A stretch of 59,401 nt of DNA, the filler included, from Dugesia japonica (lineage: Eukaryota), in NCBI GenBank assembly GCA_001938525.1. It is 5 parts of 5 records of this genome, joined end to end, with 100 filler letters (N's around TTAATTAATTAA, not from the genome) between each part and the next. Parts side by side here need not be neighbours in the genome. Positions count along the whole stretch, not along the records: positions 10,082 to 19,346 come from MQRL01567775.1; 4 more parts are not named here. One strand, 5' to 3'. The first letter of the stretch is position 1. Each line of letters opens with the position of its first letter. Shown here one piece after another: positions 1 to 59,401 of the stretch. The notes beneath the pieces are model-generated. The model made no database searches. It saw nothing but the letters and a program-made list of their open reading frames with translations, and was not told where the DNA came from. The position numbers and the translations under genes were made by a program.

Positions 1-185
1 AAATTAATTTTGCTAACGCTTGCAAACTGTAATATTGCCCATTGTTCTTTGTTGGAATTCAAAAATACCCCCCCCCAGAAAATTCCTTCAAATTAGTCTA
101 TTAAATTAGCTTAGGAAAATTTCCCTATTAAAATAGCTTTGAAATTTTTTTCTATTAAATAAACTGGGTTTATCCAAGTAATAAA

Positions 186-396
186 CAGAGGGCTCACATC
201 TACATACTATTCATTAAAAAAAGTTTATGATGACAATGTGAATTCCCAATAAATTAACATAGGAAAAATATTTCCATTAAAAAAGATGGAGTTAATGTTT
301 TTAAAATCTTACTTATAAAAATAAACAATCTTTTTCTCTTAATCATAATAGAAATTTTATTAGTAATAAAGAAACAAAATTGATGTGAGCCCTCTG
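186..396. mobile_element. MITE-like element with 15-bp perfect terminal inverted repeats
   Basis: CAGAGGGCTCACATC (186-200) and its reverse complement GATGTGAGCCCTCTG (382-396); no clear TSD. Confidence 0.65.
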
Positions 397-399
397 GGC

Positions 400-1780
400 G
401 CTTTTTTTGGGTACCCCCCAGAAAATTTTTTAGCTTCCTTCATAATTCATTTTTGGTTGGGAATTTTTTCAGTGAGGTCAATTTTTGATTGATTCAGGTG
501 AATTTGGTCAATAATTTGCTTGGTGATATCGAATTAGGTGAATTTTTGACTGGTTTAGAGTAATTTTTGAGTTATTTGATCAAATATTTCCTCAGAAATG
601 GTTAAGTTGGTTAATTTTTGGGTGATTCGGTCAATTATTTACTCGGTTTAGGTAATATTGGTCAATTATTTCTTCGAGTTTGATAATTTTTGAATATTTC
701 GAATATTTCCTCGTGAATGGTTAAGTTTGTTAATTTTTGGGTGATTCGGTCAATTATTTTCTCGGGTTTGGTTAATTTGAGTAATTTTTGGGTGATTTTG
801 TCAAATATTTGATCGGGAATAGTCATTTTGGGTTAGTTTTGAACGATTTATTCAATTATTTATTCGGTTTAGGTAATATTGGTCAACTATTTACTCATGA
901 TTGGCATTTTGCGTGATTGCGTAGAATATTTTCTCTGGATTGGTATTTTTGAGTAAATGGATCGAATATTTCTTTGAGATGGTCAATTTGAGTAAAAGTA
1001 GGGCGAATCGGTCAAATTTTTACTCAGGAATGGTCAGTTTCGTTAATTTTTGGATAATCTTGGTCAATTATTTACTCACAAGGGATCAGTTTTAGGTGAA
1101 TTTGAGTGATAATTTCCTCGGCCTGGTGAGTTATGGTAGAATTTTAAGAAAATTCATGCGAAAAGTCGAATTGGTTTAAATTTTCATGTGTTTTTAATTT
1201 TTTTTTGGAATCCGGGTGAGCAGTCTATGTTGGTTAAATAATATGAAAGTTTTTAAAATTTTTAAATGAATTTTTTATGGGAATCCTGAACCTCCAAAAT
1301 TTTGAAAATTTTTGAAAACAATTTTGTCGAGATTTTTACATCAATCGATACAGAATTCGATGGAGATTATTTTTCACAAAAAAAAATTTTCGAAAAAATT
1401 ATTTCGCGTTTTTTGATAAAATGTGTTAGATAGAGAAATTTTCACTGATTCCTAATATATAAACCTAAAATCCCTAAAGTATATCCGAGATGAAATAAAT
1501 CTATTTTTGACTATTTTAGATGATAATTTAATTTTCATTGGTATTTTTTCTGACTTATTGAATTTCTCACTGTTTGCTGGTCTTCAGTGATCAGTGATTC
1601 GCACACTGTGCACTGGATTTCAGTGTTCTGATGAAAGAGCACTGGATTTCAATCATCACTCTTCTGCTCATTGTGTACTGGTTTTCCCACTTTTTGATAG
1701 TCTTCACTCTTCACTAGTGGTTAATATACTTTTTAATTAATATTTAATTATTTAACCTGTTCTATATTTTTTACTTTTAA
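400..1780 (-). repeat. Dispersed ~2-kb non-autonomous repeat with internal degenerate minisatellites (copy 1)
   Basis: Reverse complement of 33006-35230. GGTCAATTATTTACTCGGTTTAGGTAATATTGGTCAA (~629) matches ~34260, and CTTCACTAGTGG..TTCTATATTTTTTACTT (~1710-1776) matches ~33006-33073. Confidence 0.75.
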
Positions 1781-2334
1781 TTTGAAATTAAATTTGATTT
1801 AGTGTATTTTTTTTAATAAACTGATCTATTTTTATCTTAAAAATCTAATCAAAATTTTATTGATAATATGAAATTTTTATTAGGATTGATTCATTGAAAT
1901 AATTTCTAAACATTCATTGAAAATAATCCATATAATTGATTGAATAAATTAAATATGATGAATTGATTAATTTTCAATGTGTGATTTGATTAAAACTTTG
2001 CTTCTGCGAGTAAATTGAATTACGTTTTGAATAAATTTTTAAAGGTAATTTTGAAAATAAATTTGAAATTTTTTTGGATAAATTAAAATTATAATAGCAA
2101 ATTTATTAAGTATTGAAAATTTTGAAAAAATGTTTTAATAGTAATTTTGAAAATAAACTAGATTTCATGTATATATGAATAAATTTTAAATTTTTACGGT
2201 TAAATTAAAATTATAATATAAAATGTTTATTAAGTATTGATGAAATTTTGAAGGTTTTTAATTAAATATGATGTTATGTGTATTTTTAATTAATGTTTAA
2301 TTTATAATAGAAAATTTTTATTAAGCATTAGAAA

Positions 2335-3350
2335 GATATTCGGAAGAATGTTACAAGAGATTTGAAGAACATTACGAAAGAATATTTTAAAAACAATTTT
2401 GATGTTTTCTATCAACAATGTATTTCAAGTCATGGATGAATTACTTTTTCGGTCACATGTTGTATTTAACTAAGTTTAGAAGCTAATAGAGCCAATCGAA
2501 AAGTTGCAAATTTCTATTTCAACGATTTAGTCTTTAATTGGTTCATTTTTAAAAATAATGATTAATTTCTAGTTATATTTTTGTATACTTGTTTTGCATG
2601 TGCACGTATTTTTTATAGTAGATTGGTCAGAAAAATAACTGGAACCAATAAAAATTCATGAAAAGGAAGAAAAGAACAATTTATATGTTATATGTATAAT
2701 TAAATGTAAATTATTGTAAATGGTTTTTACTTATTAATAAATAAAGTTGTGTCATAATTGTTATCTTAATCAAATATTCACCGTTACATACATTCATAAA
2801 CATCGTCGTACCATACAGGGTCGTCCAAGATAATAATCCAGTTTATTTAAATTGGAAATTTTTATAACGTAGATATCATATTTTCAATAGATTTAGATGA
2901 AAAGATCAGAAAATAAGATTTAGAAAGAAGAATTGTTAGAGAACTTTTTTGATTGACCAAATTGATTCAAATTTTTAATAAATTAAATAAACAATTATGA
3001 TATTTTTTAGAAATATTAAGAAGTTCGAAACTCTAATTAAATCAAGTGAGTACGTTTTAAAAGAAAAACCTTTTGGTTAGTATTGATATTTTTCAATTAG
3101 ATATAACTCGTTATACAATTATAGCACAAAATATACCATTCGATGATTGTATTCAAAATTCATCAATTTTTGGTTCATAAATGTTTTTCGAGAAAACCAA
3201 TTTCATTTCTGAAGAGTCCGTGTGCTTAAAACTACTAAAATGATAACAGCGGTCAAAATGGATATCATTACAGGTTGTTTAATGCCAAATGTTTTTGAAA
3301 GATGTTTCATTGAAGATCAATATCATATGAACAGTATGTGGAATAGGTTT
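2335..3350 (+). repeat. Degenerate duplicated segment (copy A), possibly a decayed multi-exon gene
   Basis: Colinear blocks shared with 5000-5650: CGGAAGAATGTTACAAGAGA, AATCCAGTTTATTTAAATTG, ATGTTTTTCGAGAAAACC..TCATTACAGGT. Confidence 0.6.
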
Positions 3351-4091
3351 ATGTACTAGTTATATTATTACAATAGTTATAACTAGATTATTGGTGCTTT
3401 ATTATTGACAATTTTGTAACTAAAATTATTTGAATTTAATCTGTTTTCTTTTCAGGTATTTCAGAGAATAATAATTTAAATACAGATGAAAGAAAAGAAT
3501 TTGGAGAGAATATAAGAGTAAGAGAAATTGGAGTTTGTTGCATAACGCGCCTGTGCACAATTAAGAAAATTATTGAAACCGAATTTGGTTTTATCTTACC
3601 AATATTTCTTAAAAACCATGCTTCGATTATGTAAACGAAATACGTTTTATTTATGATTTTGTTAATTTCTTACAAGATCAAAAATCCAGTAGCAATTATT
3701 CATTAAACTCAAATTCATAAGACTTAGAATTTCAAAAAATTCAACTTAGCAAAATTTAAAGCAATCAGATTAATTAATTTAGTTTTTCTGGGTTGTACTA
3801 GATTATATTACCTTATATTATTTATCAATGTTATATTATCAAAAGAAATTTTACTCTTAAAAATATTTAAATTAAAGATAATTATTAAAAAATATAAACA
3901 TATAAATCAAAGATACAAATTATATATTAAGGCTGCCAGGGAACATCATGATTCTAAAATTAACATGGTGGACATCATAATTCATGGTCTACTATCATAA
4001 ATTATAAAACATTTAATCCACTTATGCATACGTCCTAGAAGTTTAAAAATTTTTAATATATTTAGTAAAACATATCGATTTCTAATATGTT

Positions 4092-4274
4092 TTCAGTGAT
4101 TTCTCCGGCACGTTTGTTAACATCAACTTCGGCCTTTTTGCAAACAACATGGGCAAATCTTCTACCAACACCTCTAATAGCTGTCAAAGCATAAACAATA
4201 GTTCTTTGACCGTCAATATTAGTATTCATCACACGAAGAATGTGATTGAATTTTCGGGGCATAATTAGCGACAT
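4092..4274 (-). pseudogene. RPS18: 40S ribosomal protein S18 (uS13), 3'-truncated pseudogene fragment
   Basis: [61 protein letters not shown] is the N-terminal part of S18. Homology stops abruptly without an obvious donor, followed by a stop; PEKF is altered to PRKF. Confidence 0.85.
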
Positions 4275-4374
4275 GATTGAAAATAAGTTCAAAAATTTTT
4301 ATTTATATTTGTATATAAAAATTATCTTCAAAAACTTTGTACAAATTGCTTCGATCTAAATAAAAAGAGAAAAA

Positions 4375-4411
4375 GAGATGTTTCGGACAAATCTATGCCC
4401 ATCATCATCAG
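4375..4411 (-). ncRNA. Degenerate Penelope-type minimal hammerhead ribozyme motif
   Basis: Minus strand CTGATGA-TGAT-GGGCA-TAGATT-TGTCC-GAAA-CATCTC. Stem II is formable; stem I partner is absent. Confidence 0.35.
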
Positions 4412-4999
4412 TTACTGTTTGTAAAATAAGAGAGGAAAGTGTTTATATACTGGCCAATAAAATTTGTTNCGTAATCAATACAATGAAATAATATTAAAAT
4501 AAAAAGTGAATGTTTGGCAATCTGAGTATAAAATTGAAAAAGTTTGTTGTTAGATCATGCAAGTTGATAGGCAAACAAGCATCACCGATGAGTTTACAAT
4601 TTTGAACAGCGGTTTTCGTAATTATTTTGAAAGAGTTTGATTCCCCTTGAGATCCACTTGATTTCAATGTGACAAACTTTAATTAATTTGATTTGTGGAG
4701 TTTTATATCGTTTTCTAGGGGTTTTATTGAATTACATTGAATTGTTTTGAGTTTTACAGATTTTATAAGATTTTTATCAAATTTACTGAAGTTTTTAATA
4801 AATAAATGAAGAGGTTTTAATTGGTTCATAAACGCTGTAGAAATCAACCAATACTGTTTCATTATAAGTTTTGATAACGAAAATTTTATATTACATACAA
4901 AAATTCAAAAAACAAAAAAAAATTTTGATCGAAGCTTTTTTTTTAAAACGGATTCACATATTATTCACAAAGGATGATAATTTTATGAGGTGGAAGATT

Positions 5000-5650
5000 T
5001 TCGGAAAAATGTTACAAGAGAATTGAATAACATTTTGAAAGAAGATTTTAAAAGCAATTTTGATATTTTTTCCTTCTCAACTTGTATTTAACAGAGTCTA
5101 AAAGCTAATGAGCCAATCGAAAATACAAGTAAAGGGGAAAGAATTTTTTTTTTAATCGTTTTATTTAATTTTATACTATTTTTTTGTATCTTTCATAAAA
5201 GTAAGTTTTGTGAAAATAATTTAGTTTTTTTNGTGGCAGACAGAAATTTTAACAGTAAGATTATTTGAAATGCATTTTTCCTAAATTTTGTATTTGTAAT
5301 GGTAAATAATCGTGCATATAAAATATTTTATCTGAAACATTCATAAAGAACACGAGAATTTAGTACGGTCAGTCATAGCAAGTAATCCAGTTTATTTAAA
5401 TTGTAAATTTTTATAACGTAAACAATTTGTATATTGTAAAATATTTCAATTTACAACAGATTTAGATGAAAAATATAAGAAAATAAGAATTGTTCGATTA
5501 ATTCTTTTTATGTAAATGTTTTTCGAGAAAACCGATTTCATTTCTGAAGAATCTGTGGGCTCAAAACTACTTTTACACAGCATTCAAAATAGATATCATT
5601 ACAGGTCGTTTAATGCCACATGTTTTTGGAAGATGTTTCATTGAACTTTG
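5000..5650 (+). repeat. Degenerate duplicated segment (copy B)
   Basis: Direct-repeat homology to 2335-3350. Confidence 0.6.
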
Positions 5651-6397
5651 ACTAATGAGTAAACAGAATTTTCGGCTAATCATCAAGTTGTAAAATGTTA
5701 TTGATTTAAAAAATTCATCATTTTTAAAATTTATTATTTGTTAAAACAGTAAAAAATCATTAAAAAATCTCAAGCATAAGCAAATCCAATGTTCCAGAGT
5801 TTAATCGTGATGATTCAATTATTGAAGATGAAAAAGTAGAAATATTCCAAAGAGGAAAGATAATGTTTACAATAAAATAATAGACTTTGAGAATGCTGAG
5901 GCGTTAGAATTTACCCGAAAATGNNNNNNNNNNNNNNNNNNNNNNNNNNNNNNNNNNNNNNNNNNNNNNNNNNNNTTTTTAATAATTTGTACTAATAATT
6001 AAATAATAAATTTTTAATAGTTTTTTTCACGAATCACAACTTTTCATTTTTTAAACAGGGCTCCCAATGGAATTTTCCAGGACTCGGCGAGCAAACAAAG
6101 TTTTAATTTATTTTGGCTTCGAATATTACAAATTTAGAGAAAATACAGACAGCGAAGTGGTAACTTGGAGGCGTAGATAACATCATTATGTCAAGGAAAT
6201 CATTCAAGGAGTAGTTCTAACATTGCCATGACTCATGTCCATAAGACAAAAGTAAAATTAAGATGAACCCAGTTGATGCTACTACAAGAAATATGATTGG
6301 AACTATCTAGCCAAAGCAGAGAAGGAGTTCACCTACCTAATCCAACCACTCCAGAATTTGTCATTGTTGATAGATATGTCTTTATTTTTTCATAACA

Positions 6398-6752
6398 GAT
6401 TTGTTTATGTCGACTTGTCTGTGTCAATTTGTCTTTGTATCGATTTGTCATGTGTCGATTTGTTATGTGTCAATTTGTCTTTGTGTCAATTTGTCTGTGT
6501 CGATTTGTCTGTGTCGACTTGTCTGTGTCAATTTGTCTTTGTGTCAATTTGTCATATATCGATTTGTCATGTGTCGATTTGTCATGTGTCAATTTGTCTT
6601 TGTATTGATTTGTCTTTGTGTCAATTTGTCTTTGTGTCAATTTGTCTTTGTACCGATTTGTCTTTGTATCGATTTGTCCTTGTATCGATTTGTCTTTATA
6701 TCGATTTGTATTTGTGTCGATTGGTCATGTGTCGATTTGTCTGTTTCAATTT
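6398..6752. repeat. Minisatellite, ~15-16 bp unit GTGTCRATTTGTC(T)T
   Basis: About 20 tandem degenerate copies are visible. Confidence 0.95.
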
Positions 6753-6859
6753 CTCTGGTCACCACGAAACACTATATTATCAAGCACATCATTGGTATTG
6801 ATGGTCGTCATAGATTAGTTGAGATTACAAAAGCAACAAAAAATATCCAACTGCAAATA

Positions 6860-7044
6860 ATCTGAATCGCATAGAAAGATATATTATGTAGTTGTGTAAA
6901 AAAAGAACTGATTCAAACATTGAACGATGTCGTAGCTGTATTGCAAATAACGGTTTACATTTTGAACGTTTAATGTAACTTATGTTCCATTTACTTGTAA
7001 TTTTCAGAAATAATCACGGTTGGGTTCCCTCTTGGCCCCCTGTA
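6860..7044 (+). mobile_element. 3' end of a Tc1/mariner-superfamily transposon
   Basis: IERCRSCIANNGLHFERLM* resembles the RC..CI...G.HFE transposase C-terminus, followed by a TIR-like end ...TTGGCCCCCTG|TA. Confidence 0.6.
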
Positions 7045-7976
7045 CGACCCGAAATTATAACTGATTGCATTAATAATCTAGAATGCAATCTCTTGTTGTG
7101 CTTCGATTGGAAAAATTTAATGCTTATAATTATCTAATTTGATAATTATAGTTTGGTTTGAGGATTCTATAGTGAATTTCTTGGACTTAGTATTATTTTC
7201 AAAAAAATTCTATTAAATTTGAAGTATTTTTCTATTATTTTAATAGGAATTTTGAAAAGTTCATAGAATTATTTGTAATTAATTTTTTGAACAGTTGATT
7301 TCAACAAAGTGAATCCTCCATTTAAATCCAACAGCGATGAAAACGTGATTAACTATAATAATATGAATGCCAAAATGAAAATCAACTGTGAAGATTCATA
7401 ACAACAATTGAATTTATGTGAAATGTATTATAAATGAATATTTAATAAAAAAGATTGCTTCTAGTGAAATTTGTAAATGGTTAATTAAAATCGCTATCAA
7501 ATCTGCTGGTGTCACTCAAACTCCCGAATTCCTGCAAATTCAAAACAGTGGAACCAGATCCTCCTGATATGAAGCTACCATTTAACTTTATAGTCAAACA
7601 GCAGGATCAACATCTGAGAAACAAATCATGAGTGGTTAAAGGAGATCCATGTTACGAGAGATCTGGCGATTTTTGTAATTTATTTAATTTATTAATGGAT
7701 TTTTAATTAATTTATTAATTACTAAATTTGATCTTAAAAGTGTATCTGATAATGTGGAAAAAAAGTTTGTCGAGATAATTTCTACCAGGTGAACAGTATA
7801 TTTAGTTATAAAAAACTCTACTTTCACATTACAAAAACATTTTTCAGTAATTTATAAATGAATTATTTAAATTAATGAATTATTTAAATTAATTAATTTA
7901 ATTATTAAGTTAATTATTTATAAAAATTTAAAAATGAAAATAGTTATATAAAAAGCACATTTCAAAATTAACTTAC

Positions 7977-8686
7977 CGAATCGACAATTTTCTCTGCTCC
8001 ATTTCCAATTGACTAATTAGATCGATTTTATTAAATACTATAACATCAGCAAGAGATATTTGTCTAAATTATTTAACAATAAAATAAAAATCAGATCTAC
8101 GAAGCTACCTAAGGCATTCATTTATTCCTTCATTATCATTATTTTCAGACATCTGTTTATCTATGTAAAATCCATCAACTACTGTAACAATTCCATCCAA
8201 GTATAAATCGCTACATAAACTATCATCTAACCAAAAAATAGATGCAATAGGTCCTAATTAAATTAAGCTTTAATATTTCACAACCAAATTAAACCTGGAT
8301 CTGCTAATCCAGTTGTTTCCAACAAGATATAGTCAAATTTTCCTTTCTTTTTCATTAAACTTTCCAAAGCTTTAACTCCAACATCTTTAATAGAACAGCA
8401 AAGGCAACCATTCAACAATTCTAACCATTCTTCATACAAAACACCATTATCTTTTATATTTTCATTTATTTCGATAGCTGATCCAGATCCAAATTCATTC
8501 AAAATGACAGCAATTTTTTTCCCATGATTTTCATTTAAGATATAATTTAATAATGTTGTTTTTCCAGATCCTAAATTGTTATTCAAAATATTATATTCTA
8601 AAATATTCACCAAGACATCCAGTTAATATAGTAACGGGCACTTTTTCATAAGGTATCAAGAAAGGAATGTCTTCCATATTGTCCAT
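7977..8686 (-). CDS. CBWD1: COBW-domain / ZNG1 zinc metallochaperone GTPase, exons 1-4 (8686-8611, 8570-8295, 8253-8109, 8063-7977); 3' exons not seen
   Basis: [11 protein letters not shown]|SGKTTLLN Walker [11 protein letters not shown] (GCxCC), [45 protein letters not shown] introns of 40, 41 and 45 bp keep the frame. Confidence 0.93.
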
Positions 8687-9109
8687 TAACTTTCAAATAA
8701 AAATTATGTTAATTATGTTTAAACAAAATTAACATAACAATAAAAATGTTATTAAACAAGTGTTTCATTGAACCGTTCTATTTAAAAAACAAGTATGGAA
8801 CACAAAATTATTTCTAGTCAAAAATATGTTTTGGAATCTTAAGAAATGCATAAATACTATAAAATGTTAAACTAAGTAAATTATAGATAATTTTAATTTC
8901 TCTTATTTATTTATTAAATACATTTATCAAGAATTTTTTCAGTCGTTAAAGACATTGTTAAAATTCCGAAATATGTTGTTAATTTCAATATAATTATTAA
9001 AAGCAATTTTTATTTGATGGGTCACTTGAAATAACTGGTTACTGGAATAAAATTTTAAACAGTAAAAAAATTTGTGCAATTGCTTTATACACGATCGCAA
9101 TGAATCTTG

Positions 9110-9465
9110 TTCATGTTTTCAGTTCGTCGATGAATTCATAATGCGAATTTCACGTTCGGGACAGGGTGGACAAACTTCAAAGTTGTATGATCGACTTTTT
9201 TTAAAGTTTATTAATGCTAAACTCTGAATAAATGTGACAATGTCATTCTTGGAATTGATTATTGTCACAAGTTGTGTTTGAAGTTTCAGACTAATATCAT
9301 TGAAGTTTTAAGATATTCCGGCAAGATAGAATGCATCTTTCTTTGCAGCTTTCAATTCGTCACAAAAGTTAGTGTCATCATTAGATTCAATGAATTGTAA
9401 AGATGTTATCAAAAAAATCTGTAAATCTTTTCAAACAGCTTTCTTGTGACAACCAACGAACTGGG
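9110..9465 (-). mobile_element. Degenerate hAT (ZBED5/SCAND3/FAM200-like) transposase fragment
   Basis: VRWLSQESCLKRF...ELKAAKKDAFYLAGI.NFNDISLKLQ, with stops and frameshifts. Confidence 0.7.
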
Positions 9466-10025
9466 GTATTATGATATATTATCCACGACAAGTTATTTTG
9501 GTTATCTGTTTGTTAGCTTAATCAAATACTTTATGTTATATTTACTCAGTTCAGTAATTTATATTATTTTATTGTTAATATAATTTATTTGTGTGTTGAA
9601 AAGGATTTATAGACTTCAAGAGAGTCTGCCGAATTGTATGGTGACATTTGGGGTATATGCGTATGTAGGACGCAAAAATGAAAGTAGAATTTCGTGTAGA
9701 AATAATTTAGGTATACTACAAATAAGAATAAAATAATAACGAAATCAACAGTTAATTAATGAACGTTTATTTATCAAACTGTTAGGGTTGTAAGCTATGC
9801 TTACATTAATTTACCTAATTTATTAATTTATTCATAAAATTTTATTTAATTTATTAAAAATTTCTAATTGTTTAAACTTATCAATTTATTAATTGTTATC
9901 TTATTTATTTATTATTGTTGGGGTGAAACACCGGATTAAGGAAAAAATAATGGCGTAAGTAGACACGGAATTCGAAAGATCNNNNNNNNNNNNNNNNNNN
10001 NNNNNNNNNNNNNNNNNNNNNNNNN

Positions 10026-10037
10026 TTAATTAATTAA
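10026..10037. other. Artificial scaffold linker TTAATTAATTAA inside an N run (also 19391-19402, 32387-32398, 44150-44161)
   Basis: Identical 12-mer with stops in all six frames, each flanked by 44 N on both sides. Confidence 0.95.
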
Positions 10038-10158
10038 NNNNNNNNNNNNNNNNNNNNNNNNNNNNNNNNNNNNNNNNNNNNATTATTATATCTTTATGTC
10101 GATTTGCATTATTAATATCATGGTTATTAATATTATTATTGCTAGTATGATTATTTTT

Positions 10159-10300
10159 GGGGTTCCACCCGAGTTGGATGGTAAGAAAATAGTGGCTGGG
10201 GAAAAACAGCCCTCAGGGGAACCCGTTCAAGAATTTTACCTACCGCCCCTAGGGTAGGTATTCAGTTCATGGCGGTTGATCTCTCTCTTAATGGGAGGTA
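10159..10300 (+). ncRNA. Conserved multi-stem structure at the element tip (copy 1)
   Basis: Stems GGGTTCC/GGAACCC, GGCTG/CAGCC and TACCTACC/GGTAGGTA, with compensatory changes relative to copy 2. Confidence 0.6.
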
Positions 10301-10410
10301 CACACCCATAAACCTTTGTATTCGGGTTCATTCTTTTCCCTAATATTAGTAGCAAAAAAAAAGAAAAATACGATATTAAATATATACATTTTATTTCATA
10401 AACAAAATTA

Positions 10411-10793
10411 TTATAGCGAATCCAGCGCCCCTGGATCTAACCACTGGGCCGGATCGGTCGCTGAAAAGTTAAAGGTGGCGGTATCGTCATTATCGTCCTA
10501 TTGAATCCAAGTCGGATTGCCTATTTGGCAGGAGAGATCGGCGATGTATTGTTTAAGAAATTCTATCTTGCAGTGTAAAAGTTGTTTCGTCTCTGTTTCT
10601 AAAGCTTTGGTTTGAGCCACCAAGTCGTTCTGCTTCTTTACGATCAGGTCTAACCTCTTTATCAACCTGTCCCTCTGAGACAAATGCTTAAGCAGAGCCC
10701 GGTCAGTCTTACGCTTCAAATGCCTTTCTATCAGGAGTCGGCGCATGATGCGGTGGCATCTACGGAGGTTATTGGGAAAATTGATATGAGGCA
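10411..10793 (-). pseudogene. Cassette ORF D (copy 1), basic/coiled-coil protein with acidic Trp-containing tail; one premature TAG
   Basis: Ungapped, about three-quarters identical by eye to 16156-16550; TGG>TAG at 10498-10500; homology starts at ccAG|TG. Confidence 0.8.
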
Positions 10794-10924
10794 CTGGAAA
10801 ATAAAATAGGTTAAATATATCAGCACTCGACCATAGATCTCAAGCAAACATTAAAGCAATAATGGAATTCATAAGAAAAGTTGAATAATAAGTTTATTAA
10901 CAAAGAGAAAATATTTCCCTAGAA

Positions 10925-11283
10925 TTATCTTCTAGGGGTCTGGGTGCCCTTCTCGACCATCAATGGCTCGAGTGGGATTTTATCCCGAAGAAGCAAAATG
11001 TCGCCAACCAGTTTATTTTCTCGGTCATGGTAGGACCGGATCATCTCTGAGAAAGACTCTACTTGTCTTTTCCAAATGTGTTCTTGGGAATGGGAGGCTT
11101 CCGCTTACCTTTTAAAGAGGGCGCATTTTCTCTTATAGCGCAGGACTTTACTGTTGGCTGTGGCTATTTCGGCTTCCCACCGGCGTTTGGCCAACCGATA
11201 TAAATCCCAAGTGAGTTCAAGATCCTCACTGGTATCCCGGAATTTCTTTGTAGGGGCTGGTTGGCGGTTGGATGAGGAATGCA
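10925..11283 (-). pseudogene. Cassette ORF C (copy 1), helical protein ending in KGTQT; one premature TAA
   Basis: HSSSNRQPAPTKKFRD...RLAKRRWEAE...ENKLVGDIL...VEKGTQTPRR* is homologous to 15666-16025; stop at 11105-11107. Confidence 0.8.
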
Positions 11284-11515
11284 CTAATAAAAATATATAT
11301 ATATCACGACAATAACTTTCATAACTTTAAATTTCTAAAAAGACACAGTAGACACAAATTTGGTTTGTTAAGTGCTAGACCACCCAAATTGACTTATAAA
11401 CTTAGAAAACGACATGTGAACGAGGAAAAAATAATCTCTAAAGAATTACACAGAACATCGAACATTTATTTTAAACAGGGTCATCACGATAAGTTCAATA
11501 GGTTGCACACATTAT

Positions 11516-11872
11516 TTACTGAGGAGGAGTGGATGAGTCCGGCACCGGTGCGGTATTTTCTGAGTCTACGCTACCCGAAGGCTCTCTTATCCCGCAGAGC
11601 AGGTTAGAGATAAAAGCCTGAACTGCGGGAGCTGGGAGTGGCATCGCAGGCTGGTATTGTAAAGGTGTTGCCAGAGTGCGTACAGGGCCTGTCCAGGCTC
11701 GGTATTGTTGACGCTCGCTAAAATCTTGGATGCGAGCCACAATCGACTCTACTGGGGGCAGATTTGATCAGTCGACCAAGATGCCCGCATCACGGTTATG
11801 GGGGTTGTGATACCGCCGGAAAATTATTCGACGGGTTCTTCTATCATCAACACGTTCCCATATCGATTCCAT
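11516..11872 (-). pseudogene. Cassette ORF B (copy 1); one premature TGA
   Basis: MESIWERVDDRRTRRIIFRRYHNPHNRDAGILVD*SNLP is homologous to the N-terminus of 15083-15493; starts ttAG|AATG. Confidence 0.72.
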
Positions 11873-11983
11873 TCTAAAATTAACGGGAATTCGGTTTAAT
11901 TATAACCTATAACCATCTTTTTAACTTAATTAACATTAATAGAAATAAACAACAAATAGAATTGATCAAATCAATAGTTTATT

Positions 11984-12202
11984 TTAGACAAGCAATGGTC
12001 CGATTACACTTCTACTGAGGAAGACGTTTTCTAAATCCGCTGAAGACACTAAAGGGAACATCTCCGCAAAACAGCAAAGGTCTGTTTTATCCGGGTGTTC
12101 AATCCTCCTCTTAGTCAATAGGTGCGCGATCAACTGTTTTAATCGAGTAGCTCGACGTTGTCGCCTTATCCATCGAAGGGTATGACACAACTCGGCCGGC
12201 AT
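11984..12202 (-). CDS. Cassette ORF A (copy 1), 72-aa basic protein of unknown function
   Basis: RLKQLIAHL...IEHPDKTDL..FAEMFP is shared with 14741-14973; starts ttAG|TTCATG. Confidence 0.72.
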   Translation of the reverse strand: MPAELCHTLRWIRRQRRATRLKQLIAHLLTKRRIEHPDKTDLCCFAEMFPLVSSADLENVFLSRSVIGPLLV

Positions 12203-12429
12203 GAACTAAATAAAAGAAGAACACATTTTTTATATCATCACTTGTGATTCAGTCCCTTAAAAAGCGGAACAATTAGTGCAGCCAGATGATATTAATAGAA
12301 AACCGCTATATCAGTCCTCTGAACAAGTTTAATTTAAATTCATCACTGATTATTGAGAAACTTGTCCAGGTTCATAACCCTCGTAATAAAGGTACTATTT
12401 CTGATCTTACTAAGGATGCTACTCGCCAA

Positions 12430-12961
12430 AAAAACGTTAATAACAATCATAACAACAATACGAGTCATAATATTAGTGCGGATACTACTCATAAGGTAGA
12501 TAGTAAGGGCAATAATAGCAATACAGAATTATTAATAATTTTAATAGTAATAGGGCGATAAATCATACTAATGATGATAATGTGAATGACGTCGAAAATA
12601 TAGTTGAATAAACGGGTCACTGATATTCAAAGTAATAATACAATTATTAACAATGACAGCAATAATATTAGCAATACTAATAATAGTAATGATAATCATA
12701 ATACAGATAATAATAATGGTACTAATAATAATATTGATAAGGGTAATGGCAACATTAGTAATAANNNNNNNNNNNNNNNNNNNNNNNNNNNNNNNNNNNN
12801 NNNNNNNNNNNNNNNNNNNNNNNNNNNNNNNNNNNNNNNNNNNNNNNNNNNNNNNNNNNNNNNNNNNNNNNNNNNNNNNNNNNNNNNNNNNNNNNNNNNN
12901 NNNNNNNNNNNNNNNNNNNNNNNNNNNNNNNNNNNNNNNNNNNNNNNNNNNNNNNNNNNNN

Positions 12962-13035
<74 letters not shown>
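12430..13035. repeat. (AAT)n microsatellite, degenerate to perfect, inside the LTR-like element; contains an N gap
   Basis: Direct sequence. Confidence 0.9.
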
Positions 13036-14740
13036 CGTAAAATTAAAATTTTTTCTCCTTTTAAATTCTTGCGCGTCATCGTTGCTTGGCGATTCCCCCC
13101 TTGGTAACAGATTGAATTAAGTTATTTTAAATCGGTGTTTGCCATATTATGTGTGCATTTTATCTAGGTGCGTGTGTTTATTTTGTTGGTCTAGCTCCAA
13201 CTGCTATATGTGTGTATGGCGAAGTTTATTTAATCGATGTGTCCTCTAGTTGCCTAACTATGAGGCAATGCAAGAGTGTGTATATAGAAGTTAGAGTTGG
13301 ATGTCGTGTATCAACACTGGGGGTTTACTAAATTTGTAGGATCTTCCTCACACCTACTATGGAAAAGGAACTGGGAAAACCGTAACGAAAGGAATTTTAA
13401 CACACCTATTTACTATTCTGGCAATTCATAATATTCACCATTTTATCATATAGAGGAGGTTTAATTTAATTACTTCCACTGCTAAACGAAGCTAGTCACT
13501 CTTCACAAAATCAATGCCACTATTGTAGAACGGAAATTTAGCGGACTGTGACCTGGTCATAGATATTATTGGAATTTTCTCGTTGGAATTTATCCTATTG
13601 TGAGAATATAATGAGTTATGAACCTATTGCACAGTCAGGGGTGAGTTATGAGTTACAAAAAAAAATTTCTTATTTCGGTTACTTATTTGATCCAATTATC
13701 AATGGAGTGAAACTCTCGTTTAGTTGGCTTATAGAATAAATAACTGACTTAAAAATTTCTTGTTTTTTATTATTATCTATTTATTATCAAAGAATTATTA
13801 AACATAAAACAATTTATATTTACCATATTTATTATATAAATCAACGTATAAATAATAACACCAAACTTTACTTTTAATATAGAGTGATGATTCTGCAACG
13901 AGGAGTGATAGGAATGTGGGAGAATCCAAATTCAACGTAATTCTCGGCTTTCTAATTTCTTTCTTCGATTTTCACTGGTAAAACGATCTTTTTCTCTACA
14001 ACGTGGTATTAATTTCTAAATGTTAAAGTTTCTAGTAATTTCTATCTTACGAGTAATATTCTGATATTGAGTCGCCAAATTTCTGCTCACTGCAAGATTT
14101 TTCCACAATTAATATTAGGATAACATAGTGGATAGTTGACTTTGCAATTTATAATCTTCGAATTAAGTCGTAATGATATAAGTTGATTTCGTTTTTTTTG
14201 TAGTTTTTTCGTTACTTTCTCTGGGGGTTTAAATAGCTTCCTGAATACACCCCTTTTAATTAATCTATTTTTTTTCTTTATAATTAATTATTCTGGTTAA
14301 TCATTTTCTCGTTATTAAATAATAGTTCAGTAATTTCCTTGATTTGATATTCTCAGTACTCATTTATCAGCTTTTCTTAGATTGTTCCTCTCGTTATTAA
14401 TTTTCTACCTGATTTCGTTTTGGTATTTGTAATACCGTATTATTCCTTTTTCTCTTTAGGGTACTTGTTGGTAGTGATTATCTAGTTTCCTCCTTGACTG
14501 GTTGTTTCGCCCCAACATTATTAAAATCGTCATTATTGGTAATACTATCATAAATATTGTTAGGCTTACCATCAATTCCAGTAGTTACTAATCACTATTG
14601 AAGCCGTTTATTTATTTTATAGCTCAAGAGGATTTTAAGTTGATAATCGTGATTAAGACCAAACGTCCTCGAATGCTAAATGCTCATTTTATAGACGTAT
14701 TAAGTTAATGATGGTTTTAAAATTCAAAATTATTTAGAAT

Positions 14741-14973
14741 ATGACCACAGAGCTGAGCATCATGTTATCCGGAAGCCGTAAACAACGTAAGGTTTATCGA
14801 TTAAGACAGTTGTTGGCGCACCTTTTCTCCCGAGGTAAAATAGAACATCCCGACGAAACGGATTTAGCTTTTTTCGCGGAGATGTTCCCCTCGGTGACTT
14901 CAGTAGATATTGATGGGGAAAAAGTACTCTCTTAGGTACGAGTACAAACATTCAACCATTATTACCTGTTTAA
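14741..14973 (+). pseudogene. Cassette ORF A (copy 2), frameshifted near the C-terminus
   Basis: RLRQLLAHL...IEHPDETDL..FAEMFP; the tail IQPLLPV* (cf. IGPLLV*) is in a shifted frame; starts ttAG|AATATG. Confidence 0.72.
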
Positions 14974-15082
14974 CATAAAATTTAAAATTGAATAGTTATG
15001 TTTGTGTTCTTGTTTTACTTTTAATTGTTTTACCTTAAAGAAATCATAATTTAAACAAATTTCTGGTTTATCTACTTATAGA

Positions 15083-15493
15083 ATAGAGTTCGTATGGGAA
15101 ACACTATACGATCGCCAGACCAATAAAGTCGTTTTTAAAAGATACTGAAACCCCCATGATCGTAATGCGGGGGTTCTCACAGAATATTCTAACATGCCTT
15201 CCCAAAGAGAGTGGGCTGCAGCGCAGCGCCAAGCATTTTACGAATAGCGCGGACCCGACCATACGCAAGAGGTGCTCCATCGCACCACAATTATAGATCC
15301 CAAAACCAATCAGACCATTAGTGCATGGTGAGAAGGTTCTGCATTCTTACCTGTATCGGCAGAGCATCTACCACCCAAGTCTGGAATAGATGTTGATCAA
15401 GGTAATACGTTATGGGAACTACGAAACCAGGCCGTAGGTGGAACCTCCGAAAATTTTAATAATGTTGTCACAGGTGGAGCTCGAGTTGGCTGA
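15083..15493 (+). pseudogene. Cassette ORF B (copy 2), ATG>ATA and three in-frame stops
   Basis: EFVWETLYDRQTNKVVFKRY*NPHDRNAGVLTEYSNMP aligns with copy 1 ORF B; starts atAG|AATA. Confidence 0.68.
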
Positions 15494-15665
15494 TCTTTGA
15501 AATCTCATTTCCCACTATTTCATGATAAATATATGTTTCCTCTGTATTTCTACAATTATTCCACTATTTTTAATACCTACATTAGGGAATTGAGTGTTAA
15601 ATTGTTAAGTTCTATCGTGTTTTCCGCTTTTGACTAATTGTGTTATAACACTATTTAATTTTTAG

Positions 15666-16025
15666 TGTATTCTTCTTTAAATCGGGCTGTAGCGCCTACT
15701 AAGAAGCTGCGAGAATCCAGTGACGATACAGAAATCACTTTGGACCTTTTTTAGGCTCGCAAAGCGCCGTTGGGAAGCCGATACTGCGACCACCGAGGCT
15801 AAAGTTAAACGTTATAGAAAGAAATGTTTGGAATTTAAGAATGAAGCCAAGGCATCTCACATCCAAGAAAGGGTTTGGATGACCCAGTTAGAAATGCTCA
15901 CTGAAATCATCCGTTCCTACCAAGACCAAGAGAATAAACTGGTTGGTGATATTTTAAGAATACGAAAGGCAATGCCTTCTGCACCATTTATGGTGCATAA
16001 AGGAGTCCAGACATCACGGTTGTGA
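15666..16025 (+). pseudogene. Cassette ORF C (copy 2), +1 T in a homopolymer at ~15750
   Basis: YSSLNRAVAPTKKLRE...RLAKRRWEAD...ENKLVGDIL...VHKGVQTSRL*; starts ttAG|TG. Confidence 0.78.
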
Positions 16026-16155
16026 ATGTTGTTCAACTCTTTAATGATAATAAATAATTCTCTTTTCGACTCAATGTTTTCAGATGATTCTTTCGTTTAG
16101 GTTCAATATATTATTTTAACTTAAAATAAATTAGAATTAATGTCATCATATTTAG

Positions 16156-16550
16156 TGCCTCGAATTACTTTCCCTAACAGTTTGAGACGTTGCCACCGAA
16201 TAATGCGTCGATTATTAGTAGAAAGACACCTTAAACGCCAATCAGATCGTGCCCTCTTGAAGCATCTTTCTCAGCGCAACCAATTGATTAAAAAATTAGA
16301 TTTGATCGTTAAAAAGCAGCATGATTTGGCAATTCAATCCAATAATTTAGAGGAGCAGACTAAACAGCTGCTTCTGAGAAAAATAGATTTCCTAAAACAA
16401 AATATCTCTGACCTTTCGCGTCAACTTGGGAACCCGACCTGGGTGCAGTGGGATGACAATGATGACCAAGCAACTTTTGACTTATTAGTTACAGACCCAG
16501 CCCAGTGGTTAGACCCCGGTGCTCTGTACGAAATGTATTTATTGCAATGA
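16156..16550 (+). CDS. Cassette ORF D (copy 2), intact ~131-aa basic/coiled-coil protein
   Basis: Open frame, homologous to 10411-10793 with mostly synonymous codon differences; starts ttAG|TG (the in-frame ATG at 16140 is not shared with copy 1). Confidence 0.8.
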
Positions 16551-16634
16551 AATATGGTCTAAAATTATGTTTTGATTGGTTTATTTGTTAATATAGTAAG
16601 GAAATAAGGAACCCAAAATAAAGGTGTATGAGTG

Positions 16635-16780
16635 AGTACCTCCCGTAAAGGTCGAAGGTCAACCGCTCTGCCCCGAAGATCTAACTTAGAGACGTTAGAT
16701 TAAAATTCTTGAAGGTGATTCCCTGAGGGCCGATTTTCCCCGGCCAGCGTTCTTTTTACTATCAACTCAGGTGGAACACC
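16635..16780 (-). ncRNA. Conserved multi-stem structure at the element tip (copy 2)
   Basis: Stems GGTGTTCC/GGAATCACC, CCTGAG/CTCAGG, GGCCG/CGGCC and ATCTAAC/GTTAGAT. Confidence 0.6.
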
Positions 16781-17092
16781 AACATTTATACTTGCTTCAA
16801 AGACGTATGTTTCCAACTCAATTTTTAAGAGTTTACACAATGGAGAATCAGTGAAAATCCTTTCTATGATTTTCTAAAAACCATTTAATGGTTTTGAATT
16901 ATTTTTCTATACCTTACAGTTATTTCAATTTCAAAATCCAATTTAGAGATCTACAAAAATCTCGTTCAAGCTACGTATTTCTCCATCTTTTCATAGTCTT
17001 TATTGCTTTTATGAAGAATAATTAAAAAGCTCATTTTGAAGGTATTAAATAGTATTTCTAATTCACAAAATTTATCCACGATTGCTTTAGTA

Positions 17093-17890
17093 CAGTCATG
17101 GGCAAGTTGAGACCCACAGACCACAATCATATTTCGAAGAGAAACAATTTTTTTAAAAATTAAATTTGGACAATAAACTTGTAAAATTAATATGATTGAA
17201 AGGCTTGAAATATGGACAACTCATTAATTTCTTTCAAAATATTGAATCTGAGTACACAGATATTTCTTTCCAGAGGGAAATTTGATGGCTCAGTTAAAGG
17301 AAAGTGTTTCGTAGAGTATGAAATTTAAAATATGACATCATTCTATTTTTGGAAATGAAGAATATTGTGAACTTTCCTGGATTAAGTGATAATGACTGGC
17401 TTTGAGATTTTGCATTGACTCTGGGCATAGTGAATCACCAAAATACTTTTTACTCCGTGTTACATAAAAAAAATTTATTTTCTAATAATATGGTGAAAAA
17501 TTTAAATGGATTTCAATTAAAACTCAAATTGTTTCTTCAACATTTATTGAATAAAAAGTATACTATTTTTCAACCATAAAGTTGTTAAAGAAACCTAAAA
17601 ATAAATTTTAAACATATGTAGTTATCAACGCTTTGAGTGACAATTTGGACAAANACTCTGCGACTTGTTTAACTTTTAAAACACTGAAACAAATTTGGCA
17701 AAAGTACACGATCCATTTTTAATAGATTTTGCTAAATTCCGAGTTAGTTACTGTTTGAAATGATAGATCTGAAGTGTGATTCTGATTAAAGGGAATCGAA
17801 CCTCCGCAAAGAAATCTGTAAATTTTTAAAAGTTCGGGCCAAATTAAAGATTTATTTCCTATGGTTATTTTTGGATCAACTTACAGCTGA
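17093..17890 (+). mobile_element. Degenerate hAT (SPIN/GTF2IRD2/EPM2AIP1-like) transposon
   Basis: IESEYTDISFQREI*WLS*RKVFRR...LFLEMK...FPGLSDNDWL*DFA; TIR-like start CAGTCATGGGCAAG. Confidence 0.75.
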
Positions 17891-20089
17891 TGATTCTCAT
17901 TAATTATGATAACTAATATAACTAACAAAGAAAATGATCTTTCGAATAGATAAACAATGTAAATTCAAAGTTTAAAGTGACAAGTATACAATTACTATAC
18001 AATTTTGAATGTCCGAAATATAGGTTGACTGATATATTTTAAGTATTTTTAGGGTTGTATGCTAGGCTTACATATTTTAATGAGTTATAAAATTTAATGA
18101 TTTTTTTTAAATTTTAAAGGGTAAACTAGAATTAAACTAAAAATTAGTAAATATTATTTTAATTAAATAAAAATAAATCTTTTATAAAAATTACTTATTT
18201 TAGATATTGTGATTTTAACTATTAATGTAATTAGAAATGATCGTTTTTGGTAAATAAGAATTCACAAAATCTACGCATAGTTTTTATGCAAATTTTTTGT
18301 CAACAAAAGAATTGATGCATAATTTTATGCAAACTTACGATTTTCGAAAATGGTATAAATACTGATTTCAAAATCAGTGTAACAACAGAGAGTTAAAAAA
18401 ATTTATTGTAGCTAATATATAGCAGTGAAAAAAAATTATTATTTTTTTTAGCAGTTAAACCTAATATTATAGCTAAATTTAGCAGTTTTTTAGGTAAATT
18501 ATAATATTTAAAATTTTCATTTTATTGAGTGGAATAGTAAAAATCAGTTATTGATTATTATTATTTCAAAATAAGTATCTAAGTAATAACACAGTGGTTT
18601 AAACACTTATTTATTAGTTGTTTAGTTGTTATAAAATATCGTCCCAAATTAATTAAGTGTGGTTTGGAAACGAGGCCCACCATTCTGCTCTTATCAGGCC
18701 GGTATTGTAATGCCGGTATTTATCTTTCTATTAAAATCACTATATAGCGGTTTTCGTTAATACCTAAAATTAATCAACCCTTGTGCAAATTGTAATTTTT
18801 ATTTGTAAATTATAGTTGATTTATCTTAATAAAGTTTATAAAATATAAAATCGTTCTCTTAGTTATTTATTGTTATTATTATATCAAGTTATTTATATCT
18901 AATTAATTAATTAAATACCTACACGCATCTTTTAAAGCAAAATTTGGAGTCAGTAAATAAATTTTTATTTCTTACCCACGAGATCTAACAGTATTTATTA
19001 AGACAAAATAGTAAATATGTAATGACTATACAATATTTAAATGTATGAAATTTATAATGACTGATATATTATTAAATAAATATACTGAAATGGATAAGTA
19101 TATGATTACTATAAAATTTTGAATGTCCAAATATTATGATATATTATTCATATGCGAGTTGACATAAATTTGATGACATTAGCAAAAATATACAATTATT
19201 GACGATGATAACTGATGGTTTTTAAACTATTGTAGCTATTAGTTAAATTTAAAGTCTCACAAGTCTCCATAATTTTTTTATTGATTATTACAAGTCTTTT
19301 CTTAAAAATAAAAATATGAAATAACAATTCACAAATTTCAAACAAANNNNNNNNNNNNNNNNNNNNNNNNNNNNNNNNNNNNNNNNNNNNTTAATTAATT
19401 AANNNNNNNNNNNNNNNNNNNNNNNNNNNNNNNNNNNNNNNNNNNNTTCCTCTTATTTTGCACCATTTCCCATCATTTACCACTATTTAGCTATATTTAT
19501 GAATAAATGGTAAAATTTCCCTTATTTTAGTAAAATTATATATATTTTAATAGTGATGATACAAATTCAAATTCAATTACTTACAATAAGATATATATAT
19601 GTATATTAGATTTAAAATAACGGAAATTTTACTAAAACTATTCAAAAAATTACTAAAATAAGTGACAATTTACTAACTGTTCTTAAATTTAGCTATATTT
19701 ACTCTATTTTGCCATAGTTTCTTTATTTTTTAATGGGTTTTAATGCATATTTTCACTTCATATTTTCAAAGATCTCACTTCACTAATCTTTAAAGAGTGT
19801 CATATATTGATAAAAGAAGACAATAAGATTGGTGATAGTGAGTAAGAGTTGATATGACATGCTTTTTATTTAAAATAATGAAACTATTTTAGTATATTTT
19901 AGTCGTATAATTATCCTTCTGCTTCATTTCTTGCTCATTGGCATCCTTGCTTGCTTTTTGGTTTTATGGGTTTCTTTTTCCTTTTGATAGCCAATATTTA
20001 GAGACATTGTTAGAAAAAAGACTTCAATATAGAAAATAAGTATCTCAACATTGAAAATATTAGTTTCAATAGATAAAATTAAGGTCCTA

Positions 20090-21085
20090 TTAATAAAAAT
20101 AGGAGTTTTATCATGAAAATGTTAGTTTGGTAATGGTAAATATAGGATTTATTATGGAAATAATGATTTTATCATGAAAATATAGGTTTAATGGAAAAGA
20201 GGGATTTATTCATGAAAATACTGGTTTTTTAAAGAAAATATGTGTTTTATAATAAAAGTATTGGTTTTTTCATTGTATATTAGACCATTAAATTAGATAT
20301 ATTCAATACACTACATTAGGATTTATTGATATTTTCCATACTTAGACCAATACAGGGACAACCAAGTAATACTTATTCAATTATGTCTTATTCAGACTAG
20401 CGTTCGCTTCATTCTCTGTAAGTTTTTTTGCTTTGAGTTAGAAAAGTGATAAGTAAGGACAAGAAAGAGAAGAATCAAATTTACTGAAACTCGTGAGATT
20501 TAATCTGAAATTTCATAGTAGTCAATAAATATTTTATGAAATTCCACAGTAGTCGATAACAATTGTCTGAAATTTCATAGTAGTCGATAATATTTTCAAA
20601 ATCCTATTTAAAAGAATGAGAAAACAAATCTAAAAGTGACTAGAAGTCTCTAAATATTTTATGAAGTTATGCAGTTGTCACAAATTATTTAATAAAATTG
20701 TAAAGGAGAATTAAAACTTTTTATGAAATTTACATGAAGTATGCTAGATGAATGAATAATATGTTGTATTACATATAAAGTATGTGTGAGATAAGTGCAA
20801 TAGAAATGCCACTTACGTGATATTCTAATATTACACAAGAAAAGGAATACATGAAAATTATTGATTCTAATACTTACAAGTTTCATGACCCACAAATTCA
20901 TTCATATAATTACTTAGTAAAATTTTGTTTCAATTGTTAATATTATATACACAATACTCGTTACCAACAGCTTTTGACAAACCCGATTCTCACTATCATC
21001 AAGTCTTACCATACACAATACTCGATATCATCAATTCTTAACATACATAATACTCGATACCAACAAGTATTAACATATAGAATAC
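20090..21085. repeat. Cluster of short degenerate tandem arrays (~20-bp unit 20090-20270; ~30-bp units 20500-20600 and 20948-21085)
   Basis: Repeated ATAGGATTTTATCATGAAA, TGAAATTTCATAGTAGTCGATAA and ATACACAATACTCGATACCAAC units. Confidence 0.7.
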
Positions 21086-21239
21086 AAATACAATAAAAAA
21101 ATATAGTTCTAATATGTTTATTTACCAATTAATCACCTACTTGGAACATATAAATTTATTCTTTCATTCATTAAAATTCTAACAAATTATATATAAACCT
21201 ATTATAAACCTTTCAAATCAAATCATTTTTTAAAATTAA

Positions 21240-21700
21240 ATTCTCTCTCTAAAAGCACTGGGATCATTAAATTTTGATGAAAATTTTAATAACTTATAAT
21301 TTTTTATTTCTATCCGTTAAGCATGCTCTGGAATTTTGACCATGTTCTCTCAAATTTTCTCTTTCAAGATTTTAGATGATGTTTTTCTTGATCAGTGAAA
21401 ACATTCTCTATCTAAAAGAAACTCCTTTGACCAATTGTGAAATACTTTATTAATTTTCGAAAAAAGTTACCAAATCAAGGCGGACATCTGTATATCTTCG
21501 TAAGGAAGCATTTTTACCGAGACAGACACAATTTTCTCCTGAGTAAAACAAATTTAAGACTGCATATTCAATTATCATTGGATAATATCACATCCGAAGT
21601 GCATAAATTATACCAAATCAAATTTATACGAAAATGCCCCAATTTTCCAAATTTATTATTAATTAAAATAAAATTTGTAGAAAATAAATAAACATTTGAA
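21240..21700 (+). repeat. Partial copy of the dispersed repeat family at 33006-35230
   Basis: Shares TTGATCAGTGAAACATTCTCTATCT with ~29950 and CCAAATC..CGAGACA..TCCTGAGTAAAA with 33560-33660. Confidence 0.55.
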
Positions 21701-23529
21701 TTTTTTTAAAGGTAGGATGTGTAAATAGATGGGAGAAGAGCCTAGGATAATTTCACGAGAAAATCAAAAAACTTTGTTTAATATAAAAAAATGATTTATT
21801 TTTAAAAATGACGAGTCTTGCAAAGATGNNNNNNNNNNNNNNNNNNNNNNNNNNNNNNCACTTGGATTATTCTAGAAATCCTCGTTAACGATTCCTATAA
21901 ATTTGGATGAAGTGTGAACGAAATAAGCAAATTAAGAGTAATTTCTAAAAATAGGCTTAAAAACACAACAAAGAATTAATTACTCAGACTTAATTATTTT
22001 CTATAGACTTTTGAAATATTTTGATGTTTAATCGAGGTTAAATATAGGTTGGGCAATGATTAATTAAAAATATAAAATTACTAGAATAGAATAAAATAAA
22101 ATAATAGAGAAAGAAAGAACCAATAAACACAATTTATTTGCAAATTGTATTTGATAGTTTATTATCATGATCATCGTAATTATTATTTGCATAATTTACA
22201 AAACAATTCATCTCTCTTATTATTGATAATCAATGTTAATTATAATTATAAACACAATTATAAACACACAGGCGCATGCAAGCTTTACGAAATTCAACCA
22301 ATCAAATTGAATGCTTTGATTTCTTTGTTGCAGTCCTAAAATTAATGAAAAAATAATGTTTAAATTAATTTTAAAAAATTGAAGTAACTAAATCGTGAGT
22401 AATCAATCTTAAATATTCGATGTTTCCTCTTGATGCTGACTTGAGGTGGAAACGGAGTGGGATCAGGCGAGAAATTATATCCCACATTGATTGGTTGGAT
22501 AGATGATTGCAAATTCTGATTGGTGTCTAAAATAATTCTTAGAATTTCTGTAAATTTCATTTTAATTGAGTAATAAAATATGATTATTAATTACGTATAT
22601 TTTAACAAAATATTAATAAAAAAATATTTTCGAAAAAATTAACTAAATTATATTTGTCCATTCTTCGTTGTAATTTATAGAAATATAGTTGCCATTCAAA
22701 ATATTTTAAATTTTACAATAAAACATATATAAAAACATTTTTTTAATATTTAAAACATTTAAATTCTTCAATCATTTTATTTTTTATTTATTTGAAATAT
22801 TAATTTTGATTTTTTAAAGAAACATTTTGGTTAATATTTTTTACTAATTTTGATAAATATCTGATTTAAATAAATGAAAAAATTTATTTTTATTTTTTTT
22901 AAGAAAGACAAATTTTTTTAAATAAATTTTTTTAAAATGTTGATCTTAAAGAATTTTCATAGAAATTCAACTCGATATTTTGAAATTTATATTTTTGTTG
23001 AAAATTTAATATTTATAAAATTTTACAATGGAAAAATTAATAATTTTTTTAATGTCGAAAATTTTAAATTAAATAAAAGAACAGTAGGATACCAATCTCA
23101 TTAAATTAAAAGCTTCGATTAAAATGTTATTTTGCGTTCTCAGAATTTTTCACTATTGTCTTCTTCACGAATTCAAGAAAATGGTTGAAAATTCGGATTA
23201 CTACGAAATAGGAGATAAAAAGAAACAAAATAAAATTTTGATCGAAGTTTTTATTTTAATTCAACAAAATTTCAAATACAATCAATGGTTAAGTTCAATA
23301 ATTATTCTAGTAGTATTTGTAATAGTAAAATTGTTATTCAATAATGTTTAAATACTTTTAGAAAACAAATATTAGAGTTGTAAAAATCAAAAATAAAAAT
23401 TTGTGATCAGTTCAAAATCAATAATAATTTAAATATGAAAAATAGAAATATCCCAGCTAATAAATAATTATGCCAAAAATTCCACTTGATTTTACGAATT
23501 TTTGACAAATCGATAATGGAAATGATCTG

Positions 23530-25720
23530 ATCAACGAGTTCTTCCCTTTCTTGGCATTTTCATGTGACATTCGACATTGCACACATACCTCACATTTTGG
23601 TCTAGATAACGTATCTGCATTAGCATGTTGAATTCCTTTTCTATATTCCAAAATCATATCTAATTTGCTCAGATAATTAATCCATGTCTGGAATTGCGAC
23701 GTAATTGGTTTCTTTGTCGTCATCATGAAAGTTAGAGCTNNNNNNNNNNNNNNNNNNNNNNNNNNNNNNNNNNNNNNNNNNNNNNNNNNTTTGTGATCTG
23801 TTCTAAGAGTAAATCTTCTACCATACAAGTAATGTTTGAATTGTATACAGAAATAATAAACAGTTAATAACTGTTTCGTGTAATGCAGCATTCTTTTTCA
23901 TGAGTTGTCATTGAGTGTGATCCATAGGCAACAACTCTTTCTCTTCCTTCTTTATCTCTCTGTGACAATACTGCTCCAATTGTATCGAAATTGGCATCCG
24001 TATCTAATATAAATTCTTTGTTTATGTCCGGAAAACACAATATTGGTGCAGTCATTAGAGAATTCTTTAGACCATGAAAAGTATCGTTTATTTCATCTGT
24101 CCATTCTAATTTCTTGTTGCTTGGTCCGCTACACAACTGCTCTAATATNNNNNNNNNNNNNNNNNNNNNNNNNNNNNNNNNNNNNNNNNNNNNNNNNNTA
24201 TTTCATCTGTCCATTCTAATTTCTTGTTGCTTGGTCCGCTACACAACTGCTCTAATATCTTTAATTTTCTTGGGTAGTTTTCTATAAACTTCCTGCAATT
24301 CCAAACAAATTCCCAAAAAACTTCGTAATTTCTTCACGCAGTTAGGTTTGCCAAATGTTCTTATAGCTTCTATTTTAGACGGATCAGTTCTAACACCATC
24401 ACTGCTAATTATGTGTCCAAAAAACTTGATTTCACTTTGAAGAAACTGACATTTTTCCCGATTAATTTTTAGACCAGCCTTCAATATTTCCGTCAATACT
24501 CTTTTAATTACTTCTTAGTGTTGGTCTTTATTGTTCGTAAATATCAGTATGTCATCAAGATAGACCATGGCTCCATTGATTCCGCCTACCACNTTTGTCA
24601 TCATCTCTTGAAATGTCCCTGGTGCCGCTGCGATGCCAAATGGATTTCTATTAAAACAATATTGCCCGTGTTTCGTTGAAAACGCTGTTTTTTCTTGAGA
24701 TTATTCTTCGAGCTCTATTTGATAGTATGCATTTCCAAAATCTCTTGAACTGAAATATTTTGCTCTATCTAACTTGTCCAGCATTTCATCGACATTAGGC
24801 ATCGGAAAGGCTTGTCTTTTCGTTACTGCATTCAATTGTCTGAAATCCAAACATATTCTTATGTCTTTCTTTTCCTTTTTCAAAACACATATCAGTGGAG
24901 TATTCCATGGAGAGTTGCATTTCCTGATTATTCTCGAAAAGGTTTTGGATAGCTTCTTCAATTTTAGATTCTAAGTTCATTGGTTGTCTATATGGTTTTA
25001 CATTGATTGGTTCACCACTTGTGATTATTTTGTGTCTTGTTAGATGTGTGCGTCCTACATCCCATTTATCTGCCATAAAAGCATCTTCTTTACTTTCAAT
25101 TATTTTCACTAACCGTTGATTCTCTTTAATATTCAAGATATTTAAACCTCTTTTCAATCGCTCTCCTTTTTTAATTTGTCTCCCAAATTTCGTTTCAATA
25201 TTACAATTATAATTTTCGACTTTTTCATCCGTTTTGCTATTGAATTTTCACATTTTTGGAATTATCCAAATAACCTCTACATTCCTCCTATCAGATCTGG
25301 TGTCACTCTTTAAGCAACTAAAAAAGTATCTCTTTGCAAACTTCATCAATTATCACTCCGGTTTTAACTTTCCCAACAATTTCAAGTGTATTATTATTTG
25401 CACAACGCAATCTTTCATCACTCATTTCTAAATTTCCTTCTCGTAATTTATTAAAACAAGTCAAACTGATCACATTAATTCGAGCCCCTGTATCTAATAG
25501 ACATTCTACTTTATTTCCTTGAATTGATACCGTAACACTTGGTCTGCCTTGCAATTTATGGTACGAAGTATTTATTTTCTTTCCTGCTTCAACTGTTCCA
25601 ACCTATTCTACTTTTCTATTATTTGCAAAATTTTCACTCTTTAAGAACCTGTATACTTTTTCTGTAACTTTTCCTATATCATCCAACTTTTCGACTTCTT
25701 GAGGATAATACCTAACTTCA
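23530..25720 (-). mobile_element. Degenerate Ty3/Gypsy LTR retrotransposon (gag end, protease, RT, RNase H)
   Basis: CLLDTGA protease motif, RICLDFRQLN, VYLDDIL (~24550-24567), FILDTDA..IGAVLSQ, YLYGRRFTLRTDHK; multiple frameshifts. Confidence 0.93.
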
Positions 25721-26598
25721 TTTAACAATAGATGGCACCAACCAAGAGAAATGATCATTGAATAGTATTTTAAAAATCTTTATCCAGAATTAACTCAATT
25801 TCTATTGGCTCAAAATTATTAAATAATAATTATTTCCTCATAAGAATAAAGCTTTGAAAATCTTTAAGCTTTGAACACAAATAACTTGAAATACACTTTG
25901 TTAGGTAAATCTTCAATTGGTAATTCATTTTGTAACTCACAACTAATATTTTTAGACATCATTTATTTCACTACTACTCTTTTTGATTTGTTAGTTATTT
26001 CATTTATTATTATAATAGATTTTATAGAAATGAGAGATTTTAGCGTTGAATTGTGTAAATATGTAAATAATTATATTCACAGTTTGTTATGAAAATTTAT
26101 AACTAATATATGAGTCTAATGTAATAGGTTTAATTGATTTAATAAGTTTAACGGTGATTATTTTACAGAGTAAGATAATTTAGAGGATCTACGGTATATG
26201 AATGTGTTGTATGGATTGATTGATGTATTGTAGTTAATTGTATGAACAAATTCATTATATGGTTTTAATGTATGTATTGATTTTTTATGATTTCTAGTAA
26301 ATTCAAGTAATTGTTCAACGAGTTCTATGTAATTTGAAAACATTTACCAACAAGAATAAATAAGATCATATAAACATCTATAAAAACCATAAAAAATACA
26401 TACAAATTTTACAAATCATGTAAAACAAACCCTTATTTTGCTTAGTATATTTTGTATACTTGCACTCATGTTGCATTGTCTTTGTTCATGTATTGTATTA
26501 GATGTAATTATTAAATAATTATTAATGACGTAAATATATTTGGAAATTTAAATATATTGATTTAATAATATTAGTATTTCATAATTTCTAAAATTTTA

Positions 26599-27144
26599 AT
26601 GGGATCTAAAAGACAAATAATTCCATACAGTAGATTTAATAACTTTCGATTCTCACTTCCATATGAAATGTTTTTCGAAATGAAGGCAGATATATTAGAT
26701 TTTATAAGAAATAATTCAAACTTCTTCCATTGTTAGGAACCACTCAATAATGAAGGCTACCATCATTTTGATTGTTTTTGAAACATAAACAATTCTATGA
26801 CAGTGAATGCATTTAACAAAAATTAATATATTATTTTAAGTTCGGGTGTAAGTTACACAGACATTAAACTCTAGATCGATTACTGTCGAAAGAAAGACTG
26901 TCGTATAGCAAACAGTATTATGGTTACTTTGGGTACACCACTAGCAAAAATGTTGATTTCCAAGAACATATGCAGTCAAAAGATAGAACTCAATAACATA
27001 GGTGATGAGTTGACTTATATTGAAGAGCATAACCCGGAAGCTAGCAATGAACACATCAACAAACAAGCAATGATAGATTCTATCAAACTTGATAATATTT
27101 CACCACAGTATGATTTTTCTGTTGATCTAGATCAAAAACAATGA
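26599..27144 (+). pseudogene. Decayed ORF with HUH rolling-circle-initiator-like motifs
   Basis: One frame with 4 internal stops. FRFSLP (motif I-like), C*EPLNNEGYHHFDCF (motif II-like) and IDYCRK (YxxK-like). Confidence 0.4.
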
Positions 27145-27280
27145 ATTGTTTTGTTAGTATTTTAATAAGTAATTTTGGTTACTTCGTTATTTATTTTAGT
27201 AATCAATAAATTTACTCTTGTCAGGGAAAATATAATAATTTGTTTTATCGAATCAATAAATTATTTCCATCAAAACCTCA

Positions 27281-27586
27281 ATGTTCTTTATCAAATCATT
27301 AACTACAGAGGTGAAGTGAAAAAGACAATGAGCTTTCCTATACGTAAACCATGTCGATTCAAAGTCAAAAGTAACAAGCTTACAATTATATTTTTCAGAT
27401 CAGGAAATTGCAGAATAGTGAATTGTAAGAAACCATTGGAATTTCAATAAATTAGCAAGAATAGTCAAATATTAGTTTGAACTAGAGTTATTTCCTGCTT
27501 TAAGACTGGTAAAATATGATTCTTTATGTGTAAATGTGTTCTCATCAGGAAAACTAGTAATACTTGGACTTAAAAAGTTATATTGA
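27281..27586 (+). pseudogene. Divergent intronless TATA-binding-protein-like ORF (decayed)
   Basis: TIIFFRSGNCRIVNCK and FELELFPALRL...VNVFSSGKLVILGLK mirror the two TBP repeats (TALIFSSGKMVCTGAK; YEPELFPGL...LIFVSGKVVLTGAK). Confidence 0.75.
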
Positions 27587-28189
27587 ACCATTTTCAAGCT
27601 TGCATAGAAATTGAATTTCGTCAATAGATCCACTGTTAATTGCTTCTGTCAATTTTTAATTTCCTTTTCCACTTCATTCATATTGAGAATAATTTTGAGC
27701 TGTAAATGGGATTTTGTTTACCAAAACTACTGCTTATATACTCGTTACTATACATACATACTTGTTATTTGTTAGTATTATATATTTGTTAGTCCAATAT
27801 AAAATTGAGTTACAAATTTAACCAATAAGAATTCACATGAATTTGAGTTACAACTTTTATCAATAAGAATTTACGCATAAAGTACAAAATTGTTAATAAC
27901 ATAATAATATCACACAGAATCACACAGAATTCAATTAATGAAATCAATAGAAAGTTTGTTTAATCGTATTTTGAGATTGATTTGCTTTGGATATTTATTA
28001 GAATAGTACTAATCATGATAATAATAATAGTAATAATAACAATAATACTAATATCCTAGTTGTCTCAATATTAATAATGTACTGAATATAATAATAATGA
28101 TATTAACAACATATCCACGGTCATATAATAAAATAAATAAAGCAAAACACTGAAAAATATTCATGCAAAATAAAAATTAAAATCAATGA

Positions 28190-29430
28190 GCAATTCGGTA
28201 AAAGTTGGAGTCAATGATCAAAAATTCACATTTATGGTAGACCAGATCCCAACTCTTTAAAAAAGTGAAAGACTTGGTCGATAAAATTTTAGCAAACGGG
28301 GGAAAAACGAAAAAAACTCTTGTCAAAAATGCTAATAATTTGTGCAGATAGTACAAAAAGCAGAAGAGATAATCATACGAAAATTGGAGAAAGTAGAAGA
28401 TTTAAAAGAAACGTTATCATTAGTTGAAGAAATAGAAAGTAGAGAACCTATTAACGTAGTAAAGATTTACGTGGGTGTAACAAGTGAAGAACGTACCTGA
28501 GAAAGGAGACAAAATTTCGAGAGAGTTACGAAAAGAACAGAGCGACGGTGTTGAACATGCCAGAGTTATGGGCATACAAAATGAGTGTCCAAAAGGTTTA
28601 CAAGTGGAATGTTAGACTTACCACAAAAAAGGCCATTTAAGTAGAAATTGTCCAGACAAGAAACCACCAAAATGTTTTGAGTGTGGTAAGGTAGATCAGA
28701 TCAGAAGAATTTGCACAGAAATTGTATGTGGTAGATGTAACAGATCAGGTCACAGAGCGGAAGAATGTTATTCGAACAATAATAAAACAAAGACAAGAAG
28801 AAAGAAGACACCATTTTAAAAGCAAACAACAAACAAAAGATTGGAGTCGGACCAAACAAATCCATATCATGCGAGAAGAGCATAGTGATGAGAATGAAAA
28901 GATATTTTCTGGGAGCATATATAAAATGAAGATCCAAGCAAAGCAAACCCAAAAGGCAGGGCTCCATCAGTAGAGGTGTTGTTCAGAGTCATTCATTAAA
29001 CGAGATACCGTTTGAATTTCCTCAAGAGAACGAGAAATGGGATGAGACAAGTAAAGTGAGAGAAAATGCTTACATATTCCTAAAAAGAGGAAGTTTCAAT
29101 GATACGGAATTGAACAAAGCAAAAGTGATAGGAACAATTGAAGAGAAACAGAATGTAGAAATTTTGTATGATCAGATGCAAGGGAGACGTCGCCTTTCAG
29201 TGATGATCAAGGGTGAACACTTTGATTGTTTGTTAGCTAAAGTAGCAAGAATAATTGTAATGAGCATAAAAGGATTTAGTAGACTCGGAGAAACAATATT
29301 AGAAAAGACGAGGAACAATTGCTTTGCGTGAATAACAGCTCATTTGAGACAATTGGAAAGTTACGTGTGGAAGTTGTAGTTTCAGAGGTGTGCAAGGAAG
29401 TAACATTTATAATAGTAGAGAAATTAATGA
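28190..29430 (+). mobile_element. Degenerate Gypsy gag-protease fragment
   Basis: Several decayed CCHC knuckles (C.TCQSYGH, KKGHLSRNC, CFECGK, CGRCNRSGHRAEEC); MQGR..SVMIKGEHFDCLL parallels the protease at 25554. Confidence 0.82.
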
Positions 29431-29431
29431 C

Positions 29432-29575
29432 ATATCTTGATAGTATGCATTTCCCAAGTCTATTGATCTAAAATACTGTGCACTTTTTAAAGCATCCAGC
29501 ATTTCATCAACATTTGGCATAGAAAAACTTGTCTTTCTGTTATTGGATTGAGCTGTTAAAGTCTAAGCATAATCG
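29432..29575 (-). mobile_element. Gypsy RT fragment, inverted relative to the adjacent gag-pro
   Basis: QLNPITERQVFSMPNVDEMLD...IDLGNAYYQ. Confidence 0.78.
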
Positions 29576-29579
29576 TATA

Positions 29580-30600
29580 AGAATATCATTGATGACTGAA
29601 ATTTAGTGGGCAGAGCACGGAGGTTTGATAACTGAATATTAGAGAATAGTCAAAATTCGTCTAATATACAGCCCAAAAATTGACCTTTCCGAATAAATTA
29701 TCATCCTATTTTAAAGTTCTTCGTGGACTCCAAAATTAAGAACTAGTTTTTTCTTTATCAATTTTTATGTATAAGACTTGCTTATTTTATGTGATGTTTT
29801 TCGTGATCAGTGAATAATTCTCTACCGTTTATATTCGTTTATAATTACATTTGAGATACTTTTTATTTTTAATTAATTATTGAGAATTAAAAGCTTTAAA
29901 CCGTTTTCAAATCAATTTGATTTCTCAAATTTCTATCGTGTATATTATTGATCAGTGAAACATTCTCTATCTTAAAGTACTTGGGTCATTTAATTTGGAT
30001 GAAAATTATAAAAATAATTTTTTATTTATATTGATTAAACATCCTCGGGATTTTCTTTGTCAAAATTAAGTTTGACAATTTTAGATAATGTTTTTCTCTG
30101 TCAGTCGAAGATTTGTTTTATCGAATAGCTTATGATTAGTTACGATTTGAGAAAACAAAAAATTTCAAAAATTCTCGGGTTTATTTGACCTTACCGAGAA
30201 AATTTCCAACCAATTTCACCTGAACCAGCAAAACGAAATTACCATGTTCAATCTCATTGGGTAAATCATCAGCAAAATTCACCTGAGATCAATCAAAAAT
30301 TTATCTCATTCGATCTCAACGAATAAATTCAAAACCAAAAGCTTAAAAAATATTTTTACCACTAAAATGCCTAAAATTTGAAAATTATTTGACAAACTTT
30401 CCAAAATACAGTTAAAAGTTATGTAAATGATCATAAATTTTACTCGCCAGCTAAGAACACACGAAAAATAGCTTCTTTTTATCCTTAAAAAATCCAATTT
30501 CACCGATTAAATTAGTTTCATGATATAATCTGTGTGCAAAAATATTTTCCAACTAAATACACAGGAACAAATGAACTTCTCTAACATAATATTACCTAAT
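29580..30600 (+). repeat. Shortened copy of the dispersed repeat family
   Basis: GATGACTGAAATTTAGTGGGCAGAGCA, TAAATTATCATCCTATTTT and CCAACTAAATACACAGG are shared with 33006-35230. Confidence 0.65.
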
Positions 30601-31891
30601 ATATCATTTTTAATTTCCTAACTAAATACATTAGGATTAATTTGCATTACATCACTAATCCGGCGATGGATGAGGTGTTAGTGTGCAGACGTTGAATGCT
30701 ACTATCCCTCTACTTCCATACCAAAATTCGAGAACATTGTTGTTTTTTCGCTACAGGGGATGTTCCAGTCCGCTACTATCTACCTACTAATATTGTACAT
30801 ACTGAATAAAGTTATTAAGTTTGAAAATTTATCTTGTCTTTCGTCTTAATTGTCAATCTCCTTGGCATAAAATTGTCAATTTATGGAACACCATATTTTT
30901 ATTAGGATTCAGGTAATTTAATATCTTTTCATTTTCATTACTCCAGGATCCAAGACATTCAATTGAAATTGCATTCAAGTAAACTGTTCATCTCATCCTT
31001 TTTTCTGATTAAATGGTCTATATTTGTGAATATTCCTATCGCTGCTGCTTTTATATTTGATTCTGCATCATATAGAATGTTGAGATCAAGAAGCAAAATT
31101 CTTTTGAAGGTTTTTATTATTATTTGTAAATCTACTCGTAGATAGCTGTTTACAAATTCACATGTTTGATTAATAACTAATTGATGAAATGTAGACTTGC
31201 AAATAATTGAAGCTAGCAAGTCGAGAATATCATTGTCGTAATCCAGAATTTTACATTCGGCATACAGTGTCACAAAACATGAACTTGAGTTTCTTGATTG
31301 TAAGGACATTTTCTACATTTCTTAATTAAGGTATCTAGATGGCATTTAATTGCACGTTGATTGGTTTGCTCTTTTTAAAAATATTCCAATCTACAACAAA
31401 AATTGAACCATCATACAGAATTTTGTTTGAAATTCACAAAGATCCAATAGCAGTAGCAAGGCGGCCATTCTTTTTTCAATTGTAGTGCAATTGTCCAATT
31501 TTAAAAGAACCAAAATTTTGAGCTGATTAATAATAAATAAATAATTCAAACTAAATCATCGAAATAGAACGTAAATTAACGTATAATTGAAATTCTCTGT
31601 AACGCATGCAAATCTCTAGAATTATACGATTAGATAGGAAAATCTTTATTTTCGATAATTAAAACAAAATTAAATTTTCAATTTAAAATCAATAAATTTG
31701 AATTCTTCACATTTCGATAAAACAAAGCGTAGTAAAACACATCAATTTAATCAATAAACATTCAAAAACATCAATAAGCAATAATTTATTGGATTTCTGT
31801 TGTGAATTAATTGATTAATTAAAACAAAAAATCTCTCAAAAATTTATTAAAATTAAAAATTTGTTTGGTGATTGTGAAAAATTATATCAAT

Positions 31892-32266
31892 TTATTTTCT
31901 CCCTTTCCCAGAATATTCGTAGAATCCCTTGCCGGATTTCACTCCCAAATGGTTCTCACTCACTAATTTATTCAGAAGAGGAATCGGATTGAAAAGTGGA
32001 TTATCGGGAAATTTTTCATGCCAACCATCAATAATAAATTGGATTGTATCGAGACCCACATAATCAGCAAGAGTAAACGGTCCCATAGGATGGCTGGCAC
32101 CAAGGCGCATTGCTGTATCAATGTCTTCGCAAGTAGCTTCATTTCTTTCCAGCATTCTCACAGCTTCACCAAGATAAGGTACTAATAATCGATTGACAAT
32201 AAATCCTGGAGTATCCCGACACTTAACTGGAGTTTTACCGACAGATTTAGCAAATTCGAGTAACAT
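31892..32266 (-). CDS. HADH: 3-hydroxyacyl-CoA dehydrogenase, terminal exon
   Basis: [61 protein letters not shown], preceded by a CAG acceptor; upstream exons are not seen (gap/linker). Confidence 0.93.
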
Positions 32267-33005
32267 CTGTTGAGAAATAAATTGTGCTCATATTATACCA
32301 ATAAATAACAATAACATCAATATTAATATTAATAATAATAATNNNNNNNNNNNNNNNNNNNNNNNNNNNNNNNNNNNNNNNNNNNNTTAATTAATTAANN
32401 NNNNNNNNNNNNNNNNNNNNNNNNNNNNNNNNNNNNNNNNNNAATCTATTCTTTCATTTAATGAAATTCTAACCAATTATTCACGAACCTAATATTTACC
32501 TTTAAAAATTAATTAAATAAATTTTCAAAGAAATTTTATTAAATCAATTAAACTTTAGAATCAACATATACAAAATTTTAAATATAATTTTAATAAATTG
32601 AAATATCTTAATTAAAACATTAAAAATTGCCCTTATTTATTTTAGTATTTACTAAATGTGAAACCATAAATAATAAAGGTTTTTCCTCTATATAATTGTA
32701 AATATTTAGGTTTATAAAGTGGTATCAATAATAAGCATAAAGATAAAAGTTTAAATATTCACTTCTTATTGTATTTTANNNNNNNNNNNNNNNNNNNNNN
32801 NNNNNNNNNNNNNNNNNNNNNNNNNNNNNNNNNNNNNNNNNNNNNNNNNNNNNNNNNNNNNNNNNNNNNNNNNNNNNNNNNNNNNNNNNNNNNNNNNNNN
32901 NNNNNNNNNNNNNNNNNNNNNNNNNNNNNNNNNNNNNNNNNNNNNNNNNNNNNNNNNNNNNNNNNNNNNNNNNNNNNNNNNNNNNNNNNNNNNNNNNNNN
33001 NNNNN

Positions 33006-35230
33006 AAGTAAAAAATATAGAACGGGATAAATAATTAAATGATAATTAAACAGTATATTTACCACTAGTGAAGAGTAAAGACCTGCAAAGAGTAAGAAAA
33101 TCATTTATAACTAAAAATCAATGCGCAGTAAGCAGAGCACTGATAGCTGAAAACTAGTGGACAGAGGATTGATAACAGAAATATGGTCAGATCCCAGAAT
33201 ATTAAAATCTAGCGGGCAGAGCACAGATAACTGAAATTTTAGTGGCAGAGCAATGATGACTGAAATCTAGTAAGCAGAGCATAGTTGGCAGAACATTGAT
33301 GACTAAAGACCAATGAAGAGTAAATTATCATCTAAAATAGTTAAACCAACCGAAAGTAGATAGAATCAAATAAATTATCATCCTATTTTTATATGTTCCT
33401 CGCGGATTTCCATATTAAAAACTTGTTGTTTCAATATAAATTTTTATTTATAAGATTTGGTGACTTTTTACCATGTTATTTATATTTACCTTAAAATTTC
33501 CTATCCAATATTATCAATTTCGATTAACTTTGAGGTACATTTTATACTTTCGAAAAATGAAACCAAATCTGGGACGTCGGCTGTACATATTCGTTAGGAA
33601 TAATTTTTCCCGAGACAATATTTTAACTTTGTACAGTCACGTTTTCTTCCTGAGTAAAATGATACCAAATTTGAAACCATACGAGTTATCTACACAGAGA
33701 AAATTGAGTATAAAAATTCAAAATTTGAGATTTTTTCATCACAAAACTTCACTTATTTCTTCGAGTATTAAATTTGGCGATTTTAGGTTAACATATTTGT
33801 AATCAGCGAATTTTTTTCTGTCGAATAGATACTTTCTTAACTTTTTTAAGAAAAAATATTTTTTTGAAACGTTTTTATTTGTGTAAAATAATCACCGTAA
33901 AATTCTCTGCCGTTTGGTATAAAAATCTTTGAAATCTAAGATATAGAACATATTTTCTCAAAACTTTAGACTGTTCACCCAGACCCCATAAAGATTTCAT
34001 TTAAAAAATTCGAAATTTTCATATTATTTAAACAAGATGAATGGTTTGTTCGGATTCCATAAAAAATTCCCATAAANTAATTTTTAAANAACTTGAAAAT
34101 TTAAACAAATTTAACTTTTCACATGAATTTCCTTAAAATTCAATCGAAACTGGCCAGACCGAGAAAATTATTATTCAAATTTTCCTAAAATTTACCCTTG
34201 TGAGAAAATAATTTCCCAAATCGTCCAAAACCTACCAAAACAGACTAATGTCAGAATAATTTGACCAATATTACCTAAACCGAGTAAATAATTGACCAAA
34301 TTATCCAAAACCAACACAAATTAACCATTTATGAGGAAATAATTTACCAAATTAACCTAAAAATTACCAAAATTTTCTATTCCTGAGAAAATCTTCAACC
34401 AATTCTCCCCAAANATTACCAATTTCGAGAAAAAATTGGACCAATTTATCAAAACATTACCCAAACCGAGCAATCATGAGAAAATATTGGACCGAATTCA
34501 TCTAAACCAACTAAAAATTGACCTTATTTGACCTCACCGAGAGAAGTTAGGACAAAAATCAGCTAAAACCAATCTAGAAATTACCAAAATTGACCAATCC
34601 TGAGGAAATATTCAGTCAAATACCCTAAAATAACCTAAAACCGACCAAGTTTGTCTAAATTGATAAAATCCGAGGAAATATTTGACCAAATTAACCTGAA
34701 CCAACCAAAAATTGGCCTTTTTCGACCTCACCAAGGAAAATTTTAACCAATTTCACCTAAATCACTCAAAAATTACCAATCCCGAGAAAAACTTTGACCA
34801 AAACGCCCAAAACTTACCCAAACAAAGAAATTTCGAGGAAATAAGTAACCAAATTCACCTGAACCAACTAAAAATTGGCATTATTTGACCTCACCAAGAA
34901 AAAATTCAACAAATTTCGCCTAAATCACCCAAAAATTACGAATCCTGGGGAAATATTAGACCAAAACGCACAAACATTACCCAGACCAACTAATCCTGAG
35001 GAAATAATTGAACAATCGCCCAAAAATTACCTAAACCAACCAAATTTTCTCAAACTGCTCAAACACGAGGAAATTTTCAACCAAATTTACTTGAACCAAT
35101 GAAAAATTGACCTCATTTAACCTCACCGAGCAAATTCATAACTAAAAAGCCTAACAATATTGCCGCTTAATAAGCCTAAAACATTTTCCCAACTAAATAC
35201 ACAGGGAAAAATGAAAAACGGTTACCGCCT
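33006..35230 (+). repeat. Dispersed ~2.2-kb repeat with a ~28-bp array (33120-33320) and a long degenerate minisatellite (34150-35130)
   Basis: CAGAGCACTGATGACTGAAATCTAGTGG-like units; inverted homology to 400-1780. Confidence 0.75.
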
Positions 35231-35342
35231 AAAAANNNNNNNNNNNNNNNNNNNNNNNNNNNNNNNNNNNNNNNNNNNNNNNNNNNNNNNNNNNNNNNNN
35301 NNNNNNNNNNNNNNNNNNNNNNNNNNNNNNNNNNNNNNNNNN

Positions 35343-36156
35343 CAACTAAATACACAGGGAAATACTAAAACAGTTGCGTAATAATCTCGCGACGAAATTA
35401 ACTACATTATGTAATGTACACAAATGTGTGCCACCGTCTATTTACATTAGAAAAATACAAAAACACTTATGTAATAAGCCGATTACGTAAAGGGGGCGGC
35501 GAGGGGGGGCTTACCAAATGTGTGCTGTTCTTGACTGCCACTATCCATCTACTAATTAGTCATAAGTATGACTCAACGTTTTTAAAAAATAAAAGTTTTT
35601 TAAATTTTTTATTTTTTGAAAACATACTTATATGTCCAAGAAAATTTGTGAATGTTTTTCTTTGTTTTACTTTCGTTTGTATGGCACTTTCTTTGTTAAA
35701 CTTGCAACTGTATTGCATGNNNNNNNNNNNNNNNNNNNNNNNNNNNNNNNNNNNNNNNNNNNNNNNNNNATGACATAATTTGTGTGCAAAATGTTTTCCC
35801 AACTAATTACACAGGGAAATACTAAAACAGTTGCGTAATAATCTCGCGACGAAATTAACTACATTTTGTAATGTACACAAATGTGTGCAACCGTCTATTT
35901 ACATTAGAAAAATACAAAAACACTTATGTTATAAGCCGATTATGTAAAGGGGGCGGCGGGGGGGGGGGCTTGCCAAATGTATGCTGTTCTACTAATTAGT
36001 CATAAGTATGACTCAACGTTTTTAAAAAATAAAAGTTTTTAAAATTTTTATTTTTTTAAAACATACTTATATGTCCAAGAAAATTTGTGAATGTTTTTTT
36101 TGTTTTACTTTCGTTTGTATGCACTTTCTTTGTTAAACTTGCAACTGTATTGCATG
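35343..36156. repeat. Near-identical direct duplication (~370 bp) across an N gap
   Basis: 35343-35719 vs 35800-36156, with a small indel and a G-run difference. Confidence 0.85.
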
Positions 36157-36252
36157 CGTATTACTCACACAAAATTAATAGATTTATTTAAACAAAGAGC
36201 AGTAGCATTATAAACAATGTATTAAATTATATATTTATAAAAAATTGAGTTG

Positions 36253-36325
36253 AGAAATTATGCTGTTTATCAAATTGTTGGTCCAAGCGGAAGCGGTTAA
36301 ACCTTATTTGCTAAAATTAAAATTA
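36253..36325 (+). pseudogene. Isolated P-loop NTPase fragment (Polinton packaging ATPase-like)
   Basis: RNYAVYQIVGPSGSG*TLFA is a Walker A motif with the Lys codon mutated to TAA. Confidence 0.45.
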
Positions 36326-36599
36326 GCGGCTGTTATCATCTTTTTGAAATTTCTTTGTTTAATAACTTTTTATGACGATGTCAGCAGAACATTTTAATAC
36401 ACCAATTTGTCTGCCAATGCAAAGCGCGTCGTTCAAAATTAAATGCGGCGTGATATCATGTGTCTACTTGGAATTGTTTCTTTGTTTCCATTTTTCAACC
36501 GGAAGGAAGCATATTAGAATACAAGTTAATAAGATATTCCTTGCTTACTTTTTAATTTTACATCCAACCATAAATTTTTATCCAAATCGGTAATCCCTA

Positions 36600-37340
36600 T
36601 TCCTTGTGGAGGTTGGGGCCACGCTGAATTACCTTTTGTGGTGAATTGTAGCATTTTTGATACAAGTACTTTAGGTGATGTATAAGTAGTTTTAATTTTT
36701 AGAATATTGGTATAAATTTCGAGTCAATATCTTTCAAAATGGTGGTGTTCTTTAATTTATATGTTTAATAACTTTTTACGAGCTCACCCTACTACAATTT
36801 GAAATGCATAATATTGCGCGGCTTCACTATGCGTGTCAGGTGATATCAAATTTGGTTTTATAGGATGAAAATTATGCACAGGTGACTCAAAAAACTGAAT
36901 GGTTTTGAAATTTGATTAGGTTATCAATTTAATTATTGCTTAATTGATTGTGTAATAAAAAATAATTAAATTTTTAAACATCATTTTAACAGGAAAGGAT
37001 AAATTTTAGGATACGAGTATATGAAACATTCCTATCTTACTTTATTTTTCTCTATCTATGCTAAAATTTTTGTCGTGATCGGACGTCATCAGGAGAGGGG
37101 TGCATTCATGCTGACATATCTTTTGTAGTGAATTGAAGCATTTTTCGACACAAGTAATTTATGTGATGTATAGGTAGTTTTTTAATTTTAAGAATATTTC
37201 CGCGAATTTCGAGATGATATCTTTCAAAATGCCGGCAGTTTTAAATTTAAATCTTTAATAACTGTTGAAAAGTCCACCCGAAAATAATTTAAATGCACAA
37301 AATTGCGCAGCTTCGTATTGCGCGTGTACTGATCTCAAAT
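36600..37340. repeat. Diverged tandem duplication, ~485-bp period
   Basis: CTTTTGTRGTGAATTG..CAAGTA..GATGTATA..ATATCTTTCAAAATG..TTGCGC occurs at ~36635-36850 and ~37120-37340. Confidence 0.7.
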
Positions 37341-38574
37341 ATTTGACTGTCTGATAAGATTTATTATTACATGATTTATTTGTTTGATTATTGATTTTTG
37401 ACGTGCTACTTTGTTTAAAGTGCTTGAGAAGTAGAGGGGAGGGGAAGGAAAACGGTTTGAATTGACCAATAAAAAATGTGATGGCATGCTGACCAATCTA
37501 CCTTATATTTGTTTTAATTAAGTCCAGTTACAAATAATTTCAAATTTTTTGTTTTAATTAATAAGTAAATTTTGCGGGAATTTCATATTGTTCTTTGGTG
37601 GGAAATTTAAACTTATTTTTTTTCATTTTCTTCCTTTTATTTTTTTAAATTTTTTTTCTGTTTTCTTTATTTTTATATATTTTTTTATTTATAAAAGAAA
37701 GGAAATGGACGGGAAGCTCATGGGTGTGGATAATGCATGNNNNNNNNNNNNNNNNNNNNNNNNNNNNNNNNNNNNNNNNNNNNNNNNNNNNNNNNNNNNN
37801 NNNNNNNNNNNNNNNNNNNNNNNNNNNNNNNNNNNNNNNNCCGCACAATAACACATAATGAGTAAGAAAAATTAATAATAAAAGAAGGTGAATGGATCTG
37901 GTTGGGTAGCCCATTGGTGTGGGTAATGAGTGGGTAAAAGATGATTATTAGATATCGTTTATAGCACCCCTTTATTATATAGTGAGTAAGTAGGTAAGAT
38001 TAAAGTACCCACGACACAAACATAAGCAAGGACCCCCCACGATAACATATTATGAGTAAAAAATTAATTTGAAGTAAATTTAGTTTGAATTTCAAAATGA
38101 TTTTTGGCGGGAAATTGAAACAGAATTTTATTGCATTTCGTTAAAAATGTGACAAGTTTTTATTTAATTTTAATAAATACCAAAACCGTTTATCAAATTT
38201 TTATCAAAAAAATATAAACAATGAATTGCAATATATATGCATAATAAAAAACCACAACGTAATATATTTAATTAATTGAAAATTAAATTGATATTATTTA
38301 TACTTGAGTTGCACTTGTATTACATCTATATTCCAAATTATTTCAATCAAATTGAATAAATTTGAAGTAATCTTATCCACATATCCTTAAAAATTCAAAT
38401 TTTTAAGTCTAAGTATAANNNNNNNNNNNNNNNNNNNNNNNNNNNNNNNNNNNNNNNNNNNNNNNNNNNNNNNNNNNNNNNNNNNNNNNNNNNNNNNNNN
38501 NNNNNNNNNNNNNNNNNNNTTAATAATTATATATCATCCATCCAAGATTTTGGACATTCAAATATGTATAGTAA

Positions 38575-39057
38575 TCGTATACTTATTGCTTAAATGCCTT
38601 ACTTAAACGAGCTTGAAAACCTTCAACTTTTTTCAACATCTTTGCATATTCTTCCAACAAATCTTCATCTAACAGCAAGAGACTAATCTCGCCGGTTGTT
38701 TCACCTGGGTGATGTTTTTAGCTTCAAAATACAATTCAAACCGTTTGATGAATTACTCAATATCATCTCTGGAGAACACGTTCAACAATAATCTTTCTGT
38801 AATAGAATCGGTATTTTANNNNNNNNNNNNNNNNNNNNNNNNNNNNNNNNNNNNNNNNNNNNNNNNNNGTATACTTATTGCTTAAATGCCTTACTTAAAC
38901 GAGCTTGAAAACCTTCAACTTTTTTCAACGTCTTTGCATATTCTTCCAACAAATCTTCATCTAACAGCAAGAGACTAATCTCGCCGGTTGTTTCCCCTGG
39001 GTGATGTTTTTAGCTTCAAAATACAATTCAAACCGCTTGATGAATTACTCAATATCA
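38575..39057 (-). mobile_element. Gypsy gag N-terminal fragment, duplicated across a gap
   Basis: DDIE*FIKRFELYFEAKNI...LLDEDLLEEYAK...GFQARLSKAF. Confidence 0.55.
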
Positions 39058-41134
39058 NNNNNNNNNNNNNNNNNNNNNNNNNNNNNNNNNNNNNNNNNNN
39101 NNNNNNNNNNNNNNNNNNNNNNNNNNNNNNNNNNNNNNNNNNNNNNNNNNNNNNNNNNNNNNNNNNNNNNNNNNNNNNNNNNNNNNNNNNNNNNNNNNNN
39201 NNNNNNNNNNNNNNNNNNNNNNNNNNNNNNNNNNNNNNNNNNNNNNNNNNNNNNNNNNNNNNNNNNATTATTAAATTATAATTATTTCCTTATAGACTGA
39301 ATTTCACATTTCTATGAATATCTGTTATCGGGACCCTTAATCTTATATACATTTGTAGAAATCTCCAGTGCACTGCGTAATTGATCTTGGAATAGTGTGT
39401 TATAGATTATTAATATCTATATACAACAAGTCAACCTTTTTACTAGAGGCTACATAATGTTTATTTACAAATTGTAAGTATGGTTTTAGACAGTTAAATT
39501 TTTTGATAATTAGACCGAAGTTGTTAACGAAAATAGTTCATAAATAATTTAATTAACTGCATGTAATATAGTTAGAAAATTTAATTGAGAATATTTTTGT
39601 AAAATATAAAATTTTGTAAAATAATTAATTTTTAAAATTTATTGTTTTTTTTGAAAATTTTAAAATAATTTTGGTCAGAATTAAATAAAAAGGTTAGCTA
39701 GTTTTAAAAATTTGTTAAAAAAAACAAATTGATGGTTGGTGACTTTTGTGTTGTTGTCTTGAATAAATCTTAGAATAAAAAGTGTTTCTTTTTTTAATGC
39801 AAATATGAATGTTACAGATTTATCTAACACAAATGTTAGCCCTTCTCTTACAACGTCTTCGAAAAAGGTACACATTATTATGTCACCAATTCTTTCGGGT
39901 TTTGATCCAATCAAAAAATACTAATCAATAAATCCACGATAACCGATACCAAAATTCAAGCAGTGTTATTTCAAATCTCTAGACGGGGTGCCAGTGCACC
40001 CCTATCTACCTACTAATCAAGTAGAATCAAATTTCTTGTTTTCTTTATTTTACGGTTAGAAAAACATTTTTTTCTTAAAATTTCGCCTGTGGATCTTAAT
40101 ACCCACAAGAATTTGACAGTATTCTTGAAATAACTTGTTAACAATAAAAATAGTTTTGAACAGTTTGAAGCCAACNNNNNNNNNNNNNNNNNNNNNNNNN
40201 NNNNNNNNNNNNNNNNNNNNNNNNNNNNNNNNNNNNNNNNNNNNNNNNNNNNNNNNNNNNNNNNNNNNNNNNNNNNNNNNNNNNNNNNNNNNNNNNNNNN
40301 NNNNNNNNNNNNNNNNNNNNNNNNNNNNNNNNNNNNNNNNNNNNNNNNNNNNNNNNNNNNNNNNNNNNNNNNNNNNNNNNNNNNNNNNNNNNNNNNNNNN
40401 NNNNNNNNNNNNNNNNNNNNNNNNNNNNNNNNNNNNNNNNNNNNNNNNNNNNNNNNNNNNNNNNNNNNNNNNNNNNNNNNNNNNNNNNNNNNNNNNNNNN
40501 NNNNNNNNNNNNNNNNNNNNNNNNNNNNNNNNNNNNNNNNNNNNNNNNNNNNNNNNNNNNNNNNNNNNNNNNNNNNNNNNNNNNNNNNNNNNNNNNNNNN
40601 NNNNNNNNNNNNNNNNNNNNNNNNNNNNNNNNNNNNNNNNNNNNNNNNNNNNCCCGCTAAAAATTACTTAACCAAATTCAAAAAAATTTATCAATTATTT
40701 TAAAAATCAAAAATTATTTCTCTAAAAATTATTTTCTCTAAATCCAAATTAGTTTTGCTGATATTGCACAATTATACTGTTTAAATTATACAAAAATACA
40801 ATTAAGAGCTATTAAGAGAAAGAGTTTTGGTTGAATTGTCAACTATGATCAACTGATTTGTTAATATTTAAACAAAATGTTGATGACGGTGGGCCATTGA
40901 ATTTGTAGCAGATGCACCGGCAGTATTTTACATCGGTGGTATGCGTCACTAGTGCCGCTAGTAGCAATTATGTTTTCAATATACAACTTGGTATAATATA
41001 AGTTAATTTATTTTTAATTAAGTATTTTACAGACTATTCTAATTTTAGATTAAATGAAATATTTATTTTATTTTGTTTTTGGTATTAATTTGATAAATTT
41101 CTTTTCTAAATATGTTATCAATTACTTAGCTAAA

Positions 41135-42100
41135 TTACACAAGCTCAGATTAATTTTCTTCAAATTCTTTAGAGTTTTACCATACATGATATTGTTTAAC
41201 AAATTGTAATAATTCTTCTCAATATTGTATTGATGTTTATATATTTCTCAAAATTTTGCGCCTGACAGAATTTAACTCCTCTGTGTACCTTTGAAACTTG
41301 TACACATACCTTGATATACATTTGCAGCAACCTCAATTGAATAATTTTATTGTTTTTTCGGCTGATGAATTAACCATTAATATTTTCACCTTTGATTCTG
41401 GAATACTTTGATGTTCCGCTGCAACTGATCAATTGTTCAGGTAATCTTGTATATCTATTGAAAAACTATGTCCATCTCCAATGTGAATCAATATGGTGAA
41501 GAGTAAAGGTGTGCCGTCCTAAATTTTTTAAAAACGATCTCTAATCCAGATTAGACTCATTCAAAATAACTATAGGCAAACTTCTGATTCAAAGTACATC
41601 CAAATAGATTAATAAATCTGTATACAATAAATCAGTGTTTTCATCAGAGTCAACATGGTACTTATTTATAATTGTTAGCCCAGGTCTTAGACTCCCTTCA
41701 AAAAAGTATACATATTATTATCAACAATTCGATTAGTTAATTTACTGACATCAATGCAGATGCTAAAATCTTATTCAGTATAATCCAATCTATTATGTGC
41801 TATTGATATTGCCAAAAACTATTGAAAGAAGTCTGCTAACAGAAAAACATACAGCTTTAGATACACCATCATATTGCATCTCGTTATTGCCCACATTTCC
41901 AACGCTTTCTTAATAATCTTAGTTGACTTCCTCTTTGACATTGTTACCATGTTGTCTATACATTCATTAGTCATCAAAGGTGTTTCCTTTAAGGATTTGA
42001 CAACTGCGTCCGCTGATAAATTTGTGAATTGGTACGAGTCAATAAATTTGATTGTAGTTTACTTATGGTAAACCATCAAGTATAATAAAATCCTTTTTTG
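41135..42100 (-). mobile_element. Degenerate Polinton/Maverick protein-primed DNA polymerase B
   Basis: In expected order: IKFIDSYQF, VFLLADFFQ, NMYTFF/EGSLRPG, DLLYTD..NLFG, KVHRGVKFCQA..KYININT, YYNLLNNIMYGKT. Confidence 0.8.
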
Positions 42101-42404
42101 CTATTGGTATGCAAGACTTGTCCCAACTTTGGAATTGATTTAATCAGATTTGATGATGTGTTATAATTCATACTTGCCATTAAATTATGAATCACTACTA
42201 AATATTTTTAAAAAGTATTTAGAATTTTTCATATTAAAAAAGTATATAAAAATTGTTAAAATAAAAGACATTTGTTATCGAAAGTTTTTTTGAAAATTTA
42301 ATTTGGTGTAAATAAGTTTTATATAGTGTATTGTATAAAACTTATTTGGAATAAAAATATCTTTTAAATTATAGTAGTAATATTTTTTGAAATATTTATA
42401 ATAA

Positions 42405-42860
42405 GAAAAGAAATTGGATTTAATAAAGGAAGCAATGCACTCTGGAATTTTAAGAATGGGTGATGATGTCAAAAGATTTATTTTCAAGACAAAGAAATAT
42501 TGTTATTTAAATGGAATAAAGTAAAATCATATAAGTTTTATTGTAGTTGGTTACATAGATAAAAAACTACAGGAAATTTATGAAAATGAAAATGAATCAT
42601 TGAGATTTGAAGAAAGATTCAGAAAGGCTTTCTTTAGGCCATTGACAATGCTTAAATATATGAAGTAAGCTCTAAATTATCGAAGGAATGGAGAGCATTT
42701 ATATATATCTATAAGAAAAAGATAGAAATATTGGTGGATGTGTTAATGGCTTATAAATGGAGCAAAGATGACTTAACAAATGGGCTAATAATGAATAGTT
42801 ACAATGACACGAAGATGAAACATAAAATCAAATAAGGGAAAATAGAAAAATTAGAAGATT
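42405..42860 (+). mobile_element. Gypsy gag N-terminal fragment
   Basis: RMGDDVKRFIFKTKKYCYLNGI...FEERFRKAFFRP...ALNYRR, similar in pattern to 38575-39057. Confidence 0.45.
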
Positions 42861-43494
42861 AATTAGTAGGTATATAATGACATTTTAACCAACCCCCATC
42901 AGGAAATGTTTTTTTTTGACAATTTTTCGTTTTTTTCATTTTTTTTCTTTTGATATTATTTTTCTTTGATGTTTTTTTAAATATTTTTCTTATTTTCCTT
43001 TTTTCATTCTGTTTTCTTTTTTACCTTTTTTATTTTNNNNNNNNNNNNNNNNNNNNNNNNNNNNNNNNNNNNNNNNNNNNNNNNNNNNNNNNNNNNNNNN
43101 NNNNNNNNNNNNNNNNNNNNNACGGTAGACATTATTACATGCTTTTGTTTGTCATGGAAAGTAAATATAGAACGTTATTAAACATTTAAACAACAAAAAC
43201 GACATACAACCACCATGTTTAAATTTTTGAAGTTGAATCATATAAAATTTATATAAAACTGCTTCTTTCAAGAAATAATATATAATTAATTATAAATTAT
43301 AATTGTAATTAAACTAATAATAATTATAAAAATATTTTTAGAACAATAAACTCAGAATTAAAAACTATAGGAATATAATTTTACTTTTCTCAAAACATGC
43401 TAGGTTCTCTCAGAAAGAGCTGTGGCTGTGGTATTTCTATATATTGTTGTGAAATAACTGTGTTGTGTTGAGTTGATAGTAGTAATAAAAATTT

Positions 43495-43765
43495 GTATAA
43501 TAATAATTTTAATAATAAATTATAATAATAATTTTAATAAAAATAATAATTATAATAATAATAAATAAATAATAATTTATATAATAATAATTTTAATAAT
43601 TTATATAATAATAATTTTAATAATAATAACTTTAATAATAATTAATAATAACTTATAAAATAATTGTTTTAATAATAATAAATATAATAATAATAATTAA
43701 AATAATAATAATTAATTATAATAATTTTAAAAATAATTAATAATAAATTATAATAATAATAAATA
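43495..43765. repeat. Degenerate (TAA)n microsatellite
   Basis: Direct sequence. Confidence 0.9.
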
Positions 43766-44004
43766 TATGAATAAATCAATTACACAACACCACACAGATA
43801 AAAAGATTTACCTCAACACAGCCCTCTTATCTAACTCAACACAAATAAATATATTAAAGTTGTTTTGAATATACATGTATTGAGTTATAAATCATAAATA
43901 ATAATTATAATAATAAGATATAATAGTAATAGAAAAAGAACGACTTAAATTCAAAGGGTACCCCTAAAAAAAATACGATTTAAATTCAAGGGTTATCCTT
44001 AAAA

Positions 44005-44105
44005 AAATCCCCTGTAAAATATCCCCTGTAAAAAAATCCCCTGTAAAATCTCTCTTGTAAAATCTCTCTTGTAAAATCTCCCTTGTAAAATCTCTCTTGT
44101 AAAAT
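44005..44105. repeat. 14-15 bp tandem repeat (TCYCYTGTAAAA-like)
   Basis: About 7 copies running into a gap. Confidence 0.85.
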
Positions 44106-44647
44106 NNNNNNNNNNNNNNNNNNNNNNNNNNNNNNNNNNNNNNNNNNNNTTAATTAATTAANNNNNNNNNNNNNNNNNNNNNNNNNNNNNNNNNNNNNNN
44201 NNNNNTAACTTTTCAGCTGTAATTGGTTTTCAATATGAACATTATTGTTAAATTTTTCTTTTTTTCAGTGGAATAAATTTATATTTAAAATTTTATCACT
44301 TAAATGTGATTTGATTATAAAATACATATTTCAAGTAATATAACTGAATTTATCGAAATTTAGTGCTTTAATTTAAACTAAAAACTATGTCCAATTAAAT
44401 TGACTTTGCTCTTGAATAAGTTAANNNNNNNNNNNNNNNNNNNNNNNNNNNNNNNNNNNNNNNNNNNNNNNNNNNNNNNNNNNNNNNNNNNNNNNNNNNN
44501 NNNNNNNNNNTAAATGAATCTATTTATAAGATTTGATTATAGTTTCAATATATCCAATTAAGTTGAATTAGAAATATTTTCAATTAAAATTTGTTTTACA
44601 ATTATTGCTAGAATAATTGTTGGACATAACCATTAATCGTTTTTCAG

Positions 44648-44845
44648 ATTTCATTAAAATAAAAGCTTTGATCAAATTATTTTTTTGTTTTGGTACTTTT
44701 CCGACTTTGTCTTTGTCAGGAATTGACATTATTTTAGTTTGAATTNAATCACTAAAAAAAAGTCAATTCCTGATGAAGACTAAGTCGAAAATTCGAAATA
44801 TCAAAAACAAAAAAATTTGATCGAATCTTTTATTTTAATGAAATA
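44648..44845. mobile_element. ~200-bp foldback (palindromic) element containing a hammerhead core
   Basis: Arms ATTTCATTAAAATAAAAG..GGAATTGAC / GTCAATTCC..CTTTTATTTTAATGAAAT; CTGATGA-A-GAC-TAA-GTC-GAAA at 44770-44790; related arms at ~4905-4945, 23100-23260 and 59352-59380. Confidence 0.65.
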
Positions 44846-46065
44846 AAAATTTGATTTAAATTAATATTGTATAAAAAGAATAAAATTAATTTGATATGAA
44901 AAATAACATTCTTTAAGTGTGAATTAAAAGCGTCTAAGTTCATTTATAAAAGGTTTAAGAGCAATAAACTTTGTGTTAGATTTAATCTGGAATATTAATT
45001 AACAGCTTCTCTAATAATGCACTATACTTAGAAAAGATTGAGTAGAATTGTTCGTTTCTTATTACATTTAAAGAAATTAGATTATTGAAATCATAAATAG
45101 ATAAATTGATTAAGCAAGTATTAAGTATTAAATAGGTATTTAATATTAAATATTTACGTTGGTTACATTAATAAATTAAGTCGTAATCATTTGATTGATT
45201 GCAGTTGCGAATGATAGTGTGGTTGGTGGTTATTTAAGCGAACGTGAAATTAATATCGGAATGAAATGTTCATATTTGTTGTACATGTTTGTACTTTAAT
45301 CACAAATACCTAAACAAAGAACAGAAATATTTTATATTAGAATTAAATTTTTAATTTGATTTTTCTTCAAGTTTTTTGAAACAGCTAGCTATTAAATAAT
45401 AGTAAATTGGTTCTAGTTTCAAGAGATAGTTCGGTTTTTTAAAATGAAGACAAAAATTAATCATTCATGAGTAATTGCAATTCTACATTTGAAATTAACA
45501 GTAATGTGATTTATTGTTATTTGTCAAACGGATATATGTGCATTTAGAATTCAAATACTAACATAGTGCGTAAATAGGTAAGTTGATAAATAGTAAATAA
45601 ATGAGTAAACCTTTATCATTTTCATATTTATAAATAAAGTAGAATGTTTGTTCATCACATTTATTATATTATTAATTGTTAATTTAATATAAATTAAATC
45701 TTAAAAATACATTAATAAGTAAAAACAGAGAGGATTAGATTTGATTAAAAAATTGATTTCTGAGAATGTATATTTATCACAAAACAACTTTAAAATGATT
45801 TAATTTTTCTCCTGAACAACGCTGGGTTATTAAAAAAATTTACTGGTTTTAACATTTCTTAAACACTTTTTTTCAGGGAAATTATTATTTATTATTAACG
45901 ATTAAATAGATTCAAACGTTTTATTTTTTACTCGCGCTTTAAATGTTTACCTAGTTATAAAATTTACATAATTACTCACTTTTTTATTAATATCGATTTA
46001 TTATTATATCGATTAATATTAAATACTTAGTTTTTTTTAAAAAAATAATTAACTTATTATTACAG

Positions 46066-49000
46066 AAAACAGAAAATCAGAAAGTAGAACTTATCGATGA
46101 AATGAATGATAAGCAGAACAAAATTCGACGTAAACGAATTCACAATGATTCATTAAACGAATCGTCAATAATTGATCCAAATTTACCAATTGTAAAAAAA
46201 CGACGTGGGCGAATACCTGGAACAGGAAAAAAACAGAAAATGAAAGAGGAATGTAGAATTAGAGAAATGGCCAAAATGAATTTATCGGGAAACGAAGAAA
46301 GTTGGCATGAATTGACATTGGCAATTAATAAACCACCTGATAGTATGATTAATTCTTTCTATTTTTAATTAATATTTGTTGTAATTGAATTAATAAATTT
46401 AACGTACTGAAACTTAAATCATTATTAAAAGTAAATGTACTAGTAAAATTGTTCAATTTTAATGAAATGACGTTATTTTTAAACGCATTTAAATTTTCGC
46501 GTTAAATCTATTTATTATTATTATATGGTATTATAAAACAAATAATCATTACCAATGTAATTTTAATTATTTAGTTATTTGAGTAAAAATTCAAAGTTTT
46601 TTGATAATTTCTGGGATAAATTTCTATAATTAGCTCAATTGATTAATAATAGAAGTAAAAATTCGAAAATCGACATCCGTAGTTTTATCGTAATGAATTT
46701 ATTTATTTTAGTCATTTGTTATCGAATTCAAATATTAACACCAGTAATAAGCGTTTAATGACTACGGTTTCTTATTTTTTTAAGTAATAAATATTGACAT
46801 TTGAAAACAAATTTGAATAACCTGTAAAAAATTAGAAAAGAAATTCAAAAGAAAAATCAATTGCATCATTTGGATGCTATCTCATCAATGTCCATATAAT
46901 TAGCTACGTCGCCTAGTATCAATAAGTTTTCATGTTAGAATTATTTTTTCGCAATTTCTGTTTTTCTTGCTCGTATATATTTCGTTGCCAAAAAATGATT
47001 GCACAATGTTTTTATTTCCACCATTTTTTCCAGTAGTTCAATTAAAATCGATTGTAAACCTGAATAATTCTTTAGTTATTCTGTACCTAATATCAGCACT
47101 CAATTATTAACTCGTGCTAACCTGCAGAACGCATGTTGACAACTAAGCCTTTTTTATGTGATGTCACAATGGTGAATTTTTACGCATAATTCGATTATGT
47201 GCTCTTGGTACTACATTTTGTTGGATGAAAATTATCATTTACTAGTAACAATTGTTTCCGAATAGTTTATCATCTTTCATTGATCAGTTCGAATGCAGGA
47301 AAGGAATTGATCGACAAAATCGATAATCAGTATAAACGCACCCTTTAGCATATTTTATTCAAGTGAAAGAAACATGTTTGAAACTTCTGTTTAATGTGAT
47401 GAGAATGGAATTTTAAAACCACTATTTTTCTGAAGGTGTAACCTGTTTTCCTTGACTTTTATTGTGTCGGTCAGTGTTTCAGAAATTTTAATTTGTTTTA
47501 AAATACAGGCATTTCTTATAACCGTAATGCTATATTTTAATATATTGAATTATTTGGCAAGAAAATGTTTTAAAATTTTATCCATTTCGATTGATTAAAT
47601 TTGATATTTTCTTTTCTTAATTCAATCAAATGTTTAACATTAAATATAAAACTCTTAATGAATTAATTTAAGCTAAGAAAGAAATAAAATAAAATTATCA
47701 TGTAATGAGATTAGTTAAAGATACTTTCATTCCATATGTTTACAAAATGTTCACATGTCACTCAAATATTTACATAAATGTCTAGAAGTCTCTGCATAAT
47801 ACGTATTTAATAAAACCTCAAATTTCATTGTAATTTATTAAATTAAATTAATTAATTGAATGATCAATAAAAATATAATAAATCAAATTTATCTAACTAT
47901 TTTATTTATTTTCTTATCTCAGATAATGACTAACCCTATTGAATTATAGTTATTTTGCATCTCAAATTCTGTTGGAAAAAATAATATTTCCAAGATCAAA
48001 TTTATGACTTTTCAATGTTCGTTTATTATGGAAAAAGATTTACATTAAACAGAAACCGTTTTAAAATTCTAATGATTTATAACACAGATTAATATTTGTA
48101 TCAATCTTTGTTGGAATATCTGCTACAATTTGTATTGAATCCCACTTTTTATTTTAACTTTCATCTGTCCGTCAAATTGACTACACACTCTAGTCCACTC
48201 CAGAGCTTTTTGACTTAAAACAGAAAAATTATATATTTTATTAGGATCACTTTATGTAACTGCTTAATAAAAATCAAAATCGTTTCAAATCGAAAACGAC
48301 TCGAGGGACTGATAAAGGTTAATATTTCTGATTTTACTGGTTATAGTGTATATAATTTATTTGGTTATTTAAAATCTTTAATTATTATTGTTAAAAATAC
48401 TTGATTTACTTATAATTATACTTATACTTAGAACAAAATACCTTGTTGTTAAGTAAACATTTGTTTTAAAATATGCATGGTTAGTAATAAAGTGACCATA
48501 CGTCCCGAAATTTTAGGAACAGTTCCGAATTCTCAATTACTGTATTGGTAACAACTGGACCATTATATTTTAGTGTCCCGAATTCTCCACTTCTAAATAT
48601 GGTCACACATTAGTAACTACTTCTATCATACTCAATTTATGTTTTATTATTTATATTACGTATTTTCGTGGTTATAAGTAATTTTAATTATTTCATTTTT
48701 TTNNNNNNNNNNNNTTTAAAGATTTAATGGAATCTAAAAAATTAATTTATTCAATAAATTACGTTTCATTTCAACTATCTATTTTAAATTCCAAAAATGT
48801 GTAATCGTGTGTGATTTATTCATGTTTGTTTCACTCATTCACCACTTAGCACCACCACAAATTTATAAAATAACAAGTATGTATTTATCGATTAAGTCAC
48901 ATGATAAATCAAATTAATTTAGTTACTGATTCATTGATGTACTGCTGAATGTGATTATGACGACGATATTGTTGAATTTATCTATTGATGAAAATAGTGG

Positions 49001-52000
49001 CCAATGAATTCGAATGTGAATATTAGTGCATTTTACCAGTTTCAAAAAATACTCGTCTAAAAAACAAGATAATTACTTCTAGCCAAAATAAAGAAGATAT
49101 TATTTTTTTTCTCTTCTCTTCTCTTATATGAGTCTGTTTATACAACATTAGTCTGTTAACATAAAATCAATTAAATATTTTTATGTTAATGAAAATAGTT
49201 AGAAAAATTGGCTTTAAAAACACACTTATGTATATGAATTGTTATTGATTTATAAATAAAATTTTGCATTGTAAAGTTTATTTTTTTGTCATAATCAGAC
49301 AATTTATAAGTAGTTCAACTTGACACTGTTTATTTTTTTATTGATAATTGTCCAAATTTAATTTGTTTAAACGATTTTACAAATTTATATATTTATTTTC
49401 GTTTTATAATAAATTAACTTATTTCAACGATATAAAATTTGCACAGCACAAATTGCAATTTTATAATTAAAAATATATTGGCATCTTAATATTTTATCTA
49501 TCAAAAAGCAAAGAAGTGTTCATGATTCTATAAGGGATTTAAGTCATCAAATTTCAAATGTCTACTGTGTTCATTTAAATTTAATTTCTTGAGTTCTGCG
49601 TAAATAATTTGTTTAAATTAAAATATATAGATGCTGAATTTGTTTTGACAGCAAGGAAATTTAAAAAGTACGATAATATATACATATATATATATATTTA
49701 TTTATTTATTTATTGAAATTTATTTAAGAGTAAACAATGTGATCAAGTGTAATGTTAAAATCAATATTTAAAATAAAGTTCATTTAATTATTAAGTAACC
49801 AAGAAAGTTCGTTCGGTTTTTAAATATATAATTATATGCAAAAACCGAACGAACTTTCTTAGTTTCCTAATAAAATGAAACTAATAGTATGTTTAATTGA
49901 ATTAATGTTTTTAATGTACATTTGAGATCAATTATAATCTTAAATATGCTTAACTTCACACACTCTGTTAATGATAATTCTGCTATCCAACTCATTATTT
50001 AATATTAAAATAAAATAATTCCAAGAAATTATATTTTTTAACATTAAATATTTTACTAAAAATTTTGGTTCTATTTTAAGAAATATTTTAGAAATATGAA
50101 TTCTGAGATAATTTTCTGACATTAATTAGGATGTTATGTTCAAATAAATATATAATTAGAGGTATTATCGTTCTATACCAGTGGTGCACTATCGCTGTTC
50201 TAGACGGGCCGCATCATCAGTTTAAATCAATTTCGCGGGCATGTAAAAATTTCGGACCATTTCGGTTATTATAGCTAAATAACTATACTATACTATATAC
50301 TATATAACTTCAAAAATTTAATATGGCACTATAGTGTCATTTTGCAGCTAGTATTTTGAAGGAGATTGTTTTGAATCCGTTAAATATTGGTTGTATATTT
50401 CTATAAAAAATACATTTAGGATATTTCATGGACTTGGGTCACGGGCCGTATATTGTTCACCCCTGTTCTATACAAATACTAAAGTATAACACAATTGTTA
50501 TATTGATAAATCATCATAACTAATATATAAATCAGTGAAGTCGATTTGATAGTTGAAATACATAATTCTGAAAATTTTCATTATTTATCAAAAAATTCAA
50601 ATTCTGCTCAAACTGTTAAATTAAATTGATTTTAACTTTTTATCAGAAATAATTTTAATGTTTTGTTTTTAGTTTCGGTGCTTGTGATTTTTTAGACTAT
50701 TTTAATTATTTATAAATTTCTAAGAAAATAATTTTAGCGTAATTGGAATGTTTATTACTTCCATTTTAGAACTTGTTTCTAAGGAGTTACATTTCAATAA
50801 ATCTGGTTGATTCGTGTTAATTTTCATTGTTACCATATTGTAGTATTCGTATTACAGTTTATACGAATTATAAATTGAATAATTGCAAATTTTAGTTATA
50901 TTCGTTATAATGATATTATTAGAAATGTGAATTTGAAATAAATACAATTAATATTTTTATAATTTTACCAATTAGATATTTACAATTTTGACTATTACTT
51001 ATCAAAATTAATTGTAAAAATGAAACTTTTATGTAATGAAATTATACAAGCATTTAATTTCTATTCAAAATTTTTCTAGTGGTACTTATCGAAATTTTTC
51101 CTCTACTCCATTTTTACTTATATAAATTTTAGGTTGAATTAACAAATTCCAATTTATTAGTTATTAGAATTACTTTAATTAATTATTTTATTCAGTTGAC
51201 AAAATTTCTGCTAAAACATTATGCGTATTGGATCTTGAACCATTGAAAATTTCAAAGCAACCGTTTTTTCAAATAGGACCTTGTAGCGAGATTGCACCTC
51301 GAATGGTCAAATGTCGAAGTTGTCGTCAAAATAATAACAGTTCAAATAACAATGACCAATCAATTAATACTGCTGATGATGTCAGTTCCGTTAAATCTGG
51401 CAGTAAAGATTCTAGCACAACTAATGTTTTTAGTAGTTTCTGTAGATTTCATGGCTTTAGAAAGTAAGTTATAATAACTATTGTACAGATTTAAAAAAAA
51501 TAAATTTAGCATTCAATTTTAATAAATAAAATTTAAATAATCAAAACGTATTTCAAAAACAAAAAATTTGTTAATATTAATGAATTAATATAAATAAACT
51601 ATCTCGATATAAATCAAAAATATTTTAAAAATTCATTTATGGATTTGTTTGGAATAAAAAATTAATTCTTACTGACTTAGTTCTTATATAAATCTTATTG
51701 GTCAAAAAGGAGTACACTGAATTATTTGGTGTGTAATTGATAATTTAGGAATTGTTATTTAAATTTTTTCAAACATTAAACATTGGCTATTCTAGAATTC
51801 ATTAACTATTTATAAATTTAAATTCATAACTATTAAATGTTTACAATGTTGTTCTGCAATTACATTTAAACTACATATTCATCGTTTGTAATCACTGATA
51901 ATTTTATCATAAGTTGAAATTTCCACTATAATTAAATTATATCAAAAAATGTCAGATTTCCACAAATCTATTAATATTTCGTGTCATGTGTTGCATGACG

Positions 52001-53709
52001 ACTATTGTGTTCATCTGTTAAGTTAATCTAATAATTTGAGGATTATTTTAATTGATTAAAGTCAAGTCATTTATTTTGCTTAAATGAAATTTATGACCTC
52101 TACTTGGTAAAATTGTCGTTTGATTTAATTACGCGTAAGCTTAAGAAATTATATTAACAAATTTATTAAAATCTTTATTAAAAAAATCTGAAACTATCAT
52201 CATTATCAATACTTTATATTAATTATAATAATCATTATTATTATTTTAATTAAAAACTTTAAAACAAGAAAGTAAAATTCGTTCTATCTAGAAAACAATT
52301 TCTTTCCATTCATTACATTACAATCTATAATAACATTTAACTTGAGAGTCTCTATCTATGTAATTTCTATAAGATAAGTTTTATGGAATAATGAAATTGA
52401 AATATTGTAGTAATCCGTCAGTGTATAATGATGGTCTGGAAGCTTATTTAATCGATTAATTCTCATAGTGACCTTAAAACAACTGATTTTAAAGTCCATG
52501 ATATAATGACACAATTTTATTTACATAATTTAACACAACTATAAATCACTTGTTAGTTTAACCTATTTTATTATGAAAATATTCACCAAGATAAATACAA
52601 ACAATATGAAGAATTATTTCTNNNNNNNNNNNNNNNNNNNNNNNNNNNNNNNNNNNNNNNNNNNNNNNNNNNNGTATTTCTATTATATTTTTATTGAAAT
52701 TAATTAAATTAAATATTGTTTATCAAACCTTATATATATATATATATATTTAAATAATAAATTACTAAGTTATTAACTTTGGCCTCCAGGTTTTACGGAG
52801 TCAATGTATGCATTACGCTCAAAGGAATAAATAAATAATATAACCCCAAATATTTTATTTATTTCAACTTCATTAATTACTAATTGTGAAATTACAAATT
52901 TGGCAGACATTGTCGAAAGCATATATTTGGTTTAAATTTCATCTTTGATCATGTTTATCAAATTTTCATTCAACAATATACCATTGTTGTTAATATAATT
53001 AGTTTGAACTACACTATACACACCGTCACATATTTCTAGGCACCCAAACACAGACATATTGCTAGTATGTGACACTCAGTTTTGATTCAATTTTTAAGAT
53101 AATTAAATGTTGAAATTAAAGGTTAAATCGCTGTGTCTGTAATTTATAATTCATCATAACAACATTTCAGGTCAATATGTGCTTTAGTTAACCTGTTATT
53201 TGTTTTTAATAATGTGATATTAAATTTAGTCTTTATATAGAAAACTCATTTATTTTTCTTATTTAAATTTGGAGAACAGACTCAGATCAATTGTTTGTAC
53301 AAAAACTGTTTACTGGATAATATTTTCTTGTATTGACCTAATAAAAAGAGCTTTATTAAAACTTTGCTGCTCTCGTTATGCTTTAACTAGGATAGAAAAT
53401 ATGACTAACCTACTTTCTTTGTCAAATATTAATCGTATCGTGGTGTGTGAGGAGAGAAGAAATTTTTTAAAATCTCTTGTTTTTCAACAAAGACTAATAA
53501 AATCTCAATACGATAAGAAACTAAAAATAGAATTTCACATTTAGTAGACTTGAAAAATGATTTATCTTTGTTATTTATTTTTTTTTTAAAATTATAAATT
53601 TTAGATTACAATTTTCATCCAAAGGCACATTAACTCAAGCTGGATTCTGCAGATCCTATGAGGCTGATTTTCAAGATTTATCACTCTGGAGAATGTACTA
53701 TCCATGTTG
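46066..53709 (+). CDS. KDM3: KDM3/JMJD1-family histone demethylase, internal exons 46066-46342, 51196-51463 and 53605-~53709
   Basis: FFQIGPCSEIAPRMVKCRSCR...FCRFHGFRK|LQFSSKGTLTQAGF..LSLW matches the KDM3 Cys-rich region (FLQDGSC..IAPHLHKCRECR..FCRFFHFRRL.F...G.L...GF). Intron phases 1 and 2 are compatible. The JmjC domain is not in the window. Confidence 0.8.
48489..48610. mobile_element. hAT (Blackjack-like) MITE remnant
   Basis: GTGACCATA...TATGGTCAC terminal inverted repeat with internal GTCCCGAA repeats. Confidence 0.65.
49791..49870. mobile_element. 80-bp mariner-derived hairpin MITE (MADE1-like architecture)
   Basis: AAGAAAGTTCGTTCGGTTTT / AAAACCGAACGAACTTTCTT inverted arms with TA on both flanks. 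Confidence 0.8.
50179..50465. mobile_element. hAT (Charlie-type) MITE with 8-bp TSD
   Basis: CAGTGGTGCAC...GTTCACCCCTG termini; TTCTATAC at 50171-50178 and 50466-50473. Confidence 0.9.
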
Positions 53710-55323
53710 GTTATAAATTTCTTTTCATATTTAAATATTAATGCCAAAATAAAATTAATGAAATTTAAATATTAAAATCTATATTAAAACAAAGAATCAA
53801 ATGAAAAAGTCGCAGATTTTATCTTTCCGTGTGTTAATGATATTTATTAACTTTTTTTCTGACTTGAAACTTATAAGCATACACACATACACACATGCAC
53901 ACAAGCAATTGAATCTCACGTGGTCAAATTTGTACAGTTTTGACTGGTGAATTAATTTTTCGAGCTGAGAAAATATGTGTACTTTGTATTGATCATTTCT
54001 CTCTTGTGTTTAATTCTGGTCTTAATTATAATTAATAATCAATTTGTGTTTATTTATATTACTTATACATAGTAATACAGTTTTCCATAATTTTGATGAA
54101 TTGCTTTATTTTTTTGTAAAAAAATTTATATTACTTATTGATTTGAATTCTTGAACGAACATCGAATAAACATCAATCTAGTATCTTAATAAATAAAATC
54201 TGAAAATTAATTTTAATTAAAATTTAACATTGATGCAGTAAAATCATTATCGAAAAATTTGAAAAAGTTTATATTTTAATATTTCATTAATTTGTCAATA
54301 CAATGAATGCTATCGATAGTTTTCAAATGTATTAATATTACAAGCATACATTCCAATCGAATGTGTAGTATTTATTGTGGAATATGTAAATTTACAAAGA
54401 TTTTTTAGCATTTATATAGAATTTTGCAAATAATTTTTTTAGAAAATAAGTTGAATGTATTTACTAATTAGTTTTATTACAATTATTTTAAATTTTGCAA
54501 AATTTAATATTGTTTTCTATTTTAATTTTTAGAAATTGATAATTTTTTTATTGGTTTTAATTTTCTGTTGATTATTAAAAGGCTATTTCTCAGTAATTTA
54601 TATTTTTCCATTTTTAAATTAAATTATTCAATGTAATATATTAAAAATTGTTTATTAATTTACAATTTATAAAAATGAATTCATAATTTGGGCGATTCAT
54701 AAAAATTATTTTTATGTAATTTTAATAAAATCAATGAAATAACTTTGATTAATTGCAAACTTTTATTTTTATTATAATAGATCTGAAATTAAAATATTTA
54801 AAAATTCATTTGATAATTAATTTAATGAAATATTTTGATTTGTTGTAAATAATAGGTTAAAAGAATTTTATATAAAATTTTTAAATAATGATTTAAATAA
54901 GTTTTAAAAAATAAATGAATGTTTGTAGTAATTAATTGAAGTAAAAAATTATAAATCAAAGCAATTTGAAATGATCTGTGGATTTTATTCAGAAAAACTT
55001 TAATTACAAAAATTTGATTTATAAAGTTAATTAATTTTTAAAAAATAGTCATAATCAATTATAACGGATATAATTCATTTATGAAGTCGTAATGACGCTT
55101 AATTAATCATAATTATAAAATTACAAATAAATATAATTTTTTCATCTCGCATTCAGTATTGAGCTTTTCGTAATATTTTATTTAACAAATTTTGCATAAT
55201 CTTATCACCCTTTCTGATATATAATAATATAATTTTTATAGTTATGATTTTTTTTAATTTTAAAAATTTCGTGATTTTAATTTGATATTTCCATTGTTAC
55301 AGTAAATATTATTTTTTATTTAA

Positions 55324-55802
55324 CCCTTTCAACGCGGTAAACGAAAAAAAAGTTAATCTGAAAAATGCAAATTTTTCATGAAAAATAAAGTATTCTATAA
55401 AATTCTTTTTACTTTTTTTTGAGAATATCATGATTTAATACACCAAAAAATATTCGTCAATAAAAGATGAAGAAGGATGAAGAGGCAAAAAAAAGTTTCA
55501 AAAAAATATTTTATTTACTATAATTATATTTATNNNNNNNNNNNNNNNNNNNNNNNNNNNNNNNNNNNNNNNNNNNNNNNNNNNNNNNNNNNNNNNNNNN
55601 NNNNNNNNNNNNNNNNNNNNNNNNNNNNNNNNNNNNNNNNNNNNNNNNNNNNNNNNNNNNNNNNNNNNNNNNNNNNNNNNNNNNNNNNNNNNNNNNNNTA
55701 AAATTAACATCACGTTTTTTACAAGCTATGGACTATAGTCGATTTACGCGTCGAAGAGGAAAAAAATTCGGGTGACTATAGTCGCTTTACGCGTCCAAAG
55801 GG
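55324..55802. mobile_element. Non-autonomous piggyBac element
   Basis: TTAA|CCCTTTCAACGCG...CGCGTCCAAAGGG|TTAA; subterminal repeat GACTATAGTCG.TTTACGCGTC x2. Confidence 0.88.
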
Positions 55803-56295
55803 TTAATAAACAATATTGTAACACGCGCAATTTAAAAGATAAATAAATAAAATTAATGTTGCTAATAAGATCCAAGAATTTAATATATGAAATTTTGAAC
55901 TTTTTCGTGTTTAAAAATGTAAAAATAATAATTGTAATTTTCTATAATATTAATTAACTAAACAAAACATAATTCTAATATTAATTTAGAAATTTCAAAA
56001 ATTATGCCGATAATGAGAAGAATGCCCTTAATTAGAGGGTATTTAAAATTTCATGATTATATGCTAGTATGTTTTTGATGAGATTTGTATTTTCTCTAGG
56101 AAAATCCACACTCTTTTATTAAATTAACATCTTTTCTATTGTTATACACTCGGCTATAGAAATAATGATATTCTTTAAATAGGAAAAATTTTAAAAAAAA
56201 TAAAATATTTATATTAAAAACTATTAGTTTATTGCAAGTATAGTTGCAAATTTGGTCTATCATGTATAAAGAAATATATCTCAGTTAATATAATT

Positions 56296-56790
56296 TATTC
56301 ATCAAAATACGAACAATTTCTTCATTTTTCTGACATGAAACAAGTCTATAAACTCCAAAAACATAGAGTTCTGAAGTTCTAAAACCTTGGTTATAGAAAA
56401 TTTTGTTTTGCAGGAGATGTCGAATAAGCTTTCTGAGTTAGAGTTTTATATCCTAGTTCGTTCAATTTCTGACTCATTATTTTTTAGACATGAAGTCTGG
56501 CATTATCGTCAAATGTTGTTTAGAATAACTTGTTTCTTTGCACATTACTGCTATAAAGAAATGAATGTTTCTATGAAGAAGCGCGGAGTAGACTTCATAT
56601 CGGTGAAATTTCTGATTTATGTTCAATTCATGACCACACAGTGTTTGACCTTTTTAGTTTCCCAGTTAGTGGGAATATTGAACAACTGTTGAATGGTCAA
56701 CGTTAAGTTTATGTGCAACTTATCGAGCTGTTTTGTGCTTTGTGTCTGCTTAAGTATTGATTCTCATTTAGTTGTACTCAATCACAAAAG
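56296..56790 (-). mobile_element. Degenerate, internally deleted mariner transposase
   Basis: KLNVDHSTVVQY, HELNINQKFHRYEV.SALL.RN, DNARLHVS..QKLNELGYKTL..AYS, SYFDE*. Confidence 0.8.
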
Positions 56791-59401
56791 AAAGTCAAAA
56801 ATCCGCTTCAATTCAAGATTCATTTATTTTACGGAATTTTTAATATTAATCAATATGGCCTAATATTTGATTAATATTGTGAGCAGTTTCTACCAATTTT
56901 TACTAATTTGAATTCATGCAATCAAATCGCTCGATTTAGTTTTATTTCCATATTAATTTTGACAACCTCAAATCAACAAGAATAAACAATGGTAATGAAA
57001 TTAGCTCATTAAAATTGCAATATTTAATGAAAATAGTTATATAAATTTAATGTATCCTAGTTTAAAATAACAAAAAACTACAAATCTTGTAGACCAACCC
57101 AATAAATAAAAAGAAATATTTTATATTATGGTATAATAAATGGCCTTACTAATGTATTTTACAAGATTGATTATACATTCAGAAATGAATCGAGAATATA
57201 AATAATATTCAGTAATATAAAATGTTAAACACCAATCATTTTTATATATAAAAGATAATCAAACAAAATATATTTAATTTTTTTAATTAATTAAAATTGA
57301 TTAAATTAATTAATAAAAAATAATAGAGGCAATTTAAAAATCAGAACTCTTTTCTATTCTTTGTTTTCTGCTTATATATTGTTTAAATCTATGACCATAA
57401 AATAACCATTTTATGTTTCATCACAAAAAGCAAAATAAACAAGAATAAAAACGTTCTATTTTTAAATAAACAAAAAAATATTTAAATTATTTATTATAAT
57501 TATTATTTATTATTATTATAACAATAATTATAAATAATTTCTATATGTTGATGGAAATTGATTGAATATAATCTTGGATTTAATTTGTAAAATCGAAACT
57601 CTTTAAAAATTTGTTGCTGTGTTTATTTGAAAATTAATAATATTTATTTGGCAACAAAACCCATTTTTTCTAAATTTTATCACTTTTGAAAAATGTCACT
57701 AATAAAAGAAATTATTTGAAAATAATGAAAACAAATTATATTCATTTTTCATTCTTGTCAATTTTTAAAATTCTATTGACAGGACTATTTCTATTTTTGG
57801 TTTGTAATGTTTCTTATTTTTTTAATTGCATTCATTATTAGAATATTTCTTTCAAAATAAGACAAACATTCTATTATGCCGTGGGTCACTAAATTTTAAA
57901 ATTTAAATGTTTTCTTCGTGCTTTAAATTTCATTTGAACAACCATATAATTAAATTTAGAATTGTATTTTAAAAAACAATTTCAATATCTTAATTTTCAT
58001 TAATACGTAATAAATTGCAATTTAGTTTTAAAGCTTATTAAGTAAATTTCGATTATTACTATATTGAGATAAAATAATGGATTATATTTATCAATGAAAA
58101 GTTTTAAATGCTATTTCTGGATATTTTTTTATTATGCTTCAATAGAACATCTATCATTTTCAGATATATTAATCCATTTAAATTATTATATTAAAATATT
58201 CGATTTTTCTAACAAATTAAATTAATTATAAACATTCAACTTAGAAAAACTTGATTGAACATTAATTTTAGGATCAATCGATCTAATCACCAATATTTCA
58301 CTAATAGCTCTCTCCCAATAATCTTAAGTGTCTGCAAAAAATTTAAAAATTGTTAGTATTAATAACTAATTTTCAGCAATATTAGTTCCAGTATCAATTT
58401 GACGATATTCTTGAATTCTTTTACAGAGATGACGGGAAAATCAGAAGACAATTTTAGATTTGTTTCTAAACATATTTCTAAACATATCTACAAAACAACT
58501 CAAAAATTTAAAATAATTGCCATTGTTTTTGATTAAAATATTTATCAATAGTATTTAAAAGTAACTGAAGTTAATTTGAGTTCAATATTCATCATAATTA
58601 TGTTTTAAAAATAACTGACAAATAAGTTAATTTGAAGAATATTAAAATATTAAGCTTGTTTGTTTGAAATATCTGATAGTAATTAAACAAATTTCTTTGT
58701 GTAAGTGCATTACAACTCTCATTAAACAATTAATCAATATTAATCACGAATTAACCTAATTACTCTCATATGTAGGTCGCACAATCATATCACACTTAAC
58801 AATGTATCCAATCGTCAGTATTCAGAGAATTTTATTGATCTTTTATGTGATTATTATAACAAGTACATTTTTAATAGCAGTAAATATTGTTTAGATTATT
58901 TATAAATTAATTAAGTTACGTTTTTATATTAAGGAAATAATCACAAATTCAATCAATTTACGAATTTTAAATGAATGAATTTTTAATCGATTTAATTGCT
59001 AATTTAAATTTCTTTTATTCAAAAGGATTATTTTTGTATATTATTTAACAACTGAAAATTAAGTTTTATCATTATTTGTTTATTATTTGCAATATAATTG
59101 TAATTTTTTGGTTAAATTATTTTACTATATTTGCATCTAAATATTGATTTTTTTCTAATATTTGGCTTAGTATTTTATTTGTTTTTATTAATTTTTATTA
59201 AATACGCAACATTAAATGATGATTCTGCTGCTTTATTTAATAATTTATCATTTAGTATTTTAACATCAATCTTAGTTTCTTATTTTTACAATTGGAATTA
59301 TTATGAGAATAATTGTTGGATTTAACTATTGATCGTTTTATATAATTCATTTAATATAAAAGCTTTGATCAAAATTTAGGTTTTAATTATTGATATTGGA
59401 T

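Follow-up and report, generated by a model that had tools for sequence, protein, structure and literature searches.

Two copies of one TG..CA-ended element, nested and oppositely oriented, were found in a stretch of 59,401 nucleotides from Dugesia japonica (the window), and four open reading frames (A to D) are common to both. The four frames were under purifying selection before the copies decayed. As the best explanation we propose, with a confidence just short of even, that the copies are decayed solo LTRs of a giant Burro-like Ty3/gypsy element and that the four conserved, acceptor-led ORFs are alternatively spliced accessory genes, likely read in sense from U3. The features are listed in Table 1.

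Table 1. Features of the two element copies, with positions counted from the first letter of the window
Feature	Position	Strand	Remarks
Copy 1, entire element of 4.36 kb, likely a solo LTR	10155..14517	- (cassette orientation)	N gap 12765-12961
Left target-site duplication of copy 1, TTAT	10151..10154	.	
Right target-site duplication of copy 1, TTAT	14518..14521	.	
Copy 1, AAT/ATT low-complexity tract, degenerate	12440..13030	.	
Copy 1, conserved terminal block (candidate R-U5)	10155..10390	-	TATA-like near 10386; outer stem closes 5 nt from end; two hairpins, 10194-10211 and about 10238-10260
Copy 1, ORF A	11984..12202	-	72 aa; own ATG; acceptor-like AG ends 12206; 0 internal stops
Copy 1, ORF B	11516..11872	-	own ATG; acceptor-like AG ends 11874; internal stop 11770
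Copy 1, ORF C	10925..11283	-	TG start directly behind acceptor-like AG (11284); lacks own ATG; coiled coil predicted; internal stop 11107
Copy 1, ORF D	10411..10793	-	TG start right after acceptor-like AG (10794); no own ATG; internal stop 10500
LC8/DYNLL-type motif VEKGTQTP, end of copy 1 ORF C	10934..10957	-	
Copy 2, probable far end (TGTTGGGG...)	9916..9981	+	cut off from remainder by assembly spacer 9982-10081
Copy 2, ATT-rich tract left of copy 1 insertion	10082..10154	+	
Copy 2, main piece: remaining ATT-rich tract, cassette and conserved end	14522..16784	+	
Copy 2, ORF A	14741..14935	+	64 aa; own ATG; acceptor-like AG ends 14737
Copy 2, ORF B	15083..15493	+	acceptor-like AG ends 15081; no ATG at start; internal stops 15146, 15245, 15329
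Copy 2, ORF C	15666..16025	+	TG start behind acceptor-like AG (15665); frame broken near 15741-15752
Copy 2, ORF D	16156..16550	+	TG start after acceptor-like AG (16155); 131 open codons
LC8-type motif VHKGVQTS, copy 2 ORF C	15993-16016	+	
Copy 2, conserved terminal block	16570..16784	+	AATAAA 16617, then GT-rich stretch; hairpins as in copy 1; ends ACCAACA

The coordinates and the opposite A-B-C-D cassettes given by an earlier, sequence-only reading held. The cassette of copy 1 runs from 12202 to 10411 on the minus strand, 256 bp from the end at 10155 (TTTTGGGG), and that of copy 2 from 14741 to 16550 on the plus strand, 234 bp from the CCAACA at 16784. Copy 1 was also seen to occupy the span claimed for it, with TTAT at both sides. 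The ends at 14517 (copy 1) and at 9916 and 16784 (copy 2) fit the LTR integrase-site consensus TGTTRNR...YNYAACA, as given in the accessible part of its source (PMC3601003), while the end of copy 1 at 10155 is one base off. The terminal inverted repeat is 9 bp long and the ends are otherwise unlike each other; no long TIR was found, end-to-end alignments being at chance level (250/500 and 385/500 shuffles as high). The consensus termini with their 9-bp inverted repeat fit the LTR type that had been claimed, and they lack the long TIR of the Ginger type. The far end of copy 2, previously placed at 9916, is probable: it fits the end consensus and is similar to the end at 14517 over approximately 27 bp only (2/500 shuffles as high), but it was placed across a 100-base assembly spacer, and the flanks of copy 2, TTAT at the left and TTTA at the right, are not an exact duplication.

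Protein identity between the copies ranged from 41 to 75% over the ORFs, with 31/58 residues in A, 25/61 in B (N-terminal part only), 17/28 and 52/90 in C and 93/124 in D. Pooled over 356 codons, pS was 0.81 and pN 0.25, and the differences by codon position were 111/74/219. These values are in agreement with the purifying selection before decay that had been proposed. When ORF D was read in shifted frames the contrast was lost, and 9-14 stops were encountered instead of 0-1. The codon lines quoted earlier agree with the sequence, and so does the statement that the proteins are conserved and the spacers are not: the inter-ORF spacers of the two copies could not be aligned better than shuffles (17, 13 and 162 of 200 scored as high). 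The spacers have 22-30% GC and are T-skewed on the cassette strand; the ORFs have 41-53% GC.

By sequence, a splice acceptor stands ahead of each ORF in both copies. A YAG following a T-rich tract was present at aligned positions at 8/8 ORF starts, against a YAG background of 0.03 per base. Because all eight starts lie behind an acceptor-like site and C and D lack an ATG of their own, the genes would be reached by splicing. The 'four-gene cassette' of the sequence-only reading is therefore retained as four conserved ORFs, but these would be acceptor-led exons, two of them without ATG, and not free-standing genes. The best candidates for the leader donor are at 10305 in copy 1 and at 16632 in copy 2, and 27% of the depth of relatives differs at the T of the GT. 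In a quarter of each of two poly(A) runs, none of the matching RNA reads (0/201 and 0/55) lay on copy 1 at an identity of at least 95%, and no read joining any exon was seen there. A direct repeat hinting at an exon-1 copy in the LTR intron was not found.

ORF C is predicted to be a coiled-coil dimer and a client of LC8/DYNLL. The pattern V-x-K/R-G-[TVI]-Q-[TV], which was picked after the sequence had been seen, occurred twice in the 118,798 six-frame codons of the window, both times at the end of C, and in 0/20,000 shuffles of either ORF C. Both copies carry a K/R-x-[TVI]-Q-[TV] motif with favourable flanks beside the dimerising coil, which is itself predicted from the heptad pattern only. 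The motif of copy 1 matches published LC8 preferences at -5, -3, -2, the TQT anchor and +2; according to the literature, many TQT peptides do not bind LC8. ORF D shows a basic stretch, leucine heptads and an acidic-aromatic tail. Its WVQWDD presumably resembles AP-2-ear and kinesin-light-chain motifs, on which nothing was found in the literature. No function is assignable to A and B.

Searches of the element gave no match to gag, pol or transposase, none of which had been recognised before either. Pfam returned nothing at cut-off for A-D, the best E against PDB sequences was 0.31, and viral contigs and phages gave no match. A word-seeded protein search near the ORF lengths yielded 8, 2 and 2 candidate relatives of D, A and C, none of them significant. 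In the Atlas, D had no usable match, and C was placed with a bZIP_2 cluster (0.88) and with unnamed clusters (0.90-0.91, few features shared), which serve as leads only. Several matches were rejected. HMMER with D against 1.84 billion representatives produced two, both tandem-repeat pseudo-proteins; a RusA-like PHROGs family matched C of copy 2 with an E of 8e-5, but C of copy 1 with only 0.21, over the helical tail; a bacterial protein of a metagenome locus matched by coiled-coil chance; and the single Rfam match (E 0.65) was due to chance. The window contained no tRNA, and no paralogue of ORF A elsewhere.

The family is very abundant. In two DNA runs, 7,227 and 6,743 contigs matched 2,516 bases, and 2,856 contigs matched 211 bases of the element end. 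The family boundary was examined at the 10155-type end only. Among the 24 of 212 loose ends listed, five copies stopped at the same terminus with AT-rich and unlike flanks, and no common flank, PBS, PPT or internal region was present; the contigs collapse repeats. A low-copy sequence without fixed ends, which would have spoken against the sequence-only reading, is not what was seen: the family is abundant, and its terminus at this end is constant. Two further runs, presumed by guess to be RNA, followed the DNA depth profile and showed no strand.

The anatomy of the ends slightly favours a sense cassette in U3, as with MMTV sag, over an antisense one. It leans this way because the D-side end, a structured block downstream of D, aligns over 230 bp between the copies (0/500 shuffles) and has the highest depth, the opposite end being conserved over only some 27 bp. 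On the cassette strand, the order TATA-like stretch, AATAAA, GT-rich stretch, hairpins and CCAACA is the order that animal Metaviridae LTRs are described as keeping, their variable part of low complexity being U3 (PMC3601003, accessible part). The hairpins fold with -31.8 kcal/mol on the cassette strand and -29.6 on the other, with 4 compensatory pairs each in the two sequences compared. In place of the AATAAA at 16617, copy 1 has AATACA, and those relatives whose loose ends cover the site have not kept the hexamer either; the TATA-like stretch is absent from the homologous place in copy 2, and a second AATAAA of copy 1 lies at 10395, upstream of its TATA-like stretch. Candidates for TATA, AATAAA and GT-rich signals occur on both strands, none of them kept across all copies seen. 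A poly(A) signal after D is needed under either orientation. The earlier proposal likewise assumes solo LTRs of a giant element of the Ty3/gypsy type but has the cassette run antisense to the genomic RNA; it appears unlikely. The LTR of copy 1 would then read on the plus strand, with a promoter near 13281 and R-U5 reaching to 14517, and the cassette would need an antisense promoter of its own, with a leader exon ahead of A and a separate poly(A) site behind D. This would suit TATATAG at 13281 and AATAAA at 13735 (both plus strand), the T-rich plus strand of 13900-14517, as often in U5, and the AATAAA at 10395 (minus strand), behind which a T-rich stretch lies where the cassette mRNA would end; donor-like sites preceded by A are also present upstream of ORF A on the minus strand (13413, 13357 and 12410), and the terminal hairpins fold on both strands. 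However, the most conserved, structured 230 bp would come to lie at the U3 start, and U5 would have the least conserved end, whereas LTRs usually show the opposite; the signals at 13281 and 13735 fall opposite the assembly gap in copy 2 and were seen in copy 1 alone. Also, antisense genes could keep ordinary introns, so that a layout of one leader and many acceptors would not be forced.

It is improbable that the element is a non-autonomous DNA element mobilised by an integrase, either Ginger1-like or of a type without a name, that is whole in its present form, carries four cargo genes and is no part of a retrotransposon. The 9-bp inverted repeat with otherwise unlike ends argues against it, as this group of DNA transposons is described with TIRs in the accessible part of the source (PMC6839031), and so does the strong difference in conservation between the two ends, as in LTRs. 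Ginger1 does have TG...CA ends starting with TGTNR and a 4-bp duplication (PMC6839031; PMC3601003; both available in part), all junctions at the 10155-type end among the loose ends listed are with unlike AT-rich DNA, and no retroelement protein lies in or beside the element, the nearest gypsy pol pieces being 6.7 kb away. For a Ginger1-type integrase or transposase, no Pfam match was obtained with the cassette ORFs and no ORF of at least 90 aa was found between 13121 and 14517; a non-autonomous member would lack one as well. Very improbable is the view that A-D belong as exons to a single spliced gene, either the element's own or one taken from the host, with the intervening stops due to decay. 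Each ORF has its own stop, which argues against exons of one protein, and that of C falls at almost the same codon in the two copies, no usable donor preceding it. The spacers are intron-like, and where A ends, a donor-like GTA stands at aligned positions (12014 in copy 1, 14936 in copy 2), with one after B in copy 1; the A-to-B phases, however, disagree between the copies, A and B open with ATG right behind the acceptor, and a host-like homologue was not found.

HIV nef and the foamy-virus bel genes lie near U3. The superantigen sag of MMTV is encoded in the 3' LTR and reached via a splice acceptor (PMC11569226, in part), and thus resembles the present proposal of accessory ORFs within an LTR expressed by splicing. 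Unlike the four ORFs of this probable Metaviridae LTR, the MMTV, HIV and foamy-virus cases are of vertebrate retroviruses with one LTR ORF and no sequence similarity. Burro/GYPSM1, the giant Ty3/gypsy elements of planarians, occur in thousands of copies in an AT-rich genome with a total of >30 kb; as the internal region takes up to 25 kb of this, the LTRs must be multi-kb. Some have accessory ORFs, and decayed copies are described in D. japonica (PMC6431247). The likeness, one of description, lies in the high copy number, the AT-rich animal genome and the implied multi-kb LTRs, whereas genes inside LTRs are not described in the accessible part of that account. Schmidtea GAG-ENV-POL errantiviruses (Chary and Hayashi 2026, PMC13524379) are candidate parent elements in planarians; all six Schmidtea rows in the accessible part list no PBS or LTR coordinates, so LTR content is not described there. 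An LTR start like that of this element was absent from the supplements searched. Drosophila MDG1-group sORF1/sORF2 are likewise small accessory ORFs of Ty3/gypsy elements under purifying selection, but their place is between LTR and gag, they are not spliced, and sORF2 has a transmembrane helix (PMC11952523, in part). In A-D, no 19-residue window exceeds a hydrophobicity of 1.3. Ginger1 shares the TG...CA ends and the 4-bp duplication (PMC6839031, in part) and differs in that no integrase-like transposase and no extended TIR are present here. In springer-subclade errantiviruses the start codon of env is made by splicing, the intron splitting it as proposed for C and D; there, however, the leader supplies AU, and env lies inside the element and not in the LTR (bioRxiv 10.1101/2023.08.03.551782, in part). 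No description of an element such as the present one was found in the literature.

Under the preferred reading of sense-oriented accessory genes, the full element would have one leader exon at its 5' end. Joined to any one of the acceptors A to D of the 3' LTR, this exon would give four mRNAs with one gene each, in the way that sag is reached in the 3' LTR of MMTV. For A and B, the ATG would be their own. Since C and D start with TG, in phase 1, the leader would supply one base, the first of the first codon, and a leader ending in A would complete ATG for both. The protein of C may be a coiled-coil dimer held by LC8/DYNLL via its C-terminal motif, and that of D a basic zipper with an acidic-aromatic tail. 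Recombination between both LTRs would have led to the solo copies, and the low-complexity tract into which copy 1 probably inserted would belong to an older solo copy from a distant subfamily. It is possible, if rather doubtful, that the LTR of a giant planarian Ty3/gypsy element is an accessory operon in the style of complex retroviruses, with four orphan U3 genes, each with its own acceptor, one leader, two first codons completed by splicing and a coiled-coil LC8 client. Ty3/gypsy LTRs are treated as non-coding, and a selected four-gene cassette in one of them would bring a retrotransposon level with complex retroviruses in how genes are regulated; it would also mean four additional protein families without relatives in the databases searched. 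If so, C as a client of the dynein light chain LC8 could connect particles or integration complexes with host transport, and its motif would offer a testable handle on how giant planarian elements, which are thought to be virus-like, deal with host cells. Each of thousands of solo LTRs would also be a ready-made gene trap with four acceptors and a poly(A) site. This matters for annotation, since the copies of such ORFs are very numerous and host transcripts could be captured by the acceptors.

The element, seen here in two oppositely oriented copies, is real, shows selection and belongs to a very abundant family. Most likely the copies are solo LTRs from a giant lineage of Ty3/gypsy elements and carry four accessory genes, each led by an acceptor-like site. 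That the element is an LTR, in whichever orientation, is judged quite probable. Re-inspection of the window, which has the composition of AT-rich eukaryotic DNA, bore out the positions that the sequence-only reading had assigned to both copies. The far end of copy 2 lies at 9916, beyond an assembly spacer from the remainder of that copy, and its likeness to the 14517 end of copy 1 extends for no more than about 27 bp (an equal score in 2 of 500 shuffles). No exact target-site duplication was found around copy 2. On both sides copy 1 is flanked by ATT-rich sequence like the tract that precedes its ORF A, which fits nesting. Changes in one piece of the AAT tract fell 5/12/3 on the three codon positions, without third-position excess, so the tract is more like a decaying microsatellite than a gene. 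At the start of both elements lies a short in-register frame (VGAKQPVKEETR vs VGVKHRIKEKIMA), which could be where an upstream ORF extends into the LTR and ends.

Coordinates of the element copies and of other features in the window
Feature	Position	Strand	Observation
Copy 1	10155-14517	-	TTAT on either side
Copy 2, cassette-side end	16784	+
A-rich end of copy 1	13900-14517	-	Cassette strand A-rich, AT skew +0.29 (gypsy pol sense, +0.22)
AAT tract	12433-12762; 14518-14577; 10086-10154	+; -; -	Open frame rich in Asn/Asp, running against the cassette; seen in both copies and on either side of the nested insertion
N spacers	9982-10081; 19347-19446; 32343-32442; 44106-44205		100 bases each, central TTAATTAATTAA; sequence gives no contig order across them
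CobW/CBWD GTPase gene	7960-8690	-	Host-type, several exons, about 1.2 kb from the far end of copy 2; Pfam cobW, E 1.8e-28
Ty3/gypsy pol pieces	23457-25602	-	Decayed; Pfam protease E 8.7e-6, RT E 3.9e-5; RNase H-like stretch by eye; no link to the element
Second gypsy-like remnant	28695-29580	+	Opposite orientation to the first
3-hydroxyacyl-CoA dehydrogenase (HADH) exon	31892-32287	-	Host; Pfam 3HCDH, E 3e-34
Inverted arrays	473-1776; 33006-35147		Unit of about 51 bases, degenerate; arrays separated by 32 kb
Tandem array	6355-6760		Unit of 15-16 bases

The four ORFs of the cassette, A to D, showed purifying selection, as had been claimed before. Codon-aligned residues were identical at 31/58 positions in A, 25/61 in B, 17/28 and 52/90 in C and 93/124 in D; over the pooled 356 codons pN was 0.25, far below a saturated pS of 0.81, and differences at codon positions 1/2/3 numbered 111/74/219. 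In shifted frames of D the contrast was gone and 9-14 stops appeared, against 0-1 in the true frame, while the in-register opposite frame contained 3-4 stops. The three spacers scored no higher than shuffles, confirming that they do not align. Both cassettes are broken, copy 1 by stops at 11770, 11107 and 10500, and copy 2 by stops at 15146, 15245 and 15329 and by a frame break near 15741-15752.

This is clearly a very abundant family, and it has more distant subfamilies. Positions 10085-12600 matched 7,227 and 6,743 contigs from two DNA runs, and positions 10135-10345 matched 2,856 contigs from one run. Summed depth, which is not equal to copy number, ranged from 265 to about 13,000 across the greater part of the cassette and of the stretch upstream of it in the two DNA runs, with peaks of about 1e5 at 11009-11092 and above 2e5 at 10169-10252; single long pieces in the same data had a depth of 7-17. 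The terminus next to D was reached by five of the 24 loose-end rows listed (of 212), at the same position in each. Four of the five had AT-rich flanks, agreement being low in two (0.58, 0.66), and the fifth had one flank letter. A common PBS- or PPT-like flank at this terminus was not seen among the 24 rows; as assembled contigs collapse repeats, a missing shared flank leaves room for internal junctions.

The ordered four-ORF cassette described in the sequence-only reading is present, but that reading had overlooked an acceptor-like site before every ORF. A T-rich tract and YAG precede all eight ORF starts at aligned positions, and YTRAY-like branch sequences lie upstream of most of these sites. 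The background of YAG is 0.03 per base here, and a loose acceptor filter passed 31 sites across the two cassettes together, including seven of the eight ORF starts; the weight therefore rests on sites coinciding with the onset of conservation and not on site strength. Spacers have 22-30% GC and are T-skewed on the cassette strand; the ORFs have 41-53% GC. An ATG follows the AG within 4 bases in A of both copies and in B of copy 1. In both copies C and D lack an ATG at the start and open, in phase 1, with TG; every ORF ends with its own stop codon. In the simplest reading, one leader would be spliced to four alternative acceptors, and a leader-final A would complete the ATG of C and D; alternatively, C and D might take their start from a short phase 1 coding leader. 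The env gene of the springer subclade has a split start codon (bioRxiv 10.1101/2023.08.03.551782). In two poly(A) runs, none of 201 and none of 55 reads matched to copy 1 was at least 95% alike, and the majority fell on its ATT-rich flank; the 15 joints listed of 39 included no exon joint. A stretch of 35 bases in ORF C (11007-11041) also occurred in relatives of much higher abundance (about 1e5 in bin depth vs 1e3-1e4 alongside) and showed about 15-fold RNA depth on both strands in run X14, indicating that some C subfamily occurs in poly(A) RNA.

At the end next to D, where depth was highest, the two copies aligned over 230 bp (a score reached by 0 of 500 shuffles); at the far end conservation was confined to the vicinity of the integrase site. 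Read on the cassette strand, the block next to D gives TATA-like stretch, AATAAA, GT-rich stretch, hairpins and CCAACA. Signals in the LTRs of animal Metaviridae have been described in the same order, U3 being their variable portion of low complexity (PMC3601003). The TATA-like stretch was found in copy 1 and in relatives in two listed loose-end rows, and AATAAA in copy 2 (16617). The hairpins gain support from four compensatory pairs between copy 1 and copy 2, and also from paired changes at 10195 (63% of DNA depth) and 10210 (67%). The hairpin fold, calculated for two sequences only, was -31.8 kcal/mol on the cassette strand vs -29.6 kcal/mol on the opposite strand, which might hint at the cassette strand as sense.

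We lean slightly towards a cassette that is sense to the genomic RNA of the supposed retrotransposon. The antisense cassette proposed in the sequence-only reading is somewhat less probable; TATATAG (13281) and AATAAA (13735) on the plus strand fit it, and several observations count against sense, namely that copy 2 is without the TATA-like stretch, that the AATAAA hexamer is not retained in copy 1 and in the relatives seen, and that relatives differ at the donor candidate (10305/16632). Whichever the orientation, D should be followed by a poly(A) signal, so such a signal does not help the sense reading. With the cassette in either orientation, the element matches a Ty3/gypsy solo LTR in its ends, its target-site duplication and its copy number, and lacks the TIR feature of Ginger1 (PMC6839031). 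It may be likened to a complex-retrovirus LTR such as that of MMTV, in which sag is an LTR-encoded, spliced accessory gene (PMC11569226). The sORFs of MDG1 differ from A-D, for which splicing is predicted, in their location and in being unspliced (PMC11952523). Genes within the LTR are not mentioned in the section of PMC6431247 on the giant planarian elements Burro and GYPSM1, passages of PMC8532177 and PMC11410931 name Burro without LTR anatomy, and neither LTR nor PBS is given in the six rows for Schmidtea errantiviruses in PMC13524379. In animals depleted of PIWI, LTR elements are derepressed. None of the literature listings covered describes genes within LTRs of planarians; Repbase and the 2018 genome paper with its supplement lay outside this scope and may bear on novelty.

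Protein, PDB-sequence, viral-contig and phage searches yielded no relatives of A, C and D, nor did B, compared with Pfam and PHROGs only, yield any; none of A-D contains a window of transmembrane strength. Leucine heptads are present in C and D. D combines a basic stretch, a zipper and an acidic-aromatic tail and, judging from such motifs, might act as a small regulator of transcription or as an adaptor in trafficking. The C terminus of C reads VEKGTQTP in copy 1 and VHKGVQTS in copy 2. The LC8/DYNLL motif has been published as [D/S]-K-x-[T/V/I]-Q-[T/V]-[D/E], with VSRGTQTE as the phage-selected optimum, in which valine at -5 increases affinity (PMC3078936), and proline is preferred at +2 (PMC6607443). 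A pattern including V-5 and G-2, picked post hoc with the sequence already in view, matched twice across the window (118,798 codons over six frames), each time in C, and never in 20,000 shuffles of either C; the loose pattern had 14 matches in the window and occurred in 0.8% and 2.3% of C shuffles. LC8 is a dimerisation hub with viral proteins among its users (PMC3078936), so the putative motif predicts an LC8-stabilised dimer of C and not necessarily transport.

Elsewhere in the window, the two gypsy-like remnants were 76% alike over 144 bases (29437-29578 vs 24719-24862), and the inverted arrays are possibly subterminal repeats of another element.

Follow-up and report, generated by a model that had tools for sequence, protein, structure and literature searches.

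The window analysed here, a stretch of 59,401 nucleotides of Dugesia japonica DNA including filler, consists of AT-rich contigs joined via N-flanked linkers. On the contig at positions 10082-19346, 77 nt from its start, begins a structured motif, which is one tip of a delimited 4.4-kb solo LTR (copy 1). The same fold is found in a second LTR (copy 2), and the features of both copies are the following:

10151..10154, no strand assigned: left target-site duplication TTAT, with its partner at 14518-14521
10155..14517, minus strand (the somewhat more probable sense strand): copy 1, complete solo LTR with a terminal inverted repeat
10160..10224, minus strand: predicted enclosing helix, 10160-10166 with 10218-10224 and 10168-10173 with 10212-10217
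10174..10193, minus strand: one-sided 20-nt loop, equal in length in both copies, 10/20 letters alike ungapped
10194..10211, minus strand: hairpin H1, 5 pairs, 8-nt loop (7/8 alike), one double change
10226..10238, minus strand: invariant 13-nt linker between the two domains
10238..10259, minus strand: hairpin H2, 7 pairs, 8-nt loop (5/8 alike), two double changes
10272..10301, no strand assigned: two conserved motifs (10272-10279 and 10293-10301) with no supported pairing
10411..12202, minus strand: four small decayed ORFs of copy 1, at about 12202-12017, 11872-11516, 11283-10920 and 10793-10411
14518..16784, plus strand: copy 2, LTR remnant, which holds copy 1 in its AT-rich part and resumes at 10082-10154
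14741..16550, plus strand: four small ORFs of copy 2
16617..16645, plus strand: AATAAA hexamer of copy 2, immediately followed by a GT-rich tract, at a distance of 167 nt from the LTR end
16674..16784, plus strand: the same fold in copy 2

The original prediction had placed the motif in an LTR-like element, which we could confirm and sharpen to a delimited solo LTR. Copy 1 is 4,363 nt long, a gap of 197 N included, and its ends form an 8-bp inverted repeat (7/8 matching) of the TGTTRNR...YNYAACA type, which is the LTR-end consensus given in the excerpted text of PMC3601003. The same type of end is present at copy 2 and at a further copy at position 9916. The TTAT duplication of copy 1 falls within the range of 4-6 bp; the tetranucleotide accounts for 15 of the 293 local 4-mers, which corresponds to a probability of about 5% by local chance. 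The tip of copy 2 lies at 16784 and this copy runs leftwards, i.e. inverted relative to copy 1, and since both flanks of copy 1 are AT-rich sequence of copy 2, we conclude that copy 1 inserted head-to-head into copy 2. Over the last 600 nt the two copies are 68% alike. A 5'-truncated 3' end of a Penelope-like element or a LINE with an AAT tail was rejected in view of the inverted ends and the target duplication, of the AT-rich flank, which belongs to copy 2, and of the absence of a hammerhead core. Neither a third copy of this tip, for which a two-copy profile search was used, nor a full-length element was found in the window; no internal region is attached, and neither a PBS nor a PPT is in view. 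The LTR itself may already be catalogued in repeat libraries.

Other sequences in the window are of more familiar kinds. At 9916-9981 lies a far-end tip, probably of a third LTR copy, which has TTAT in front of it and is truncated where the contig ends. In the flank of copy 2, positions 16785-17700 look by eye like a decayed transposase, which we take to be of the hAT type from its motifs. On other contigs, 23460-25602 (minus strand) and 28616-29468 (plus strand) hold ordinary gypsy gag-protease-RT-RNase H fragments (RT_RNaseH E 1.8e-5), and a degenerate tandem repeat with a unit of 51 nt forms two arrays in inverted orientation, at 537-1776 and 33006-35147, which lie on different contigs. The C-terminus of a host 3-hydroxyacyl-CoA dehydrogenase, 67-76% identical to many invertebrate proteins, is encoded at 31895-32287 (minus strand), and 4065-4298 (minus strand) looks by eye like ribosomal protein S18.

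The four small ORFs lie on the strand opposite to the one on which the motif had originally been read. In both copies each of them begins at, or follows, an AG that resembles a splice acceptor, and the third and fourth open with TG right after the AG, likewise in both copies. Since each ORF starts at or just behind an acceptor-like site of its own, one multi-exon gene is less likely than separate small ORFs. The first and the last ORF carry basic patches (6-7 R/K per 15 residues) and the last one looks coiled-coil; no protein family was found for the small ORFs, and protein searches with the last ORF of copy 2 returned no credible homolog, two matches being repetitive proteins. Opposite the small ORFs, an Asn-rich frame (12277-12764, plus strand), which has no clear counterpart in copy 2, runs into an AAT array inside the LTR. 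Beside this array, a GC-richer island at 13060-13110 contains a G-run and a TGGTAACA motif; it may be a promoter, or else mark where a nested piece ends.

Of the 2.1 kb that can be aligned between the two copies, the tip is the 100-nt segment with the highest conservation, with 74% of the last 100 columns alike as opposed to 32-70% in the other 100-column windows. The compensatory changes that had been described for its two hairpins are indeed present: GGCTG/CAGCC of H1 (10194-10198/10207-10211) is GGCCG/CGGCC in copy 2, which amounts to one double change, and ACCTACC/GGTAGGT of H2 (10238-10244/10253-10259) is ATCTAAC/GTTAGAT, which amounts to two. Taken together, H1 and H2 comprise 12 pairs, and over both copies all 24 of 24 cells are paired, exclusively as Watson-Crick pairs and with zero G-U. 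Six changes occur in the 24 hairpin positions, all of them within the three compensated pairs and none single-sided. With 18 of 24 letters alike, compared to 73% for the tip as a whole, the stems change at the regional rate, and as they do so only in pairs, we conclude that the structure is kept rather than the letters.

The covariation in H1 and H2 is real, its basis being two copies and three double changes. Two such local, pure Watson-Crick helices were obtained in none of 2000 column shuffles (null mean 0.024), and the same holds for three double changes (0/2000). When the hairpins of copy 1 were taken as given and the 56 observed substitutions were dealt randomly in 200,000 trials, all 12 pairs survived in a fraction of 2.9e-4, and survived together with at least three double changes in a fraction of 2e-5. 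Sliding the register reduced the paired share from 97% to 22-53%, and a partner shuffle (62/500) has no power with two rows. Template switching in DNA synthesis copies one repeat arm onto the other, and could therefore have perfected imperfect inverted repeats and mimicked compensation with no selection involved. The outcome of such an event would be what we see in that all changes give perfect Watson-Crick pairs with no G-U, and in that the comparison comprises n = 2 copies. However, the correction would have to have occurred in each of two separate hairpins, unpaired letters are kept too (7/8 in the loop, 13/13 in the linker), and the ORF blocks of the same copies lack such a local concentration, with 4 double-change helices on both strands of about 1,010 columns versus 5 over 172, so that we consider this the least probable of the readings weighed here.

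A long-range helix had also been proposed, which corresponds to the enclosing helix. It folds in both copies, but the outer part can be aligned only if the register is shifted; the CCYGAG/CTCAGG extension is conserved, but without any double change, five of its pairs being invariant and one varying. The varying inner pair is C-A on the plus strand and G-U on the minus strand in copy 1. Structure prediction gives the enclosing helix for either copy, whichever strand is folded, and the helix overlaps the integrase-end repeat. Given the outer register shift and the inner pairs, which are never doubly changed, it rests on prediction plus conservation. The 13-nt linker is the longest identical run outside the ORFs; it resembles a heat-shock element (nTTCnnGAAn), and on the ORF strand of both copies it holds AAUUCUUGA, which we take to be one letter off the consensus of an Sm site, the single-stranded AU(n)G that small RNAs carry between two stems. 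Further pairings are not supported. The pseudoknot or switch between ACCGCC and GGCGGT suggested previously is specific to copy 1, as 4/6 pairs remain in copy 2 with two mismatches. A candidate pairing of the H2 loop with the strand ending at 10219, which would carry a single double change plus a G-U pair on the plus strand, was rejected as 26% of shuffles produce helices of this kind, and a loop-loop pairing of H1 with H2 was rejected upon inspection, since a common register is absent across the two copies. A palindromic loop common to both copies was not found.

H1 and H2 are both strand-symmetric, and the inverted repeats could also act as DNA, either as dyad binding sites or as hairpins in single-stranded intermediates of reverse transcription. 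The reader of such sites would be a host factor or one of the small basic, coiled-coil proteins of the LTR, with the linker as a putative transcription-factor site. Several properties are consistent with this: the absence of G-U among the 24 hairpin cells, a fold that is also predicted with DNA parameters, spacers of 8 nt in both hairpins, the invariance of the 13-nt linker, and the basic patches of the ORFs. However, it is not unusual for 12 RNA pairs to include no G-U, and nested helices around a one-sided 20-nt loop represent a single-strand architecture, which duplex dyads do not need. The binding itself would be putative, and we regard an action as DNA as unlikely.

In the public sequencing run X2, 6,693 contigs aligned to 10082-12430, and the summed contig depth, which is not a copy number, amounted to 265,934 at 10161-10239 and to 41,347 at 10240-10318; bins starting at 10398 or later had values of 129-6,352, except for 10951-11108. 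From this peak we conclude that far more abundant relatives have the tip core in common with this LTR, no other part of the repeat being as abundant in public DNA; 55 of the X2 contigs end their match at 10236. The excepted bins correspond to a conserved patch of the third ORF, for which the depth of 25,000-55,000 versus about 1,000-5,000 around it indicates that this patch is common to more abundant relatives as well. At position 10210, in the stem of H1, T accounts for 425,807 of the summed depth of 630,887 in X2, and the partner of this position, 10195, is not among the variant rows listed (40 of 524). This variant is either compensated or part of a pair that holds only on the strand of the original prediction, and it could favour that strand. 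In three RNA runs we found no reads at least 95% alike; the 201, 55 and 19 reads obtained from 13.6, 11.6 and 10.5 million records were nearly all partial matches, mostly on the AT-rich flank. Among the public data sets listed as carrying the sequence, none was of RNA. A pattern scan of metagenome contigs gave 8 matches, 8/8 of which are due to chance as flanking stems and ORF likeness are absent, and a scan of viral contigs gave 0 matches. Likewise, a search with the motif letters did not retrieve the element sequence from 7 supplementary files of PMC13524379, and among the matches listed for papers none is relevant beyond PMC6431247.

An Rfam scan of the two tips yielded no match: the best E values, 1.8 and 1.6, are far below gathering scores, and these sub-threshold matches fall in different families for the two copies. 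The models for HDV-like ribozymes, twister, snRNA, snoRNA, IRES, 5S and hammerhead are unmatched by either tip, and the sequence lends no support to self-cleavage, since CTGAnGA, which together with GAAA makes up the hammerhead core around three stems, is absent on either strand of either tip. No tRNA was detected, and the tRNA and 5S models are unmatched, a result that could miss a much decayed remnant. An LTR derived from a small RNA, of the Cassandra, Helenus or Ajax type as described in excerpts of PMC10886601, was rejected, as no tRNA- or 5S-derived sequence was detected.

We favour, with a modest preference, the tip as the U5 end on the ORF strand, which is the minus strand in copy 1. 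Compared with shuffles, folding z-scores on the ORF strand are -2.85 and -3.21, as opposed to -1.39 and -2.26 on the opposite strand, and the two-row consensus gives -6.5 versus -4.2. Copy 2 contains the AATAAA and GT-rich tract ahead of the fold, a layout described for the R/U5 border in the excerpted text of PMC3601003 and PMC2664473, where R-U5 is also described as the more conserved, stem-loop-bearing part of the LTR. At the matching place in copy 1 the canonical hexamer is absent. The tip studied here is alike at 53/67 positions and the far tip at 39/67 (copy 1 vs the 9916 copy), different copy pairs being compared in the two cases.

If the tip instead represented the start of U3 on the strand originally chosen, the structure would lie in the 3' UTR of the genomic RNA, just after the polypurine tract, with a possible role in export, in stability or in the context of plus-strand priming; the small ORFs would then be antisense genes. 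Raw folding energies indeed tie between the strands (-39.7 vs -39.3 and -33.2 vs -32.3), and the T at 10210 in two thirds of the X2 depth would give a G-U pair on the plus strand if its partner is unchanged. In addition, the far tip of copy 1 folds as a 3' end on the plus strand (z -2.30), and hairpins on the PPT side have been reported for Sire and HIV in the excerpted part of PMC3601003. These points are opposed by the weaker z-scores and the C-A mismatch in copy 1, which is G-U on the other strand, by the terminal stem of the far tip, which is predicted in copy 1 but not kept in the 9916 copy, and by the nearest AATAAA on the plus strand, which is located 780 nt from the far end. Moreover, according to the same excerpt of PMC3601003, conservation at the start of U3 is usually poor once the att site is passed. 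The hairpin with G-U pairs (10279-10284/10294-10299), which had been taken to mark the sense strand of the LTR, can form on the plus strand; however, on that G-rich strand a conserved local helix of at least 6 pairs is found in 60% of 400 shuffles. Being at chance level, the hairpin says nothing about the strand, and the balance of the evidence leans to the opposite one. We consider the start of U3 a doubtful assignment, albeit the most probable of the alternatives.

With the tip as the U5 end, the small ORFs would be followed by the poly(A) signal, the GT-rich tract, H2, the linker, the terminal domain and the CA end, and in a full-length element by the PBS. In this arrangement the fold would lie immediately upstream of the primer-binding site, near the start of the element RNA, where it would help to start reverse transcription or to select RNA for packaging. 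The fold would be found only at the 5' end of transcripts running into the internal region, and it would lie beyond the point at which the small-gene RNAs are polyadenylated. Such a position, before the PBS and past the small-gene poly(A) site, fits priming or packaging and not 3' stability. Hence, of the cis-acting structured RNA initially proposed, the conserved fold at the LTR tip stands, whereas on the ORF strand it is unlikely to act in 3' stability: copy 2 has a single canonical poly(A) hexamer near this end, and the fold comes after it. A role in packaging or priming is plausible by analogy with known elements, and one in export is possible. U5-IR structures occur in retroviruses and in Tf1. 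By analogy with retroviral U5/PBS segments, which overlap att and priming signals, the terminal helix would join the sequence at the integrase end to a part of U5 located about 60 nt upstream. Overall, we see about an even chance that the hairpins and the enclosing helix form a folded U5 region for the start of reverse transcription or for packaging.

The basic patches of the first and last ORF could also point to a response element, i.e. a fold bound by an arginine-rich protein of the same LTR in order to export unspliced RNA or to boost transcription. The acceptor-like sites ahead of the four ORFs in both copies imply spliced and unspliced RNAs, and RexRE and TAR are LTR stem-loops as well, as excerpts of PMC2664473 describe. 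However, basic patches are common, no homolog of the ORFs was found, neither splicing nor expression was seen in the three RNA runs, and a fold in U5 would lie downstream of the poly(A) site, unlike RexRE. A response element is thus very unlikely in our view, and we would assign a similarly slim chance to the more far-reaching idea that the LTR is a regulatory cassette, which combines arginine-rich proteins with a tip RNA bound by one of them, resembling Tat/TAR or Rex/RexRE with an independent origin in invertebrate gypsy-type elements.

The folded U5 region, which remains our preferred reading, can be compared with several known systems. In retroviruses, the integrase site and the signals for priming and RNA fate overlap within the PBS segment (PMC11181671, in excerpt); as in these U5/PBS segments, structured RNA at the LTR end overlaps the integrase attachment site, and terminal sequence is predicted to pair with upstream LTR sequence. 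In contrast to them, PBS adjacency is only inferred here and there is no Rfam match, and the one-sided 20-nt loop, the stacked hairpin and the invariant 13-nt linker are not among the features in the excerpted text of PMC11181671. The R-U5 stem-loops of HML, gammaretroviruses and lentiviruses (PMC2664473) and the modules of animal Metaviridae (PMC3601003), again as excerpted, share with the planarian LTR the type of ends, the AATAAA and GT-rich tract as far as copy 2 is concerned, a conservation that is highest near one end, stems that keep structure over sequence, and, in some LTRs, long ORFs inside. However, these stem-loops are mostly located in R, whereas the planarian fold would be wholly in U5, and the LTR described here measures 4.4 kb with four small ORFs.

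Among planarian elements, the giant gypsy-like Burro and GYPSM1 are similar according to the excerpted text of PMC6431247, with multi-kb LTRs implied by their sizes, a very high copy number, accessory ORFs, tandem repeats and an AT-rich invertebrate host; LTR RNA structure is not described in that text, and the comparison is one of descriptions only. The 5' end of Ty1 RNA is compactly folded with roles in priming (PMC4974528, in excerpt), and Ty1 and Ty3 would share with the planarian fold a compact 5' structure of an LTR-retrotransposon RNA, which in the Ty elements is tied to priming, dimerisation and packaging. The pseudoknot of Ty1 involves R and sequence downstream of the PBS, whereas the supported pairs found here are all inside the LTR tip, in which a pseudoknot is unsupported.

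RNA structures for priming and packaging have been mapped in retroviruses and yeast Ty elements, while in the literature excerpts considered we found no description of RNA structure for planarian LTR elements or of covariation in gypsy RNA. Structured LTR ends as such are already known; the tip fold reported here matches no Rfam family. As a 110-nt fold common to two LTR lineages that are a third diverged, it represents a defined target for probing, and it provides a marker to find and orient these giant LTRs. If a protein encoded by the LTR binds the fold, RNA regulation in the style of complex retroviruses would extend to invertebrate retrotransposons.

Follow-up and report, generated by a model that had tools for sequence, protein, structure and literature searches.

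Four small open reading frames (ORFs A to D), each lying behind an acceptor-like site, are carried by an LTR-like unit of Dugesia japonica, and this anatomy recurs in two copies. The reading that we somewhat favour is that the ORFs are four alternative last exons, to which a leader ending in A would be spliced, building the AUG of ORFs C and D. According to this model, the LTR would contain four small protein genes, each of them an alternative last exon; a shared non-coding leader would be spliced to any of the four acceptors; the leader is predicted to end in A, so that the spliced-in A plus TG would give AUG in C and D; and the choice of poly(A) site would be coupled to the choice of acceptor. 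We infer the splice use of the sites, the single leader for all four, its terminal A and the coupling between poly(A) site and acceptor. The original prediction had proposed one A-ending leader, four acceptors and alternative polyadenylation: the sequence supports four separate terminal coding exons, conserved acceptor-like sites and poly(A)-like signals, but an RNA junction has not been found. Since the AUG of C and D would be built by splicing, unspliced or genomic RNA would be unable to make these two proteins.

The whole stretch of DNA analysed (the window) comprises 59,401 nt in 5 parts joined by 100 filler letters, and the joined parts need not be genomic neighbours; positions 10,082 to 19,346 correspond to MQRL01567775.1. 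Sequence comparison within the window reveals two cassette copies, about 68% alike, with four ORFs apiece, each surrounded by an LTR-like unit with 5-bp flanking repeats. The complete unit, of 4.4 kb, is nested inside an outer one. This inner unit (10156..14517, minus strand; 4362 bp including a 197-N gap) carries cassette copy 2, starts with TGTTGGGG, ends with CCCCAAA, which is one base short of the inverted end, and is flanked by TTATT at 10151-10155 and 14518-14522. No PBS- or PPT-like flank has been seen next to it, and it is therefore likely a solo LTR. The outer unit comprises a left end (9916..10155, plus strand; TGTTGGGG start, two N gaps, left flank ATTAT at 9911-9915) and a right part with cassette copy 1 (14518..16784, plus strand; end CACCAACA, right flank TTTAT at 16785-16789). 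The outer and inner units share 24 of their first 32 bases (shuffle p = 0.003), with a similarity score that is equalled at one unrelated place in the window. The target-site duplication matches at 5 of 5 positions for the inner unit and at 4 of 5 for the outer one, which is modest evidence because the flanks consist of A and T only. On the plus strand of the window, TGTTGGGG occurs once, at the unit end at 9916, and CCCCAACA once, at the unit end at 14510-14517; the remaining unit ends are CACCAACA and a one-base-short form, the termini being of the TG...CA type found in LTRs.

Summed X3 contig depth, which is not copy number, amounts to 1053-5555 over the conserved cores and to 10 beyond 16791, as in a dispersed many-copy repeat with a sharp boundary. 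The conserved non-coding terminal 185 nt (16600..16784, plus strand), likely R-U5, are 75% alike between copies, show the highest contig depth and contain a hairpin with one compensatory pair. From these features, the 4.4-kb unit is likely the LTR of a high-copy retrotransposon. No internal region attached to either LTR-like unit, Rfam family or tRNA was found in the window. Gingers and Polintons were also considered as possible identities, but inverted ends of no more than 7-8 bp led to their rejection.

A T-rich YAG lies within 3 nt of the start of each of the four ORFs in both copies. The G of the acceptor AG of ORFs A, B, C and D is found at 14737, 15081, 15665 and 16155 in copy 1 (plus strand) and at 12206, 11874, 11284 and 10794 in copy 2 (minus strand), respectively. 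Homology at the ORF starts had been said to begin right after a T-rich AG, and all eight quoted junction contexts are present in the sequence. In ungapped, AG-anchored comparisons, identity between the copies is at chance upstream of the AG (0.30-0.42, expected 0.32-0.36), and reaches 0.38 for A, 0.53 for B, 0.62 for C and 0.64 for D downstream of it, versus an expected 0.24-0.27. Acceptor-like YAGs number 17 in 1444 nt of spacer, and hence the match to a 4-nt slot at all four ORF starts of one copy has a chance of about 5e-6, a figure for a criterion picked after the sites were seen. Moreover, within the window TYAG is followed by TG in 52 of 825 cases (6.3%), which gives about 0.4% for two ORFs both starting with TG after the AG; ORFs C and D are unrelated to each other (hhalign probability 0.04).

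Acceptor D can be followed across many contigs. Contig depth rises there from 746 to 1269 and 1592 across 16145-16159, with A/T-rich loose ends. The conservation of AG/TG (the slash marks the putative junction) across many copies, which had been put forward as a check, is borne out for ORF D: in the complete variant table (200 X3 contigs from other members of the family, 15 X18 contigs) no variant at or above 8% occurs at 16154-16161. Position 16153 alternates between T and C (11 X3 contigs), giving TAG or CAG, the YAG pattern, and third codon positions after the AG/TG are variable at 12 of 22. Invariance of the third-position G is weak by itself, since fourfold sites are also invariant in 4 of 9 cases. 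In one more diverged X18 contig, the T tract, the AG and the TG are all retained with unchanged spacing, although the codons that follow are different. Depth and variant data refer to copy 1, and the comparison of full cassettes comprises only two, both decayed.

ORF A, with its acceptor, spans 14736..14973 in copy 1 (plus strand; AG 14736-14737, ATG 14741, a frame change near 14915-14930, and an end homologous to that of copy 2 with TAA at 14971-14973) and 11978..12207 in copy 2 (minus strand; ATG 12202, open over 72 aa, its stop immediately followed by AATAAA at 11983). ORF B spans 15080..15493 in copy 1 (plus strand; frame from 15083, three internal stops and no ATG where copy 2 has one) and 11465..11875 in copy 2 (minus strand; starting with ATG 11872 and interrupted by a single stop, with AATAAA at 11470). 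ORF C occupies 15664..16025 in copy 1 (plus strand; AG 15664-15665, frame xTG from 15665, frameshift near 15751-15754) and 10893..11285 in copy 2 (minus strand; xTG 11284, a length of 119 codons interrupted by a stop at codon 60, the earliest ATG being codon 81, with AATAAA at 10898). Finally, ORF D occupies 16154..16550 in copy 1 (plus strand; AG 16154-16155, frame xTG from 16155, 131 codons open) and 10390..10795 in copy 2 (minus strand; xTG 10794, a length of 127 codons interrupted by a stop at codon 99, no in-frame ATG upstream, AATAAA at 10395); codon 17 is its first ATG common to both copies.

The conserved frame of C and D overlaps the AG by one base. It had been noticed that this xTG frame has no shared ATG at its start, and this holds, the genomic codon being GTG in four of four cases. 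Ahead of the first shared ATG, 13 of 16 residues are kept in ORF D, with 9 codons recoded synonymously, and 17 of 28 in ORF C, with 10 recoded; judging from these counts, the codons in question are under protein-level selection. Between the copies, pN is 0.17 versus a pS of 0.96 in ORF D, and 0.27 versus 0.78 in the 3' part of ORF C. It is very improbable that the AG sites are irrelevant and that the ORFs start at genomic ATGs, some of them lost in these copies, with 16140 or codon 17 as candidate starts for D and later ATGs for C. Both copies are decayed, and an in-frame ATG does exist ahead of ORF D, five codons from its xTG (16140 in copy 1; also in one X18 contig); in one subfamily, D could then start with no need of a spliced A. 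However, copy 2 lacks this ATG, homology ends at the AG, and ORF C has no upstream ATG in either copy (in copy 1 it is impossible because of a stop two codons upstream, and in copy 2 none lies between the upstream stop and the xTG), although selection acts on its first 28 codons.

The phases relative to the acceptors are 0 for A, +1 for B and -1 for C and D. A non-coding leader ending in A would suit all four ORFs and is the most economical single answer to these phases. As to the donor, it may be either a weak site 34-36 nt upstream of the first acceptor or a site in the 5' region of the element, outside the window (compare gypsy env); because the cassette lies inside an LTR-like unit, the leader could come from outside the window. 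The upstream sites had been proposed as donor, and they exist at the predicted positions, but they are weak and unsupported in that role: AA/GTTAAT in copy 1 (14702..14709, plus strand; G at 14704, for a putative intron of 34 nt ending at acceptor A) and AA/GTGATG in copy 2 (12236..12243, minus strand; G at 12241, 36-nt intron). The chance of an AA/GT at matching places (within 2 nt) in the two copies is about 0.4%, for a pattern picked after the fact, and the surrounding DNA is marginally alike between copies (p = 0.053). The candidate introns are shorter than three measured host introns (40, 41 and 45 nt), and in copy 2 A/GT sites at similar distances are also found upstream of acceptor C. 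That this weak site is the donor is conceivable, if rather doubtful. No strong donor common to both copies was found inside the ORFs. Separately, the terminal region contains a donor-like GTGAGT (16632), which was dropped as leader donor because the preceding base differs between copies.

With real acceptors, the upstream exon could instead be coding (phase 1), in which case C and D would share an N-terminal peptide (from gag or a short ORF, for instance) and xTG would be an ordinary Leu, Val or Met codon. Such an arrangement, for which one preprint provides a precedent in env from the subclades of ZAM, Beagle and idefix (bioRxiv 10.1101/2023.08.03.551782), seems unlikely here. An ATG at 14673 of copy 1 is in frame through the 14704 donor, but in copy 2 a stop lies three codons ahead of the equivalent donor; moreover, a phase-1 coding leader would not be in frame where A and B start, and the TG start of two unrelated proteins (0.4%) would be left unexplained. 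A start of C and D at GUG, on RNA keeping the genomic G or on a leader ending in G, is more unlikely still. The invariably genomic GTG, without variant at or above 8% in 200 contigs, would agree with it, and G is the typical, commonest base before a splice donor; nevertheless, the G is required anyway for the YAG, whose Y alternates as in acceptors, A and B, which also lie behind sites of this kind, use ATG, and near-cognate start codons are inefficient in animals.

Reads joining a leader to the acceptors, and SL-containing reads at the acceptors, had been suggested as a check of the splicing model, and neither was found: among the matches listed from six runs of RNA, or possibly RNA, in which coverage was thin, there is no junction, leader-bearing end or SL-like loose end. 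This coverage consists of 3 reads in X10, 58 in X11 (54 of them under 90% alike), 3 in X14, 0 in X12, 2 contigs in X17 and 15 in X18. The ends of the X18 contigs at acceptor D resemble unspliced sequence, X18 being only guessed to be RNA. No RNA run was listed as containing 13000-16900, a result that weighs neither for nor against expression.

The conserved stop position predicted for A and C has been confirmed directly for C, where the stops are aligned, and for A (TAA 14971 in copy 1, 11986 in copy 2) once the copy 1 frame change is allowed; the stops of ORF D lie 4 codons apart. The claim that several spacers contain AATAAA applies fully to copy 2, where the motif follows all four stops at 0-45 nt (within 56 nt in 4 of 4, chance 5.7% each by resampling), whereas in copy 1 the exact motif occurs only after C (16049..16054, plus strand, aligned with 10898 of copy 2) and, farther, 66 nt after the D stop (16617), that is in 1 of 4 cases within 56 nt; one-base variants follow A and B. 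Poly(A) sites within an LTR would need read-through for genomic RNA.

The order of stop, AATAAA, short T-rich spacer and acceptor is also the geometry of an operon, and the spacers between ORFs (110-232 nt) fall under the 300 bp between same-strand genes used for flatworm operon candidates. The row could be resolved by SL trans-splicing, with cleavage at each poly(A) site and addition of the SL onto the next acceptor, but this is very unlikely. All reported flatworm SLs end in ATG, which would be in frame with A but not with B, C or D, as the original prediction had rightly argued, and the matches listed contain no SL-like loose end. Least probable is that A to D together form the exons of a single protein, as an acceptor-like site at each ORF start might suggest: the stops of A and C are aligned, conservation runs close to the stops, AATAAA follows them, near the ORF ends the copies have no strong donor in common, and the single aligned GT near the end of A differs in phase between copies.

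With regard to the products, a protein search with ORF D gave 13 candidates, none at E <=0.01, and its two-sequence profile, compared with 1.84 billion representatives, gave 2 matches, both repeat proteins on the acidic tail; these two large protein libraries were searched with ORF D only. There was no usable match for ORF D in Atlas, and no ORF D loci were found in viral or metagenome contigs. ORFs A-D gave nothing in Pfam at the cut-off, and A and C nothing below E 0.28 among PDB sequences. AlphaFold models ORF D as one long helix (8-91) with a low-confidence tail and ORF C in a two-helix form, for which a viral fold search gave no match at E <=0.001.

LTRs usually pass for non-coding sequence, and C and D escape ORF callers that rely on ATG. 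It is tentatively proposed that the LTR is a four-gene virus-like unit with one leader, four last exons with their own poly(A) signals and a spliced-in A gating two of them; if true, hundreds of solo LTRs could be dispersed expression cassettes for four protein families without known relatives. Should the leader model hold, a very abundant repeat would encode four small proteins under purifying selection, with the expression logic of a complex virus: the presence of a start codon would depend on splicing.

A common leader, several acceptors and alternative poly(A) sites characterize the adenovirus major late unit, and accessory ORFs in or overlapping the LTR occur in foamy viruses (internal-promoter accessory genes) and in MMTV (sag in U3). 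These are, unlike the cassette, vertebrate viruses whose ORFs are not known to lack an AUG of their own, and no sequence relationship of the cassette to any of the three was found. Among retroelements, one account of the giant gypsy-like Burro/GYPSM1 elements of planarians describes thousands of copies, accessory ORFs, an AT-rich host and sizes implying multi-kb LTRs, as in the present units, but a giant Gag-Env-Pol polyprotein with BIR/BCL2/MATH domains plus an upstream accessory ORF, and, in that text, no multi-gene spliced LTR cassette (PMC6431247). As for the host of the present units, its HADH and RPS18 fragments match various animals at 77% or less, and among the matches listed there is no close named one. 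The sORF1/sORF2 pair of the Drosophila MDG1 group similarly consists of tandem small accessory ORFs with a poly(A) site between them; it lies, however, upstream of gag and outside the LTR, long reads reveal no splicing, and sORF2 is a transmembrane protein (PMC11952523), whereas C and D are predicted to be soluble helices.

Splice-built AUGs are already known from gypsy env and EBV EBNA-LP; in the literature searched, no example of a four-gene LTR cassette with a splice-built AUG was found. EBNA-LP's start methionine is made by alternative splicing, but in herpesvirus repeat exons joined into one protein, not in alternative last exons (bioRxiv 10.1101/176099). The closest parallel is Drosophila gypsy env, an LTR retroelement ORF without its own ATG, whose start codon is built by leader splicing as AT/G (PMC2585583), and the same is reported for env of springer-subclade errantiviruses (bioRxiv 10.1101/2023.08.03.551782). 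These cases involve one ORF (env) of the internal region and have been mapped on RNA, while in the cassette the junction, predicted from sequence, would be A/TG, would concern two of four ORFs of no known family and would lie inside an LTR-like unit; neither the AT/G phase nor an Env-F product was found, the phase being x/TG and ORFs A-D matching nothing in Pfam at the cut-off. If the model holds, the split-AUG trick would be extended from one env gene to a multi-gene cassette.

The AT-rich DNA of the window is of animal origin and contains assembly gaps. Sequence comparison places in it two copies of the four-ORF cassette (ORFs A to D), copy 1 at 14738-16784 on the plus strand and copy 2 at 12205-10156 on the minus strand, which are inverted to each other and whose best segments reach about 68% identity. 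Each ORF had been predicted to start at its own splice acceptor, a T-rich stretch ending in AG, and all eight junction contexts are indeed found in the sequence (8/8). When the copies are anchored on the AG, identity is at chance level over the 40 nt upstream, while over the 45 nt downstream it reaches 0.38, 0.53, 0.62 and 0.64 for A, B, C and D, about 0.25 being expected. Acceptor-like YAG sites, the real ones excluded, number 17 in 1444 nt of spacer, and their presence at all four ORF starts of one copy has a chance probability of about 5e-6 by a criterion set after the sites were seen. ORFs C and D, whose frames begin xTG, are unrelated to each other, and of the 825 occurrences of TYAG in the window only 52 are followed by TG.

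The substitutions between the copies indicate protein coding in the ORFs from their acceptors onward. In the 126 codons of ORF D, 14 second-position vs 82 third-position differences were counted (pN 0.17, pS 0.96); the 3' part of ORF C (pN 0.27, pS 0.78) and ORF A (pN 0.32, pS 0.72) follow. Before the first shared ATG, the copies agree in 13 residues over codons 1-16 of ORF D, 9 of which are encoded by different codons, and in 17 over codons 1-28 of ORF C, where 10 are encoded differently. No usable upstream ATG exists for ORF C in copy 1 or copy 2; for ORF D, an in-frame ATG lies at 16140 in copy 1 and is absent from copy 2. Both copies are decayed: in copy 1, ORFs A and C have undergone frame changes and ORF B holds three stops, and in copy 2 ORFs B, C and D hold one stop each. 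A single long helix followed by an acidic tail is predicted for protein D, and two helices with a TQT-like end for protein C; both may serve as adaptors that target host proteins. The end of ORF C (15999-16016, plus; 10937-10954, minus) reads KGTQT in copy 2 and KGVQT in copy 1, which we take to resemble the [KR]xTQT motif bound by dynein light chain LC8.

Relative to the acceptor, the exon phases are 0 for A, +1 for B and -1 for C and D. A non-coding leader ending in A would create AUG at C and D and would leave the own ATGs of A and B intact, and cis-splicing to such a leader is the explanation we somewhat favour. A phase-1 coding leader joined to C and D, or GUG initiation of both, is possible, but either gives a poorer account of the shared TG or of the YAG pattern. 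The flatworm spliced leader fits poorly, as had been argued, since a leader ending in AUG suits ORF A only when phases are compared; according to excerpts of PMC12582326, the flatworm leaders reported so far all end in ATG.

The donor had been placed 34-36 nt upstream of the first acceptor, an assignment that we regard as doubtful. AA/GT is present there in both copies, at positions agreeing within 2 nt (chance about 0.4%), but both are weak as donor sites, and similarity across the 140 nt around them is marginal (p = 0.053). At 34 and 36 nt, the candidate introns fall short of the three measured in a host CobW/ZNG1-like gene at 7970-8680 on the minus strand (40, 41 and 45 nt), whose donors (GTGAAT, GTTTAA, GTAGCT) are as relaxed as the candidates. 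Similar A/GT sites also precede acceptor C in copy 2. Extra acceptor-like sites at 14622 and 14694 (plus) and about 12320 and 12256 (minus) precede the candidate donors by about 80 nt and 9-14 nt in both copies; their similarity is marginal, and they could delimit an internal leader exon or a micro-exon. Within the ORFs, no strong donor is common to both copies, so that the ORFs read as last exons. AATAAA occurs 0, 45, 26 and 15 nt past the four stops of copy 2 (5.7% chance per 56 nt in resampled spacer, a span picked after the fact), and 23 nt past C and 66 nt past D in copy 1, with one-base variants past A and B.

Both copies lie in LTR-like units. TGTTGGGG and CCCCAACA, each present a single time on the window's plus strand (the first at 9916, the second at 14510-14517), define two of these. 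The inner unit (14517 to 10156, minus, 4362 bp), carrying copy 2, is flanked by TTATT on either side and nested in the outer unit (9916 to 16784, plus), which carries copy 1 and has flanks 4/5 alike. Their starts share 24/32 bases (shuffle p = 0.003), a score equalled by one unrelated place in the window, and inspection revealed no PBS- or PPT-like flank at the units. The arrangement is consistent with a solo LTR that inserted into the A/T-rich part of another solo LTR of its family, the outer copy having probably lost most of its 5' half in assembly gaps. Among the non-coding parts, the terminal 185 nt are the best conserved (75% alike) and look like R-U5, in which case the ORFs would sit in U3; an antisense or U5 position is also possible. 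A hairpin is predicted near the unit end in both copies (16722-16771, plus; about 10165-10222, minus), with a single compensatory base-pair exchange in the inner stem (C-G vs T-A). The LTR context extends the original prediction, whose observation is confirmed and whose interpretation is supported in part.

Elsewhere, decayed gypsy-type fragments (24242-25780, minus; 28616-29468, plus) hold pieces of protease and RT as well as a CCHC zinc knuckle; nothing seen ties them to the LTR-like units. An RPS18 fragment (4092-4274, minus), possibly a pseudogene, ends abruptly at about codon 60, where no GT donor is present. The 3' exon of a HADH gene lies at 31895-32266 (minus). Degenerate tandem-like repeats at 473-1509 and 33742-35161 are mutually inverted and 67-85% alike. 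A 12-nt palindromic spacer between pairs of 44-N runs, at 10026-10037, 32387-32398 (identical letters) and similar places, is probably a scaffolding artefact, and gap sizes are therefore unreliable.

Further family copies were seen in contigs of sequencing run X3 placed on 13050-16900, whose summed depth, which is no copy number, is 2935 in the core of ORF A, 4715 in ORF C, 1053-1469 in ORF D and 3826-5555 in the terminal region vs 10 beyond 16791. At 16105-16254 (200 X3 and 15 X18 contigs; variant table complete at an 8% threshold), position 16153 alternates T/C (11 X3 contigs), 16154-16161 show no variant at that threshold, and 12 of the next 22 third codon positions vary. Since 4/9 fourfold sites are also invariant, the kept G by itself proves little. 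Among the loose ends listed, an A/T-rich composition is seen at 16149-16154. In one X18 contig, which diverges too far for alignment before 16173, a correctly spaced T tract, AG and TG are followed by other codons; another X18 contig carries copy 1's upstream in-frame ATG, which counts against the model.

Raw runs were sampled at 6-26% of reads. No splice joint was found on copy 1 in X10 (3 reads), X11 (58) or X14 (3), whose reads come mostly from other subfamilies. At acceptor D, X12 gave no reads and X17 two unrelated partial matches; the ends listed for the 15 X18 contigs appear unspliced. Both X17 and X18 are only guessed to be RNA. At this thin coverage, the data weigh neither for nor against the predicted junctions. 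In X11 pairs at 16533-16790, the first mate favours the minus strand (4.6 vs 0.58; 3.74 vs 1.36), a pattern that with a dUTP library would indicate ORF-sense RNA; the reads are few, and the bias in the ORF A and D bins is mixed or opposite.

Adenovirus, foamy virus and MMTV are among the systems for comparison. A spliced multi-ORF cassette in such an LTR was not found in the literature covered, the Burro primary paper and supplements and Repbase being outside its scope, and excerpts of PMC8532177 and PMC11410931 added nothing on ORFs in LTRs. Burro, the giant planarian elements, also have accessory ORFs (PMC6431247). Membership of the units in Burro is no more than a possibility: the host resembles an invertebrate, with no close named match, and in the window no internal region is attached to the LTR-like units. 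MDG1 elements carry small ORFs in tandem, separated by a poly(A) site, but these are unspliced (PMC11952523). A viral case of a splice-built start codon is EBNA-LP, as excerpted from bioRxiv 176099. In the gypsy env gene, the acceptor contributes the G of the start codon and a donor in the gag region its AT (PMC2585583), and the springer subclade likewise builds its start codon by splicing (bioRxiv 2023.08.03.551782). A splice-built start codon is thus already known in the LTR retrotransposon superfamily of gypsy.
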